Origin: Geosiphon pyriformis uo1
Lineage: Eukaryota; Fungi; Glomeromycota
Reading direction: 5' to 3'
Assembly (NCBI GenBank): GCA_016748015.1
Contig: JAAOMT010000295.1
Coordinates: forward strand, 558,001-622,000
DNA: 64,000 bases
The notes below the pieces were generated by a model. It was not told the origin of the DNA. It saw only the letters and a list, made by a program, of their open reading frames with translations, and searched no databases. Positions 1 to 64,000 of this stretch are shown piece after piece. How positions within the stretch are numbered: the stretch's first letter is position 1; the number at the start of each line of letters is the position of its first letter. The translations under genes and the position numbers were made by a program.

Positions 1-212
1 TTTTTTTACTTTGGCCTATATAATATTGTATAATTTGTCTTTATTATGTAGATAATATTATAGTTTTTTTAATGCTCTGTTAAATGCTGTTTTAAATAGC
101 ATTTTTTTTTATTTAATTATAGATAAAAATTGTATATTAGCAAGTTGTATTATATATTTTTTTCTGTCTAATATATTAATTCAATTATACTTTTTTGACA
201 ATAGTTTTTTAT
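1..212 (-). pseudogene. Element J: highly decayed fragment of Gypsy pol (Cys-rich region between protease and dUTPase); outermost element
   Basis: Minus-strand translation (..TTC*YTIF..FKTAFNRALKKL*YYLHNKDKLYN..AK) matches the CQYTILI..A(W/Y)xxA..YPHD.. segment of B (34150-34300) and D (49600-49780). Confidence 0.6.
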
Positions 213-1201
213 TGTTACTAGAGATTTTTGTCTTTTTTTAAATGTTGTTAATATTGTTTTGCTATAAATTTGCTATTACTAAAAGCTGTTAAATCTCTAA
301 TAACTGAATTTATTTTCAAATTATCTTCTATAATTTAAATTGCTGGGTTTATAAGTAAAATAGCCAATTCTGTACCAGTTATTTATATAGTCATTTTATG
401 GTGAAAGTCAATTCTTTCTTAGGAATTGTTTATCTAAAAGCTTATTAAAATATGTAGTTATTTTGCTGTAAAAGTTAACTCTTTTTTAGAAATTATTTGT
501 CTAAAAACTCACTAAAATATGTAGTTACTTTGCTATAAAAGTCAACTTTTTTACAGAAATCTTATCTGTAAGATATTCTAATATATATAATAAAAAAAGT
601 AAAAGAAAAAAAAATTTTGTTAAAAAAATTGTTTGTTGTTCAGACCTGAAATCACTAACAGATTACTGAAATAATAGCTAATTAATTTCAAAATATTAGT
701 TAAATTTTGGAAAATACTAAGTACAAATAATTAATGAATTTGTTTTTAAAGTATTTATTTTATTAATAAGAGTAAAAGTATTTTTAAGATAAAATAAAAT
801 AATTTTGACTGAAATAAAATACATTTTCTTGAAGAAAAAAGCTTTTTTTTTATACAATTTATTATAGTATTAGTCTTTAACTTGTAATTTTTTTTTGCTA
901 TAATTTCAATGAATTTAAAAATATATTTTAGTGAACTACAAGTTGTTTTTATGAACTATAAATTATTTTGGAAATTTTACGAATTTTGGTGAATTCTTAA
1001 ATGTTACAAAATTTAGTATATTGCATAATCTAATTATTATAATTATGTATTATACAAATTGGATTATTAATTGAATAATAATATTTAATAGTTTGATTAT
1101 ATAATAAGTAAAATTGAAATAATAATAATATATATTAATTGATGATAGAAATTATAAGAATAATTTTATGTTAATTAATGACTAAAATTCTACTAGTAAC
1201 A
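213..1201 (-). repeat. 3' LTR of element I (same family as D)
   Basis: Termini tgttactag...ctagtaaca; reverse complement of D LTR 54668-55639; followed at 1202 onward by the reverse complement of D's polypurine tract (PPT) and ORF3 end. Confidence 0.85.
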
Positions 1202-1235
1202 TAATATTTTTTTTAAGACTAAGTTCTATTAAAGT

Positions 1236-1871
1236 TCAAGTACTATTTGTAATATTAAGATAATAATCCAAAATTATTGAATTAATTTGGTTTAAAAATT
1301 TTTGAAATTTCAGTTCTGTAAAATTGTTAATATATTAAATTTTTATTGGTTGAAGTATTGGATTTTGTAGAACGGTTTTGCAAATATTGAATAAGTTATA
1401 GAGTTTAAAAGCTGCTTTAAGTTTATAATAAACATTTATTAATCTAATTGTTGTTTTGAATTTGTTGTGAATTTGTTTTTATATAGCTTTAGAAGTAAGA
1501 TTGATTGCTTTATGTTCTAATTTTTGTTGATATAGTGTTTTTTCAATTTGAAAATATTAATAAATTGGAGTATATTTACTGTTTTTGTTAAAACATATTT
1601 GAAGTTTTTGTTGTATTATAGCATTTAAAGAAATACTAATAGAAGTAAACAATATATTTTTTTTAAAGTTTGTTTTAAAAGTTATAGTAAGTAATTTTTA
1701 AATAGCTTCTTATGTTTTTTTATAAAAATAGTAATTCTGAAAATTATTTATTATTAGGGCTGTAGTTTTTTTCTAAATATAATTAATTTGACTTTTATTA
1801 ATTATTATAGATAAATCAAAAAGTGTTTCAAAGTTAACATTAATTTTTGGAATATTTGTTGAATGTTTTAG
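1236..1871 (-). pseudogene. ORF3 remnant of element I (D family), cut near its start by insertion of H
   Basis: Reverse complement aligns with 53990-54633. Confidence 0.75.
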
Positions 1872-2349
1872 TGTTATAGATGATTATTTAGGGTGTTAAA
1901 ATAAATAACAAATCCATAAATTAATGCTCAATAGCTGTTAATAATGATAGTTTCTAAAGATTTTTGAGTATTTGAAGATTTTAATTAAGTTTTTTGTATA
2001 ATAAACAAAGATTCAATTAATGGTTTTTTTTGTGAATTTCTTTTTTCAGCATAATAATTGGTTTAATCTGGTAGTTATATCCTTCTAATAAGTTATTTTT
2101 TAAGTTTATTATCTTTGTTTTACAGATTTTTTACCAAGCTATCTTTAATGTCAATATTTTAGCACTTAATCTTTTAATTAATTAGTAAACAACAAAAAAA
2201 CAAAAATATAAAAATATAAAAAAATATAAAATTAGTATTTCATCAATATTTATAATTAAAAACTATTGTTTTAATATAGTTAAGTAATAGATATTATTAA
2301 CATAAATTGCCAATTGAATTAAAAAATAACAATGTTAATTTAATAATAT
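1872..2349 (-). repeat. H 3' LTR, left part (continues at 9938-10283)
   Basis: Starts tgttatagatgattattt like the C LTR at 20096; interrupted by A1. Confidence 0.8.
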
Positions 2350-3015
2350 TGTTATGGTTGAAACCTATACTTCTTATTAATTATTATATGTATTAGTTAT
2401 TGATGTTATATAATTAGCCACTCTATTTTTAGATAGTGATTATTAATCTGATTATTAATCTAGTCATTGACCTGATTATTGACTACTTTTAATAGCTATA
2501 TAAGCAATGAATCTCTTAACTATAGAAAAGTATAATAGAATCAAAAAAAGAAAAGAAATAAAATAACAACTTCATTTCAATTCTTTTCTTTTCACTAATT
2601 TTCCTTTTCTTACCTTCAAGTATCTGAACATTTTGGAATAAAAGATTACTTGTTGGTTATTTCCTACTTTTTTCTTGAAACATATAATTGTAGCATTTAA
2701 AGATTATTAAATAAAATATAACTAAAAAGTACATTTGATATCTGATATTGAATTCTAAAAGTGCTAATGTAAGACATAGAATTATACTAGTGTGTGATCA
2801 TTTGTTGACAGTATAAACTATCTCTCTACTTTCAGATTTTTTGGTTATTTTTTGAAAAGTATAATGACTGAAATATTTTATGAGACTAATTTTGCATATT
2901 AAATCCATATTTATTCAATTTGCTTTTTAAAGTTAAATTCTCTTTGATTTTTTTCATCACCCTACAATCTTGTTCTCTCTTGCTATTTGTTAGTTTGTTA
3001 CTCTAATCTATAACA
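2350..3015 (+). repeat. A1 5' LTR
   Basis: tgttatgg...ctataaca; direct repeat of 9196-9933; TATA-like gctatataagc near 2495. Confidence 0.92.
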
Positions 3016-3021
3016 TAAAAG

Positions 3022-3038
3022 TGGTGCTCTCTGTGAAG
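3022..3038 (+). promoter_or_regulatory. Primer binding site (PBS) of A1, TGGTGCTCTCTGTGA(G)G
   Basis: TGG start just after the LTR; same sequence follows the 5' LTRs of A2 and B. Confidence 0.85.
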
Positions 3039-3067
3039 TTGTCAAAATTCACTTTGTTTACTATTGT

Positions 3068-4621
3068 ATAAGTAATTATTTATACCTGTCACAACAATCA
3101 GAAGAACACTTTAAAGCATACAACAAAAACAATCTAGATTTTATTGAACTCAATCCTTTGCCTTTCTGCTTAATTTGCTTCCCCATTGAAGAACAATTCA
3201 GTAGACAATTTTAAGACTTTTGGAACTGGTTCCTAAATAAGCATTTAGCTAAAATCTATATAGCTTATATAATCTATTACTTTAATCAAGCTTATCTTGA
3301 AAACAACTTTAAAGAAAAAAACAACAGCATTAATCAACTTTTATATTCCACAGCCTTTGAACAACAGCCTTCTAATTTCGAATACTTGAATTACCAAATT
3401 TACATCTGAATTGCTGTCCATTAGCTAACTAAAACACCCTTTGAAACAGAAAAAAAAAGCTATCAAACCACTCCTGTTTTTGATTTTTTTTCAAACAAAT
3501 CAGAACATTCTATACAAACAGCTACTCCTAAACCAATGACTAATAACTCTATGCAACAAAACATTCTGATCACCTTTCAAGGCATACAAACTGCTTTAGG
3601 GCGAAGAAACAATACCCTATTACTATTATTTAGAGATGATACATAAGATTCAATTAAATAGTTAGATGATTTTAAAAAAACAGTCATTGCCAATTAATAT
3701 GATGCTGAGTATAAATTCTAAATTGTTGGTGGCTACTTTCAAGGCTCTCTTGCTACTTGGTTCTCACAAAAAACCAATGCTGGTGCTCACCAAAAAATTA
3801 TTAGATGGACACCAACAAATGCTGGAGAAGAAAACACCTCTTTTACAATTTGGTTTGAAACTAAATTTAGAACTCTTATCTTAATATCCAAATGGCACAT
3901 GAAATTAGAAAAAAGAACTCAAGATTCTGGTAAAGTTGTAACTGAATATGTCAAAGCAATCAAAAAATTAATTAAGCAGATAAACTCTGGAAAAAACTAG
4001 ACAGAAGAACAAAAAATTCATTCTTTTATAAAAAAATTAAGAACTGATTTTTTCTATGCTCTTTGGTCTCTTCTGGCTCTGAAAAACAATCTTACAATAG
4101 ATATGGCCATTGAACTTGTCCAGAGAATAGAAAACAATCAAAGAATGCATTTAGGATTCACACTTCTAGTTTTTGCTTTTGCTCTTGTTATAACTTCTGC
4201 TCCCCAAATAGCCACTACCTTTTTTGCTATCCAAACTCAAAATTTAAATGAACAGTTAATAGATAGACTCACAGCTAATTTTGCCCAGTTACTTAAACTC
4301 TTAGCCCAAGTAATTAGAAAGAATCAACAACTCCAAAGACTCAGATTTGAATTTTATTTTAATCAACCTCAGCAACCTCCTTATCAAAGACAACAAAATT
4401 ATGGTCCACCTGTGTGTTATTGCTGTGAATTAATTGAACATTTCTCCAGAGATTGCAACAATCTTCTTTTGCCTTTTTTAGCTTCCAAAAACAATGACAA
4501 TTAAAACAACAGAACCATCAACAATAATGTCCCCAATCAAAAACCCAATTATGTCAACATCAATTTCTTTGAAGAAGATCTCTTAGTTAAAGATATTGTT
4601 TATCAGTCTTTAAACTGGTAA
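3068..4621 (+). pseudogene. gag: A1 gag (capsid-like region, CCHC knuckle)
   Basis: ORF fragment 4103-4504 with CYCCELIEHFSRDC; colinear with A2 gag; many transition-derived stops; ATG decayed to ATA. Confidence 0.85.
4609..4615 (+). other. Putative -1 ribosomal frameshift heptamer T TTA AAC (A1)
   Basis: In phase with gag codons, 1 codon before the gag stop; the -1 frame continues into pol; conserved in A2. Confidence 0.75.
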
Positions 4622-7290
4622 GTGCACCTCCAAAGAGTAAGAGTACAAGCCAACCAGAAAAAAATCTCTTTTATGCTTTTAACTTAATTGATGATAACCA
4701 CAACATAGATAAACTAGCAATTAACCTTCTGAATCAACAAGAAAGAAGAAAAAAGCCAAGATTGATTTCGTTCTGAATCCAAATAAAGCATTTACATCAA
4801 CTGCTAAAAACAATGAACCACCAAAGCAAAAATTTTTAAGAATTTTTTAAAGTTAGAACCTTCAGAAATAGTACAAAAATCTGGTCCTTATTCTGTTGTC
4901 AAAGATCTTATGAAAACCCCAGCTTACATTACCTTTGGCCAGCTAATAATCCATCTGCAATTCAGAAAAAATCTTCATAAATCCTTGATTCCAAAAAAAA
5001 AGACAACAAAAACCAACAAGTGTTCTTACCAAATTGAACTTACTAACAACAGCAATATTACTCCTCTGATTTGCAAAGCCCAAGTGGCTGGCTACTTTAT
5101 TGATCTGATCCTAGACAGTAAATTATCTGTCAGTGTTATTGCCAAATATTTTCTTAAAGCAATTGGCAGAAAAATTAATGAACTCTCAACTAAACCAATG
5201 ACCAATGTATATGATGACAAAAAAAAGGGCTTGGTATAGCCAAAGCTGTTCCTGTTCGCATTAATAACATCAGTATTGAGATTAACATAGAAGTATTTGA
5301 AGCAAAAAAATATATCATAATTGTTGACAATAAGTGATTTAAGAAAGCCAAAGCACTACTTAACTATAAACTTTGTGAGCTAATCATCAGATGTGGTAAA
5401 AAACTTATTGTAGTTAAGTGCTGTTATTAGACAACTCCTCTAGTAACCAAGCAAAACCAAGAAAAAAAACAATCAGATGATGATAAGAGTAATGAAAAAG
5501 AAAATTAGAAAGAATAAGAAAAAACTGCTGAACTTGTCTATACTATTTTTACCAGCAACAACAAGCCACTGAATAATGTTAAAGCTAACAAAAAAGGAAT
5601 CATGGTAAATAACAAGCTGATTTACTGGCCCTACTATGATATTTTTAGAGGAATCTTTGATAGAAAACCTGACAAGAAAGCCAAATACAGCTATTGGTAA
5701 CATGGTTTTTGTGCCAAGTGCTAGTACAATAAATCTTTGTATTTTTCTAGTAATGAATGCAAATCCTGCCTAATCTATTACAAAGATTGGGAGCCAATTA
5801 GTTTAATATCCAGAGAAGAATTAAAAGAAGTACAGAAGTTCTTTGAAAATGAATTACTTGAAATTCAATCTCTAGTCATAGAACAAAAAAAACTTTCTTC
5901 TAAAGAAAAAAAAGTAGATATTGAAAATCTGTTGGCTAAAAATAGCCCAGTTATCTCAAAAGAAAGTGATACTCCTAGACAAACCCATGTAATACAACAC
6001 ACTATTACCACCAAAGAAACTCATCCAATTTATTTGAAGTCTTATTAATCCAATCGACACAATAATAAATTCATCAAGAAAGAGATAATCCAAATGAAAA
6101 ACCTTGGATTTATACAAAAAACCAAGAGTAAATAGGCTTTTTCAGTTGTAATAGTATTCAAAAAAAGTGGAACTTTATGCTTTTGTGTTGACTACTGCCA
6201 ATTAAATGCCATTACTATAAGAGATATATACTCACTTCCCAAAATTAATATAATGTTAGACAAATTCAATGATGCTGCTTTCTTCTTAACCATTGACTTA
6301 ACTGCTGAATTTTGACAAGTAAAAATGGATCCAGAAAGCAAAAAGAAAACTGCTTTTATTACCAAGTATAGCACCTATAAATTCACAATTATGCCTTTTG
6401 GTCTTACCAATGCCTCTCCCACCTTTCAATATTTAATGGACAAAGTATTTGAATTAATAAAAAAAAACTTTGTTCTGGTCTACTTGGACGACATAATAGT
6501 ATACTCAAAAATCTAGAATGAATATCTTGAACACTTACAAAAAATTTTTAATCTCCTTAGAAATACTGGTCTTAAGATAAATCCAATAAAATTTTTTTTT
6601 GAATAACAATTCACCCAGTTTCTTGGTCATCTTATTACAAAAAATAAAATCTTTCCTAATTCAGCTAAAGTTGAAAAAGTTCAAAACATTAGACAATTAA
6701 TAAATGTTCTTAAACTATGCTTTTTTTTTGGTTTGGCTTTTTACTATCACAAATTTATCAAGGATTTCTCCAAAATTGCCTTTTCTCTCAATCAGCTACT
6801 CAAAAAAAATGTCAGTTATCACTGAAGCACTTATTAACAAAAAGCTTTTGAAACTCTGAAAGAAAAACTTGTTACTAAACCTATCTTTAAACAACTTGAT
6901 CTGAATTAACTTTTTATCCTGCACACTGATGCATTTGGCTATAGACTTGGTGCTGTCCTTTTACAAAAAGATGAAAATAGTAGAGAACATGCTATAATAT
7001 ATGCCAGTAGAACCTTTACACCAACAGAAAAAAACTATTTAGTTACTAAACAAGAATGCTTAGCAGTAGTTTGGACTACTAGTTACTGAGATCAATAACT
7101 TTTTGGTGTGAAATTCTTAGTGGTAACAGATTATTAAGCTTTGGTTTGGCTGCACAATAAAAAAAAGCTGAAACACAAACAAATAACTCACTGGATACTC
7201 CACTTAAATGAATTTAACTATAATATTTAACACCACAAAAGAGCAAATTATCAAAACACTAATGCTCTCTTTAGACTTACTATCTAATAA
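4609..7290 (+). pseudogene. pol: A1 pol: aspartic protease, RT, RNase H (no integrase)
   Basis: LILDS protease motif (ORF 4910-5239), MPFGL and VYLDD RT motifs (ORF 6325-6516), HTDA RNase H motif near 6925; ends NALFRLTI**. Confidence 0.88.
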
Positions 7291-7355
7291 CAGTACAAGC
7301 TTCTCAAACCAACCCATTTTAATTATTAGTAACTTCACTTTTGACAAACACAATA

Positions 7356-8664
7356 ATGGACTTGGACAACTACTCTGCCTTAATAGAATTTTTAGATAAA
7401 AGACAATACCCACCAGAATACACTTGACAGCAAAAAAAACATTTGTGCAAACAATTAAATTTTTATTTGATTTGCTAAAACCAATTATATAAAAGAAACA
7501 GAAAAGATTTTGACTGCCCCCAAAGAGTCATTAGATTTGAAAAAGAAGAAATTGTAATATACAATATACATACTGATCTATTAGCTAGACATTTTAGAAA
7601 AACAAAAACAATTCAGAAAACTTTAGCTTGCTATTATTGGTCTATATTGGAAAAGAACATTGTTGAATACATCAAAATCTGTAACATTTGTCAAAAAAAA
7701 AACAAACCCAATTGTAAAGAAGATATCCATCCAATCTCTGTTGGTCAACCATTTGACAAAATTAATATAAATGTTGTTGGGACTTTAACAATAACTCCTG
7801 ATGGCAACAGATATATTATCACAGCTACTGACTATTTTACAAAATGAGTAGAAACAAAAGCCATTCCAGATTAAACAGCAGTCTCAATAGCCAATTTCAT
7901 TTATGAAGATATTATTTGCTGTTATGGCTGCCTCAAAAAACTTTTATCTAATAAAGAAAGAGCTTTTTTTAGTACACTGGTTAAAAAACTTTGTAGAAAA
8001 ATGGAAATACATCATAAACTTTCTTCTTATCACTCTTAAACAAATAACTTAGTAAAACATTTCAATAGAACACTATATAAAACCCTAGCCAAACTAGTGA
8101 AAAAACAAACTTATAAGACAAAGTATTGCTTTCAGCTTTGTTTGCTTATAGAACTGTAAATCATGACATAACAAGTTATAAATCTTTTTATCTGCTCTAT
8201 AGATGCATGGCAACACTACCAATAGAAACTAACATTAAAACAATACTCTTTGAAGAAATCACAATAGAAAATTATAAAGACATTTTACAAAAAAAACTTG
8301 ATACTATTCTTAACTCATTGGTAAAAGCACGAATAATTGTCTTTAAAAAGATAAAACAGTTCCAAAAAAAGCTTAAGAAAAAGAAAACTTAAAAAACACT
8401 TTTCTTAAGTATTGGTGACTTAGTACTAAAATACTATTCAGACAGAAACAATGTCTATGGTAATAAATTCTCTAACCAATGGAAAAAACTCTTTTTAATC
8501 AACAAAGTTTTGAACAATGATTCTTATATTCTTCAAGATTAATCTGAAACAATTTTTAATGATCATCTTATTCATAGTATATAACTTAAAAAATATCATA
8601 ATAACCTAATTGGTTGCCTGTTGTGGTAATATTGACTCAAATAATCAGCAAAATTCAAGTATAA
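7356..8664 (+). pseudogene. A1 stand-alone DDE integrase ORF
   Basis: ATG at 7356 (MDLDNY), CNIC zinc motif, TDYFTK core, ALFAYRT; colinear with A2 IN. Confidence 0.85.
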
Positions 8665-8705
8665 ATAAATACATCATTCCTAAAACAGAGATATCTTCAA
8701 TTGAC

Positions 8706-9226
8706 ATGAACAATTATTTTTTGGATCAAAACATTCAAAATGTCTTTTATATTTATTATAAGTATTGGATCAAAAACTATCCAAATGCTACTTTAATTAT
8801 TGGAAAACAAACCATCATAACTGATAACAGTAGAATATATATTGTTATTAGACCAAAGAAAACCACTACCAGAAAAAAAAAAATTGGTAGCAAAATGAAT
8901 AAATATCTGTTAAAAAGTATAACAATAGCTATACTCTTACCTTCTAGCACAATTGGAAAAACAATTCAAGAAATCTTGTCTATAAACAAAAACTTGTCAT
9001 ATGAAAGGCAATTAAAACTCTAATACAAAGATTTGGTCTCTTGAATACAAAACTTATTTTGCCTTAAGTATTAGATACTCTATTCACAAAAAACTTCAAC
9101 AAAATAGTTAGTTTTGAGTTAGATAAAACTCTTCAAATAGATTATACTATGAATAACTTGATTTTACTGGAGCTCAATCTCTTTGAAAAGAATGATATTA
9201 TGGTTGAAATCTATACTTCTTATTAA
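8706..9226 (+). pseudogene. A1 ORF3 (unknown function), with internal 136-bp deletion
   Basis: MNNYFLDQN..; matches A2 ORF 22860-23612; runs through the PPT into the 3' LTR. Confidence 0.75.
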
Positions 9227-9933
9227 TTATCACATATATTAGCCATTAGTGTCATATAATTAGCCACTCTATTTTTAGATAGTAATTATTAACCTAATTA
9301 ATGACCTAACCATTAACCTGATCATTGACCTAATTATTGACCTAATCAATGACCTGATCATTGACTTAATCATTGACCTAGTTGTTAACCTGATTATTGA
9401 CCACTTTTAATAGCTATATAAACAATAAATCTCTTAACTATAGAAAAGTATGAAAGAATCAAAGAAAGAAAAGAAATAAAATAACAACTTCATCTTAATT
9501 CTTCTTTTCTTATTAATTTCCCTTTCCTTACCTTTAAGTATTTGAATATCTTGGAATAAAAGATTACTTGTTGGTTATTTTCTATCTTTTTTCTGAAATG
9601 TATAATTGTAGCATTTAAAGATTATTGAATAAAACATGATTGAAGAGTACATCTAATATCTGATATTGAATTCTAAGAGTGCCAATGTGAAACATAGAAT
9701 TATACCAGTGTGTGATCATTTGTTGACAGTATAGACTATTCCTCTACTTTCAAATTCTTTAGTTATTTTTTGAAAAGTATAGCAACTGAAATATTTTATG
9801 AGACTGTTTTTGCATATTGAATCCATATTCATTCAATTTGCTCTTTAAAGTTGAATTCTCTTTGATTTCTTTTATTATCCTACAATTTTGTTCTCTTTTG
9901 CTATCCATTAACTTGTTACTCCAAATCATAATA
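9196..9933 (+). repeat. A1 3' LTR
   Basis: Direct repeat of 2350-3015, preceded by a purine tract (ancestral ggagaggatga, as in A2). Confidence 0.92.
9283..9402 (+). repeat. 12-bp tandem repeat (TRATYATTGACC x10) in U3 of family A LTR
   Basis: Units counted by eye; 4, 2 and 6 units in the other three A LTRs. Confidence 0.85.
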
Positions 9934-9937
9934 ATAT

Positions 9938-10283
9938 AAATAACATAAATTGGATAATAAATGATGATTTTATTTGATATTTGGATGATTCTACTTTAAA
10001 GTATAGAAAACTAACTTTTAAAGAAAGATGTATTTTATTACTTGTTAGTTAGAACTTGTCTAAATTTAATTAACTATTTTTTTTGTTTTTGATACTATTA
10101 CTATATACACATATTTCTTGTTATACAAAATTTTTTGAAATTTTTTAATTCTTCAAAAAAAATTTTGAAATTTTGGAATCCTATAATTTCTTGAGAAGAA
10201 TTTTGAAATTTTTTTTTTACTATGTTAATTTTTTATTGGTTATTTTTCTATTTATTATGATTTTTATTTTTCTATAAATAATA
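9938..10283 (-). repeat. H 3' LTR, right part
   Basis: Contains the gaatt/gaatcc repeats and the decayed ctatgagtaaca terminus seen in B/C LTRs, followed by a PPT. Confidence 0.75.
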
Positions 10284-10786
10284 TTATTTTCTCTTTTTAA
10301 TATTAAGCTCTATCAAAATTTTCTAAATTTTCATTTTAAATTAGTTCCATTACTTTTTTTTTTAGAATTACTTGGACAATTCTGATTTGTAATTTTTCGA
10401 ATTGGGTATTAATAATCTTTCTTAATTGATTAATGGTTACTATATTTATTGTTGAATATAACAGTATTTCTGGATAGTTTTAAAATCTTAATTGTAATTA
10501 GTATATTGTTTATACCTGTATAAATAAATTGTTCTTTTTCACAAATTGTTTTATTTGTTGTAATATTGTCATGTTAAATATTCACTTTATTTTATCTATA
10601 TACAAGTTTTAAATATTAAAATTTTGTTTCAAGTAATAATAACAAAAGTTTCTAAAAAATTGTTGTATCTATTATTTCTAATTTTTTTTAGTTAGTTTAC
10701 TATATAATACTATTATTATTAGTATTTTTAAAAACATTTTTATTTTTGCTACTATATTATTTACTATGTTTTTAGGTCTTATATGT

Positions 10787-11517
10787 TATTACAGATAATT
10801 AATTGAGATCTCAAATCAAATAACAAATCCATAACTTGGTGCTTAATAGTCAATACAATTGGTATTTATCTGAAGATTTTGGTTAAGTTTTTTGTATAAT
10901 AAACAAAAATTCAAGTATTGTTTTATTTATTGCTTTCTGGAATTGCAATTCTGTTAAATTTTTTTCTCAGCATAATGGCTGGTAATCCTCCTGATAAGCT
11001 ATCCTTAATCCTTGAGTGTTCTATCCTTATTCCTGAGTCTTTTACCAGTTACTTTAACATCAATAACTTTACATGTTAATTTTTAATCAGTTAATAAATA
11101 CAACAAAAAAAAAGAAAAAAAAGAAAAGAAAGAAAAAAATAAGCCAAGGCAAGAAAAGTTAGTATCTTATTAATAGTCATAATCAAGAGCTATTGTTCCA
11201 GTATAATTAAGTATTAGATACTATCAACATAAAGTATTGATAGTAGAAAGAGTGATTTAGACAGTGAATAATTATTTTATTAATATTAATAATTCTAACT
11301 AAGATGTTTTAATGAGGTAATCTTAGTATTGATTCTGTTCTTTCTGCTTCTAATACTCTTGCTATATATATATAATTTGGGTTCTACAAAATTGCTTACA
11401 TTCTCAAATGATATGCTATAATTTCTCAAACAATGTGCTTATGTGTTAGCTACTATTTTCTTATTGGTCTATCTGTTTTTTCTACTATTTTTTTGTATGC
11501 TTTTTCTATGAGTAACA
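10787..11517 (-). repeat. G 3' LTR
   Basis: t(g>a)ttacag...gagtaaca, followed by the PPT complement ttatctcctcttttt. Confidence 0.88.
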
Positions 11518-11530
11518 TTATCTCCTCTTT

Positions 11531-12162
11531 TTAATATTAAGCTCTATTAAAATTTTTATTTTGAATTAAGTCTATGACTTCTCTCTCTAATATTGTTTGT
11601 TTAATTCTGCTTCTTATATCTTTGATTTGCAAGTTGTTTATTCTTTTTCACTGGTTAATGATTATTGTTTCCATGTTAGTGTAGCAATGTTTTTAGGTAG
11701 TTTTAAAATATTATATATAGTTAATAGATTGTTCTAATGTGTAGTATCAGATTTGTTTTCTTTTCAATAATGTCTTTAATATTCTATATTATCTCTTGAT
11801 TAAATATTCTCTTGGTTTTATCAAGATATAATTTTTGAATATCCAACTTTTGCTTTAACTAATAGTAGCAGTATGGTATTGGAAGTTATTCTATTCACTG
11901 TTTCTAATTTTTTTTTAAAAATTTTTCTGTTGGAATCATGATGGGTATTTTTCCAAATGTGTTCTTCACTTTTTTTACTATTTTATCTGGTCAGTTTTTG
12001 GGTTGGTTTTGTAGTTTCTGGTATGGTGTACTTTTTTTTTTGTTTGGTGTTTTGATAGTAGATTGTTTGGTAGTTAATGGTAATTTTTATGTCTAATTGT
12101 TGTTGATTTAAGACCTGAAATAATTGTTGAGCTAAGGTGTAAATATGGTCTGGTATTTTCAT
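11531..12162 (-). pseudogene. G ORF3
   Basis: Starts MKIPDHIY, homologous to MEITDNIY of B/C ORF3; ends at the PPT. Confidence 0.7.
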
Positions 12163-12217
12163 TTTTTTTGTTTCTTTTTGTCACATATACTATGTTTTTA
12201 TATACTCTTTTGGTCAA

Positions 12218-13590
12218 TCAATTTGATGGATTTGAATCAATAATTATAATTGGTTTAAGATTTTATAGAATCTTATCTAGTTGGATTAGTATTTGTTGTA
12301 TTCCTAGTTATAGAATATTACTGGTAGATAATAATACTATATTGTGATATAGTTTTAGTTGATCACCATGTGCTGCTTTGGTTAAGATTTTGTTGTCCCA
12401 TCTTAATTTATAAGCTCTATTTTTCAGAATTTTTTCTATGTGAAATAGTCTATTTTATTTGAAATTAAATTTTCCATTCTATTGTTTTCTACTTTGGTAT
12501 AATGTAAAAATACTTTGTCTCTAATCTTGAATTCTACTAGTTTATCTGGTAACTAGTTATCATGTCGTTTTTTTTTGTTTTTCTTGTGATTTCTAAATGT
12601 TATCAACTGCTTTTCATCTTTTGTTTTCCAATGTTTTTATTAAGTTGTATATTCTTTTTAGCAATGTTTTTTGAAAATTGGCTTCTGTTATTGGTTTAGT
12701 TAGATATATATTGACTTTTATCTCAACTGGTAAAATTGTTGTTCTATTATAAACAAGTTCAAATGGTGTTACTTGTGTGATATCTTGTTTTATTGTCTGA
12801 TAAGCAAATAATACTGATGATATAAACAAATCTTATTCATTCTGGTTTTTTTGACTGATTTTGGCAATTGCTTCACACAATATTCTGTTGAATCTTTTAA
12901 CTAAACCATTGGTTTGTGGATAATATGGTGATAATAATGGTCTTTTGATTCCAAATCTTTGGCTTAATTTTGCTAATATTCTGTTTACAAAGTGAGTTCC
13001 TTGATTTGATAATAATTTTTTTAGACATCTATGTTAATAAATCAAATCTTGGTGAACAAATTTGACTATGGATTCTGTATCTGCTCTTTGAATTGCTTTT
13101 GTCTCTGGCCATTTGGTAAGATAATCCATGGCTATTGCTATATAATAATTGCCTCTGCTGATTATTGTTAATAGTCTGACTAAGTCAATTTTAATTCTAT
13201 TAAATAGTTGTCTTACTTTAATTGGTTTTAATGGTTTGCTGAATCTTGTTCCTTCTCTTTTTTGACAAACATCACAATTTTAAACATATTGAATAATGTC
13301 TAAATACATTAATGGCCAATAATATCTTTTTTTGGTTTTTTTTATGGTTGCTTCTTTATGAAAATGTCCTGCTGTTGAATCTGAATGCATGTTGTATAGT
13401 ATTGTTTCTTTTTCTGTTTCTGTGATTACTTTGAGTGATTGATCTGAATTCTTTCTGTTTTTCTGATATAATATATTTTAGTAAGTAATAAAATATTTTG
13501 ATTGTTGTTTTATTTCTTTTGAGATAATTTCTCCTTGAACTGCTAAGTATTAATATAGTATTGAAGTTGTTAATATTTTTGTGTATTCAT
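12218..13590 (-). pseudogene. G stand-alone integrase ORF
   Basis: ATG at 13590 (MNTQK), DYLTKWPE, YHPQTNG, VLFAYQT (ORF 12614-12829). Confidence 0.85.
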
Positions 13591-13620
13591 CTTTTGTTAT
13601 ATTTTTGGGTTAAATTGTTC

Positions 13621-14158
13621 TTAGATTTGTCTTATTTACAATAAACTGTTAGTGTTTCTATTTTCTTTTCTCTTTTTATAATGTACTGTATATTTAAATA
13701 GTAAAAGTTCTATTTTCTATCTGGCATAGTAATTATCTTTAAATTTTTGCTTCTGGATTAATGTCAATTCTTTATGATTAGTATATACTTCAAACTTCTG
13801 GCTTAAATACTTTTTCCATTTCATGATTGCCCAATAGATAACTAAGTGTTCTAATACTGATGTTCCATAGTTTTTTTCTGCTGGACTCAAGTTTTGGCTA
13901 TTATATATTACTGGATGTTCTCATTTATCCAGTTTTTTCTGTAATAGTACAGCTTTTAATACTTGGCCAGATGTATTGGTGGTAATAATGAATAGTTTGC
14001 TGTAATCTGGATAAATTAATACTGGTGTTTAAATAAGTTTTCTTCTTAAAATATTGAAAGTTTCTTGCTGGGCTTCAGTCTATTTATATTTCATGTTTTT
14101 GGTTTGAAGTTGGTAGAGTGGTTAAGCCAATTTAGAAAAGTTCTGGATAAAGTGGTGG
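13621..14158 (-). pseudogene. pol: G RNase H and RT C-terminus, truncated by insertion of F
   Basis: Colinear with B 31391-31930. Confidence 0.8.
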
Positions 14159-15125
14159 TGTTACCTGAGTAGAAAAACCGATTCAAAGTTATGAAAAAAC
14201 ATGACCAAAACATAACATAATACAATAACATTGGATAACACATTATAACTTAAGATAATGCAAGATAATATATTATAACATAGAATAACACAGAATAACA
14301 TGTAATAACACCAGATAACATATTATAACAGAGAATAACTAGGAATAATATAGAAGAACAAAACAATAACAAAACAATCAAAAGCAATCCTGTAAAACCA
14401 AAAAAATGTATAAAAGCAAGTAGTTGCAGAAGTTAGAAAGAAATATCTAAATACAAACCACTAGACAGGAATAAAATATCCTTACCCTTTTCATTATTTA
14501 TTCTATTTCATTTTCATCTTTTGAAATAAATCAATTATTGAGAAATCAGAATCACAAATTTATGTTTTCAAACTTTATAGACTTTATATAAATTAATCAT
14601 TATTTTATACCTTTGTTTCAGAACAGATGCTTTTAGCATAATTGCTTTGAACTATTAACAATTTAGACCAATTGCTTTTGATCACAGCAATTGACAATAC
14701 TAATTATTTTTTTTTTATTTTTTATTTTATTCTTTTGTGGAATGGCAACATAGTAAAATTGACTGTCTAGAAATAAACTTCGTGATAGCCTGATAAAAGA
14801 GAGAGACTTCTCCTAAGTTTTAGATATTAACATTATTTTAATAGCTTACCAGAAGTGTAAAAAAACAACACCAAACTCTAATAACTGTGCTTATTAGCTC
14901 AGAGAAAAAAGCTCATCTTTATAAAAAGTTGCAATTAGCAAAAACCCAAAACTCTATGCCTTATAACCAAAGAACTCAATGGGTAAATTCATAATCAGTA
15001 AAATAAGACTTTCAGAAACAGATAATCAAAGATTAAGCTACCAGAATTATGTAAAACATGCATTACCAATAATTAAGAACACCAAATGTTACTATTTACA
15101 TACCCCACCAAGTTTATCCATAACA
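14159..15125 (+). repeat. F 5' LTR (no partner in window)
   Basis: TG...CA termini, directly followed by a PBS; contains an ATAAC pentamer array at about 14208-14372. Confidence 0.75.
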
Positions 15126-15186
15126 TTTGGTGCTTCTTGTAAGATTATAAATACACAGAGACAAAGCACCCCAGAAATTTACAAAA

Positions 15187-18100
15187 GTGGTGACTATTGA
15201 AACAGTAGAAAAGGATCACTTCCCATACAAAAAAGCATTATTTCAATACTTTTGAAAAGACTTAGGAATACCAGCAGAAACCACTTATACAGAGAGTGAT
15301 TTTTATAACTATATTAATGCAAAAATTAACTGCCTATTAGGCCATGCAACCAACACAGAAAGACTGAAAGAACAAATCCATTAAAGCTTATTAGAATACT
15401 CAACAGCCACAACTACCTAAGCAATCATTAAAACTCTGTGTATAATCAATACAGACATTAAATATTATATGACAAAACAATTCTTTCAAGTACAACAATC
15501 AGTAAAATTCAACCCTGAGAAATACAAAAATGAATCCAACAATTCTGGAACTGTTCAAGCCAAGTCTATAGTCAACAAAAAACCAAGGTTCCTCTCCTTA
15601 ACAACTCCATCATACTATCAGACATCTTAAAGTAAAATTGTATTCAACTCACTTCTGGAAATCCAATCAGAAACACCATGAACTCCTGGAAATCCACACT
15701 CCTAGAGTCAATACAGTTGGACCAAATCACTAGGAGAATATAGATTGCTGTTTGGAAATCTTATCCTAACAGCCAGTCAAACAGGAGGAAACCCATCAAT
15801 CTGAGAAGAACCATCAGCACAAATTCCAGCAGAATCAGCATCTCTTCTGATGAAAAGAATAGCTATCTTACAACCTATTAGTTTGAGTAACAAAGAAAAA
15901 CAACCAGCACTAATACCCAGAGAACACTTGGACATACAGATACCAATACCCTTAACATCAAACAATAACACCCTACTCATCAATCAGATTATAACTTACC
16001 AAGATATTGCCAAATTAGAAAAATTCTCTGGTAAAAAAAATGATGCATATACATAGATCATGGAAGCTGAGAAAGCCATCACTACCAACAATTGAGATAG
16101 TAATAGAGCCATTCAAGCATTGCCATTCTTTCTGACTGGAACCACAGACTCATGGTATCAAAGCCTTGCAGAGAAACCAACCAACTTTGCTCCCTTTAAA
16201 CTTGTCTTTTTGCAATACTTTTGTAATTCCAACACTCTTATTAGATTACAAAATTAGTTCAATATCATAAAACAAAAAAATCACAAAGCAGTGACCATTT
16301 ATCTTGAATAATTCAACCAAATCTTTTATCAAATCCAAACCATTGAAAGGAATTACTACACTGTAGTGCAAATTTTTAATCAATTCGTCAAAAAATTAAA
16401 GAGCAGCCTCCTCTGATTCATAAGACTCTGCCACCTAATAAATCTACAAAAAGCAGTTACTCTTGCTTATGACTTTGAGTCAGCAGAACAAAAAGCTAAC
16501 TATACTCAAGCTGTTAACTTGGCTATCAATAGAACATCTAATATCGACACAAAAATAACTCAATTAAGTGAAAAATTAACTCAAAAAATTAAGGAATTTT
16601 TAGCCAGTACCATAGAATACTACCAGCTATTACAACAAAGAAATAGTAATAACAACAGATACCAACAACAACAGAATTATCAGCAACAACAACAACCTTG
16701 AAGATCTGATTCTCACAATTGTTATTATTGCCAGAAACCTAAACACATTACCTGGAACTGCCATAAGAAAATAATGAACCAAAATCAAGGAAATCAATAT
16801 CAGCAACCAAGATACTTTTAAAATATGGTATCCCAATATTCCATGCCTCAATATCAACCACCTCAATACTCACAACAAATTCAGTATACTCAGCAATTAC
16901 CTTAGAACTACTATCAGTGATTGCAGCCAATGGCTTAAACAGTACTCCAGTACCAAAACCCCATTTATAACCAACCTAAACATCATGTAATTAACTACAA
17001 TTAAGGATGAAAAAATCCCAGCAACAATCAGATACCAATTCACAATGTATCATTGCAATTCCTAAATTATAATAATGCTCCATCTTGACCAGCACCAACC
17101 AGATACCCTAACCAAGTCTTATATCTTAGTCTTATTAAAAACCAGAATTTTTATAGCTTTACACCTTTAGAAGAGAAAAATGTAGAAAAAACTCCCAACT
17201 TTTCGAGGCAAAATCAAATCAACAATACTATTCTACCCACTACTATTACTGAAAACACTACCCTTGCCACTATTTTTCTCTTTAACATTGACAATCTAAA
17301 CACCAATAGTCTTTTCAGTGGAGCCATTATTAATCAAGATAAACCAATAACTGTTCTATATACTAACATTAGAGTTGGAAACATGGACATCAAATTAATT
17401 CTTGATAGTGAATCAGCAGGTAGTATAATTATGAAGCAACTTATGGATCAACTAAATCACCAAATAGACCATACAACTACTGCCCAAATCATAACTACAG
17501 ACAGAAATACTAAAACCCCAATAGGAAAAATTGACAACTTCCTCTTTAAAATTGATGGAATTCAAATCTCCACCAAAGTGCTCATTATAGAGACCACCTA
17601 ATATCAAGCCCTCTTAGGAAATAATTAGTTAGCCAAAGCTAATACCACCATTGACTGAAATACGCAGGAACTACAGATTACTTTTAATGGACAGTATACA
17701 TAAGTTCTGGCTATGTGTAAACACTTCAAAGCTCAAAGCTCAAAAAAACCACTGATTGAATTTGAAGACTCAATACTACCACCAACAATAGAGGCCTATC
17801 AAGTTTTTTGGGCTAACAATTACCAAGCAGAGTTATCCCCATCACCAACTTGGGAAAAAAAGAGAAAAAAAAAAGCAGAAGAACTACAATTAGCATCTGT
17901 AGGCTATCATGCCCTAAGTCAAGGAAGTCAATGATATTGAATCCCAAAATTAATTTGTGTTGACTGTGAGAAAAAGTTATCTTTTATGAGCACATGTATT
18001 GGAAACAATAAGGAATGGCCAACTACTACCAAACATTATTGCAGACTTTATGTGTTGGAAAGATTTGACAAACCAAAACAACAAGGTAAATGGGACAATA

Positions 18101-18521
18101 CACCATGTCTTGCCTATAGTGAAATCCTGCTGAATAAAAGACTATAAAACAATGTTCTCGGCAGAGGAGGAACATATAATAAAGCATGTTAATATACAAT
18201 TTTAATCAATAATTGGGTATGGAAAGAAACTTCTATCAAGAACACCTGAAGACAAACACTCAGTAAATTAAACAAATACTTGCATAATAAACACAAAATA
18301 TGGAAAATAGCAAGTGCCAAAGCTGAAGATATTACACTCAATGAAATATGAAAAATCAAGAAAAATTCATTTGTCCCCAAATATGATAGATCTGACTATA
18401 TCATGGATGATTTCTTTACAGATAATCCAGACACATTATAAGATTGATACCAGAAACTGGCTCTATTCCGAGAAGAATAGAAACAATGACTGGCCAACTT
18501 AAATACGAAACTATGCAATTA
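15187..18521 (+). pseudogene. F gag-protease-Cys-rich polyprotein remnant, putative GTG start
   Basis: IAKLEKFSG capsid-like motif (ORF 15850-16056), protease (17383-17601), Cys-rich segment 17950-18520. Confidence 0.8.
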
Positions 18522-18943
18522 TACCAATTTCAGTAATCTGTTAATGACTCCAGATTTGGATAGAAAACGTTTTCCTTAATAAAATTCTATTTTTTTTACA
18601 TTTTTTTATTTTTCCTTTCTTTTTTTATTATAATCATTAGGGTAGCCTACAAACAAGATTCCTGTAGAAGAGTTAACTTTCACAGCAAAGTAACTACACA
18701 TTTTTAGTAAGCTTCCAAACAAGCAATTTTTGGGAAAGAGTTGATGTTTATTACAACATAACTACACAAAGTAACTGGCATAGAATTGGCCATTTTATTT
18801 ATAAGTCCAGCAGTTCAAATTATAGGAGATAATTTAAAGATAAATTCAGTTACTGGAAGTCCAATTACTTTCTGAAAACATAAATTTACAGCAAATTGAC
18901 ATTAACAATATTCAAGAAAAGAGACCAAAAACCTCTGGTAACA
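18522..18943 (+). repeat. D 5' LTR (left about 550 bp deleted)
   Basis: 422-bp match to the last 422 bp of the 3' LTR; followed by PBS tggtgctttttcacgg at 18946. Confidence 0.88.
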
Positions 18944-18988
18944 TTTGGTGCTTTTTCACGGAAATAACACAACAATAACAACTTCAAA

Positions 18989-20095
18989 ATGGCAACCACA
19001 CCAGACACAACAACTCTAGAGTATTATCAGTCAATTTATACCCATTGCAAGCAAAGATTCAATATTCCAAACGGAATTGAAATTGTTAAGAAGACTCTTT
19101 ACCAGTATATTGAAAACCATATTAATAATTATCTTCTTGGAAATTACAATATTTCAGAAGTTAGAAGCAACCTCTACAATAATTTAGTGCACTATTTACA
19201 GTTGGGGACTGAAGACCTTAACAGTGAAACACTTGCCACCTACTTTCAAAAACTTAATTTTAACATTATCAAGTATTGTAAAGAAACATATCTAGTACAG
19301 TCTAAATATTCTATTGACTTTGAATCAAAAACAAAAACAAGCAACAAAGGCAAACAAAAACTAAAACAACACTTAAATACCATCCCAAATACTCCAAAAA
19401 CACCAAAGACAACTGCCAAACACTTATAAACACCTGAACAAAGAACCAGTGTTAAATTACCACTTTCTATTACACTATTTCTAATTTTATTTGCTCAACC
19501 ACAAACACCAAATTTACCACTTAACTGTTTCTTCAGACTAGAAGACTTTTAGTCACCTAAAAATTCTATTTAATAGCAGGAATCAATATCAATCAGCACC
19601 AATATTATTGATTACTTACAGGAAAATAAAAGTAATCATTCAGAAAACTTAGAAAGTGAAAAAACTAAATCAAAACAAGAAGAAACTATAGAAAACAAAA
19701 AAGAAATGACAACAGCTTATATTGCAAAGATTCCAGAATTTACTGGTGAAGATAATAATACCAGCCCTTAAGAATGGTTTGACAAAGTTCAAAAAGCAGA
19801 AAATGCAAATGGTTAGAATGCAGCAAAAATGCTCAAAGCAATCCCATACTTTCTCCAAAGAACTGCAGAAGAATGGTTTAAAAACTTAGAAGAACCATTT
19901 AAAAACTGGTAAGCATTCAAAAATGCTTTCTTATAACAATTCACCAACAACAATACCTCTATTACTCTCTGCAATTACTTTCACAATATCAAACAAAAAA
20001 CATCTGAAACTGTCATGACCTATCTTGGAAGATTCAACAAACTTCTTTGATGAATTTAACAATTGGAAACCAATAAATACTATTCCAATGTTTAA
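18989..20095 (+). pseudogene. gag: D gag N-terminal part
   Basis: caaaATGgc start, ORF 18989-19429, IAKIPEFTG capsid-like motif near 19720. Confidence 0.85.
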
Positions 20096-20942
20096 TGTTA
20101 TAGATGATTATTTGGGGTCTCAAATCAAATAACAAATCCATAACTTGGTACTTGATTGATATTTTGGCATTGGTATTTGAAGGTTTTGTTGATCTAAAGG
20201 TTTTGTTGTAGAGATCTTAGTATAATGAACAGAAATTCAATTGTTGTTTTAGTAGCCTTCCAGAATTGCAATTCCATCAAATTTTTTTCTTAGTGTGGTG
20301 GCTAGTAATCCTTTTGGTAAGCTATCCTCAAATTTATAAGTGTTCTATTCTTGTTTCATGGGTCTTTTACCAGTTCCTATGACATCTGTATTCCAGTGCT
20401 TAATCTTTTAATCAATTAGTAAATAACAACAAAGAAAAGAAATAAAAATAAAAGAAATAAGAAATAAGAAATAAGCCAAGGCAATAATAGTTAGTATTCT
20501 ATTAATAGTCATGATCAAAAGCTATTGTTCCAGTGTGGTTAAATATCAATTATTATTAACATGAAATGTTGATAGTAGAGAGTGGATTTGAGATAGAGAA
20601 TAATTATTTTATTGATATTTGTGAATTGGAAGGTCATTTAGATTAAATCTAAACTAAGAGGTCTGTTTTTTCTACTTCTAATGCTACCAATATATATACA
20701 TAATTGAGATTCTTTAATTCCTCAATTTTTCATATCAGAAATTCTGAAATTCCTGGAATTCTACAATTCTTTTGAGAAAAATTCTGAAATTCTGAAATCT
20801 TGCAATTCTTTGTATAAGAATTCTGAAATTCTTGGAATCCTGCAATTTTATTAAGAGGAATCTTGGAATTCCACATTTACTATGACTATTTCTGATTGGC
20901 TAATTTATATGCTAACATACTTTCTATATTCTATGAGTAACA
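20096..20942 (-). repeat. C 3' LTR
   Basis: Direct repeat of 47091-47875; PPT complement ttattccttcctttt adjacent. Confidence 0.92.
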
Positions 20943-20956
20943 TTATTCCTTCCTTT

Positions 20957-21586
20957 TTAATATTAAGCTTTATTGAAATCTCTTAATTCTAATTCTCCAT
21001 TTTTGAGTATTTTTTGAACTTCTTTTTCAAGAATTACTTATGCTATCTTGTTCTGTAATTCTTTAAATTGAGCATTTGTTATTTTTTCCATTTGGTTAAT
21101 GGTAACAGAGTTCATTTCTGGATTGAGTAAAATTTCTGGTCAATCTTGAAATCCAGTATGTAGTCGATAAATGGCTCTTGCTTGTCTGGTCAAATTGTTT
21201 TTCTCCACAAATTGTTCCAGTTGTTGTAGTATTATTGTGTCAAATAATTATTTTGTTTTATCTGTATACAAGCCCTGAATATTCAAATGTTGTCCCAAAT
21301 AAAAGTAACAAAAGTTTCTTGGAAATTGTTGTATCCACCAATTCCAAGTTTCTATAGTCAACTCTTGATATTGAGTGACTTTTGGTTGTGTTTCTATTGC
21401 CAATTTCACTTTTGTGATTATTTTGTTTACTGTGTTTTCTGTTTTTCTCTGTATTTTATCTCGTAGTCTTTTTCTGGTGTTTGTGTATTTAATAGTTTGT
21501 TGATTAATTGTAATTTCTATCTCTTGTTGTTGGATTAGTTGAAAAAGTTGTTGTGCTAGTGAGTAAATGCTGTCAGTAATCTCCAT
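20957..21586 (-). pseudogene. C ORF3 (209 aa, in-frame stops)
   Basis: ORF 21248-21586 continues in frame to a stop abutting the PPT; 630 nt, same length as in B. Confidence 0.8.
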
Positions 21587-21646
21587 TTTTCTGTTGTCTT
21601 TTGTTACATATTTTGTGTCTTTATATACTCTTTTGGTTGTTTGATT

Positions 21647-22246
21647 TTACATGTTTGGTTCAATGATTATAATTGGTTCTAGATTTCATAAAATCATATC
21701 TGGTTTGACTAATATTCTCTGTACTTCTAATTGTGGAATATTCCTGGTAGATGATAATACTATATGGTAATATTGTTTCAGTCAATTACCATGTATTGCT
21801 TTGGTTAAAATTTTGTTGTTTAACCTTAATTTATAAGCTCTATTTTCCAGAATTTCTTCTATGTAAAATGATCTGTCCCATTTGGAATCAAATTTTCCAC
21901 TCCATTGTTTTTCCACTTTAGTATGATGTAGAAGTACTTTGTCTTTAATCTTGAATTTAACTGGTTTCTTTGATAGTTGGTTATCATGTTTTTCTTTTTG
22001 TTTTTCTTGTGACTTTTGGATGTTATCAACTGCTCTTCATCATGTGTTTTTTAGTGTCTCCATTAAGTCATATGTTCTTCTCAACAATGTTCTTTGAAAA
22101 TTTTCTTCTGTTATTGGTTCTGTTAGATATGTTTTGACTTCTATCTTAACTGGTAATGTTGTTGTTCTACTGTATACTAATTTGAATGGTGTTGCTTGTG
22201 TAGTGTCTTGCTTCATTGTCTGATAAGCAAATAATACTAATGGTAT
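21647..22246 (-). pseudogene. C integrase C-terminal part (GPY/F region)
   Basis: VLFAYQTMKQD..WSGKFDSKWD; rejoins 40108 onward across TSD GTAT. Confidence 0.85.
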
Positions 22247-22890
22247 TATTATGGGTTGGAGTAACAAGCTAATGGATAGCAAGGGAGAACAGGATTGTAG
22301 AGTGATAGAAATAATCAAAGAGAATTCAACTTCAAAGAGCAAATTGAATAAATATGGATTCAATGTGCAAGATCAGTCTCATAAAATATCTCAGTCGCTA
22401 TTTTTTTCAAAGATAATTAGGGAATCTAAAGGTAGAGGGATAGTCTGTACTGTCAACAAATGATCACACTTGGTATAATTCTATGCTTCACGTCGGCACT
22501 CTTAAAATTCAATATCAAGTATTAGATGTGCTCTTCAGTTACATTTTATTCAATAATCTCCAAATGTTGCAATTACATGTTTTCAGGAAAAGGGTAAGGA
22601 ATAACTAACAAGTAATCTTTTATCTTTAAGATGTTCAGATACTTGAAAATAGGGAAAGAGAAATTAGTGATAAGAGAAGAATTGAGATGAAAGTTGTTAT
22701 TTTATTTATTTGATTTTTTTAATTTCTTCATACTTTTCTACAGTTAAGAGATTCATCACTTATATAGCTATCAAAAGTAGTCAATAATCAGATCAATGAT
22801 CACTTACTAAAAATAGAGTGGCTAATTTATATGACATCAGTGGCTAATACATATGATAATTAATAAGAAGTATAAGTTTCAATCATAACA
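22247..22890 (-). repeat. A2 3' LTR
   Basis: Repeat of 39412-40103 and reverse complement of the A1 LTRs; PPT ggagaggatga at 22891-22901. Confidence 0.92.
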
Positions 22891-23516
22891 TCATCCTCTC
22901 CAAAGAGATTGAGCTTCGGTGAAATTAAGCTATTTATGATGTATTCTATTGGAAGGGTTTTATCTAACTCAAAGCTAACTAGTTTGTTGAAGTTTTTTGT
23001 CGATAAGGTATATAATACTTGAGACAAAATAAGTTTTGTATTCAAGAGACTAAATCTTTGTATTAGAGTTTTGGCTCTTTTAGCAATAGTTAAAACTTTT
23101 GAGACATCTAATTGTATAATACCCAAAATTTCTGCCTGTATTTCTGAAGTTGTTTTTTTTATGAGTTTCATATCCTCTATGATTTTACCAAAGCAACCAT
23201 AGAGTTTTAATTGTCTTCTATATGACAAGTTTTTGTCTATGGGTAAGATTTTTTGAAGTGTTTTTTCAATTGTGTTGGAAGGTAGGAGTATAGCTGCTGT
23301 TATGCTTTCCAACAGATATTTATTCATTTTACTACCAATTCTTTCTCTTTTGGTAATGGTTTTCTTTGGTCTAATAACAATATGTGTTCTACTGTTATCA
23401 GTTATGGTGGTTTGTTTTTCAATGGTTAGAGTAGCATTTGGATAGTTTTTGATCCAATACTCATGAAGAATATAAAAGATGTTTTGAATGTTTTGATCCA
23501 GAAAATAATTGTTTAT
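22860..23516 (-). CDS. A2 ORF3, 218 aa, uninterrupted frame (start ATG decayed to ATA; ATG retained in A1)
   Basis: Part of listed ORF 22860-23612; no obvious signal peptide or TM helix; overlaps the PPT and the first 31 nt of the 3' LTR. Confidence 0.75.
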   Translation of the reverse strand: MNNYFLDQNIQNIFYILHEYWIKNYPNATLTIEKQTTITDNSRTHIVIRPKKTITKRERIGSKMNKYLLESITAAILLPSNTIEKTLQKILPIDKNLSYRRQLKLYGCFGKIIEDMKLIKKTTSEIQAEILGIIQLDVSKVLTIAKRAKTLIQRFSLLNTKLILSQVLYTLSTKNFNKLVSFELDKTLPIEYIINSLISPKLNLFGEDDVMIETYTSY

Positions 23517-23557
23517 GTTGATTGAAGATATCTCTGTTTTGAGAATGGTACATTTAT

Positions 23558-24871
23558 TTATACTTGATTTTTGCTGATCATTTAAGTCGGTATTACCACA
23601 ACAAACAGCCAATTAGGTCGTTTATAGTATTTCTTGAGTTGTATATCATGAACAAGACGATTATTGAAAATTGTTCTGGATTGATCTTGAAGAATATAAA
23701 AACCATTGTTCAAAACTTTGTTAACTATAAAGGGTTCTTTCCACTAGCTAGAAAATTTATCACCATAAACATTGTCTCTGTTAGAACAGTATTCTAGTAC
23801 CAAGTCATCAACACTTAAAGAAAGTGTTTTATAGGTTTTCTTTTTTTTAAGCTTTTCTTGGAACTGTTTTATCTTTTCAAAGGCAATTATTCATGCTTCT
23901 ACCAAGGAGTCAAAAATGGTACCAAGTCTTTTTTGCAAAATGTCTTTGTAATTTTCTATTGTGATTTCTTTAAAGAGTATTGTTTCAATGTTAGTTTCTA
24001 TTAGTAGTGTTGTTATGCATCTATAAAGCAGATAAAAAAATTCATAACTTGTTATGTCATGATTCACATTTCTATAAGCAAACAAAGCTGAAAGCAGTAC
24101 TTTGTTCCATAAGTTTGTTTCTTTACTGGTTTTGACTAGAGTTTCACATAATATTCTATTGAAATATTTCACTAGGCCATTTGTTTGAAGGTGATAAGAG
24201 AAGGAAAGTTTATGACGTATTCCTATTTTTCTGCAAAGTTCTTTAACCAGTGTATTGAGAAAAGCTCTTCCTCTATTAGATAAAAGTTCTTTAAGGCAGC
24301 CATGATAACAGATAATATCTTCATAAATGAAATTGGCTATTGAGACTGCTGTTTGGTCTGGAGTGGCTCTTGCTTCTACCCACTTTGTAAAATAGTCAGT
24401 AGCTGTAATAATATATTTGTTGCCATCAGGAGTTATTGTTAAAGGTCCAACAACATCTATACCAATTCTGTCAAATGGTTGACCAACAGAGATTGGATAG
24501 ATATCTTCTTTGCGATTGGGTTTGCCTTTTCTTTGGCAGATGTCACAGGTTTTAATGTATTTAGCAATGTTTTTTCCCAAGGTAGGGCAATAATAGTGAG
24601 CTAAAGTTTTCTAAATTGTCTTTGTTTTTCCAAAGTGTCTAGCTAATAGATTAGTGTACATGTTGTATATTACAATTTCTCTTTCTTCAAATTTGATGAC
24701 TCTCTGGAGGCAGTCAGGATCTTTTCTGTTTCTTTTGTATAATTGGTTCTGGTAAATTAAATAAAAATTTGATTGTTTATGCAAATGTTCTCTTTGCTGT
24801 CGAGTGTATTCAGGTGGGTATTGTCCTTTACTCAAAAATTTCATTAAGACAGAGTAGTTGTCCAAGTCCAT
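23558..24871 (-). pseudogene. A2 stand-alone integrase ORF (about 437 aa)
   Basis: ORFs 24611-24871 and 23891-24580 in one frame; HF..CDIC, GIDVVGPL, TDYFTKW, YHLQTNG. Confidence 0.9.
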
Positions 24872-24935
24872 TATTGTGTTTGTTTATGAAGGAGTTACTA
24901 ACAATTAAGTTGGTTTAGTTTGAGAGATTGTACTG

Positions 24936-27626
24936 TTACTGGATGGTAAGTCTAAAGAAAGTATTGGCATTTTGATGATTTGCTCCTTTGCAGTATTGAA
25001 TATCATAGTCAAATTCGTCCAAGTGGAGTATCTAGCAAGTTATTTATTTGTGTTTCAGCTTCTTTTTCTTGCACAGCCAAACCAAGGCTTAATGATCTGT
25101 TACCACTAAGAATTTTGCACCAAAAAGATATTGATCCCAGTAGTTGGTAGCCCAAACTACTGCTAAACATTCTTGTTCAGTAACTGAATAGTTCTTTTCT
25201 GTTGGTGTGAGGGATCTACTTGTATATGCTATGGCATGTTCTCTGTCATTTTCATCTTTCTGTAAAAAAACAGCACCAAGTCTATAGCCAGATGCATCAA
25301 TGTGAAGGATAAAAGATTGGTCCAGATCAGATTGTTTAAGAATTGGTTTAGTAACAAGTTTTTTCTTTAAAAATTCAAAAGCTTTTTGTTGATGAGTGCC
25401 TTAGTAATAATTAACATTTTTCTTGAATAGCTGATTAAAAGAAAAGACAATTTTGGAAAAATTCTTGATAAATTTGTGATAGTAAGAGGCCAAACCAAGG
25501 AAAGAGCATAGTTTAGGAACATTTATTAGTTGTCTAATGTTTTGAACTTTTTCAACTTTAGCTGGATCAGGAAAGATTCCATCTTTTGTAACAAGATGAC
25601 TAAGAAATTGGGTGGATTGGCATCCAAAGAAAGATTTGATTGGGTTGATCTTAAGACCAGCATTTCTGAACAGGTTAAAAACCTTCTGTAAATATTCAAG
25701 ATATTTATCCCAGGTTTTTGAATATACTATTATGTTGTCTAAGTAAACCAGAACAAAGTTTTTTTTTACTGATTCAAACACTTTATCCATTAGGCATTGA
25801 AAGGTGGAAGGAGCATTGGTGAGACCAAAAGACATGACTGTGAATTCATAGGTGCCATACTTAGTGATAAAAGCAGTTTTCTTTCTGTTTTCTGGATCTA
25901 TCTTTACTTGCCAGAATCCAGCAGTTAAGTCAATAGTTGAGAAAAAAGCAGCACTATTGAATTTATCTAGCATTGCATCAATTTTGGAGAGTGGGTATAT
26001 GTTTCTTATAGTGATGGTATTTAGTTGGCGATAGTCAACACAGAAGTGTAGGATTTCACCTTTTTTGAATACCATTACAACTAGAAAAGCCTATTCCCTC
26101 TTGGTTTTTTGTATGAATCCAAGATCTTTTATTTGGTTTATCTCTTTTTTGATAAACTCATCATTGTGTCAATTAGATTAATAAGGCTTCAAATGGATGG
26201 GGTGAGTTTCTTTGGTGGTAATGGTGTGTTGTATCACATGGGTTCATCCAGAGATGTCATCTTCTTTTGAGATAACTGGGCTATTTCTAGCCAACAGATT
26301 TTCAATGTTCACTTTTTTTTTTTCAGAAGAAGGTTCTCTTTGTTCTATAATTAGTGATTGGATTTCAGGTAATTCATTCTCAAAGGACTTTTGTACTTCT
26401 TTAAGTTCTTCTCGAGGTATCAAACTAATTGGTTCCCAATCTTTGTAGTAGATTAAGCAGGATTTGCATTCATCACTTGGTGAATACAAAGGTTTATTAC
26501 ACCAGCACTATGCACAAAAGCCATGTCACCAATAACTGTATTTTGTTTTTTTGCTAAGTTTTCTGTCAAAGGTTTTTCTGAAGATATCATAGTAGAGCCA
26601 GCAGATCAACTTGCCATTTATCATAATTTCTTCTTTGTTAGCTTTAACATTGTCTAATGGCTTGCCATTGCTGGTAAAGATAGTATAGACAAGTTCAGCA
26701 GTTTCTTTTTGTTCTTCTTGATCTTTATTATTACTCTCATCATCATCTGATTCATCTGATTGTTTTTTTTCTTGGTTCTGTTTGGATACTGAAGGAGTTG
26801 TCCAATGACAGCTTTTAATCACAATGGGTTTCTTACCACATCTGATAGTTAGTTTGCAAAGTTTATAGTCAAGTAGTGCTTTGGCTTTCTTAAGCCATTC
26901 ATTATCAACAATGATGATGTACTCTTTTGCTTCAGATATTTCCATATCTGTTTCAATGCTGATACCATTAATGCAAACAGGAATAGCTTTGGCTATGTCC
27001 AGGCCTTTTTTCTTGTTACCATATATATTAGTCATTGGTTTTGTGGAAGACTAATCAATCTTTCTGCCAATTACTTCAAGAAAATGTTTGGCAATTACAC
27101 TAACAGATGATTTATTGTCTAGGATCAGATCAATGAAGTAACCAGCCACTTGGGCTTTATAAATCAAAGGGGTGACATTGCTGTTATCAGCAAGTCCAGC
27201 TTGGCGAGGGCATTTGTTAATCTTTGGTGTCTTTTTTTTTGATATCAATGATTTGTGAAGATCTTTTCTGAATTGTGGATGAGTCATCAGTTGGCCAAAT
27301 ATAATGTGTGCTGGGGTTTCCATAAGATCTTTAACAATGGAATAGAGTCCAGATTTTTGTACAATTTCTGGAGGTTCTAACTTTGGAGGATTTTTAAAAA
27401 TCTTAGTCTTTGGTGGCTCATTGTTATCAGCAGATGATTTGAATGCTTTGTTTAGGTCCAGAACGAAATCAATCTTGGCTTTTTTCTTCTTTCTGGTTGA
27501 TTCAGAGGTGTTGATTGCTAGTTTATTCATATCATGATTATTATCAGTTAGGTTAAAAGCATAAAAGAGGTTTTTTTCTGGTTGGCTTGCACTCTCACCC
27601 TTTGGAGATGCGTCTACCAGTTTAAA
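24936..27626 (-). pseudogene. pol: A2 pol (protease, small Cys cluster, RT, RNase H), in the -1 frame relative to gag
   Basis: ORFs 27051-27530, 26526-27035, 26244-26489, 25401-26075; stop at 24936-24938. Confidence 0.9.
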
Positions 27627-28383
27627 GGCTGATAAACAGTAGCTTCAACTAGAGAATCCTCTCCAAAGAAATTGATGTTGGCATGATTGGTTTTTTGGTT
27701 GGGAACATTATTGTTAATGATTCTGTTGTTTTAATTGTTATTGTTTCTAGAAGCTGGAGGGGGCAATGGAGAATTGTTGCAGTTTCTTGAGAAGTGTTCA
27801 GTTAGTCCACAATAATAGCACACAGGTGGGCCACAATTTTGCTGTCTTTGATATAGTGGTTGTTGGGGCTGATTGAAACAGGGTTCAAATCTGGATCTTT
27901 GGAGTTGTTGAGTTTTTCTAACTGCTTGGGCTAATGGTTCTAATAGCCGGGCAAGATTAGCTGTAAGTCTATCTATTAACTGTTTATTTGGGTTTTGAGT
28001 TTGGACAGCAAAAGAGATAGCAGCCATTTGGAGAGCAGAAGCCATAACAGGAGCAGAAGCAAAAACTGGAAGTGTGGATCCTAAGTGCATTCTTTGATTG
28101 TCTTTTATTCTCTAAGCAAGTTCAATGGTCATATCCATTGTGAGATTATCTTTCAAGGCCAGGAGAAGCCAAAGAGCATATGATAGATCAGTTTTCAGTC
28201 CTTTTGTAAAGAAATGTATTTTCTGCTCTTCTGTCCAATTTCTTCCAAAGTCTATCCATTTAATGAGTTTTCTTATTGCTTTGGCATATTTTGTTACAAC
28301 CTCACCAGGGTCTTGAGTTCTTCTTTCTAATTCCATGCCATTTTGAAATTAAAATGGGAGTTTTAAATTTAGTTTCAAATTGG
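27614..28383 (-). pseudogene. gag: A2 gag C-terminal part
   Basis: ORFs 28112-28336 and 27731-28090 with CYYCGLTEHFSRNC. Confidence 0.88.
27620..27626 (-). other. Putative -1 frameshift heptamer T TTA AAC (A2)
   Basis: cct tta aac tgg tag in the gag frame; -1 frame FKLVDASPKGESASQPE leads into pol. Confidence 0.78.
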
Positions 28384-29249
28384 TGTTATAGGTGACTATT
28401 TCTGGTGTTGGATTAAATAACAAACCTGTAACTTGATGCTCAAATCTAATTACAGTCAATAGTGATCTGAAGGTTTGTGTCTGAAAGGTCTGTATCCAAA
28501 GGGTTTGGTTGAGTTCTTTGTATAATAGACAGAGATTCAATGGTAATAGTTTTATCCGTAGCTTTCTGAAACTGCAGTTTTGTCAATTTCTTTCTCAGCT
28601 TAATGGCTGGTATTCCTCCTGGTAAGCTATCCTTAATCGAGTGTTCTACTCTTATTTCTGGGTCTTTTACCAGTCATGTTTATTCTGACGTCAGTACCCC
28701 ATGTATTAATCCTCAATAGAGTTAGTAAACAACAATAAAATCAAGGCAAGAAATAAAGAAAATAAAATAAAAAAAGAAAAGAAATAAGCCAAGACGATTT
28801 GCAAGTTAGTATTCTGTCAATAGCCATGATCAAGAGCTATTGTTCTAGTGTAGTTAAGTATCAATTACTATCAACATGAAGTGTTAATAGGGGCAGTGGG
28901 TTTGAAATAATAAACAGTTATTTATTTGTGGTTTGGAAAGTTGTCCAGATCAAATCTAAACTGAAAGGTCTGTTTTTTTAGCTTCTAATCTTACTGCTAT
29001 ATATATATAATTGAGATTCCTCAATTCTTCAATTCTTCACAACAGGAATCTTGGGATTCTTGGAATCCTACAATTTCTTTGAGAGGAATTCTGGAATTCT
29101 GGAATCCTGTGATTCCTTATAAGAATTCTGTAATTCCTGGAATCCTGCAATTTCTAAGAGAAATCCTAGAATTCTACATTTTACTATGTTTACTTCTGAT
29201 TGGTTAATAACTATGCTAATATATATTCTCTATATTTCTATGAGTAACA
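28384..29249 (-). repeat. B 3' LTR
   Basis: Direct repeat of 37724-38573; PPT aaaaggagggaataa at 29250-29264. Confidence 0.95.
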
Positions 29250-29262
29250 TTATTCCCTCCTT

Positions 29263-29892
29263 TTAATATTGAGCTCTGTCGAAATCTAACTCTGTTAATT
29301 CCCCTTCTTGAAGTATTTTCTGAATTTTATTTTTGAGAATTAATTGTGTTATTTGAGTCTGTAATTCTTCAAATTGAATGTTGGTGATCTTTTCTAATTG
29401 ATTACTGGTAACCATATTTATTGCTTTGTTGAGTAAGATTTCTGTTCAATCCTGAAATGCTGTATGTATTCAGTATATGGCTTGGGCCTGTGTGGATAAG
29501 TTGTTCTTTCCTACAAAGTGTTTTAATTGTTGTAGTATTCTTGTGTCGAATAATCACTTTGTTTTATCTGTATATAGATTCTGGATATTCATGTGTTGTC
29601 CCAAGTAAAAATAACAATAGTTTCTTGGAAATTGTTGTATCCACCAATTCCAAGTTTCTTTAGTTAACTCTTGGTATAGTGACTCTTTTGTCAACTCTTT
29701 TATTACTAATTTTACTTTTGCAATGATTTTGTCAACAGTATTTTCTGTTTTCTTCTGTGTTCTATGTGGCGATGTCTTTTTAGTGTCTTGATATCAGATG
29801 GTTTGTTGATTAATTGTAATTTCCATCTCTTGGTGTTGAATTAATTGAAAGAGTTGTTGTGTTTGTGAGTAGATGTTGTCTGTAATTTCCAT
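29263..29892 (-). pseudogene. B ORF3 (209 aa; four TGA stops, probably from CGA)
   Basis: MEITDNIY...DFDRAQY*, single frame, homologous to C/G/H ORF3. Confidence 0.8.
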
Positions 29893-29946
29893 TTTTTTGA
29901 TATTTCTTGTTGTATCTACCATGTCTTTATATATTCTTTTGATGAA

Positions 29947-31329
29947 TTAATTTAACATGTTGTTGTTAATGATGATGATTGGTTCCAGATCTCATGGAAT
30001 CTCCTCTGGTTGGACTAGTATCTTTTGTACTCCTAATTGTGAAATATTACTGGTGAATGGTGGTGTGATGTTGTGGTATGGTTTCAGTCGATTTCTATGT
30101 GCTGCTTTGGTTAAGATTTTGTTATCCAGTCTTAATTTGTAAGCTCTATTCCCTAGAATTTCTTCTATGTAAAATGATTCATCTCATTTGGAGTCGAATT
30201 TTTTACTCCATTGTTTTTCCGTTTTGGTATGATGTAAAAGTACTTTGTCTCCAATCTTGAATTCAACTGGTTTGTCTGGTAGTTAATTATCATGTCTTTT
30301 TTTCTGTTTCTCTTGTGACTTTTGTATGTTATCAGCTGCTCTTTTTTGTTTGTTTTCCAATGTTTCCATTAAGTTATATGTTCTTCTTAACAATGTTTCT
30401 TGGAAATTTTCTTCTGTTATTGGTTCAGTTGGATATGTGTTAACCTCTATCTCAATTGGTAATGTTGCTGTTCTACCATATATCAATTTAAATGGTGTTG
30501 CTTGTGTAGTGTCTTGCTTTATTGTCCGATAAGCAAATAATACTGATGGTATGAACAAATCCCATTTGTCCTGGTTTTCTTGGCTGAGTTTCACTATTGC
30601 TTCACACAATGTTCTATTAAATCTTTCAACTAATCCATTGGTTTGTGGATGGTATGGTGATGATAGTAGTCTCTTAATTCCGAATTTTTGGCTTAGTTCT
30701 GTTAATGTTCTATTCACAAAATGAGTTCCTTGGTCTGATAATAGTTCTTTTGAACATCCATGTTAACAAATCAGATCTTGATGGACGAATTTGACAACAG
30801 ATTCTGCATCTGCTCTTTGAATTGCTTTGGCTTCTGGCCATTTAGTAAGATAGTCCATAGCTACTACAATATATCTGTTGTCTCTGCTAGTAATTGTCAA
30901 TGGTCCAACTAAATCAATTCCAATACAGTCAAATAGTTGTCCTACTTTAATTGGTCTCAATGGTTTGCTGGGTCTTGTTCCTCTTCTTTTTTGACAAGCA
31001 TCACAATTTTGCACATATTGGATGATGTCTGGATATATTAATGGCCAATAGTATCTTTTTCTGGTTTTTTCTATGGTTGTTTCTTTATGAAAATGTCCTG
31101 CAGTTGGATTTGAGTGCATGTTGAACAGTATTGTCTCCTTTTCTGGTTCTGTAATTACTCTGGTTGGTTGATCTGAATCTTTTTTATTTTTCCGATAAAG
31201 TATATTTTGGTGAGTAATAAAATATTTGGATTGTTGTTTGATCCTCTTTTGTTTTGTTTGAGATAATTTTTCCTTGAACTGTTGAGTATTTATATAATAT
31301 TGAAGTTGTTGATATTTTTGTGTGTTCAT
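29947..31329 (-). pseudogene. B stand-alone integrase ORF (about 460 aa; HHCC, DDE, GPY/F-like region, no chromodomain)
   Basis: ORFs 30763-31329 and 30283-30717 in frame; MH..GHF..CDAC, GIDLVGPL, SDQG, YHPQTNGLVER. Confidence 0.92.
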
Positions 31330-31390
31330 CTTTTGTTATATTTTTGTGAGTATTGTTTTAGTTTTGTTATATTTTTGGGTTGAAATGTTC

Positions 31391-34300
31391 TTAGATTTGT
31401 CTCATTTGCAACAAACCATTAGCATTTTCATTGTTTTTTCCCTTTTTATAATATATGATATAAGTATATGTTGAAAGAGCCATTTTCTATCTTGACTGTC
31501 TTTTGTCTCCAAATTCTTGTTTTTGGAGTGATGTCAATCTTTTGTGATCTGTGTACACCTCAAACTTTTGGCTCAAGTATTTTTTCTATTTCATAACTGC
31601 CCAATAGATTGCTAGATGTTCTAATTCTAGTGTTTTATAGTTCTTTTCGGCTGAAGTCAAACTTTGGCTGGCATATGTGACTAAATGTTCTCTTCCATCT
31701 AATTCTCTCTGAGATAGTACTGCTCTTAATGCTTAACCTGATGTATCAGTGGTGATAATGAATGATTTACTATGATCTGGATAGATCAATACTGGAGCTT
31801 GAATAAGCTTTCTTCTTAAGATGTCAGATGCTTTTTGCTGGGTTTCAGTCTATTCATACTTTGCATTTTTGGTTTAAAGATCATTGAGTGGTTGTGCTAT
31901 CTTTGAAAAGTTCTTTATGAAGCATCTATAATAGCTCACAAATCCCAAGAATGATTTCAGCTCAGTTACGTTGGTTGGTATTGGAAAGTTCTTTACTATT
32001 TCTATTTTCTCCAGATCTGTTTTTATGCCATCTTTGCTAAATATGTGTTCCAAGAATTTTAGTTCTGTTTTGTCAAAAAAACACTTTGTTGCATTCAATT
32101 TTAATCCTGCTCATCATAGTCTTTCGAACACTTGTTGGAGATGATGTAGATGATCATCAAATGTTTTTAAGAACACATTGGTGTCATCCAAGTATACAAC
32201 CACTGATTTCCATAATAAGCCAGTATATACAATTTCTATTAGCTGTTAGAATGTAGCTGGAGTATTGTTTAAGCCGAATGGCATAACTTCAAACTTAAAG
32301 TTTCCCTCTCTTGTAGTGAATGCCATTTTTTCTTTGTTGGCTTACTTGCCAGTACCCACTATTCAAGTCTAACGTTGAGAACCATTTGTTTTCACCGAAA
32401 GTGTCAAATAGTTCTTGTATTCATGGAGTTGAATAGCTGTCTCCATGAGTTACACTATTGAGTTTTCTGTAGTCTACACAAAATCAGATTTTTCCATTCT
32501 TTTTATGGACGAATACTACTGATGACGACTATGGGCTCATTAATGGCTGAATTAACCTGTTGTCAAGCATTCGGTTGATCTCTTGATAAATGATTTTATG
32601 GCTGGCTGGTGGTACCCTATATGCTTGCTGTTTGATTGGCATTGTATCTCCAGTCTTGATCTGATGCTGGATAATATCAGTTCTGCCAAATTCATTTTTA
32701 CTAGCAAAAATGTTATTGAAATTATTGAGTAACATCTTTAGTTGCATTTGTTGAAGTGGGTCTAGATTTCTTATGTTCATCTGTTCCAATTGTTCTGGCT
32801 GTAACAGATAACATTCATTTTATCTGTAGATAGTTTGTAATGTAATGTCCACATATTCACAAAGCTGTGGAAAATCTGGAATGCTGCTTGGTGCTTGATC
32901 TTCAATTTTCATGGTTAAATATCTGAAAGTGGTTTTTTCTGGTATCTTTACAACATTTTCAGTATTGTTGTAAATGGGAATTTTGATATGGTTATGGCTT
33001 TTGACTGGTATATGTAGATTGATAAGTCCAATTTCTCCTGATTCACAAAGGGTTGCTTCTGCTTCAAAAATCTGTTCTTGCTTCTTTTCTCTTCTTTCTA
33101 TTGCTAATATGTATTGGCTATATGGTGGAATGGAAATTGTTTGACCAGTTGAGATAATTTCTTCTTGGCCAATAATTTCTTCCTCTATCATATTAACTGG
33201 TACATTTATTCTACTCATTAATTCAAATCCCTGTATCCCTTTTGTTGTTATCTCTAATTCTTCTCTATTTTCCACTAACACTAACTGAGCTATTTTAACC
33301 AGAGACAGAAATATTGCCTGTGTTATTCTTTCATTTGGCTCTATAACATAGGTCTTTTCTGAGTCATTTTGTAGTATAGCAATGATATTTCTTATATATC
33401 CTGTATCAATTATTCCTTCTCTGATGTTTATTCCCTTTTTCGCTAAACTACTCCTAGATGCTAATTGAACTATTGTTGTTGCTAGAATTTCCAGTGCTAT
33501 TTTCAGATCAATGCAAATACACGAATGGGGTTCCAATTTGATGGCATTCTTTTCTGGATATCTCAGATCAAATCTTGCATCAGTATCATGCACATGTTCT
33601 GGCATGATACTTTCATTCTTATCACTGAACCATTTCAGTTTTTGCTCTTTGGTGAGATCAGGGAGTGTGATATATTGTTCATAGTTTGAATTAGAGTTTG
33701 AATCTGAGTTGGAATCATTGTCATTGTTATAGCCATTTTGAACGGAGCTGGAACCATTATTTTCATTATTGTTATTGTTAAAGTTTGAATCAGGGTTGGA
33801 ACTCAATTTTGATTCTGATGCACAGCTGTTGATTGGTTCTTCTTCTTTAGGGATTGTGTAGATCATGCGTGGTGGTGGATTGTAAATGAGGTCACAATTA
33901 TCACAAAATTGGAAGTCACATGGAATCAAACAGTAGTCATATAATTGGATGTTGATTTCTTTCAAGCGTTGCTCTTGCTCTTCTCTTGTGGGTGCTAAAT
34001 TCTGATAGTGTTCATAGAATTTTTCTGGGCTGTTTTCTAAGTCAATAAAGGCATCCGGATTGAGAACCAAAACAATGTCTGTTGGTTCTGGAGGGTTATT
34101 CTTGATCTTCAGAATTTCATTGGGTGAAGCACCTTCTATTTTGGCATTGGCCATTCACCAGATCTCATCCTTGTCATGTGGATAGCCGTCTAGGCGGGAT
34201 ATAGCTCAGTGCCATGCTGCTGTGATGAGCGTACCATGACTCACCCAGTCACTAATGAGGATCATGTATTGGCATGAAACATCGCACATTTCTCCTTGAC

Positions 34301-37300
34301 CAGGAATGTTGTTTCACATTTCTTCGTCAAGTAATTGTTCACTGCAAGCAAAACATGGTTTGTTGTCCTACTTGCTTTGTCTTTTTGGGTAGTCATATTG
34401 TTCTCTATGGCAGGGCTTACAATAGTAATGGGTTCACATCCAGTAGTCTTTATCTGATACTATCCAAGCTCCCATTAAGGACAGTTTCTTTTCACAGTCC
34501 TTGCATTTGAAAAGTATATATGACGGCTCTTTTATTGGTTCACGTGAGTATTTCCTTTCCCAGCCACTAGTTATTTTTTTTGCAATGGTGGTTTCTTCAA
34601 GTATGTTTTCTTCCCTTCCTTTTTCTTTTTCCTTGTTTTTTTCTTTCCAATCTAGAATTGATAGCATCTTGCTTTGGTTGTTGTCAGTTCAAGCATTGAT
34701 GATGGCTTCCCAAGTAGATTCTTCTCTTTGTTTCTCCTTTCCATTGTCATTGTTGTCCCAAACAAATATTGGCAGCAGTTCATTGTGGTTGACATTGGCC
34801 CATGAGACTTGGTACGCTTCCCAGGTGGGTTTCACTTTTTCTTTCTTGAATTTGATAAGTGGTGTTGATGGCATAATGATGGGCTTGAAGTGGCCACACG
34901 TGGCTGGTACCCATGTGTGTCAACCATTCTGGCTAAGCTGGAGCTCTTGGGTGTTCCAATCTAAGATTGTATTGGTTTTAAACAGCCAGTTGTTTCCAAT
35001 GAGTGCTTGGTATTAAGTGGCTTCCATAACGAATACTTTGATTGGTACTATGATGCCATTGACTTCTATGGAAAAATCATCAATCTCTTCAATGGGTGTT
35101 TTGGTTGCTCCATCAGCTGTAATAATCCTGGTGCTGGCAGCATAATCAACTCGGTGACCTAATTGATCTATGAGTTGTCTTGTGATGATGCTGCCAGCTG
35201 ATCCACTATCCAGGATCAGTTTGATGGAGTGATTATCAACTTTCACATCAGTGTACATCATGGTGATGAGTTTTTCCTCAAGTGCTGTTCCATTGAACAA
35301 AGATGAGTTGATGGTTTCCTCCAATTCGAAAGGAAAGATGGCTGCAAGAAATTCATTTTTGGTGACCATTGCTGGTGGAATATTGTTGGTAAGTATTGTT
35401 TGAAGTGGGTTGGATTCCGAGTTGTTGGTCATGACATCTTCTGAGATAACCAGAAGACTTAAATAGTTCTGAGAATTTGGGTTTTGGGTGGAACCAGTAC
35501 CTGAATTCTACTGTTAAGAGCCTAATGGTTGGTAAGAGAAGCTGAGGATTAGTTGATGAACAACTATTGCCGATCTCCAGTTTTGAGTGATTCTAGGTCT
35601 TGGGTTTCCTGATGTCATTTGAGTGGGGTTTTAGAGTGGTGTTTGAATTGGTTGTTGGGGCTGATAAATTATTTGGGGCTATGGCTGATAAATTACTGGT
35701 GGCTGCAGTTGATAAATTGAAGATTGATATACTGGTAGTTGATAGATTGGTTGTTGCATTATTGGCAGGTAAGTGGTTTGATATTGGTCTTGATTTGGGT
35801 AGTGATTCTAAGTCTGAAATCTGTGATCAAGATTTTGATATTAATTTCCTGATCATGAATTGTTGCTATAAAATTGACAGTTGGCTCTAATGTAACCTTG
35901 TTTACTACAGTTGTGGCAAACACACATTTCTGGCTGTCACAGCTGATTGGATAATGTTGATGATGATGATATTGATGGACATAGCTGATTTTGGAAACGA
36001 TTCGTGTTTCTTGAATTATTGCATTATTGTGGTAGTTAATAGATTGCATGATTGTCAGCTAAGTATCCCTCTAGTTTCTGATTGATTGTATTACTGAATT
36101 GTTTTAGTTTGGAATCCAAGTCAGATGATCTGTTTATTACTAAATTTACAGCTTGGGCATGATTGGCTTCTAGCTTGGCTGCTTCAAAATCTCTGGTGTG
36201 GTTAATGGCAGTTGGGAGGTTAACTGGATGCATTGGATGTATTCACTAAAGGATGCTACTGTGCAATCCTCTAATGAACTGGTTTAAGATCTGTGGTGCT
36301 GTAAAATAATCAGCTTAGATTGCCTGAATTTGGCACAGATTTCTATAAAAGTGTCCCAAGTAAGTAGTAACTGCTTCTGTGTCCTCTTGTTTGATGGTGG
36401 TAAATGTGTTGGTCAAGTGATTGATACTATTGTTATTACTAAAGTATCTCAAAAATTCTGTTTTAAACTCATTGAAGATTTGTGATTTAGCAGCTAGGCT
36501 CTGATACCACGAGTTAGCAGTATCTTTGAGAAAATAGGGGATTGCTTAAAAGGCTCTACTGTTATTCCATCCATTGGCCACTATGGCTTTTTTAATGTTG
36601 TTGAGCCATATTTGGGCATTGTCCTCTTTGCCAGTAAAATTGTCAAGTTTTGCAATTGGTACATAGGCCATTGGATCTAAGTTGGGTTGTTGTGGTGGTA
36701 GTTGAAATGGTTGTTGTTGTATAGATTGTTAGGGTGGTAATTGAAGTGGCAGTTGTATGAATTCGGCTATTGGATTAATCAGTGGTTGATTGATGACAAT
36801 TACTGGAGATAAGTTTTGTTGATTTATTAAATTGGAGTTTTAATTATTCTGAGTTGGTGGTGTCTGAATATTCAGAGTTTCAATTTCTGGATTTTCTGGG
36901 TTTAGATTTTGCTGGGTTTGAAGATTTGGGGTTTCAAATTCCGAGTTTTCAGTGATTGGGTTCTGGTAAGTGAATTCTTGATTTTTAGCTTCTTTTTTTT
37001 CCTCTTTTTCTGATTTCATTACTTCCTACAAATCAGAAATTCCGAAATCTGAGGGAGGTGGTGGCAATTGAAGTCCTGATGGCATTAATGATTGTGAGTT
37101 AAATCCTTTAAAATACATGCTGTATGGTTCTAATAACTCTGCTTTCCTTTGTTTACTTTGGAATAGGAATTGTTCAAATGCTGATGTTATGTTTAATGTG
37201 GCTGCACCAGTAGATGTAATATTAATGACACTTTCAGGTGTATAGTGGTATGATGGATTAGTTGGGGACTCAACTCTTGTTTTCTTCCAAGTAGGTGATT

Positions 37301-37664
37301 GTATTCTTTTGGGTATTACTGCTGGTGTTTGCAGTTTTCCTTTGCCTTTGCTCACATAAGTAATAGAATATCTTTGCTATATATAGTGTTCAATTTTTTT
37401 GTTGATTTCCATAATGATGAAGACGAAATTGTGATTTGTTGGCAGGTTGGTATTTTGAATTAATTCACTGTAAAAGGCTTCTCTTGCCGATTCAATATTT
37501 ACTGGTGTTCCTAACAGATAGGCAATTCTTTTGTTGATGTAGAAATTAAAAGCTAATTTTGCTAATATGTGGTTGTGATTTAATCCCAAATGTTGACAGT
37601 AGTATTGAAATAAGAATTTTGTGAATTTTAGATGGTTTGCTCCTATGTTTTCTGATTCTGCCAC
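31391..37664 (-). pseudogene. B Gag-PR-Cys-rich-dUTPase-RT-RNaseH polyprotein (about 2090 codons)
   Basis: CHNCSKQGYIRANC knuckle reads in frame into LILDSGSAGS; dUTPase motifs; VYLDD at about 32185-32200; TDTSG RNase H motif; stop after MRQI. Confidence 0.9.
33205..33640 (-). other. dUTPase domain within B polyprotein
   Basis: DARFDL (DAGFDL), ASRSSLAKKGI, GIIDTGY, ITQAIF, KGIQGF: motifs 1-5 of trimeric dUTPases. Confidence 0.88.
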
Positions 37665-37723
37665 TTTTAGATTTGTGTTGGTGCTGGTTCTCTGTAGGAT
37701 TATACCTCACAGAGAGCACCAAA

Positions 37724-38573
37724 TGTTACAGATAACTATTTCTGATGTTGGATTAAATAATAAACCCATAACTTGATGCTCAAATTTAATTACAGTCAAT
37801 AGTGATCTGAAGGTTTGTGTCTGAAAAGTCTGTATCCAAAGGGTTTGGTTGAGTTCTTTGTATAATAAACAGAGATTCAATGGTAATAGTTTTATTCGTA
37901 GCTTCCTGAAATCACAGTTTCATCAATTTTTTTTTCAGCTTGATGGCTGGTATTTCTCCTGATAAGCTATCCTCAATCGAGTGTTTTACCCTTATTTCTG
38001 GGTCTTTTACCAGTCACATTTATCCTGAAGTCAGTACCTTATGCATTAATTCTCAATAGTATTAGTAAACAACAATAAAATTAAGACAAAAAATAAAAAA
38101 AATAAAATAAAATAAAAAAAGAAAAGAAATAAGCCAAGGCAATTTGCAAGTTAGTATTCCATCAATAGCCGTAATCAAGAGCTATTATTCTAGTATAGTT
38201 AAGTATTAATTACTATCAACATGAAGTGTTGATAGGAGCAGTGGGTTTGAAATAACAAACAGTTATTTATTTGTGATTTGGAAAGTTGTCCAGATCAAAT
38301 CTAAACTGAGAGGTCTGTCTTTTTAGCTTCTAATTTTACTGCTATATATACATAATTGAGATTTCTCAATTCTTCAATTCTTCACAACAGGAATTTTGGG
38401 ATTTCTGGAATCCTGCAATTTTTTTGAGAGAAATTCTGGAATTCTGGAATCCTGTAATTTCTGAAATCCTGCAATTTCTGAAAGGAATCCTGGAATTCCA
38501 CATTTTACTATGTCTACTTCTGATTGGTTAATAACTATGCTAATATATATTCTCTATATTTCTATGAGTAACA
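37724..38573 (-). repeat. B 5' LTR
   Basis: Adjacent PBS; on the minus strand a CCAAT box (about 38523), GGAATTC-like repeats and a TATA-like box (about 38343-38350). Confidence 0.95.
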
Positions 38574-38577
38574 TCGA

Positions 38578-39359
38578 GTAGTAAAAAAGGTGTTGTCTTT
38601 TCCAGCATTTGCCAGTACCCATCTAATGATTCTTTGCTGAGCATTAGCATTGGTTTCTTGTGAGAACCAAGTAGCAGAAGAGCCTTGGAGATAACCACCA
38701 ACAATTTGGAACTTGTATTCATTATCATATTGGTTTGCTGTGGCAGCTTTCTTAAAATCATCTAGCCATTCAATTGGATATTAGGCATCACCTCTGAATA
38801 ATGGTAATGGGGTGTTGTTTCTTCGCCTTAAAGCAGTTTGTATATCTTGGAGGGCAATCAGAATGTTTTGTTGCAGAGGGTCTTGAGCCATTGGTTTAGG
38901 TGTAACTGTTTGTGTGGAATGTTCTAATTCACTTGAAAAGAGATCAAAAACAGGAGCAGTTTGATAGCTTTCTTCTTCTGTTTCAAGAGGAGTTTCTGTT
39001 AATTGATGGGCAGTAATCCAAATGTGGATTTGATAATTCAGATATTCGAAATCAGGGGGCTGTTGTTCAAAAGTTGCAGAATATAAAAGCTGATTAATAC
39101 TGTTGTTTCTTTTTTCAAAGTCATCTTCAAAATAAGCTTGGTCAAAGTAATAGATTATATAAGCTGTATAGATTTTAGCTGAATGCTCATTCAAGAACCA
39201 GTTCCAAAAGTCTTGGAATTGTCTGCTGGATTGTTTTTCAATGGGGAAGCAAATCAAGCAGAAGAGCAAAGGATTGAGTTCAATAAAGTCTAGATCATTT
39301 TTGTTGTGTGCTTTAAAGTGTTCTTCTAATTGTTGTGGCAGGTATGAATAATCACCCAT
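38578..39359 (-). pseudogene. gag: A2 gag N-terminal part
   Basis: ORF 38781-39359 (MGDYSYL..), PLFRGDA capsid-like start. Confidence 0.87.
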
Positions 39360-39411
39360 ACAATAGGAAACAAAGTGGATTTTGACAACCTCACAGAGAG
39401 CACTACTTTTA

Positions 39412-40103
39412 TGTTATGGGTTGGAGTAATAAGCTAACAGATAGCAAAAGAGAACAGGATTGTAGAGTGATGAAAATAATCAAAGAGAATTTAACTTCAA
39501 AGAGCAAATTGAATAAGTATGGATTCAATGTGCGAGATTAGTCTCATAAAATATCTCAGTCACTATTCTTTTCAAAGATAACTAGGGAATCTGAAAATAG
39601 AGAGATAGTCCGTACTATCAATAAATGATCACACTTGGTATAATTCTATGTCTCATATTGGTGTTCTTAGAATTCAATATTAAGTATCAGATGTGCTTTT
39701 TAGTCATGTTTTATTCAATAATCTCCAAATGTTGTAATTACACATTTTCAGGAAAAGGGTAAGAAATAACTAACAAGTAATCTTTTATTTTTAAGATGTT
39801 CAGATACTTGAAAGTAGGGAAAGGGAAATTAGTGATAAGAGAAGAATTGAGATGAAAGTTGTTATTTTATTTATTTGATTTCCTTAATTTCTTTATACTT
39901 TTCTACAGTTAAAAGATTCATCACTTATATAGCTATTAAAAATAGTCAATGATCAGATCAATGACTAGGTCAATGATTAGGTTAATAATCAGGTCAATAA
40001 TCAGGTCAATGATCACTTACTAAAAATAGAATGGCTAATTTATATGACATCAATGGCTAATACATGTAATAATTAATAAGAAGTATAAGTTTCAACTGTA
40101 ACA
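39412..40103 (-). repeat. A2 5' LTR
   Basis: Adjacent to the PBS; 6 units of the 12-bp repeat at 39944-40015. Confidence 0.92.
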
Positions 40104-40107
40104 GTAT

Positions 40108-40884
40108 AATCAAATCTCATTTGTCCTGGTTTTTTTGACTGATTTTGGCAATGGCTTCACACAATGTTCTGTTAAACCTTTCAACTAACCCATTTGTTTG
40201 TGGATGATATGGTGATAATAATGGTCTTTTTATCCCAAATCTTTGACTTAATTCTGCCAATGTTCTATTCACAAAGTAAGTTTTTTGATCTGATAGTAGT
40301 TCTTTTGAACATCCATGTTGATGAATTAAATCTTGATGAATGAATTTGGCAATGGATTCTGCATCTGCTCTTTGAATGGCTTTTGCTTCTGGCCATTTTG
40401 TGAGATAATTCATGGCTACTGCAATATATCTGTTGTCTCTGCTGATTATTGTTAATGATCTGACTAAGTCAATTCCAATGTAATTGAATGGTTGTCTCAC
40501 TTTGATTGGTCTTAATGGTTTACTGGTTTTTGTTCTACCTCTTTTTTGACAAGCATTACAACTTTAAATGTATTGAATAATATCCAGATATATTGATAGC
40601 CAATAATATCTTTTTCTGGTTCTTTTCATGATTGTTTCTTTATGAAAATGTTCTGCTGTTGAATCTGAATGTATGTTAAATAATATTGTTTCTTTCTTTG
40701 ATTCTGTAATTACTCTGATTGGTTGATCTGAATTTCTTTTGTTTTTCTAGTAAAATATATTTTAATGGTTAATAAAATATTTTGATTGTTGTTTTATGTT
40801 CCTTTGTTTTTTTTGAGATAATTTCTTCTTAAACAATTTAGTATTGATATAATGTTGGAGTTGTTAATATTTTTGTATATTCAT
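40108..40884 (-). pseudogene. C stand-alone integrase, N-terminal and core part
   Basis: ATG at 40884; ORF 40117-40500 with GIDLV, YLTKWPE, YHPQTNGLVER. Confidence 0.88.
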
Positions 40885-40915
40885 TTTTTTGTTATATTTT
40901 TGGGTTAGAATGTTT

Positions 40916-43900
40916 TTAGATTTGTCTTATTTGTAACAATTTATCAGCATTTCTGTTTTTTTTTCCTTTTTTATAATGTACTGTATAATTAAATGGTAAA
41001 AGTTTTATTTTTTATCTAGCATGACAATTGTCTGCAAATTTTTGTTTCTGAATTGAAGTCAATTTTTTATGATTGGTGTACATATCAAACTTTTGATTCA
41101 AGTATTTTTTCCATTTAGTAACAGCCCAATAAATAGCTAAGTGTTTTAGTATTGAAGTTTCATAGCTCTTTTCAGCTGGACTTAAGTTTCTACTAGTGTA
41201 AGCTACTGGATGTTTTCTTCCATCCAGTTCTCTCTGCAATAATACTGCTCTCAATGCTTGGTCTGATGCATTAGTGGTGATGATAAATGGTTTGCTGTGG
41301 TTTGGATAGATTAATATTGAGGCTTGAATAAGTTTTTTTTTTAGTGTGTCAAAGGCTTTTTATTGTATTTCAGTCTACTTGTATTTGGTGTTTTTTGTTT
41401 GAAGTTGGTGTAATGATTAAGCTATTTTGGAAAAGTCTTTGATAAAGCAGCAGTAATATTCAGCAAATTCCAAAAATGCTCTTAGTTCTGTCAAGTTGGT
41501 TGGTACTAGAAAGTTCTTGACCACTTCAATCTTGTCTGGATCTATTTTGATATCATCTTTGTTTACCATATGTCCCAAAAACTTGAGTTCTATTTTTCCA
41601 AAGAAACATTTGGTTGTATTTAGCTTTAATCCAGCTCTTCTTAGTCTTTCAAACACTTGTTAAAGATGATGCAGATAATTATTAAATGTTTTTAAGAACA
41701 CATTGGTGTTATCTAAGTATACAACTACTGATTTTCATAGCAGTTTTGTATAAACAATTTCTATTAGTCATTGAAATATGGCTGGAGCATTTATCAAGCC
41801 AAATGGCATTATTTCAAATTCAAAGTTTCTTTTTCGAGTTGTAAAAGTTGTTTTTTCTTTGTCTTCTGATTTCATGGCTACTTGCCAATAACTGCTGTCT
41901 AAGTCTAAAGTTGAGAATCATTTTTTTCTTCCAAAAGCATCAAATAGTTCTTGAATTTTTGGAGTTGGGTAACTATCACCTTTGGTTACTCTATTCAATT
42001 TCTAGTAATCTACACAAAAGTGTACTTTTCTATTTTTCTTATGGACTAGTACCACTGGTAATGACTATGGGCTCATTGATGGCTGAATTAACCTATTGTC
42101 AAGCATTCGATTGATTTTTTGACAAATAATCTCATGGCTGGCTAGTGGTACTTTGTATGCTGTTTGTTTAATTGACATTGTATTTCCTGTCTTAATTTGA
42201 TGTTGGATGATGTCAATTCTGCCAAATTTGTTTTTACTGGCAAATATATCATTGAAATTGTTAAGTAATATTTTGAGTTGCATATGTTGTAGTGGATCCA
42301 AGTTTCCCATGTTCATTTGTTCCAATTGTTTTGGTTGGAGCAAATAATATTTATTTCATCTATATATTGTTTGTGATATAATATCTACATATTCGTACAG
42401 TTGTGGAAAGTCTGGAATGGTATTTGGTAGTTGGTCTTCAATTTTAATAGTTAAGTATCCAATAGTGGTTCCTTTTGATATCTTAATGATGTTTTCCATA
42501 TTGTTGTAAATGGAAATTTTGATGTGACTGTGGTTTTTGGCTGGTATGTATAGATTGACTAATCCAATTTTTTCTAATTCACACAGTGTTGCTTCTGCCT
42601 TAAAAATCTAAACTTGATCCTTTATTTTTCTTTCTATGACTACTATGTACTGATCATATGGTAGAATAGAAATTAATTGATGGGTGGAGATAATTTCTCC
42701 CTTGTCAACAATTTTTTTCTTTGCCATATTAACTGGTATATTTATTCTACCTATTAATTCAAAACTCTATATCTCTTTAGCCGTAATCCCTAATTCTTCT
42801 CTGTTTCCTATTGACACTAACTGAGCTATTTTCACCAGAGGTAGGAATATTGCCTGTGCTATTTTTTTATTTGGCTCTATGATATAGGCCTTTTCAAAGT
42901 TATTCTGTAGTATTACAATGATGTTTTCTACATATCTTATATCAATTATTTCTTTTTTGATGTTGATTCCCTTTTTTGCTAAACTGCTCTTAGATGCTAA
43001 TTGAACCATTGTTGTTGCTAAAATTTCCAGTGCTATTTTCAGATTAATGCAAATATGCAAATGTGGTTCCAATTTGATGGCATATTGTCCTGGATATCTC
43101 AGATTAAACCTTATATCAATATCATGTATGCATTCTGGCATAATACCTTTATTATTATTGCTGAACCATTTTAGTTCCTGCTCCTTGAAGAGATCAGAAA
43201 GTGTGATGTATTGTTTAGAGTTTGAATCTGAGTTCCAATCATTGTATTTTTTGTTGTCATTTTGAGCAGAGCTGGAACTATTGTTTTTGTTATCATTGTC
43301 ATCAGAGTTTGAATTGGAATTGAAAATTGATTCCAATTTTGATGTACAGCTGCTGATTGGTTTGTCTTCCTCTGGAATCATGTAGATTATGTGTGGTGAT
43401 AGATTGTAAATAAGATCATACTCATTACAATATTGAAAGTCACATGAAATTAAACAGTAATTACATAGTTGGGTGTTGATTTTTTTCAGGCATTGTTTTT
43501 GTTCTTCTCAAGTGGGTGTTAATTCTTGGTAGTGTTTGTAGAATTGCTTCAGATCCAGGAGATTTATGACTGGTTTTGGGTTCCAATCAAGTTTTATGAG
43601 TTCTGGAGAGTTATTTTTCATTATTCTGATTTCCTCTGATAATGTGCCTTCGATTTTGGCAAGTGCTATTTGCCATATTTTGTCATTATTATATGGACAA
43701 CTGTCCAGATGTTTTATTGCTCTTCTTCAAGCAGTTTCTATTGGTGTTCTTTTTCTTACTTAGTTATTTATTAGGATTGTGTACTGACATAATTTGTCGC
43801 ATGTTTCTCCTCTCCCAAGAATGTCATTCCACATTTCTTTGTTGTGAAGAGTTTCATCACAAGCCAAGCAGAGTTCTTTGTTCCATTTTTTTTGTTTTTT

Positions 43901-46900
43901 TGGTTGTCTAAACCATTTAATGTTGTATGGGCAGCAATAGAATTTAGTTGTTATCTGCCATTTTTCATCATCACCACAGCATGTGCCTATTGTGGACAAC
44001 TTCTTGTCATAGTTGATGCATACTAGTTTTGGTTAGCAATAGTTAGATGGTAGTAGTATGGTATAGGTATAAGGAATATAAGTAGTAGTGATGGTTGATA
44101 TTGGCTCTTTTTTTTTCCCTTTTCCTTTTCCTTTGGTATTTTTTTCTCATTTTCAAGTTGATGGTTTATCCAGATTATTGTCAGTTCCTCAGGCTTGGTC
44201 AACATTCTAAATAAGTTCTTCTTTTTGTTTTTCTTTTCTGTTGTCATCCCAGAAAGGTATTAGTGGTAACTTATTGTGATCATTTTCAGCCCATAATACT
44301 TGATAGGCTTCCCAGATCAGTTTCTTCTTTTCTTTTTCAAACTTGATAAATGGTGCTGACATATTGGTGGTCTTGAAATGACCATACATAGCTAGTATGT
44401 ATATGTGTTGACTGTTCTGGCTAAGTTGAAACTTCTGTGTGTTTCAATTAAGTGTCACATTGGTTTTGGACAGCCAATTGTTACCAATGAATGCTTAGTA
44501 TTGAGTGGCTTCTATGACTAATACCTTGATTGGCACAATAATGCCATTGACTTTTATAAGGAAGTCATCAATTTCACCAATTGGAGTTTTGGTTGCTTCA
44601 TTAGCAATAATGATTTGTGTACTAGCAACTCAATCAACTCAGTGACCTAATTGGTCTATGAGTTGTCTTATGATAATGCTGCCAGCTGATCTATTGTCTA
44701 GGATCAGTTTGATGAAGTGGCCATCAACTTTGGCATCAGTGTACATTGCAGTAATAAGTTTTTCTTTGAGGGTGGCTTCACTGAATAGTGGCATTTTAAC
44801 TGGTTCTTTGAGTTCAAAAGGGAAAATAATAGTAAATGATTCATCCTCAGTAATGGTTGCTGATGGGATATTGTTGGTAAGTGGCTGTTTTTGTTTGGTT
44901 TCCAAGTTGTGGGATGTGGCATCTTTTAAAGTTACTAGGAGACTTAAATAGTTTTAGGAACTTGGATTTTGGGTGTACCCAGTTTCTGAACTCTACTGAC
45001 ATAATCCTAATGGCTGGTTTGAGAAGCTGAGAATTAGTTGGTGAACAACCATTGCTAATTGCCAGTTTTAAGTAATCCTTGATCTAGAATTTCCTAATGT
45101 CATCTGAGCTGGCAGTGTTGAAATTGGTTGGGGTTGATATATTACTTGAGGCTGTGACTGATAGATAGGTTGGGGCTGTAGTTGATAAATTACTGGTGTT
45201 GTCAGTTAATAAACTGGTGGTTAATAGATTGGCTGTTGCATTATAGATAAGTAATTTAGTTGATATAGTTTTGGGTTTGATTAATAATTTGGAGTTGAAA
45301 ATCTGTAATCAGAGTTTTGATATTAATTTCTTGATCATTGGTTATTTAATCTTAACCTATAGTTAATTCTCAAATGTCTTTGTTTACCACAGTAGTAGCA
45401 AACATGCATTTCTTGCTGCCATTGTTAATTGGTTGAGGATGATAGATGCGACTGATTCTGGAAACAATTTACATTTTTTTGATTATTGTGTTGTTGTGGA
45501 AGTTAATAAATTGTTTGATTGTTAACTAAGTATCTTTCTAATTTTTTGTCAATGGAATTACTGAATTGTTTTAACTTAGAATCCAATTCAGATAATCTAT
45601 TTATTACTAGATTGACAGCTTGAGTGTGGTTAGCTTTGAGTTTAGTGAATTCAAAATCCCATGCATTGGTAACTGTGTTTTGGAGAGTTTGTGAGTGCAT
45701 TGAGCATACATGTTGGAGGATACTACTGCACAGTCTATGAATGAACTGGTTTAGAATCTGTGGTGCTGTAAAATAGTCAGCTTGAATTGCATGAATTTGG
45801 CACAAGTTCTTGTGAAAACATCCCAAGTAAATAGTAACTGCTTTAGTTTCTTCTTGTTTAATTGTGGTAAAGGTGTTAACTAGGTGATTAATACTGTTAT
45901 TATTACTGAAATATCCCAAGAATGCAATTTTAAATTCCTAGAATGTTTGAGGTTTAGTGGCTAAACTTTGATACCACAAGTTGGTGGTATCTTGTAAGAA
46001 ATAGAAGATGGTTTGGAATGCTTTGGTGTTATTCCATCCATTGGCTGTGATGGCTTTTTCCATATTGTTTAGCCACACTTGTGTGTTATTCTTTTTGCCT
46101 GTGAATTTCTCAAGTTTTGCTATTGGGGTGTAGACTATTGGATCCATATTTGGTTGTTGTAGTAATTAAAAAAATAGTCATTGAAGTGGTATTGGCAGCT
46201 GTTGAAGTTGTTCAGCAATTGGATCAATTGGTTGTTAATTAATGATGATTTCTGGAAATAAGTTTTCCTGATTAATTAACTTGAGGTTCAGATTATTTGG
46301 AGTTTGCTGGGTTTGAATATTCAGGGTTTCAATTTCTGGATTTTCTGTGATTGGATTTTGATAATTAAATTCTTGATTTTCTTCTTTTTTTTCTTCTGAT
46401 GCCATTATCTCCCAGAAACTTGCATTTTCAAAATCTGGTTGAGGTGGCAGTAATCGGAATTCTGATGGCATTGGTGATCATGATTTAAATCCTTCAAAGT
46501 AATTGTTTTTTTTTGTTTACTTTGAAATGGGAGTCATCCAAATATTGATGTCATGTTTGATGTGGACACATTTGTTAAGGAGATATTAATAGTACTTTCT
46601 GGTGTATAATAGTATGATGGATTGGTTGATGATTTAACTTTGGTTTTCTTCCAAGTGAGTGGTTGTATCTGTTTTGGTGTTACTGCTGGTGTTTACAATC
46701 TTTTTTTGCCTTTGTCTGCATAGATAATAGGAAATTGTTGTTGGGTGTACCTTTTAATAGTTTGATTGATTTCCCTAATGATTGATGTAAAACTGTAGTT
46801 TTTTGGTAAGCTAGTATGTTGAAACAATTCTGTATAGAAATTTTTTCTTGCAGATTCAATGTTAACTGTTTCTCTTAAGTAGTCTGTGATTTTATTATTG

Positions 46901-47028
46901 ACATAAAAATTAAAGGCTGATTCTGCTGGGAAATGGTTATTGTTCAATCCTAATTGTTGGCTGTATTGTTGAAACAAAGATTTGGTGAATCCTAAATGGT
47001 TTGCTCCTATGATTTCTGATTCTGCCAC
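40916..47028 (-). pseudogene. C Gag-PR-Cys-rich-dUTPase-RT-RNaseH polyprotein
   Basis: ORF fragments 46693-47028, 45938-46147, 45503-45919, 44639-44905, 43760-43999, 42767-43381 (dUTPase), 41417-41656, 41012-41254; colinear with B. Confidence 0.9.
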
Positions 47029-47090
47029 TTTTGGATAATTGTTGTTGGTACCAGTTTTCTGTAAGATTATACCTCACAGGAAGCACCAAA

Positions 47091-47875
47091 TATTACAGAT
47101 GATTATTTGGAGTCTCAAATCAAATAACAAATCTGTAACTTGGTGCTTGATTAATATTTTGGCATTGGTATCTGAAGGTTTTGTTGATTTAAAGGTTTTG
47201 TTGTAGAGATCTTGATATAATAGACAAAGATTTAATTGTTGTTTCAGTAGTCTCCCAGAATTGCAATTCTGTCAAATTTTTTTCTCAGCATAGTGGCCAG
47301 TAATCCTCCTGATAAGCTATTTTCAAATCTATAAGTGTTCTACTCTTGTTTTACAGGTTTTTTACCAGTTTCTATGATGTCTGTATTCCAGTACTTAATC
47401 CTTTAATTAATTAGTAAATAACAATAAAAAAAAGAAATAAAAGAAATAAAAAATAAAAAATAAGTTAAGGCAATAATGGTTAGTATTTTGTTAATAGCTA
47501 TGATCAAGAACTATTGTTCCAGTGTGGTTAAGTATTAATTACTATCAACATAAAGTGTTGATAGTAGAGAGTGAATTTAAGATAGAAAATAATAATTTTA
47601 TTGATATTTGTGAATTGGAAGGTCACTTAAATTAAATCTAAACTGAAAGATTTGTTTTTTCTACTTCTAATGTTACCAATATATATACATAATTGAGATT
47701 CCTCAATTTTTCAATTCTTCACATCAGAAATCCTGGGATTCTTTGTATGAGAATCCTGAAATTCTTGGAATTCTGCAATTCTGTTGAGAGAAATCCTGGA
47801 ATTTCACATTTACTACAGCTACTTCTGATTGGCTAATTTATATGCTAATATACTTCTTATATTCTATGAGTAACA
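47091..47875 (-). repeat. C 5' LTR
   Basis: Repeat of 20096-20942, with fewer gaatt/gaatcc repeat units; PBS adjacent. Confidence 0.92.
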
Positions 47876-47879
47876 CCAG

Positions 47880-50800
47880 ATTTTGGATCAGTTTATAACA
47901 GGATTAAAAGACAAGTTAATCAAAAAAGTTCACCCATATGTGCCAGAAGACTTAACAACAGCCATTAGACATGCAAAGAATTATGAAATGGCAATAAAAG
48001 AAGCAAATTATACCAAACTTGTAAATCTTGCTATTGGAGAAACCAGTTTAGCAGCTGAAAAAAAAATAGACCAATTCACAAAAAAAGTTGAAAACTATTT
48101 TACTAACCAATAACAGCAACAACAGACACAAAGATATCAACCACCACAATGATAAAACCAAACCAACTACTCATCATTATCAAACAGTCAAAACCAAAGT
48201 TTTCATTATTGTGGAATTCTAGAATATTGGAAACAAGATTGCAGAAAGCTACAAAGAGACCAACAAAACAGGAGTAATTAGTGTTACTCTTTAACACAGC
48301 AATCTCATTACCAGTCTTTACTACCAGTCTACTATTTCTCAAGACCTCAATAACAAAACAATTACTATTAATCTGCCCCACAGCAGCAATATCAACAATC
48401 TCTACTAATCCAACAGTATTAACAACCACCTACACAATAATACCAAGTACCTGCTTAAAGATTGGTTTAACAAAACCAATTTACACCTCAAAATCAATTC
48501 CAAAATAACAACAACAGAATCAATCCAAACAACTAGTTGGTTTCTCGAAATTCTGGTCAACAAAGATCCAATCACTACCACACTCAACCCAGTTATCTTA
48601 CAATGCCTGAAAAATTGGATTTTCAACAAACTGCACTTTTTGAAAATAAAGTTGCAGGACTACAATCAAATCCTTCCAACAATACTATTCTATCAGCTCA
48701 AATTGCCCAAAATGCCAACCTTTCAGATATATTCCCATTCGGATTTGAAGCAAATGAATTACCATTCTTGCTTAGCAATGCAGCAGTCAATGAACAAAAA
48801 GCAATTACAGTAATATATATTAAAGCAAAAGTTAAAGGAAAACCCATTCAGTTAATTTTAGACAGTAGATCAGTTAGAAGTATTATCATCTACCAACTAA
48901 TACAACAGCTTGGAAGAAATGTTAACAGACCAGCTCAAACTGTCATTGTTATAGCTAATGGCATGAAAAAGACTCCAGTAAGAAAAATTGATAACTTTCT
49001 ATTCATTATTGACAGAATTACCATTCCAGTCAAAGTTCTGATCATGGATGTACCACAATACCAAGCTCTGGTCGGAAATAATTGGCTTTTCAAGACCAAT
49101 GCAAACTTAGATTGAAAAACTCAGGAATTAAAGATTTCATACCAAAAACAATACACCAAAGTATCTGCCATCTGTGGTACTTTCAATAAAAAATCTAAGA
49201 AAGTCCCAGTATTCAAATTTGAAGAAGAAAAAGAACTACCAGTTACTAAAACCTTTATGGCTCTTGAATCAACATCTAATTTGGACTGAAGAAACAGAAC
49301 AAGAAATTTTTGAGGAGACCAGAAGATAAAATGTTATTTAATACTCTACACCAAAACTAAAGAAACAACCACCCTATATTCCACTCAAATGCAGAGATTG
49401 TAAAAAAAAACTTTTATCAATGAGAACATGTATTTTTTCAGAAAAAGAATATGAAACTTGCACCTGTTATTACTGTAAAGCATGCCATAGAGAACGATTT
49501 GGATATCCCAAAAGAAGTGGAAAATGGAACAACACTTCTTGTTTCACATGTAGAAATATGCTACTAGAAGAATGCAACTGGATTGATGTTGCAATAAGAG
49601 AAGGAGTATGTGATCAAACCTGCCAATATGCTCTATCAATCTTGGAAAAAGTTAGAAAAGGAACATTATTTAATGCAGCATACAATAGCACTTTTAACAA
49701 ACTCTATTACTATTCTTATGATGCTGAAATGATCTTTAATCTAGCAATGGCTTTAATTAATGGAGCCACACAAAAAGATGTCTGTTAAATGAAAGAAGCT
49801 GAGTACATTGAATATACAATGAAATTAGTTGGATTCAACTATGAAGATGAAGTAGAAACATACTATCAAATCACAAGTCACATATATTCAACCCAAGAAG
49901 CTCAAATTCAATGATTAGAGCAAATGAACATTCAATTGTGTGAAAAATACATCATGCCTTGTAATAACAAATGGTGTCCAAAATGCTATGCTTTTAGCAT
50001 CCCCTTACTCAGTGAAAATAACCAAGAAGAAATCGAATTTGGAGAACATAAGCCAGAAGAAAAAAAAACAACAATTCCAATCTATCTTACTGAAAACCAG
50101 TCTGCTGTACAACTCAAATACTTTGACAACAATGGAAAAAGAATAAAACCAAAAAAAGCCCACGAAATTAATGCAGAATATGATCTAAGATATCCTGGCA
50201 AAGATACTTTAATTCTCCAACCAAAATTCTTAACCAAAATCAACCTTAGAATTGCTCTTAAAATACTACTAGGAGCAATGGTACAAATTGCTTCCCAATC
50301 ATTATTGGCAAGCAAAGGAATCAATATTAGAGAAGAAGTCATAGATGTAAAATATATTGGAAACATTACTATTATGTTACAGAATGAAACAGACAAACCA
50401 TTTAGAATTGAACATGCTGAAAAAATTGCCCAAGCAATTTATCTACTCTTAATCAAAATTTTGGGTTTACAATCAATTAACAACAGAGAACAGTTGGGAA
50501 AAAGTAAAAGAAGAATGCAAGGTTTTGGTTCAATTAGATGATTTACAGTTTCAGTAAATATAGCTCTTGATGCACAGAATAAATCTTACCAGATTTTTCA
50601 ACTTCCTCAACCAATTACTATTTTATTTTTTGGAGAACATCACGAAATTTACACTTGCTCAAAACCCACTACTACCCAACAAATCTTTGAATCCAATGAA
50701 CAAATCTGTTTAAAACATGAAATCTCAATTCCAAATGTTTATATTCCCAAAGGAATGAAAAAATTTCAAGTTACATTCTATAACCCCAACAATTACTCTA

Positions 50801-52377
50801 TTGTCTTATTGAACAAATTAAAGATTGGAATCATACACAGCAGTATCTTCCAAGATGAAAACCCTCAAATTGTCTTTAATTTCATCGAAATTATAAGACA
50901 TACACTACTTCCAAATTCAAATATTATCTCTACTACTAAAAACTACCACCTTTTGAAAGAAAAACTCTCTTAAATTAACATGGGTCCCTTAGAATTTCAA
51001 CAACAAAGACAATTGAAACAGCTAATAAATTTGCTGACATATTTGCAAAAAACAACAATGATCTTGGAAAAACTGATATTGTTCAACATCAGATTCACAC
51101 AGAAGATGCTCTACCAAAATGTTAACAAACTTATCAAGTGCCACCTGCCAGACCAATTTATTAGAGAATAAGTTCAAAGAATGCTCAATAATGGATTGAT
51201 TCAACCATCAAGAAGTTTTTGGGCCTCACCAATAGTTCTTGTTAAAAAAAAAACGGAAAAATCAGATTCTGTGTAAATTATTGTCAGCTTAACAGTGTGA
51301 CAATTGGAAATGTCTATTCTCTGCCAAAAATTGATGACATGCTAGATGCTCTGGGAAAAACCAAGTTCTTCTTAACTTTAAACTTAAAAAGTGGATACTG
51401 GCAAGTTGAAATGGACCCAAAAGATCGACCCAAAACAGCATTTACCATTCAAAGAGGAAACTATAAGTTCAATGTTATGCCTTTTGAACTCTGCAATACA
51501 CCAGCAACATTCTAGTGACTCATAAATGTTGTATATAAAGGACTTTTATGGCAGTTAGTAGTTGTCTATCTTAATGACACTGATGTGTACTCATCAAACT
51601 TTGAAGCTAATCTCAGTCACCTGCAAGAAATTTTTCAATAATTACAGAAAGCAGGATTAAAGTTAAACATTGAGAAATGTTACTTTAGAAAAACAAACCT
51701 AATCTTTCTTGGATACATTGTTAGCAAATATGGGTTCAAACCAAACCCTGAAACAATTAGTGCTGTCAAAAACTTTTAAACACCCAAAAATACCACAGAG
51801 CTATGAAGATTTGTAAGATTAGCCTTATACTATCAGAAATTCATCAAAAAATTCTCAAAAATTGCCAAACCACTTAATTATCTCACCAACAAAAATGTGC
51901 CATACAAATGGACTAAAAAACAACAGAGAGCTTTTGAAACTCTCAAAACAAAATTAACAACAGCTCCAGTTTTTGCTTATTCAGATTTCAACACAGTTTC
52001 AACTAGTCACTGATGCTTTACACATAGTATTTGGTGCCATTCTATTACAATTAGATAAAAATAGCCAGAAGCAAGTTATTGTCTATGCTAGTAGAACACT
52101 TAAACCAACAGAACTTAAATACAGCTCAACTAAATTAGAAGCTGCTACAGCCATTTGGGCTATTAAACATTTTCAACAATATCTAAAGAATGAAAAAGAA
52201 TTTAACATCATAACTGACAATATTGGTCTCAAATGGCTTAACAAAAAAAAAACTGAACAAAGTGTCAAACAATCTCAATAGAATGACTTTCTAGCAAATT
52301 ACAAATATATTGTACACCACAAACCAGGAAAACTACACACTAATGTTGATAGTCTTTCAAGAATGAGACAAAATTAA
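47880..52377 (+). pseudogene. D polyprotein continued: gag C-terminus, protease, Cys-rich domain, dUTPase, RT, RNase H
   Basis: ORFs 47883-48113, 48537-49115 (LILDS), 49420-49788, 49924-50541 (YDL, ASQSLLASKGI, IAQAI, MQGFGS), 51297-51515, 51973-52281; stop after DSLSRMRQN. Confidence 0.9.
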
Positions 52378-52434
52378 CACCAACAACAAATCCACTACAA
52401 CTTACCAACTTACCAACAAAATAATCAAACAACA

Positions 52435-53819
52435 ATAGATCTCAGAAATTACAACAATATTAAAAACTATTTGGAGACTTTTATCATGCCAAAAAATTGG
52501 TTTCCAAGTAAAAAACATTGATTACAGCACCAATTCAAACAATATTTCATATATTATAACAAAATCTATTACAAAAATTGCAGAAACTCAAATCAACTAC
52601 TCAGATTAATACAGGAAAATAAAAAAGAAACAATTTTATACAACATGCATACAGATCCTTCTTCAGCACACTTGGAAAGAGATGGAACAATTCAAAAAAC
52701 TCTTGAACATTACTTTTGGTCTTACATGCAAAAAAACATTCAACAATATGTAGAATTTTGTGATAGCTGTCAAAGAAAAAAAGGAACTCATTCCACAGAA
52801 TCTTTAAATCTAATCAAAGTTGGACAATCTTTTGACAGAGTTGAAATTGATTTAATCGGACCATTACCTATTACAACCCAAGGAAATCATTATATTGCAG
52901 TTGCAGTAGATTATCTCACCAAATGGCCTGAAGCTAAAGTCATCCAAAGAGTAGATGCAAAATCAATAGCAAATTTCATTTATGAAGACATTATTTGTAG
53001 ACATGGATGCCCAATTGAACTTTTATCTGATCAAAGAACACATTTTGTGAACAACTTGATACAAAAAATTTGTGAATGATTTAATGTTAAAAGACTTCTA
53101 TCATCACCTTATTACCCTCAAACAAATAGATTTGTAGAATGTTTTAATAGAACATTGTGTAAATCTTTAGCCAAAGTCTCAACAGATTTTGAGCAGGAAT
53201 GAGATATTTTTATTCCATCAGTGTTACTAGCATACAGAACACTAAAACAAGATACTATGAAACACATATCATTTGATATTACTTATGGAAAGACAGCAAC
53301 ATTACCAATTAATTTCACAGTGGAAACATACCCAGTACAACCAATCAATGAAAAAAACTTTCAAGAAACACTCCAAAGAAGAGTCTACACTCTTTTTAGT
53401 ATATTAGAAGGAAAAAAACACATAGCAGCCACCCATATTAAACATTCTCAAGCCCAACAAAAAAAAAACATGACAACAAACTGCCACCAGTTATCAACGA
53501 ATTTAAAGTTGGAAATAAAGTTCTTTTACACAAAACTAAGACTGAAAAACAATGGAATGGAAAATTTGAACATAAATAAAATGAACTATTTTATATTCAT
53601 GAAATTTTAGGTAATAGATCATACAAATTAAGACTTGATGACAAAGTACTAGCAAAAGTTATACATAGAGATAAATTGAAACACTATTATTCCAGAAACA
53701 ATTCTGAATCATTAATTCCACAAATTGGTACACACTCTCCTTTAATTAATCCTGAAGATATTTTCCGAAATTTAGAACCAATAATTATAATAAAACAACA
53801 ACCAAACTTGAATACTTAA
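52435..53819 (+). pseudogene. D stand-alone integrase ORF (presumed ATG decayed to ATA)
   Basis: ORFs 52645-53079 and 53221-53610; MH..AHL..CDSC, IDLIGPL, DYLTKWPE. Confidence 0.87.
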
Positions 53820-53979
53820 TTTAACATATTTTTACAATAATCTTTTTAATATCACACAAAAACAGAAAACAAAAATAATAAATAATTATAAGAAACACCA
53901 AACGGAAAAACAAATAAAAACCCTCACACCCAAAAAATAATTTTCTTTATTCTTTTTATTAGTTAGTCATTTTTTTATC

Positions 53980-54633
53980 ATGATTATTTCCCGAAATATC
54001 CAACAAATATCCCAAAAATTAATGTTAGCCTTGAAAACACTTTCTGACTTATCCATAACAATTAATAAAAGTCAAATTAATTACATTCAGAAAAAAACCA
54101 CAGTCCCAGTAGTAAACAATTCTCGAAATTATCACTCCTATAGAAGAAAAACAAGAAGCCACTCTGAAAATTAATTACCAGAACTTTTAAAGCAAGCACT
54201 AAAAGAAAACTTTTTATTTGCCTCTATTGACATTTCACCAAATGCCACAATTCAACAAAAACTTCTATTATTTTTTAATGAACAGAACAATGAACATACC
54301 CTTATATATAGATATTTCCATATTGAAAAAACACTTTATAAACGAAAACTGAAACTTGAAACAACCAACATTACTTCTAAGACTATACAAAAACAAATTC
54401 ACAATGAATTCAAGACAGCAGCTGGACTAACAAACACTCACTACAAACTTAGAGCAGCATTTAGACTCTATGAGTTATTCAACACTTATGAAAACATTCT
54501 ACAAAATCTAATACTTTATCCAATAAAGATTCAATATATTGGAAAGCTCACAGAACTGAAATTTCAACAATTTTCAGACCAAATCACTTCAATTATTTTG
54601 GACCACTATTTTGATATTATGAATAGTACTTGA
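53980..54633 (+). pseudogene. D ORF3 (217 aa, one internal stop)
   Basis: ORF 53980-54174 continues in frame to TGA at 54631; homologous copy at 1236-1871. Confidence 0.78.
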
Positions 54634-54667
54634 ACTTCAACAGAGCTCAGTCTTGAAGAAAAGATTA

Positions 54668-55639
54668 TATTACCAGTAGAATTTTAGCCATTAATTAGCA
54701 TGAAATTACCCTCATAATTCCTATTATTAATTAGCATACATTATTATTATTTCAATTATCACTTATTATTTAATCAAATTATCTAATATTATTACTTAAT
54801 TAATAATCTGATTTGTACCATAGAAATTAAGATGATCAAATTACACAATACCCTAAACCATTTAATATAGTTAAAATTCGTCGAAATTAATGAAAATTGG
54901 CCGAAATAATTAATAGTTCAGTGAAATAACTTGTAGTTTACCGAAATGTATTATTAGTTTACCAAAATTATAGCAAAGAGAAAAGGTCAAGTTCAAAGAC
55001 TAGTACTATAACAAGTTGTATAAAAGAGGAGCTTCTCTCTTCAAGAAAATGTATTTTCTTATAGTATTTTATCATAATATTTTACTTTAGATATCTTAAT
55101 TGAAACAAATCACCTTTTTACAAAATTAAATAAAAATTAAATATTCAAAAACCAAATCTTTTGATTATTACACTTGAAATTCCCTTAACACAAACTAACA
55201 TTTTGAAATTGATTAGCTACCAATTTCAGTAATCTGTTAGTAACTTCAGGTCTGGATAGAAAATATTTCCCTTGATAAAATTCTATTTCTTTTACATTTT
55301 TTTATTTTTTTATTTTTTTCTTATTATAATTATTAAAGTAGTTTACAGACAAAATTCTTGTAGAAGAGTTGACTTTTACAGCAAAGTAACTACACATTTT
55401 TAGTGAGCTTCTAGACAAGCAATTCCTGAGAAAGAGTTGATGTTTACTACAATGTAACTACATAAAGCAACTGGCATAAAATTGGTCATTCCACTTATAA
55501 GCCCAGCAGTTCAAATTATAAAAAATAATTTGAAGATAAATTCAGTTATTGGAGGTCCAACTACTTCTTGAGAACATGAATTCACAGCAAATTGACATTA
55601 ACAACATTCAAGAAAAAAAACCAAAAACCTCTGGTAACA
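54668..55639 (+). repeat. D 3' LTR
   Basis: t(g>a)ttaccag...ctggtaaca 9-bp inverted termini; purine tract gaagaaaaga just upstream. Confidence 0.9.
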
Positions 55640-56205
55640 GCATGATGACTGGTAATCCTCCTGATAAGCTATCTTTAATTCTTAAGTATTCTATCTTTAT
55701 TCCTGGGTCTTTTACCAATCACTTTGACATTAATAACTCTGTGCATTAATCTTTAATCAGTTAGTAAATACAACAAAAAAAAGAAAGAAAAGAAAAGAAA
55801 GAAAGAAATAAGCCAAGATAAGAAAAGTTAATATCTTGTTAATAGCCATAATTAAGAGCTATTGTTTCAGCATAATTAAGTATTGAATACTATCAACATA
55901 AAGTGTTAATAGTGAAAAGAGTAATTTAGACAGTAAATAATTATTTTATTAATATTGATAATTTTAACTAAAATGTTTTAACAGAATAATCTTAATATTA
56001 ATTCTGTTCTTTTTGTTTTTAATGTTCTTGCTATATATATATAATTTGGGTTCTATAAGATCATTCACATTTCTGAGCAATATGTTATAATTTCTTAAGC
56101 AATACTCATATTGATAAGCAATATGCTCATTAGTTAACTACTATTCTTTTATTGGTCTATCTGTTTTTTCTACTATTTTTTTGTATGCTTTTTCTATAAG
56201 TAACA
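55640..56205 (-). repeat. G 5' LTR remnant
   Basis: Matches 10970-11517; followed by TSD ATGT. Confidence 0.88.
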
Positions 56206-56209
56206 ATGT

Positions 56210-57000
56210 ATTCTGTATTATAAATTGTATTGAAGTTTTGGTTTTTTTTTGTGTCTTTATATTAAATAATTTGTTAATTAATTGTAATTTTTATTTTTAA
56301 TTTCTAATGTTTAATAAGTTAGAATAGTTGTTAAGCTAAGAAGTAAATATTGTTTGTAAATTTCATCTTTTTTGTTATTTTTGTTATGTGTATTGGTTCT
56401 TTATATACAGTTTTAAGAAATTAATTTAATGTGTTTGTTTTAATAATTATGATTAATTTCAAATTTTATAAAATTTTATCTGGTTTAATTAGTATTTTTT
56501 GTATTTTTAACTATAAAATATTACTAATAATTAATAATATTATATTGTAATATGGTTTTAATTAATTATTATGTGCTGTTTTAGTTAAAATTTTGTTGTT
56601 TTATTTTAGCTTATATGCTCTATTTCTCAATATTTTTTTAATGTGGAATGAACTATTCTATTTATGATTAAATTTGTTATGTTATTGTTTTTCTGCTTTG
56701 GTATAATATAAGAATATTTTGTCTTTAATTTTGAATTCAATTAGTTTATTTAATAATTGACTATCATATTATTTTTTTTGTTTTTTTTGTGTTCTTTATA
56801 TATTATCAACTGCTTTTTTTTTGTTTTTTAGTGTTTTTATTAAATTATATATCTTTTATAACAGAGTTCCTTAAAGATTAACTTCTGTTATTGGTTTTCT
56901 TGAATATATATGAATATCTATTTTTACTAGTAATATTATTATTTTACTATAAACTAATTTAAATAGTATTGCTTATGTAATATTTTGTTTTATTATTCAA
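56210..57000 (-). pseudogene. H ORF3 N-terminus and integrase C-terminus, extremely AT-shifted
   Basis: Colinear with B 29750-30530; ends at the IIKQNI (=RTIKQDT) motif where the LINE inserted. Confidence 0.72.
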
Positions 57001-57039
57001 TTTTTTTTTTATTAATGCATTTAATGAGTGTAGCCCAAT

Positions 57040-57619
57040 CGCTATCTAGTACATAGAACCAAACTAAGAGGCTCAAACTAAACACGACTCATGCACTTTC
57101 TACATGTGGCTAGCCATTCAGGCCAGACAAGGCAACACTACACATCTATAACTACCTGCACACTGCCACCCAGACCAGAAAAGAAACAAAAAGGCTTCCG
57201 ATGACCAAAGCTAACAGCAAAGGAATTGGCCAAACCAAGCAATCTCACAACACCGTCAGACAAAACCAAAGACACACCACAAGGGAGCCCAGAAACAACA
57301 CCAACATCACAGACCAGACNNNNNNNNNNNNNNNNNNNNCGCTATCTAGTACATAGAACCAAACTAAGAGGCTCAAACTAAACACGACTCATGCACTTTC
57401 TACATGTGGCTAGCCATTCAGGCCAGACAAGGCAACACTACACATCTATAACTACCTGCACACTGCCACCCAGACCAGAAAAGAAACAAAAAGGCTTCCG
57501 ATGACCAAAGCTAACAGCAAAGGAATTGGCCAAACCAAGCAATCTCACAACACCGTCAGACAAAACCAAAGACACACCACAAGGGAGCCCAGAAACAACA
57601 CCAACATCACAGACCAGAC
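57040..57619. other. Assembly gap (20 N, 57320-57339) flanked by an identical 280-bp duplication
   Basis: 57040-57319 equals 57340-57619; typical unmerged contig overlap. Confidence 0.85.
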
Positions 57620-60600
57620 CAGCCTTCTCCATCACCATCCAGTGGCTGGCTCTAGCCAACCATACCTTAGCATGATGTAAACCAACAACGAATCTGACAT
57701 AATCAACAATCCTAGCAGTGGCCACCTTTCTATCCTCAAAAACATTGCAAGCCTTCTCATACCACTCTTCCAGCACAAACCCTTTGCACACCAAAGTGTA
57801 CAGCCCAACATCAATGGAACATTGAGACAAAACCCACAACACAGCAAAAGCAGAGGAACCACCAGCCAAAGCTGACCAACGAGCAGAAGCCTCTGCCAAA
57901 ATTTCACCACGAACGCCAGACTCATGAACACAAGTAAAAACGTGGTCAGAGAACTCCACCTCATCGCAAAACAAACACAACACACTAGGGTAGCATTTAT
58001 CATACAACCTCTTCCTAATGGCCACCGGCAACCTCCTGTGTACAGCCTTCATAACATAAGTGCGAAGTGATGAGGATGTGCGGCTAGTGAACCCAGCAAG
58101 CATATGAGAATCAGGATGCCACACCTTCGCCATGACAACCCAGTCTATGCAACCAATTAATGCATCCGGAACTACATCACAACCAGGTCCAGCTTCCCAA
58201 CAAGCACAACGAATTGATCGAAAAATATTTCTGACAAAATGACGGGCATTACCAGAAACAGCGACACCCTCAGCAACCAAAAAATGTTCACGCACATCAG
58301 CACAAAAGGAAAAGGGAGACCCAGAGGCAGCCCCAGCAGCCAAGTCAGCTCTCACATTACCAGGAATCCCAGAGTGTCTTTTCACCTTAACCCAACTCAC
58401 ATTAAGATCCTTATCCCTGACCAAATTGAAAATATGACGCCTCTCCAGCCAGTATTGATTACGGAAATCAGGAGCAACCAAAGACATCTCAGACACACAT
58501 GCGTCAATGGCAGCCTGGCTGTTAAGACGCAACACCACAGTACTTGAAAAAGGAACACACTCCAAAGCCAAAGCGACAGCCTGTAACTCGGCCATAGTAG
58601 ATGACAAAAGACCACGAACAGCGACACCAATACTCATATCCAAGACCGGAAAGTACGCAGCAGTACCACAGGCGACCTCAGCAGAACCTGCATTCCTCAA
58701 AGACCCATCCGTGAAAACTTCAAAAGAGTCTGACCAAATGTCATGCAATCCATCTTTAACTGCAAAAAATTCCCCAGACCCCAAAATGTCCAAACCAAGC
58801 TTTTCTGCTGAGCCAACAGAACCAGAAAATGAGTAACTCTGACCTTTCAAAAACTCAGAAGAAACCATGAACCAGTGAGGCACAAGGCCACGCGGATCCA
58901 ACCTCTTCCAACGACGAAAAGTTTTCCAATCCAACAAAACACCTTTCTTATCAAAAAGTCAATTACCAAAAGCGACACCAAAACGTTTAAGAGATTTGAC
59001 TGAATCAAAATACAGAGACTTTTCAAGAACAGAGGACAACGGGAACCGACCAAGACTACGAAATGCAGTGGGGAGGTTGTTTACCAAAGTAAGCTCATTG
59101 CCCAGAAAAATCTTCACCATCCCAGCCAAAAAATTGTTCACCAGACTAACATGCAACCTGACCGGAAACTGCAAAGAATCCAAAAGAGCCCAACTAAGAA
59201 CCTGTAGGTCCAAAAACCTATGTCTAAACAAACGCCCAAGAATGCCAAAAGCATTAGAGAACACCATCAAAGCAGCAACCTTTCCTTCAGACTGCACCTG
59301 CTCAAAAGGCTTTAGGCCATACAATGAGAGATGATGCAAAACAGCATCAGGAAAATCACGAGGAAGACAAGTCTTGGACTTAAGACCCTTTCTAACCAAG
59401 ACATCCCACTTGTGACAAACATTAGATGAGACAAAACTGAACTGAGTACGATAGCTAACAATAGGCTGCAAAACAGCTGATACCAGATACAAGAATTGTT
59501 TGTCTGTAATAGTCTTCTTAAACACAACATTGACGAAGAAATGTACATCCGCATGAGCCTTGGCAACACTCGGCTTGGAGAGCCCCTCAGTCGACAGAAA
59601 AATACCCAGATACCGATGTGCTTCCCCTTTCTTGGCAATAGAGATTGGCTGACCACAAATGTTCAGTAAAGCAACTTTAACGCCCTGATTGATGGGAATA
59701 ACCACTGTCTTCTCACTATTGATAGAAATGTCGTTGATCACAAAAAATTCACTGGCAATGTTTAGAGCATATTGAGTAGAAGCCTGACAATTTCCAACCC
59801 AGATTGTATCATCGACAAACGCACCAGCTGAAAAATACAATGTCAAACCACCACTGCCCTCAATTCTGCCAGATTTCGAAACAAACTTAGTATCAATCCA
59901 GTACTCACACAATTGTTCGTGCCTTTTAACCTCACACAAGAGCGGATTGTAAAAAATCCTCCAAAGAAGTGGCAAAAAGACCTCACCCTGGTCCAGCCCA
60001 TTATGCACCTTATAACCACCAGACAAACCAAAGTCAGTCATCACCCTATTAACTCTATTCTTATGAATACCACCAAAAAACCTTATGAACCTCTTACACA
60101 TCTTGACACGCTGCAAACTAGCCCTCAAATGATGCCACCCAACTGAATCGTAAGCTTTCCGCATATCTTGCAAGACCAACCATAACTCCCTATCCTTCTC
60201 AATGGCATCCTCAATTACCGAACCAACAGCAAACACCGGAGATTGTGTTGACGTACCCTTCAGCACCGAAAAGTTGTCCCCCTGAAGAACATTGAACTTG
60301 CTACAAGCCATTGAAATATGGTCAGACAGAATCTTGGAAAGAACCTTCCTGGCAGTCTCAATCAAAGCAATGGGCTGAGTGTTCATAAGAACTCCATCCC
60401 AGTCATAAGGCTTAGGAATCATAGACACCCAAGCCCTCTTCCACAAAACAGGCACCACACCACCTGACAAACATTTATTAAACAGCGCCAACAGGCACCC
60501 CAAAACTACCTCACCACCATGTTTCCATAATTCATTAGGAACACCAGACAAACCAGCAGCTTTGCCATCAGGAAGACCATCAACAACAGAAAGTAACTCG

Positions 60601-62123
60601 CCCATATTGATTGCACTCATAACACCTGAAAAAGCATCATCCTGAACATAGTCCAAAGGTGCGTACTGACGAGCCCAAAGATCAGGAAGCACTGACTGCA
60701 CAGAGCGTTTCCTCGTCCACCCCTCCATTATTTCATCCACACTGGACTTCACCTCTTCAGGCAACAAAACCAGATCATCATCAACTATCAAGTGATCCAA
60801 CACAACCTTGCAAAAAGGCTTTTCCAACACACTCCTGATCATACTACCCTTATCCGAACAGAAATTATCCATGTGCTTCTCAATTGCCTTCCTAACTGAA
60901 GCTTCCTCAGCCAACTTTGACTCAAACATCTTCAACCTCCTGTAATCTCTACGAACCAATGACAAATTCCTAACAACAACATCAAATTTAACACCCGAGC
61001 CAACCAAATCCTTGAAAGCACAAGCCTTCGCATCATCCAGAGTCGACCATTTACTCACAAGATGATCAGTGCCCAGCAAGTCACCAGAGCAAAATTTCTT
61101 AACAATCTTGGCCACCAACAATTCCAGACCAAAAAACCTAGAAGAATGTTTGTTTCTCGAACACTTGAATTCACTAAACCAATGCCTCGAAAATGTCACA
61201 TCAGCAGAATCCACCACAGCTTCCACCAGAACTGCTCACATAGCATCCATATCACCACGTATTTCGGCACCAGAGAACACCTCACCCAAAGACAAAAGTT
61301 TAGCTAACAAGAGATCCTTAAACTTAGCCCATCCAACACAGTCAGCATTCCTGATTTTGAACTTCCAACGATCCTTATTTACCTGCTTGCGCAAACTGTT
61401 CAATTGTACATCTAGAAGCCCACCCAAACTGACCGAAACCACAACTGCCTTGTGATCAGTATCAAAGAAATCCGAAACAGAGACAACTTAATGACCAGCA
61501 ACAGCAGAAGACAAATTACCACCAACAAAAATGTAATCAATTGTTTTCCCAACCCCTCTCAAATTGCCCCATGTATAAGAATTAGCCAAATGATGACCAA
61601 CAAATGAATTGACCAAACCTAAACTCAAACAAAACTTGAAACTAGCACTCCTACCAGATCCATTCTCATTAAAGTCCCTACCCAAGACAACAAAATTGCT
61701 AAAGTTGACTGCCTTTGCAATGAGGATGTTAACTTCAGAAGCCTGACCAAATCTAGCCCCAGAGGAGGCACCAGCATACAACCCCAAAACAGTAACCGAG
61801 AGCTTGCCCTTAAACAGGAGCCAAACAGAAATAACCCGACCAGGAATCTCCTTCACCTTAGATACATGACGGGCCAAAGAAGTGTTCATAACAATCGCAA
61901 CCCCAGCACCCATGAAACCCTTATCCAAGCCGGAAGAAAATACTCGCACTCCATCAAACTTATCTTTTATCCACAGCCCAGAAGAGGACCTCAACTTAGT
62001 CTCAGTGATAAAAGAAACCATATTTCCCGAGTTCACATGCCAACGAACAACATCTGCTTGTTTCGCAAGAACATTGATACCCCGAACATTGCACATAGCA
62101 AATTTCCAAACCAAACTACTCAT
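57438..62123 (-). pseudogene. LINE ORF2 (about 1561 aa): APE endonuclease, RT, RNase H, C-terminal CCHC finger; 3 in-frame stops
   Basis: ORFs 61488-62123, 61236-61442, 58959-61226 and 57438-58937 share one frame; CNVRG, ITETK, DFN, IDYIF, DTDH; GLDQG, FVDD; FTDGS, AELQA, HSGIPGNVRAD; CLFC..H..C. Confidence 0.92.
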
Positions 62124-64000
62124 TGAGATGGAGGAAAAGCCAACGAACCCGATCCAGAACGCAGATGATCCAATCTATCCAAGACCGAGCGAACTGAAGC
62201 CTTAAGAGCCATCATATTCGATTCCAAACTGCCAATCTTGGCAGTCAAAACCTTAGAACTGCTCAGACTGAAATCAACAACCGACCCACCAACCTTGGGA
62301 GAAGAAGAGGCAGACGACAACAACATGCCATCCAACTCCAAACCTGGGTCCATATCTGAAACAACGGCAGTTGGAGACACCAAAGGAAGAGCTGAGAGAG
62401 AAAACGCCAATGGCACCAAGTCAATGAAACTTAACTTCTTTAAAATAAGTGAGACTTGGTCTGAGAGAATTTCTACGGAACGTTCCAGCACAGCTAGGCG
62501 ACCACCTAGATCAGCAGCACCAGACGAGGAGGAATCCATTGAGAAAGCCATCGAACCAGAGACCAAACTGACACCAGGAGCACCTGAAGAGACAATGCGA
62601 GAGGGGGAACTGCCTGCCACTTGGGCCCACGTCTTCCCACCAAAAGAAACTGGACGAGTGACAGGGGCCGACTTCTTCTTATATATCCCAGCTAGACGAA
62701 CCCGATCTTGCTCAGAAACCACCCTTCTTCTTCGAACATCAGAATACACACCCAAGGAACAATTGACCGAAACATGACCAAATTGTTTACAACAAGCACA
62801 ACTGGCCAAAGAAAGACCAGCCCAACGCAAACTCACATTCCTGAAAACTGGAATGGTACCAATAGCAGCCAATTTGGATGCCTCATCACCAAAACAAATT
62901 ACAGCACATCTATCATGAACATATGAACTAGGGTTACAGCCGATATAACAAGTCTTCCCACCATATGATTCCAACAAATTGGAGAGGTCATAAGCATTAG
63001 TGCCAACTGGAAGAGTATAAAGTAAAGCCCGATGCTGATCCCTCGATACCCACGTTTGTTTATCAATATTTGCTTTTGCCATTCGGACCGAATCCTTTCC
63101 CATGAGCACAGACCATCTAGCTGCGACCAAATCAGCCATTTCAGATGATTCATATTCTACCAGGGCCTTTTGCCAAAGACCAATAAGCTGCACTTTAATT
63201 GAAACAATCTTGCCAAACTTGGAGAACACTGCCTCAATTGCCAATTTGGGAAGATCTACTGGGATTTCCCTGACAATCACCTCCCGATCCGAATGGCTGT
63301 TTATTTTTCTTAGATCATCATTTACCAAAATTTTTTTACTGATCGCCATTTCCCTCGCCTTAATCAAACTTTTTTCAGATGTAAATGATGACCTAATTAT
63401 TCCAGGAAATTTTGAGGGAGTCGAAGCCCCCCCAAAACCATCAACTTGATAAAAAATTTTTTTCACACAAACCAACTTATCACCAATAGTTTTGCCAGAA
63501 ACGGCAGATAGCTCAATATCCAATGCAAACAATTTCGACGAATTAAAACTCCATTTCTCCGGAGCATGTAACCCGACTGGAGGAAGGCTATTGGACCCAC
63601 AAAATTCAGGACTCGGAAGAGGCAAAGTGTCTTCACCATCACTTAGACCGTTGAAAGAGAGAGGTGGCGGCTTACTGTTCAGAATATAGGTGCGGGTATG
63701 CGTTTTCCTTGGTGTGGCATCGTTCATGTTGTCGTCCAAACCCGAAACATCCAACTCTGCATAGCTAGTTTCTTCAGTGACGACGTTTTCCAAGTTATCC
63801 AAGTCTGAAATGCCACTTATGCTGTCCACTTTGCTGTTGACCTCGCTAGCCCATGATTGCCCAATGTTAGGTCCATCACCACTTTCATCTATAACGTTCG
63901 AGACACCAGCAGACGACTCCACCAAACCGCCAACCACCACAGGTTTCTTCGGCTTCTTATAGGATGCACCGCGAGATTGAGGACCAACCGAACGCTTATT
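62120..64000 (-). CDS. LINE ORF1 (over 626 aa, open to the window edge): RRM-like domains, CCHC knuckle, coiled coil
   Basis: VIVREIPVDL..VFSKFGKIVSI..ALVEY (RRM-like), CACCKQFGHVSVNC; frame open upstream of 63940; overlaps ORF2 by ATGA. Confidence 0.85.
   Translation of the reverse strand, partial: NKRSVGPQSRGASYKKPKKPVVVGGLVESSAGVSNVIDESGDGPNIGQSWASEVNSKVDSISGISDLDNLENVVTEETSYAELDVSGLDDNMNDATPRKTHTRTYILNSKPPPLSFNGLSDGEDTLPLPSPEFCGSNSLPPVGLHAPEKWSFNSSKLFALDIELSAVSGKTIGDKLVCVKKIFYQVDGFGGASTPSKFPGIIRSSFTSEKSLIKAREMAISKKILVNDDLRKINSHSDREVIVREIPVDLPKLAIEAVFSKFGKIVSIKVQLIGLWQKALVEYESSEMADLVAARWSVLMGKDSVRMAKANIDKQTWVSRDQHRALLYTLPVGTNAYDLSNLLESYGGKTCYIGCNPSSYVHDRCAVICFGDEASKLAAIGTIPVFRNVSLRWAGLSLASCACCKQFGHVSVNCSLGVYSDVRRRRVVSEQDRVRLAGIYKKKSAPVTRPVSFGGKTWAQVAGSSPSRIVSSGAPGVSLVSGSMAFSMDSSSSGAADLGGRLAVLERSVEILSDQVSLILKKLSFIDLVPLAFSLSALPLVSPTAVVSDMDPGLELDGMLLSSASSSPKVGGSVVDFSLSSSKVLTAKIGSLESNMMALKASVRSVLDRLDHLRSGSGSLAFPPSQ

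Follow-up and report, generated by a model that had tools for sequence, protein, structure and literature searches.

An old, selected, non-env accessory gene family between integrase and the 3' LTR of fungal Ty3/Gypsy retrotransposons

The third open reading frame (ORF3) located between integrase (IN) and the 3' LTR of Ty3/Gypsy retrotransposons in Geosiphon pyriformis is a real accessory gene of Ty3/Gypsy elements in fungi. The family it represents is old, under selection and not of env type, and no description of it was found in the libraries searched. The DNA analysed is a stretch of 64,000 nucleotides from contig JAAOMT010000295.1, hereafter the window, and ORF3 occurs there in three types, A, B/C and D. 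ORF3 constitutes a third gene with a start of its own, handed down together with its element, and its product is basic and predicted to be helical.

The first 57 kb of the window consists of decayed LTR elements with the Ty3/Gypsy order gag, PR, RT, RH and IN, TG...CA ends (partly mutated), a PBS-like TGGTGC after the 5' LTRs, and a polypurine tract (PPT). Self-comparison and junctions show that the elements are nested in the order D > B > A > C; the copies A', G and I and some fragments come in addition, and 40104-47875, previously taken for another copy, is the 5' part of B. This four-level nest spans 18522-55640, and A interrupts the B integrase gene, flanked by a 4-bp target duplication. 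B, C and D encode a dUTPase located between PR and RT; no dUTPase match was found in A or A'. The 3' LTR of A (22249-22890, minus strand) is 91% identical to its 5' LTR at 39414-40103, with all differences being transitions. Across four LTR pairs, divergence is 8-12%, and 96-100% of it consists of transitions. Since the window is also depleted of CpG (o/e 0.10), this pattern suggests methylation-driven decay.

Several other features of the window were recorded. Open frames lie right after the 5' LTR and PBS, upstream of the capsid-like region, in A (38781-39413, minus strand), A' (3014-3643, plus strand) and D (18968-19429, plus strand); they have no Pfam match and are either the gag N-terminus or another accessory ORF. 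A Cys-rich segment between protease and dUTPase is kept in four elements (49342-49788, 34113-34532, 43628-44026 and 17941-18348) and is possibly a zinc-binding domain. A plus-strand element at 14152-18521 (gag, PR and Cys-rich part) abuts the truncated 5' LTR of D, and a GC-richer, nearly intact non-LTR element with an endonuclease-like ORF, RT and RNase H occupies 57438-62777 on the minus strand. A perfect 280-nt duplication flanking a 20-N gap at 57040-57619 is probably an assembly artefact.

As the initial annotation had proposed, a same-strand ORF is present between IN and the 3' LTR in A, A', B, C, D, I and C-like copies, and its length across lineages is 209-239 aa. ORF3 of A (22860-23516, minus strand) comprises 218 codons with no internal stop, begins with ATA where relatives have ATG, crosses the PPT and reaches 28 nt into the 3' LTR. 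ORF3 of A' (8706-9226, plus strand) retains its ATG, and a 136-nt frameshifting deletion takes out its core. ORF3 of B (20957-21586, minus strand) and of C (29263-29922, minus strand) each contain four stops, and the latter ends directly before the PPT. The first ATG of C, at 29922, is in frame and 30 nt upstream of the ATG at 29892, and several relatives use the 29922-type start. ORF3 of D (53980-54687, plus strand) comprises 235 codons with stops at codons 65 and 218; the TGA at 54631 is premature, and the frame continues to the TAG at 54685-54687, crossing the PPT into the 3' LTR (54668-55640, plus strand). The D frame, for which 217 aa had been given, thus has 235 aa, and relatives have 235-239 aa.

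The remaining copies are a D-type ORF3 in I (about 1182-1867, minus strand), which has several stops and is truncated at its 5' end by an LTR fragment inserted there; a divergent, frameshifted B/C-like ORF3 in G (matched part 11679-12162, minus strand) with a K-x-x-PY motif; a 5'-truncated B/C-like copy at 10300-10779 (minus strand); and the start of a 3'-truncated B/C-like copy at 56202-56366 (minus strand). Most ORF3 copies in the window are thus broken by stops, frameshifts or deletions. The motif earlier quoted for C is actually the text of the B copy at 20957-21586. All close protein matches listed carry the label Geosiphon pyriformis (for A the best 120 of 125, for B all 91 and for D the best 120 of 205), and 20 of the best 120 relatives of A are exactly 218 aa long.

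Copy context and dN/dS were analysed across the window and a 3.7-kb metagenomic contig, L001, and codons with stops were left out. ORF3 from B and C gives a dN/dS of 0.15 (0.07-0.26), compared with 0.16 for IN, 0.10 for RT, and 0.76 and 1.59 for the shifted ORF3 frames. Because transition bias alone lowers dN/dS, substitutions were permuted with their spectrum kept. The amino-acid difference between B and C is 0.305 against an expected 0.42-0.43, a value reached by 0 of 2000 permutations in both directions. The corresponding counts are 1 and 0 of 2000 for C against the copy at 10300, and 16 and 40 of 2000 for D against I. The N-terminal halves of A and A' exhibit no selection signal (1168 and 1128 of 2000), and IN from A and A' is likewise without signal (106 and 421 of 2000). 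These substitution patterns show that purifying selection acts on ORF3 in B/C as well as in D. The ancient, helical, non-env accessory protein under selection that the initial annotation had envisaged is supported to this extent by B/C and D, but not by A and A'.

Profile searches, put forward as a check in the initial annotation, join the B/C and D types significantly and retrieve homologues beyond the window. By hhalign, B/C and D align from residue 1 onwards over 188 columns, with a probability of 94% and an E-value of 1.3e-7. A search with the C profile recovers 97 of 120 D proteins (E < 0.001), and one with the D profile recovers 32 of 91 C proteins. On this profile evidence, B/C and D ORF3 are homologous over their whole length. 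The similarity once noted for the C-terminal halves is therefore wider still between B/C and D, with the N-terminal helix and hairpin included, but it does not extend to a significant direct match of A with B/C or D.

One search round with a combined B/C and D profile through 1.84 billion representatives recovered 112 sequences (E of 0.001 or less), which add three further Geosiphon ORF3 lineages. Of 96 new identifiers, 17 were looked up and each was named Geosiphon, and 76 of the 79 others share a segment of at least 68% identity with a Geosiphon-labelled record. Three metagenomic homologues stand apart: P0367, P0370 and P0423 (E-values of 2.5e-24, 2e-22 and 5e-5, respectively). An expanded Glomeromycotina family had been suggested as a possible relative, but this link is not supported at the sensitivity of the single B/C and D round, none of whose 112 hits is so named; a loose pattern built after the suggested motif, which fits 1 of 10 known members, was uninformative.

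P0370 is encoded on L001, which carries RT-RH, IN, an intact 230-aa ORF3, a PPT and an LTR start, in that order. IN from L001 is 43-56% identical to IN from the window and ORF3 is 26-33% identical, and L001 is an independent Gypsy element outside the window's genome. L001 has one internal stop in IN (1564) and an intact ORF3 frame (2456-3148). Searches found no viral contigs with P0370 or P0367 and no phage records with P0370. Since an independent element carries a homologous ORF3, the gene is old and has been inherited with the element. Between lineages, ORF3 is 24-35% identical and IN 34-56%.

ORF3 of A probably belongs to the same family, with P0370 acting as a sequence bridge. The A protein matches P0370 with a blastp E-value of 2e-4 and 24% identity over 216 columns, colinear from end to end. 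The global alignment score has a z of 8.2 (mean of 6 of 21 A sequences, C-terminal tail removed) and is reached by 0 of 300 shuffles, whereas the controls lie at 2.0 for reversed P0370, 2.1-2.9 for D, ~1.5 for C and P0367, and at most 1.3 for seven window decoys. Residues 60-200 of A and the D protein both retrieve from the Atlas a 127-aa cluster of 123 members and a DUF6192 cluster, these clusters carrying no identifiers and being matched by description. The low-confidence models of A and D also have a common order of helix, hairpin, long loop and helices.

A separate acquisition of an unrelated gene is a rather improbable origin for ORF3 of A, although its position would be the same, and the colinear full-length match to P0370, the common Atlas clusters and the common predicted order of structural elements all argue against it. 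Such an origin would agree with the direct profile tests, every one of which is negative: A against B/C or D gives hhalign E-values of 0.24, 0.36 and 0.47, a further direct test gives 0.19, direct hmmsearch scores fall within the shuffle range, and in a search with the A profile a reversed homologue outscored P0370. It would also agree with A having the lowest IN identity to other lineages and no dUTPase match. The common acidic tail results from translation of a DNA motif together with the purine tract, which B/C read in another frame. The motif, GAGCTCA-R-T, is kept just before the PPT in every lineage in differing reading frames (22900-22920, 29263-29275 and 54643-54655 in the window; 3091-3100 in L001) and is likely to be a cis element for reverse transcription. 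The C-terminal 'EL-x-L...EE' tail was accordingly rejected as protein homology and cut before the global comparison of A with P0370. ORF3 crosses the PPT into U3 in A, D, I and L001 and stops just before the tract in B and C.

In all seven elements examined (six in the window plus L001), a stop closes pol behind RNase H, and IN forms an ORF of its own. The intervening spacers are 24-65 nt long, A/C-rich, G-poor and free of ATG, the frame of IN varies, and IN starts with ATG in six of the seven elements and with ATA in D. IN start sites lie at 24871, 31329, 40884, 52435, about 13590 and about 7356 in the window, and the L001 spacer is at 772-799. IN of A (23558-24871, minus strand) has its own ATG 64 nt past the RNase H stop and ends 41 nt before ORF3; IN of C (29947-31329, minus strand) has its own ATG 61 nt past the RNase H stop, and its stop is 24 nt before the first ORF3 ATG. 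Because IN and ORF3 are each separate from pol in the six window elements and L001, the elements are, by their gene layout, at least tricistronic downstream of gag-pol. The spacers between IN and ORF3 are 24 nt in B/C, 41 nt in A, 160 nt in D and 316 nt in L001, and those of D and L001 end in a pyrimidine-rich run. The short spacers of A and B/C suggest that ORF3 would be expressed by re-initiation or from a subgenomic RNA, and the long spacers of D and L001, with their pyrimidine-rich ends, suggest that it may come from a spliced or internal transcript.

This arrangement brings to mind the caulimovirus P6/TAV protein, which is last in position and lets the downstream cistrons of a polycistronic RNA be made. 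ORF3 is basic and likewise the last gene, and could be an RNA-binding helper for translation or export of the downstream cistrons (IN and ORF3), which in all six window elements and L001 include an IN separated from pol by an ATG-free spacer and placed in varying frames. However, short ATG-free spacers could allow re-initiation unaided, and no caulimovirus protein was matched in Pfam or BFVD, so a helper of this kind is rather unlikely.

The position of ORF3 directly behind IN is also compatible with a partner of IN or the pre-integration complex that acts in nuclear import or in target choice, replacing a chromodomain. A chromodomain was not detected in any scanned IN ORF, the elements are nested in one another, the ORF3 linker resembles a nuclear localization signal (NLS), and in B, C and the copy at 56 kb ORF3 is in the frame of IN behind a single stop. 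Nevertheless, the stop and the separate ATG are kept and ORF3 lies in other frames in A, D and L001, and the divergence of ORF3 is far faster than that of IN, which together make an IN partner unlikely. For the same reasons of stop, start and frame, a read-through fusion of IN and ORF3 in B/C was dropped and ORF3 is not regarded as a domain of IN; it is not joined in frame to IN as an IN C-terminal domain would be.

ORF3 proteins are basic (median pI of 8.7-9.3) and contain few cysteines. A transmembrane-like stretch, defined as a Kyte-Doolittle 19-residue mean above 1.6, occurs in none of the 29 full-length D, 44 shorter D, 9 C and 7 other homologues, and in 4 of 20 A copies (maximum of 1.79). 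The claimed lack of a transmembrane helix is therefore borne out for D, C and the other homologues and is marginal in 4 of 20 copies of A. No hydrophobic N-terminus suggestive of a signal peptide was seen by eye. An env gene or env remnant, for which position argues, as do the env-like ORF3s of 210-230 aa in the available text on rotifer Vesta elements (PMC5408684), is highly improbable and is largely refuted: B/C, D and the outside homologues have no transmembrane-like stretch, cysteines are few, and searches of Pfam, PDB and BFVD yielded no viral fusion protein or other env match, the structural comparisons resting on low-confidence models.

The predicted layout of ORF3 is a helix, a beta hairpin, a basic loop and a helical core, and pLDDT reaches 70-82 only in residues 111-150 of D; two models are poor, with a mean pLDDT of 40 and 47. 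Nothing significant was found against Pfam, PHROGs or PDB sequences. The structure comparison proposed in the initial annotation was performed with Foldseek on the D model against PDB and BFVD, and gave no match at E 0.001, to env, to an IN C-terminal domain or otherwise. The best VIA Z-scores of 4.9 (D) and 7.5 (A) correspond to generic helical bundles. Missing fold matches of low-confidence models such as these do not show a new fold.

The basic loop contains the motif R/K/H-x2-5-PY in 17 of 29 full-length D proteins, 15 of 44 shorter D proteins and 5 of 7 divergent homologues. The motif was scored against the PY-NLS consensus as given in the accessible part of PMC2408616, and arises by chance in 3-19% of shuffles per sequence. 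It is absent from A (0 of 20) and C (0 of 9), and the copies A, B, C and D of the window lack it as well.

The one lead that recurs for the core is DUF1016_N (PF17761), the N-terminal domain of YhcG, for which no function is shown in the part of PMC1189080 available. DUF1016_N and DUF6192 (PF19691) have an Aromatic-x-x-IG helix, a second helix, a G-x-x-N turn and an R-x-x-Y/F helix, an order like that of ORF3. However, these domains are prokaryotic and fused to PD-(D/E)XK nucleases, whereas ORF3 has no nuclease domain and scores far under the cut-off. The Atlas score is 0.85, such scores being uncalibrated for protein parts; Pfam E-values are 0.03-0.12 in 3 of 25 members, and the best score is 12.9 bits against a curated cut-off of 32.8. 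By hhalign, DUF1016_N matches a 12-sequence alignment with an E-value of 0.014 and a probability of 3%, above 100 of 100 block shuffles, for a family chosen after the fact, and nothing was found for the core of A (hhalign E of 0.21). The sequence resemblance of the ORF3 core to DUF1016_N is suggestive only.

The U3 regions contain family-specific tandem arrays, with a unit of 12 bp in A and of 38-39 bp in B/C; D has a weak 20-bp repeat (54901-54947). In A, the 12-bp array lies in U3 of the 5' LTR just upstream of a TATA-like box (39945-40015), and its counterpart in A' has 10 copies at 9283-9402. The 38-bp array of C is in U3 of the 3' LTR (29044-29174), and B has a 39-bp array at 20739-20847. 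Counts of 8-mers in the U3 arrays are mostly at the level of shuffles. The B/C array was also considered as heat-shock elements, and this was rejected, there being no three-unit element in six LTR stretches.

The function favoured for ORF3, at a rough probability of 0.4, is that of a nuclear protein that binds the LTR of its own family and activates the element or shields it from methylation silencing. This reading is favoured because ORF3 is basic and soluble, has an NLS-like linker and a core like a nuclease-attached domain, and diverges much faster than IN in a CpG-stripping host whose elements bear family-specific U3 arrays. The protein would enter the nucleus through its basic linker, aided in some lineages by the PY-NLS-like motif. 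Its helical core, if the resemblance to DUF1016_N holds, might bind nucleic acid, although this step is itself tentative and somewhat less probable than not. The LTR tandem arrays would be candidate targets, and bound ORF3 would activate the element or lift or prevent methylation silencing. Several observations weaken this reading: the DUF1016_N match is far under the Pfam cut-off and the A core lacks it; the PY motif is missing from A and C and has an appreciable chance rate; many LTRs have arrays in U3, to which host factors may bind; and the models are poor, with no selection signal between A and A'. A fuller version, in which a multi-cistronic element encodes IN as its own gene and an ORF3 regulator whose DUF1016_N/DUF6192-like core is of prokaryotic or phage kinship, binds family LTR arrays and lifts silencing, is rather doubtful.

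RNA-silencing suppressors and movement factors are often soluble, basic and fast-evolving, and ORF3 has all three properties. A cytoplasmic role as such a suppressor, or as a factor for movement through the coenocytic hypha, is quite unlikely, given that no family or fold was matched and that the PY-NLS-like motif is a nuclear hint in several lineages. Among the functions listed in the initial annotation, the evidence thus leans weakly towards nuclear DNA binding.

Extra ORFs after pol are known in Ty3/Gypsy elements, their function being open and some of the products nuclear (PMC7264820), and the accessible part of PMC2864245 describes a fungal 'add. ORF' between pol and the 3' LTR. ORF3 is like these sense ORFs in position, orientation, presence in most copies and open function. 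The reviewed sense ORFs, however, are mostly env-like with transmembrane segments (PMC7264820), whereas the ORF3 product is soluble, its frame reaches across the PPT into U3 in three lineages, and the IN ahead of it is a separate ORF. The bdelloid elements Juno, Vesta and TelKA, as far as covered by the available text of PMC5408684, resemble the present elements in having a dUTPase, here in the PR-RT interval of B, C and D, as well as a third ORF of comparable length; their ORF3s are of env, GDSL, DEDDy, TM or coiled-coil types, none of which is matched here. No description of ORF3 was found in the literature searched; the G. pyriformis genome paper, its supplements and Repbase entries may bear on novelty.

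Two regulators offer analogies for the favoured nuclear LTR-binder. Arabidopsis VANC, as portrayed in the part of PMC5735166 available, is encoded by a transposon, diverges fast together with its tandem targets and acts in a methylating host, and the proposed likeness to ORF3 lies in these features and in the family-specific nature of the targets. VANC derives from plant DNA transposons and has no sequence link to ORF3, so binding or demethylation by ORF3 would be an analogy. Foamy virus Tas/Bel1 is the product of an accessory gene near the 3' LTR that activates the LTR (PMC4929722, available portion), and is likewise a proposed analogy; foamy virus, however, is a retrovirus with env, and Tas has no sequence link to ORF3. 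In the literature searched, no fungal LTR retrotransposon was found to encode a trans-acting regulator.

Transposon ORF3 copies, and not host genes, account for at least 331 of the 'hypothetical proteins' listed for G. pyriformis (120 + 91 + 120). Intact natural copies and matched LTRs make the question of a self-encoded anti-silencing or activating factor directly testable. LTR elements account for 41% of the Geosiphon genome according to the available text of PMC11952901. If the fuller, multi-cistronic version of the favoured reading is true, ORF3 would be the retrotransposon counterpart of VANC or of foamy virus Tas, and would help to explain the expansion of LTR elements to this level.

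Follow-up and report, generated by a model that had tools for sequence, protein, structure and literature searches.

Element B, on the reverse strand of the 64-kb window (the whole stretch of DNA analysed), is bounded by direct LTRs with TG...CA ends and carries a primer-binding site (PBS) and a polypurine tract (PPT) (Table 1). Elements A2 and C are organized similarly. The target-site duplication is an exact 4 bp in A2, and those of B and C deviate only by C>T/G>A changes. Between the LTRs of B lie a decayed gag-pol, with 52 stops in its frame versus 123 and 168 in the other two, a stand-alone integrase (IN) ORF and the decayed remains of a third ORF (ORF3). The domain order PR-RT-RH-IN holds for the window elements, and a dUTPase domain between PR and RT is also present in C and D. 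The IN ORF of B contains four decay stops and its 3' end is uncertain, the profile match ending at 30067, and the IN of C is broken at 40104 by the insertion of A2 and continues at 22249.

Two decayed gag fragments of the window gave no match in the Pfam scan; Ty3_capsid, Retrotrans_gag, and zf-CCHC domains were found in gag of the relatives L018 and L039. At the gag/pol boundary of A1 and A2 lies a TTTAAAC heptamer, which occupies the same boundary in relatives L002, L013, L022, and L035. The heptamer is rarer across the window than expected by chance (15 versus 38 occurrences) and is informative only by its location at this boundary.

Table 1. Features of element B, pol/IN junctions, and related features of the window
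Feature	Position	Strand	Remarks
B 5' LTR	37724..38573	-	TG...CA ends
B primer-binding site	37705..37721	-	2 nt past 5' LTR; identical sequence in family A
B gag-PR-dUTPase-RT-RNase H	31391..37706	-	Decayed, essentially single frame
B dUTPase domain	33234..33611	-	Between PR and RT; Pfam PF00692, E 4.5e-15
B stand-alone IN ORF	29947..31329	-	N-terminal extension, HHCC, DDE, GPY/F region
B ORF3 region	29255..29946	-	Decayed, same frame as IN; IN boundary uncertain
B polypurine tract	29253..29264	-	
B 3' LTR	28384..29249	-	89% identity to 5' LTR
A1 TTTAAAC heptamer	4609..4615	+	gag/pol boundary; candidate -1 frameshift site
A2 TTTAAAC heptamer	27620..27626	-	gag/pol boundary
A1 junction	7288..7358	+	TAA 7288-90, 65-nt spacer, IN ATG at 7356
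A2 junction	24869..24938	-	TAA 24938-36, 64-nt spacer, IN ATG at 24871
G junction	13588..13623	-	TAA 13623-21, 30-nt in-frame spacer with second TAA, IN ATG at 13590
B junction	TAA 31391..31393; spacer 31330..31390	-	TAA ends gag-pol; 61-nt spacer, IN ATG at 31329
C junction	40882..40918	-	TAA 40918-16, 31-nt spacer, IN ATG at 40884
D junction	52375..52437	+	TAA 52375-77, 57-nt in-frame spacer, ATA at IN start position
D ORF3	54175..54633	+	Weak match to relatives' ORF3, hhalign E 0.013, probability 3%
A2 ORF3	22860..23612	-	Weak match to relatives' ORF3, hhalign E 0.063

Junctions between pol and IN in the window

In all six window copies, TAA lies 3-4 codons past the decayed NxxxDxLSR motif of RNase H (4 codons in B). 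The stop positions and the A/C-rich, G-poor spacers of 65, 64, 30, 61, 31, and 57 nt (A1, A2, G, B, C, and D, respectively) given in the initial annotation were re-read and are all as claimed, and the ATG said to open IN behind the spacer (ATA in D) was likewise seen. The spacers contain 0-4 G and 38-65% A, are unstructured (MFE 0 to -1.3 kcal/mol), and are all free of ATG. Their lengths modulo 3 are 2, 1, 0, 1, 1, and 0 in the same order, so that all three values occur, as had been proposed, but the argument from three frames rests partly on within-family indels because IN follows in frame in both G and D. The ~30-nt duplication described in the B spacer was found as a 31-nt insert between repeated motifs, and this spacer has an extra TAA in the pol frame at 31369-67 and another in the IN frame at 31338-36. 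The double stop assigned to A1 holds for its second TAA, which alone is shared with A2; the first corresponds to CAG in A2 and reflects decay.

The copies contain 84 stops in 4331 codons (1.9%), and RT likewise contains stops shared family-wide (2 of 173 columns in B/C/G and 4 of 428 in A1/A2). A chance origin of the six junction stops appears unlikely (~1e-4, as estimated from decay rates), but the window alone constitutes no proof because the copies are decayed and the G and D junctions are in frame. Invariance of the TAA across family copies, proposed as a check, was borne out in 737 contigs from one sequencing run, possibly that of the source sample, which aligned to 31320-31412: an alternative letter at a frequency of at least 4% was never listed at 31391-93 or anywhere in 31361-31412. 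The loose ends of the same contigs indicate many copies with a short C-type spacer.

Separation of pol and IN in relatives

Relatives were examined at 80 metagenome loci, of which 51 were informative, the end of RNase H being visible upstream of IN. None of the 51 encodes an RH-IN fusion. Pol ends in TAA at 33 loci, TAG at 12, and TGA at 6, and both ORFs are undamaged in 42 of the 51. Spacers range from -20 to +943 nt and cover all frames, with 37 of 50 junctions out of frame, and in 22 further loci the IN frame is closed 2-20 codons above the ATG. The Pol tail past RNase H measures 1-344 aa across relatives and 220-340 aa in some subclades.

Stand-alone integrases of ~420 aa, among them named Rhizophagus and Entrophospora proteins, share the start Met; the start falls within 3 residues of the window ATG position in 94 of 120 IN homologues, and of 105 RT homologues extending to the end of RNase H, 101 have a stop within 40 aa. 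No IN was found in 120 RT-RH homologues and no RH in 120 IN homologues, both sets comprising only proteins up to length limits (893 and 914 aa). When length was unlimited, 21 of 22 proteins at ≥400 bits were stand-alone, some being fragments and one Ginger1-like. Stand-alone integrases also occur outside the core clade (P0545 from Lichtheimia, P0503, P0533, and P0536). Intact multi-copy families are present in R. irregularis, a model species for which RNA data exist. One gene model of this species, P0129 (44% identity), in which 91 aa connect RNase H to IN, could be a true fusion; among its neighbours, P0127 and P0540 are fused. The split of pol and IN is almost certainly real and extends beyond the window. 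It is conserved over a deep lineage in which the catalytic residues of IN are intact and RT and IN are co-inherited, and the gag-pol / IN / ORF3 plan put forward in the initial annotation, with IN as its own ORF, is thereby upheld.

The integrase and its relation to RT

The HHCC motif is present in 22-23 of 23 integrases, and DDE and GPY/F are each present in 23 of 23. Among solved structures, Ty3 Gag-Pol matches best (E 1e-46). Residues Y6, Y/F12, P19, F/Y37, and Y/F45, which precede the zinc finger, are conserved. Homologues end at ~410-450 aa and contain integrase domains only; chromodomain PF00385 is absent from the 120 IN homologues and from the window IN pieces. The viral contigs contained three weak partial integrase matches.

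Distances between RT sequences correlate with those between integrases (rho 0.71, 0 of 2000 permutations), and the two trees have 6 supported splits in common, out of 9 and 8; judged from these sequence comparisons, the integrase is co-evolving with its RT. In trees without named reference elements, the RT groups among fused Gypsy-type polyproteins. The split state needs two changes on the RT tree, with 0 of 200 bootstrap trees having one, and in the careful RT tree the split group sits between two fused groups. Because this tree is unrooted, gain and loss of the split are indistinguishable. Quick RT trees were poorly optimised, and a one-clade tree scored higher (p-AU 0.89).

Translation of IN

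In the reading that we prefer, ribosomes would restart on full-length RNA after the pol stop, and IN would be translated from its own AUG. In the families of the window, a fraction of the terminating ribosomes would scan the AUG-free, A-rich spacer of 30-65 nt and reinitiate, yielding less IN than Gag, the ratio that the particle needs. IN made from genomic RNA would then stay with that RNA or with Gag/RT and be co-packaged, the least-supported step. In other subclades, the likely route is internal entry or a short IN mRNA. We give reinitiation in the window's families about an even chance, and the complete chain of Ty3/Gypsy-type split elements, IN by reinitiation, and co-packaging stands in similar balance.

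Reinitiation is proposed for these families because the spacers are short, unstructured, AUG-free, and A-rich and because AUGs just upstream of the stop are not avoided. That IN has a start of its own is supported by a purine at -3 of its ATG in 64 of 70 cases and by 26 of 30 spacers of 15-100 nt being ATG-free, versus 13.2 in shuffles, which gave 22 at most. The pol stop overlaps the IN start at 6 of 50 junctions (-1, -1, -8, -14, -14, and -20), none of them in the window, and also at some IN/ORF3 junctions. With spacers of ≤50 nt, AUG-making codons before the stop are not avoided (30:3), and short or overlapping junctions fit reinitiation. In 16 relatives with spacers of 51-100 nt, the AUG-free zone extends into pol (2:15 versus 25:10, p 7e-5, the comparison involving close relatives that are not independent), and spacers of 149-446 nt mostly have upstream AUGs, yet their last 60 nt are AUG-free in 7 of 9; these observations favour entry that takes place upstream of the stop or does not depend on it. 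In other subclades, the AUG-free zone or a covarying hairpin suggests that IN has a separate mRNA or is reached by internal entry. The window spacers straddle the short-spacer and 51-100 nt classes, and eukaryotic ribosomes usually reinitiate inefficiently after a long ORF.

With the split unchanged, IN and ORF3 might instead be translated from a short subgenomic mRNA made from an internal promoter close to where pol ends, a possibility that we entertain only tentatively. It would account for the AUG-poor zone seen over 58 loci ~125-150 nt ahead of the IN start, which runs into pol codons in the 51-100 nt spacer class, for the unconstrained length of spacer (-20 to 446 nt) and Pol tail (1-344 aa), and for eight loci of read-through type in which few ribosomes would get to the pol stop. 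However, the overlapping stop-start junctions have AUGs 7-34 nt upstream, AUGs lie 66-99 nt above the IN start in five of the six window copies, and base composition shows no positional promoter motif. Cap-independent entry at the IN AUG, through the A-rich leader in the window or the hairpin in one subclade, is improbable: a covarying hairpin close to the AUG in 29 of 80 loci and unstructured window spacers of 38-65% A would suit it, but the hairpin is missing from the window and may rather be a packaging or IN-binding signal.

Recovery of an RH-IN fusion from the split DNA by splicing or read-through, a challenge that the initial annotation had itself raised, is very unlikely. Database gene models P0124, P0125, P0143, P0144, and P0129 do join RH and IN, the G and D junctions are in frame, and these elements do recode between gag and pol, but four of the five models drop the RNase H terminal motif including its conserved Asp, GT and YAG are depleted in spacers, and most spacers (37 of 50) put IN out of frame. 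Of 39 loci, 7 could accommodate a motif-keeping GT-AG intron (3 with GTR/YAG), whereas in 32 a fusing intron is impossible, and splice repair was rejected for most loci. It is more doubtful still, to the point of being scarcely credible, that the stops arose from CAA by C>T decay in dead copies or that IN is an unrelated Ginger-like transposon beside IN-less retroelements. The 1.9% of stops in the copies, some shared within families, and the Ulp1-bearing Ginger1-like transposases that score near these integrases lend themselves to such a reading. Decay as the cause of the pol stop is nevertheless ruled out by intact relatives that are split and use all three stop codons, and a Ginger passenger by the RT/IN correlation and the separate grouping of the Ulp1-bearing proteins (SH-aLRT 88), which lie outside the split integrases (97); moreover, IN lies inside the LTRs. 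Restart after the pol stop remains our preferred reading for the window.

Comparison with known systems

In Ty3/Gypsy elements and retroviruses, IN normally reaches the cDNA as a cleavage product of Gag-Pol in the particle. The present elements resemble Ty3/Gypsy (Metaviridae) in their LTRs with TG...CA ends, PBS, PPT, short target duplication, CCHC/capsid gag (in relatives), PR-RT-RH-IN order, and HHCC-DDE-GPY/F integrase. They differ in that IN, there the C-terminal part of Pol, is split off in all 6 window copies and all 51 loci, in an additional ORF3 that belongs to no known family, and in the Pol tail of 220-340 aa and the hairpin before IN that some subclades have. Because IN lies outside the Pol polyprotein, we regard them as a non-canonical Ty3/Gypsy variant, not an ordinary member. 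Their host is likely an arbuscular mycorrhizal fungus. The label "undescribed system" given earlier is therefore better replaced by undescribed variant of Ty3/Gypsy; no description of the architecture, which might already have been catalogued, was found in searches of published papers, the curated databases Repbase, Dfam, and GyDB being outside that search.

Chromoviruses have a chromodomain at the IN C terminus, whereas none was found here. DIRS, Ngaro, and VIPER elements also place the integration enzyme in an ORF apart from RT-RNase H, but theirs is a tyrosine recombinase, their terminal repeats are of another kind, and they lack a protease, in contrast to the DDE integrase and protease here. 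Foamy virus Pol and hepadnavirus polymerase are made apart from Gag and co-packaged into the particle; there the whole polymerase is separate, here the integrase alone. Caliciviruses, influenza B BM2, and fungal victoriviruses use termination-reinitiation at an overlapping or close stop/start after a long ORF, an overlap matched by 6 of 50 relatives, whereas the window has spacers of 30-65 nt instead.

Foamy Pol is described as being incorporated through Gag (PMC12789967). In published descriptions of fungal Gypsy elements with a dUTPase, which B, C, and D likewise carry, IN is included in a Gag-Pol ORF or in the Gag and Pol ORFs (PMC2864245, PMC6431247); here it is separate. The five int states listed by Llorens et al. 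2009 (PMC2774666) concern position and loss, and a separate downstream ORF is not among them. The conserved Y, P, F/Y, and Y residues upstream of the zinc finger may correspond to the motif of the YPYY Gypsy group, which Bao et al. 2010 (PMC2836005) place close to Athila/Tat, Cer1, DGLT-A, and Gypsy-1-I_RO. The same source describes Ginger1 as a ~400-aa free-standing Gypsy-type integrase with YPYY-like, H2C2, DDE, and GPY/F motifs, and the likeness extends to TGTNR-type ends and a 4-bp target duplication. Ginger1 differs in having inverted repeats and no RT, whereas IN here lies between direct LTRs behind gag-pol, and in its C-terminal Ulp1 or OTU domain, Ulp1 occurring here only in the separate group.

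A lineage without the IN-polyprotein link implies that this link is dispensable, and the elements offer a natural system for asking how integrase is otherwise recruited and for studying the expression of three or four cistrons from one eukaryotic mRNA. They also bear on the relation of LTR retrotransposons to Ginger1 transposases, treated as an open question in PMC2836005. Annotations in practice either list them as host genes for a stand-alone "DDE integrase" or stitch them together with false introns. In the TE-rich genomes of mycorrhizal fungi, pipelines requiring an RT-IN ORF would take intact copies for broken ones. A bolder and rather unlikely view is that a deep fungal lineage exists as a polycistronic gag-pol / IN / ORF3 unit that loads IN without a polyprotein, by a new structured RNA near the IN start or by the ORF3 protein, and keeps an unfused state between Gypsy and Ginger1, either as a pre-fusion relic or as an exit route to a DNA transposon.

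Hairpin and ORF3

The covarying hairpin ends 0-14 nt before the IN AUG in 25 of 26 measurable loci. It had no match in Rfam, one unrelated MIR397 match falling below threshold in 19 loci; its exact pattern was absent from the viral contigs searched, and the window gave only two chance-level matches (E 0.62 and 1.3).

No Pfam family was common to more than one of 23 ORF3 members, a Foldseek comparison of the ORF3 structure with PDB and BFVD yielded nothing at E 0.001, and a profile of the relatives' ORF3 found nothing in the window. The best VIA Z was 5.0, among helical repeats, and Atlas matches were under 0.9. ORF3 of the relatives is ~145 aa with an all-helical predicted structure (pLDDT 92.6), unlike the fusion glycoprotein encoded by ORF3 of errantivirus-like (env-bearing) elements.

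Pol and Integrase in the Window

At all six junctions in the window, TAA was found where the initial annotation had placed it, 3-4 codons past the terminal motif of RNase H (RH) and ahead of a spacer and the integrase (IN) start. The spacers, of 65, 64, 30, 61, 31 and 57 nt, contained neither ATG nor structure. Their lengths cover all three frames, as reported, although this spread rests partly on indels within families; in copies G and D, pol and IN share one frame. The decayed LTR elements are nested at four levels, D holding C, C holding A2 and A2 holding B; the A2 insertion, flanked by an exact 4-bp duplication, cuts the integrase of C. Decay had left 84 stops among 4331 codons in the window, and those common to all family members occupied 2/173 and 4/428 columns in RT and 0/233 and 0/252 in IN. 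Because decay is heavy, family-wide stops occur in RT and the G and D junctions are in frame, the window by itself suggests a real split without proving it.

Contigs of one public run, perhaps the source sample, were placed on window positions 31320-31412. Among 737 contigs, an alternative letter reached at least 4% at 31358 and 31360 only, both inside the insert of B. None did so at the pol stop, consistent with its proposed invariance, an unlisted variant in such a comparison not being proof of absence.

Between the two copies of the target duplication, C>T and G>A are the sole differences in B and in C. Both duplications are compatible with a CCGG target (n = 2; the A2 target is different), which is the preference given for Ginger1 DNA transposons in the cited part of PMC2836005.

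Coordinates of features in the window and in metagenome loci of relatives (L handles)
Feature	Position	Description
Nested LTR elements	window 18522-55639	
Element B		LTRs of 850-866 nt; TG...CA ends, PBS, PPT; gag-PR-dUTPase-RT-RH in one frame
B target duplication	window 38574-38577 / 28380-28383	
C target duplication	window 47876-47879 / 20092-20095	
Non-LTR retrotransposon	window 57438-64000 (-)	GC-richer, largely intact; ORF1 with RRM, then endonuclease, RT, RNase H
Perfect direct repeat	window 57040-57619	280 nt, on both sides of 20 consecutive N; probably an artefact of an assembly gap
UGA-CUA sites	L060:2498, L072:3290, L056:2882, L075:1955, L052:870, L071:902, L074:86, L076:45	
Hairpin before IN AUG	L017:1125-1172, L043:15-62	examples
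Pol tail	L018:3491-4438, L039:4342-5163, L023, L028, L031, L049, L054	
ORF3	L004:1682-2125	example
ORF in ORF3 place	L040:1945-2886	314 aa; motif we take to be Nudix-like
Circularly permuted whole elements	L055:1-8018, L011, L031, L039, L049, L060, L067	gag after ORF3; L055 has the same coding stretch at both contig ends

Stand-alone Integrase in Relatives

A query with B's integrase, X replacing its five stops, returned 1145 proteins at E 1e-30, and the best 120 (≤893 aa) were examined. None of these had an RNase H match; 94 started within 3 residues of the site at which the window has its ATG, and a further 16 had as their first residue a Met 17 positions downstream of it. On the RT-RH side, the best 120 homologues (≤914 aa) included 105 that extended to the end of RNase H; 101 of those stopped within 40 aa, and no IN domain was found in these 120.

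Since starts in predicted proteins are placed at ATG by the gene-calling software, and the proteins compared were limited to ≤893 aa, the DNA of relatives was examined. A profile of 32 IN proteins yielded 575 metagenome stretches, of which the best 80 were kept. An RNase H end lay upstream of IN at 51 of these, never fused to it, and both ORFs were undamaged at 42 of the 51. Pol ended with TAA (33 loci), TAG (12) or TGA (6), 1-344 aa past RNase H, and the 50 measurable spacers ran from -20 to 943 nt (13/18/19 modulo 3), premature stops inside a long Pol tail explaining four of the longest. Of the other 29 loci, 22 showed a stop in the IN frame 2-20 codons before the ATG, one lacked an assigned ATG and six were uninformative. 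The separation of IN from Pol claimed for the window is thus upheld in intact relatives, with three stop codons and in all frames. It is practically certain that the split is real, and it is lineage-wide.

When 1.84 billion representative proteins of unlimited length were ranked by best-domain score, stand-alone IN made up 21/22 rows at ≥400 bits, 15/30 at 370-400 and 15/98 below, some of these stand-alone rows being fragments or Ginger1-like. High-identity RH-IN joins were found in the longer-protein search only as eukaryotic gene models. Four of them (P0124, P0125, P0143 and P0144) are without the RNase H terminal motif, the pattern that an intron predicted across the stop would leave. P0129 (44%) keeps the motif, with a link of 91 aa to IN; here a gene-model product and a genuine fusion are indistinguishable. 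The nearest clear fusion was P0127, at 44%. Named homologues came from Rhizophagus irregularis, R. clarus, Cetraspora pellucida and Entrophospora sp.; one R. irregularis cluster had 42 members, including several full 430-aa copies. On the strength of these names, the host of the window's elements is probably a member of Glomeromycotina. A Lichtheimia protein is a more distant, apparently stand-alone integrase. Two members of the family, P0639 and P0640, are filed under an archaeal MAG and are probably fungal contigs binned into it.

Phylogeny and Known Systems

HHCC, DDE and GPY/F are conserved in the split integrases. At the 24 loci where RT-RH and IN are both complete, the pairwise distances of the two were correlated (rho 0.71, 0/2000 permutations) and their trees had six supported splits in common, which makes IN very unlikely to be a passenger beside an IN-less retroelement. 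In a 74-row IN tree (quick search), 21 split rows and 8 further stand-alone proteins formed one group (SH-aLRT 97) adjoining fused YPYY-type elements, and Ulp1-bearing Ginger1-like proteins formed another (SH-aLRT 88). A single origin of the split is compatible with the unrooted trees (p-AU 0.89 for RT, 0.8 for IN); a careful 59-row RT tree needs two changes.

Split elements work like a Ty3/Gypsy element but encode IN outside Pol. For Gypsy elements of fungi and animals, the cited parts of PMC3248453, PMC13524379 and PMC5911963 place IN within Pol, and none of the five int states in the cited part of Llorens et al. (PMC2774666) is a separate downstream ORF. The portions cited also describe an additional RNase H on separate ORFs in Tat (PMC13468544) and the YPYY group, Bao et al. 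leaving open whether Ginger1 arose from Gypsy or the reverse (PMC2836005). As far as their main text was covered, 'integrase' is missing from two AMF TE papers (PMC11075540, PMC11952901). In the openly accessible papers searched, no description of the split was found, and within that literature the architecture is apparently new.

Expression of the Integrase

Recoding upstream takes several forms. A1, A2 and four relatives' loci carry a TTTAAAC heptamer where gag meets pol; B and the loci L018 and L039 have instead one gag-pol frame; and at eight loci a conserved in-frame UGA-CUA, a read-through context, follows PR rather than gag, between PR and RT. A dUTPase between PR and RT is already known from the cited parts of PMC2864245 and PMC6431247. 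Gag-pol recoding is ordinary, and the IN junction looks different in character.

A constant in-frame linker, which would have favored an RH-IN fusion, was not found, 37/50 spacers being out of frame. Fusion by splicing is also unlikely at the DNA level: a GT-AG intron keeping the conserved Asp was feasible at 7/39 loci, with plausible ends at 3, and GT and YAG are depleted in spacers. A purine occupied -3 of the IN ATG at 64/70 loci, and ATG was absent from 26/30 short spacers (13.2 expected). Where the ORFs overlap or the spacer is ≤50 nt (class a), AUG-making codons are common just upstream of the stop (30:3), which fits termination-reinitiation. The window families, with spacers of 30-65 nt and AUGs 66-137 nt above the IN start, are best, though not cleanly, placed in this class; ribosomes ending at their pol stop would reinitiate at the IN AUG. 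We give production of IN by reinitiation about an even chance.

A subgenomic mRNA for IN is a possible, if doubtful, alternative. At the 16 loci with spacers of 51-100 nt (class b), pol avoids AUG-making codons over its final 20 codons (2:15 versus 25:10 upstream), a significance overstated by the close relationship of these loci, and the last 60 nt of long spacers are AUG-free in 7/9 (shuffles, 25/2000). Both observations suit a short IN mRNA, or ribosomes entering before the pol stop; internal ribosome entry as such is improbable. The expression route, reinitiation included, and the delivery of IN to the cDNA are what we infer. ACGGA, enriched in spacers of the closely related L002-L013 group (17 versus 2.8 in shuffles), is a candidate promoter or RNA motif.

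Hairpin, Pol Tail and ORF3

In class (c), the IN AUG is preceded by a conserved RNA hairpin of 40 nt with an 11-nt purine-rich bulge and a capping triloop. Compensatory changes were present in 8/12 pairs (23 sequences; shuffles leave relatedness in). The model matched 29/80 loci, 23 of them training sequences, and the hairpin ended 0-14 nt upstream of the IN AUG at 25/26 loci. A model search found no hairpin in the window, and Rfam gave no match. Mainly in the hairpin subclade, Pol continues past RNase H as an acidic, Cys/His-containing tail of 220-340 aa with no Pfam match.

Downstream of IN, 37/83 loci carry ORF3, a helical protein family of ~145 aa that in some loci overlaps the IN stop. 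Its confident all-helical model matched no fold or family, and it is not Env-like. The window ORF3s match this family weakly.
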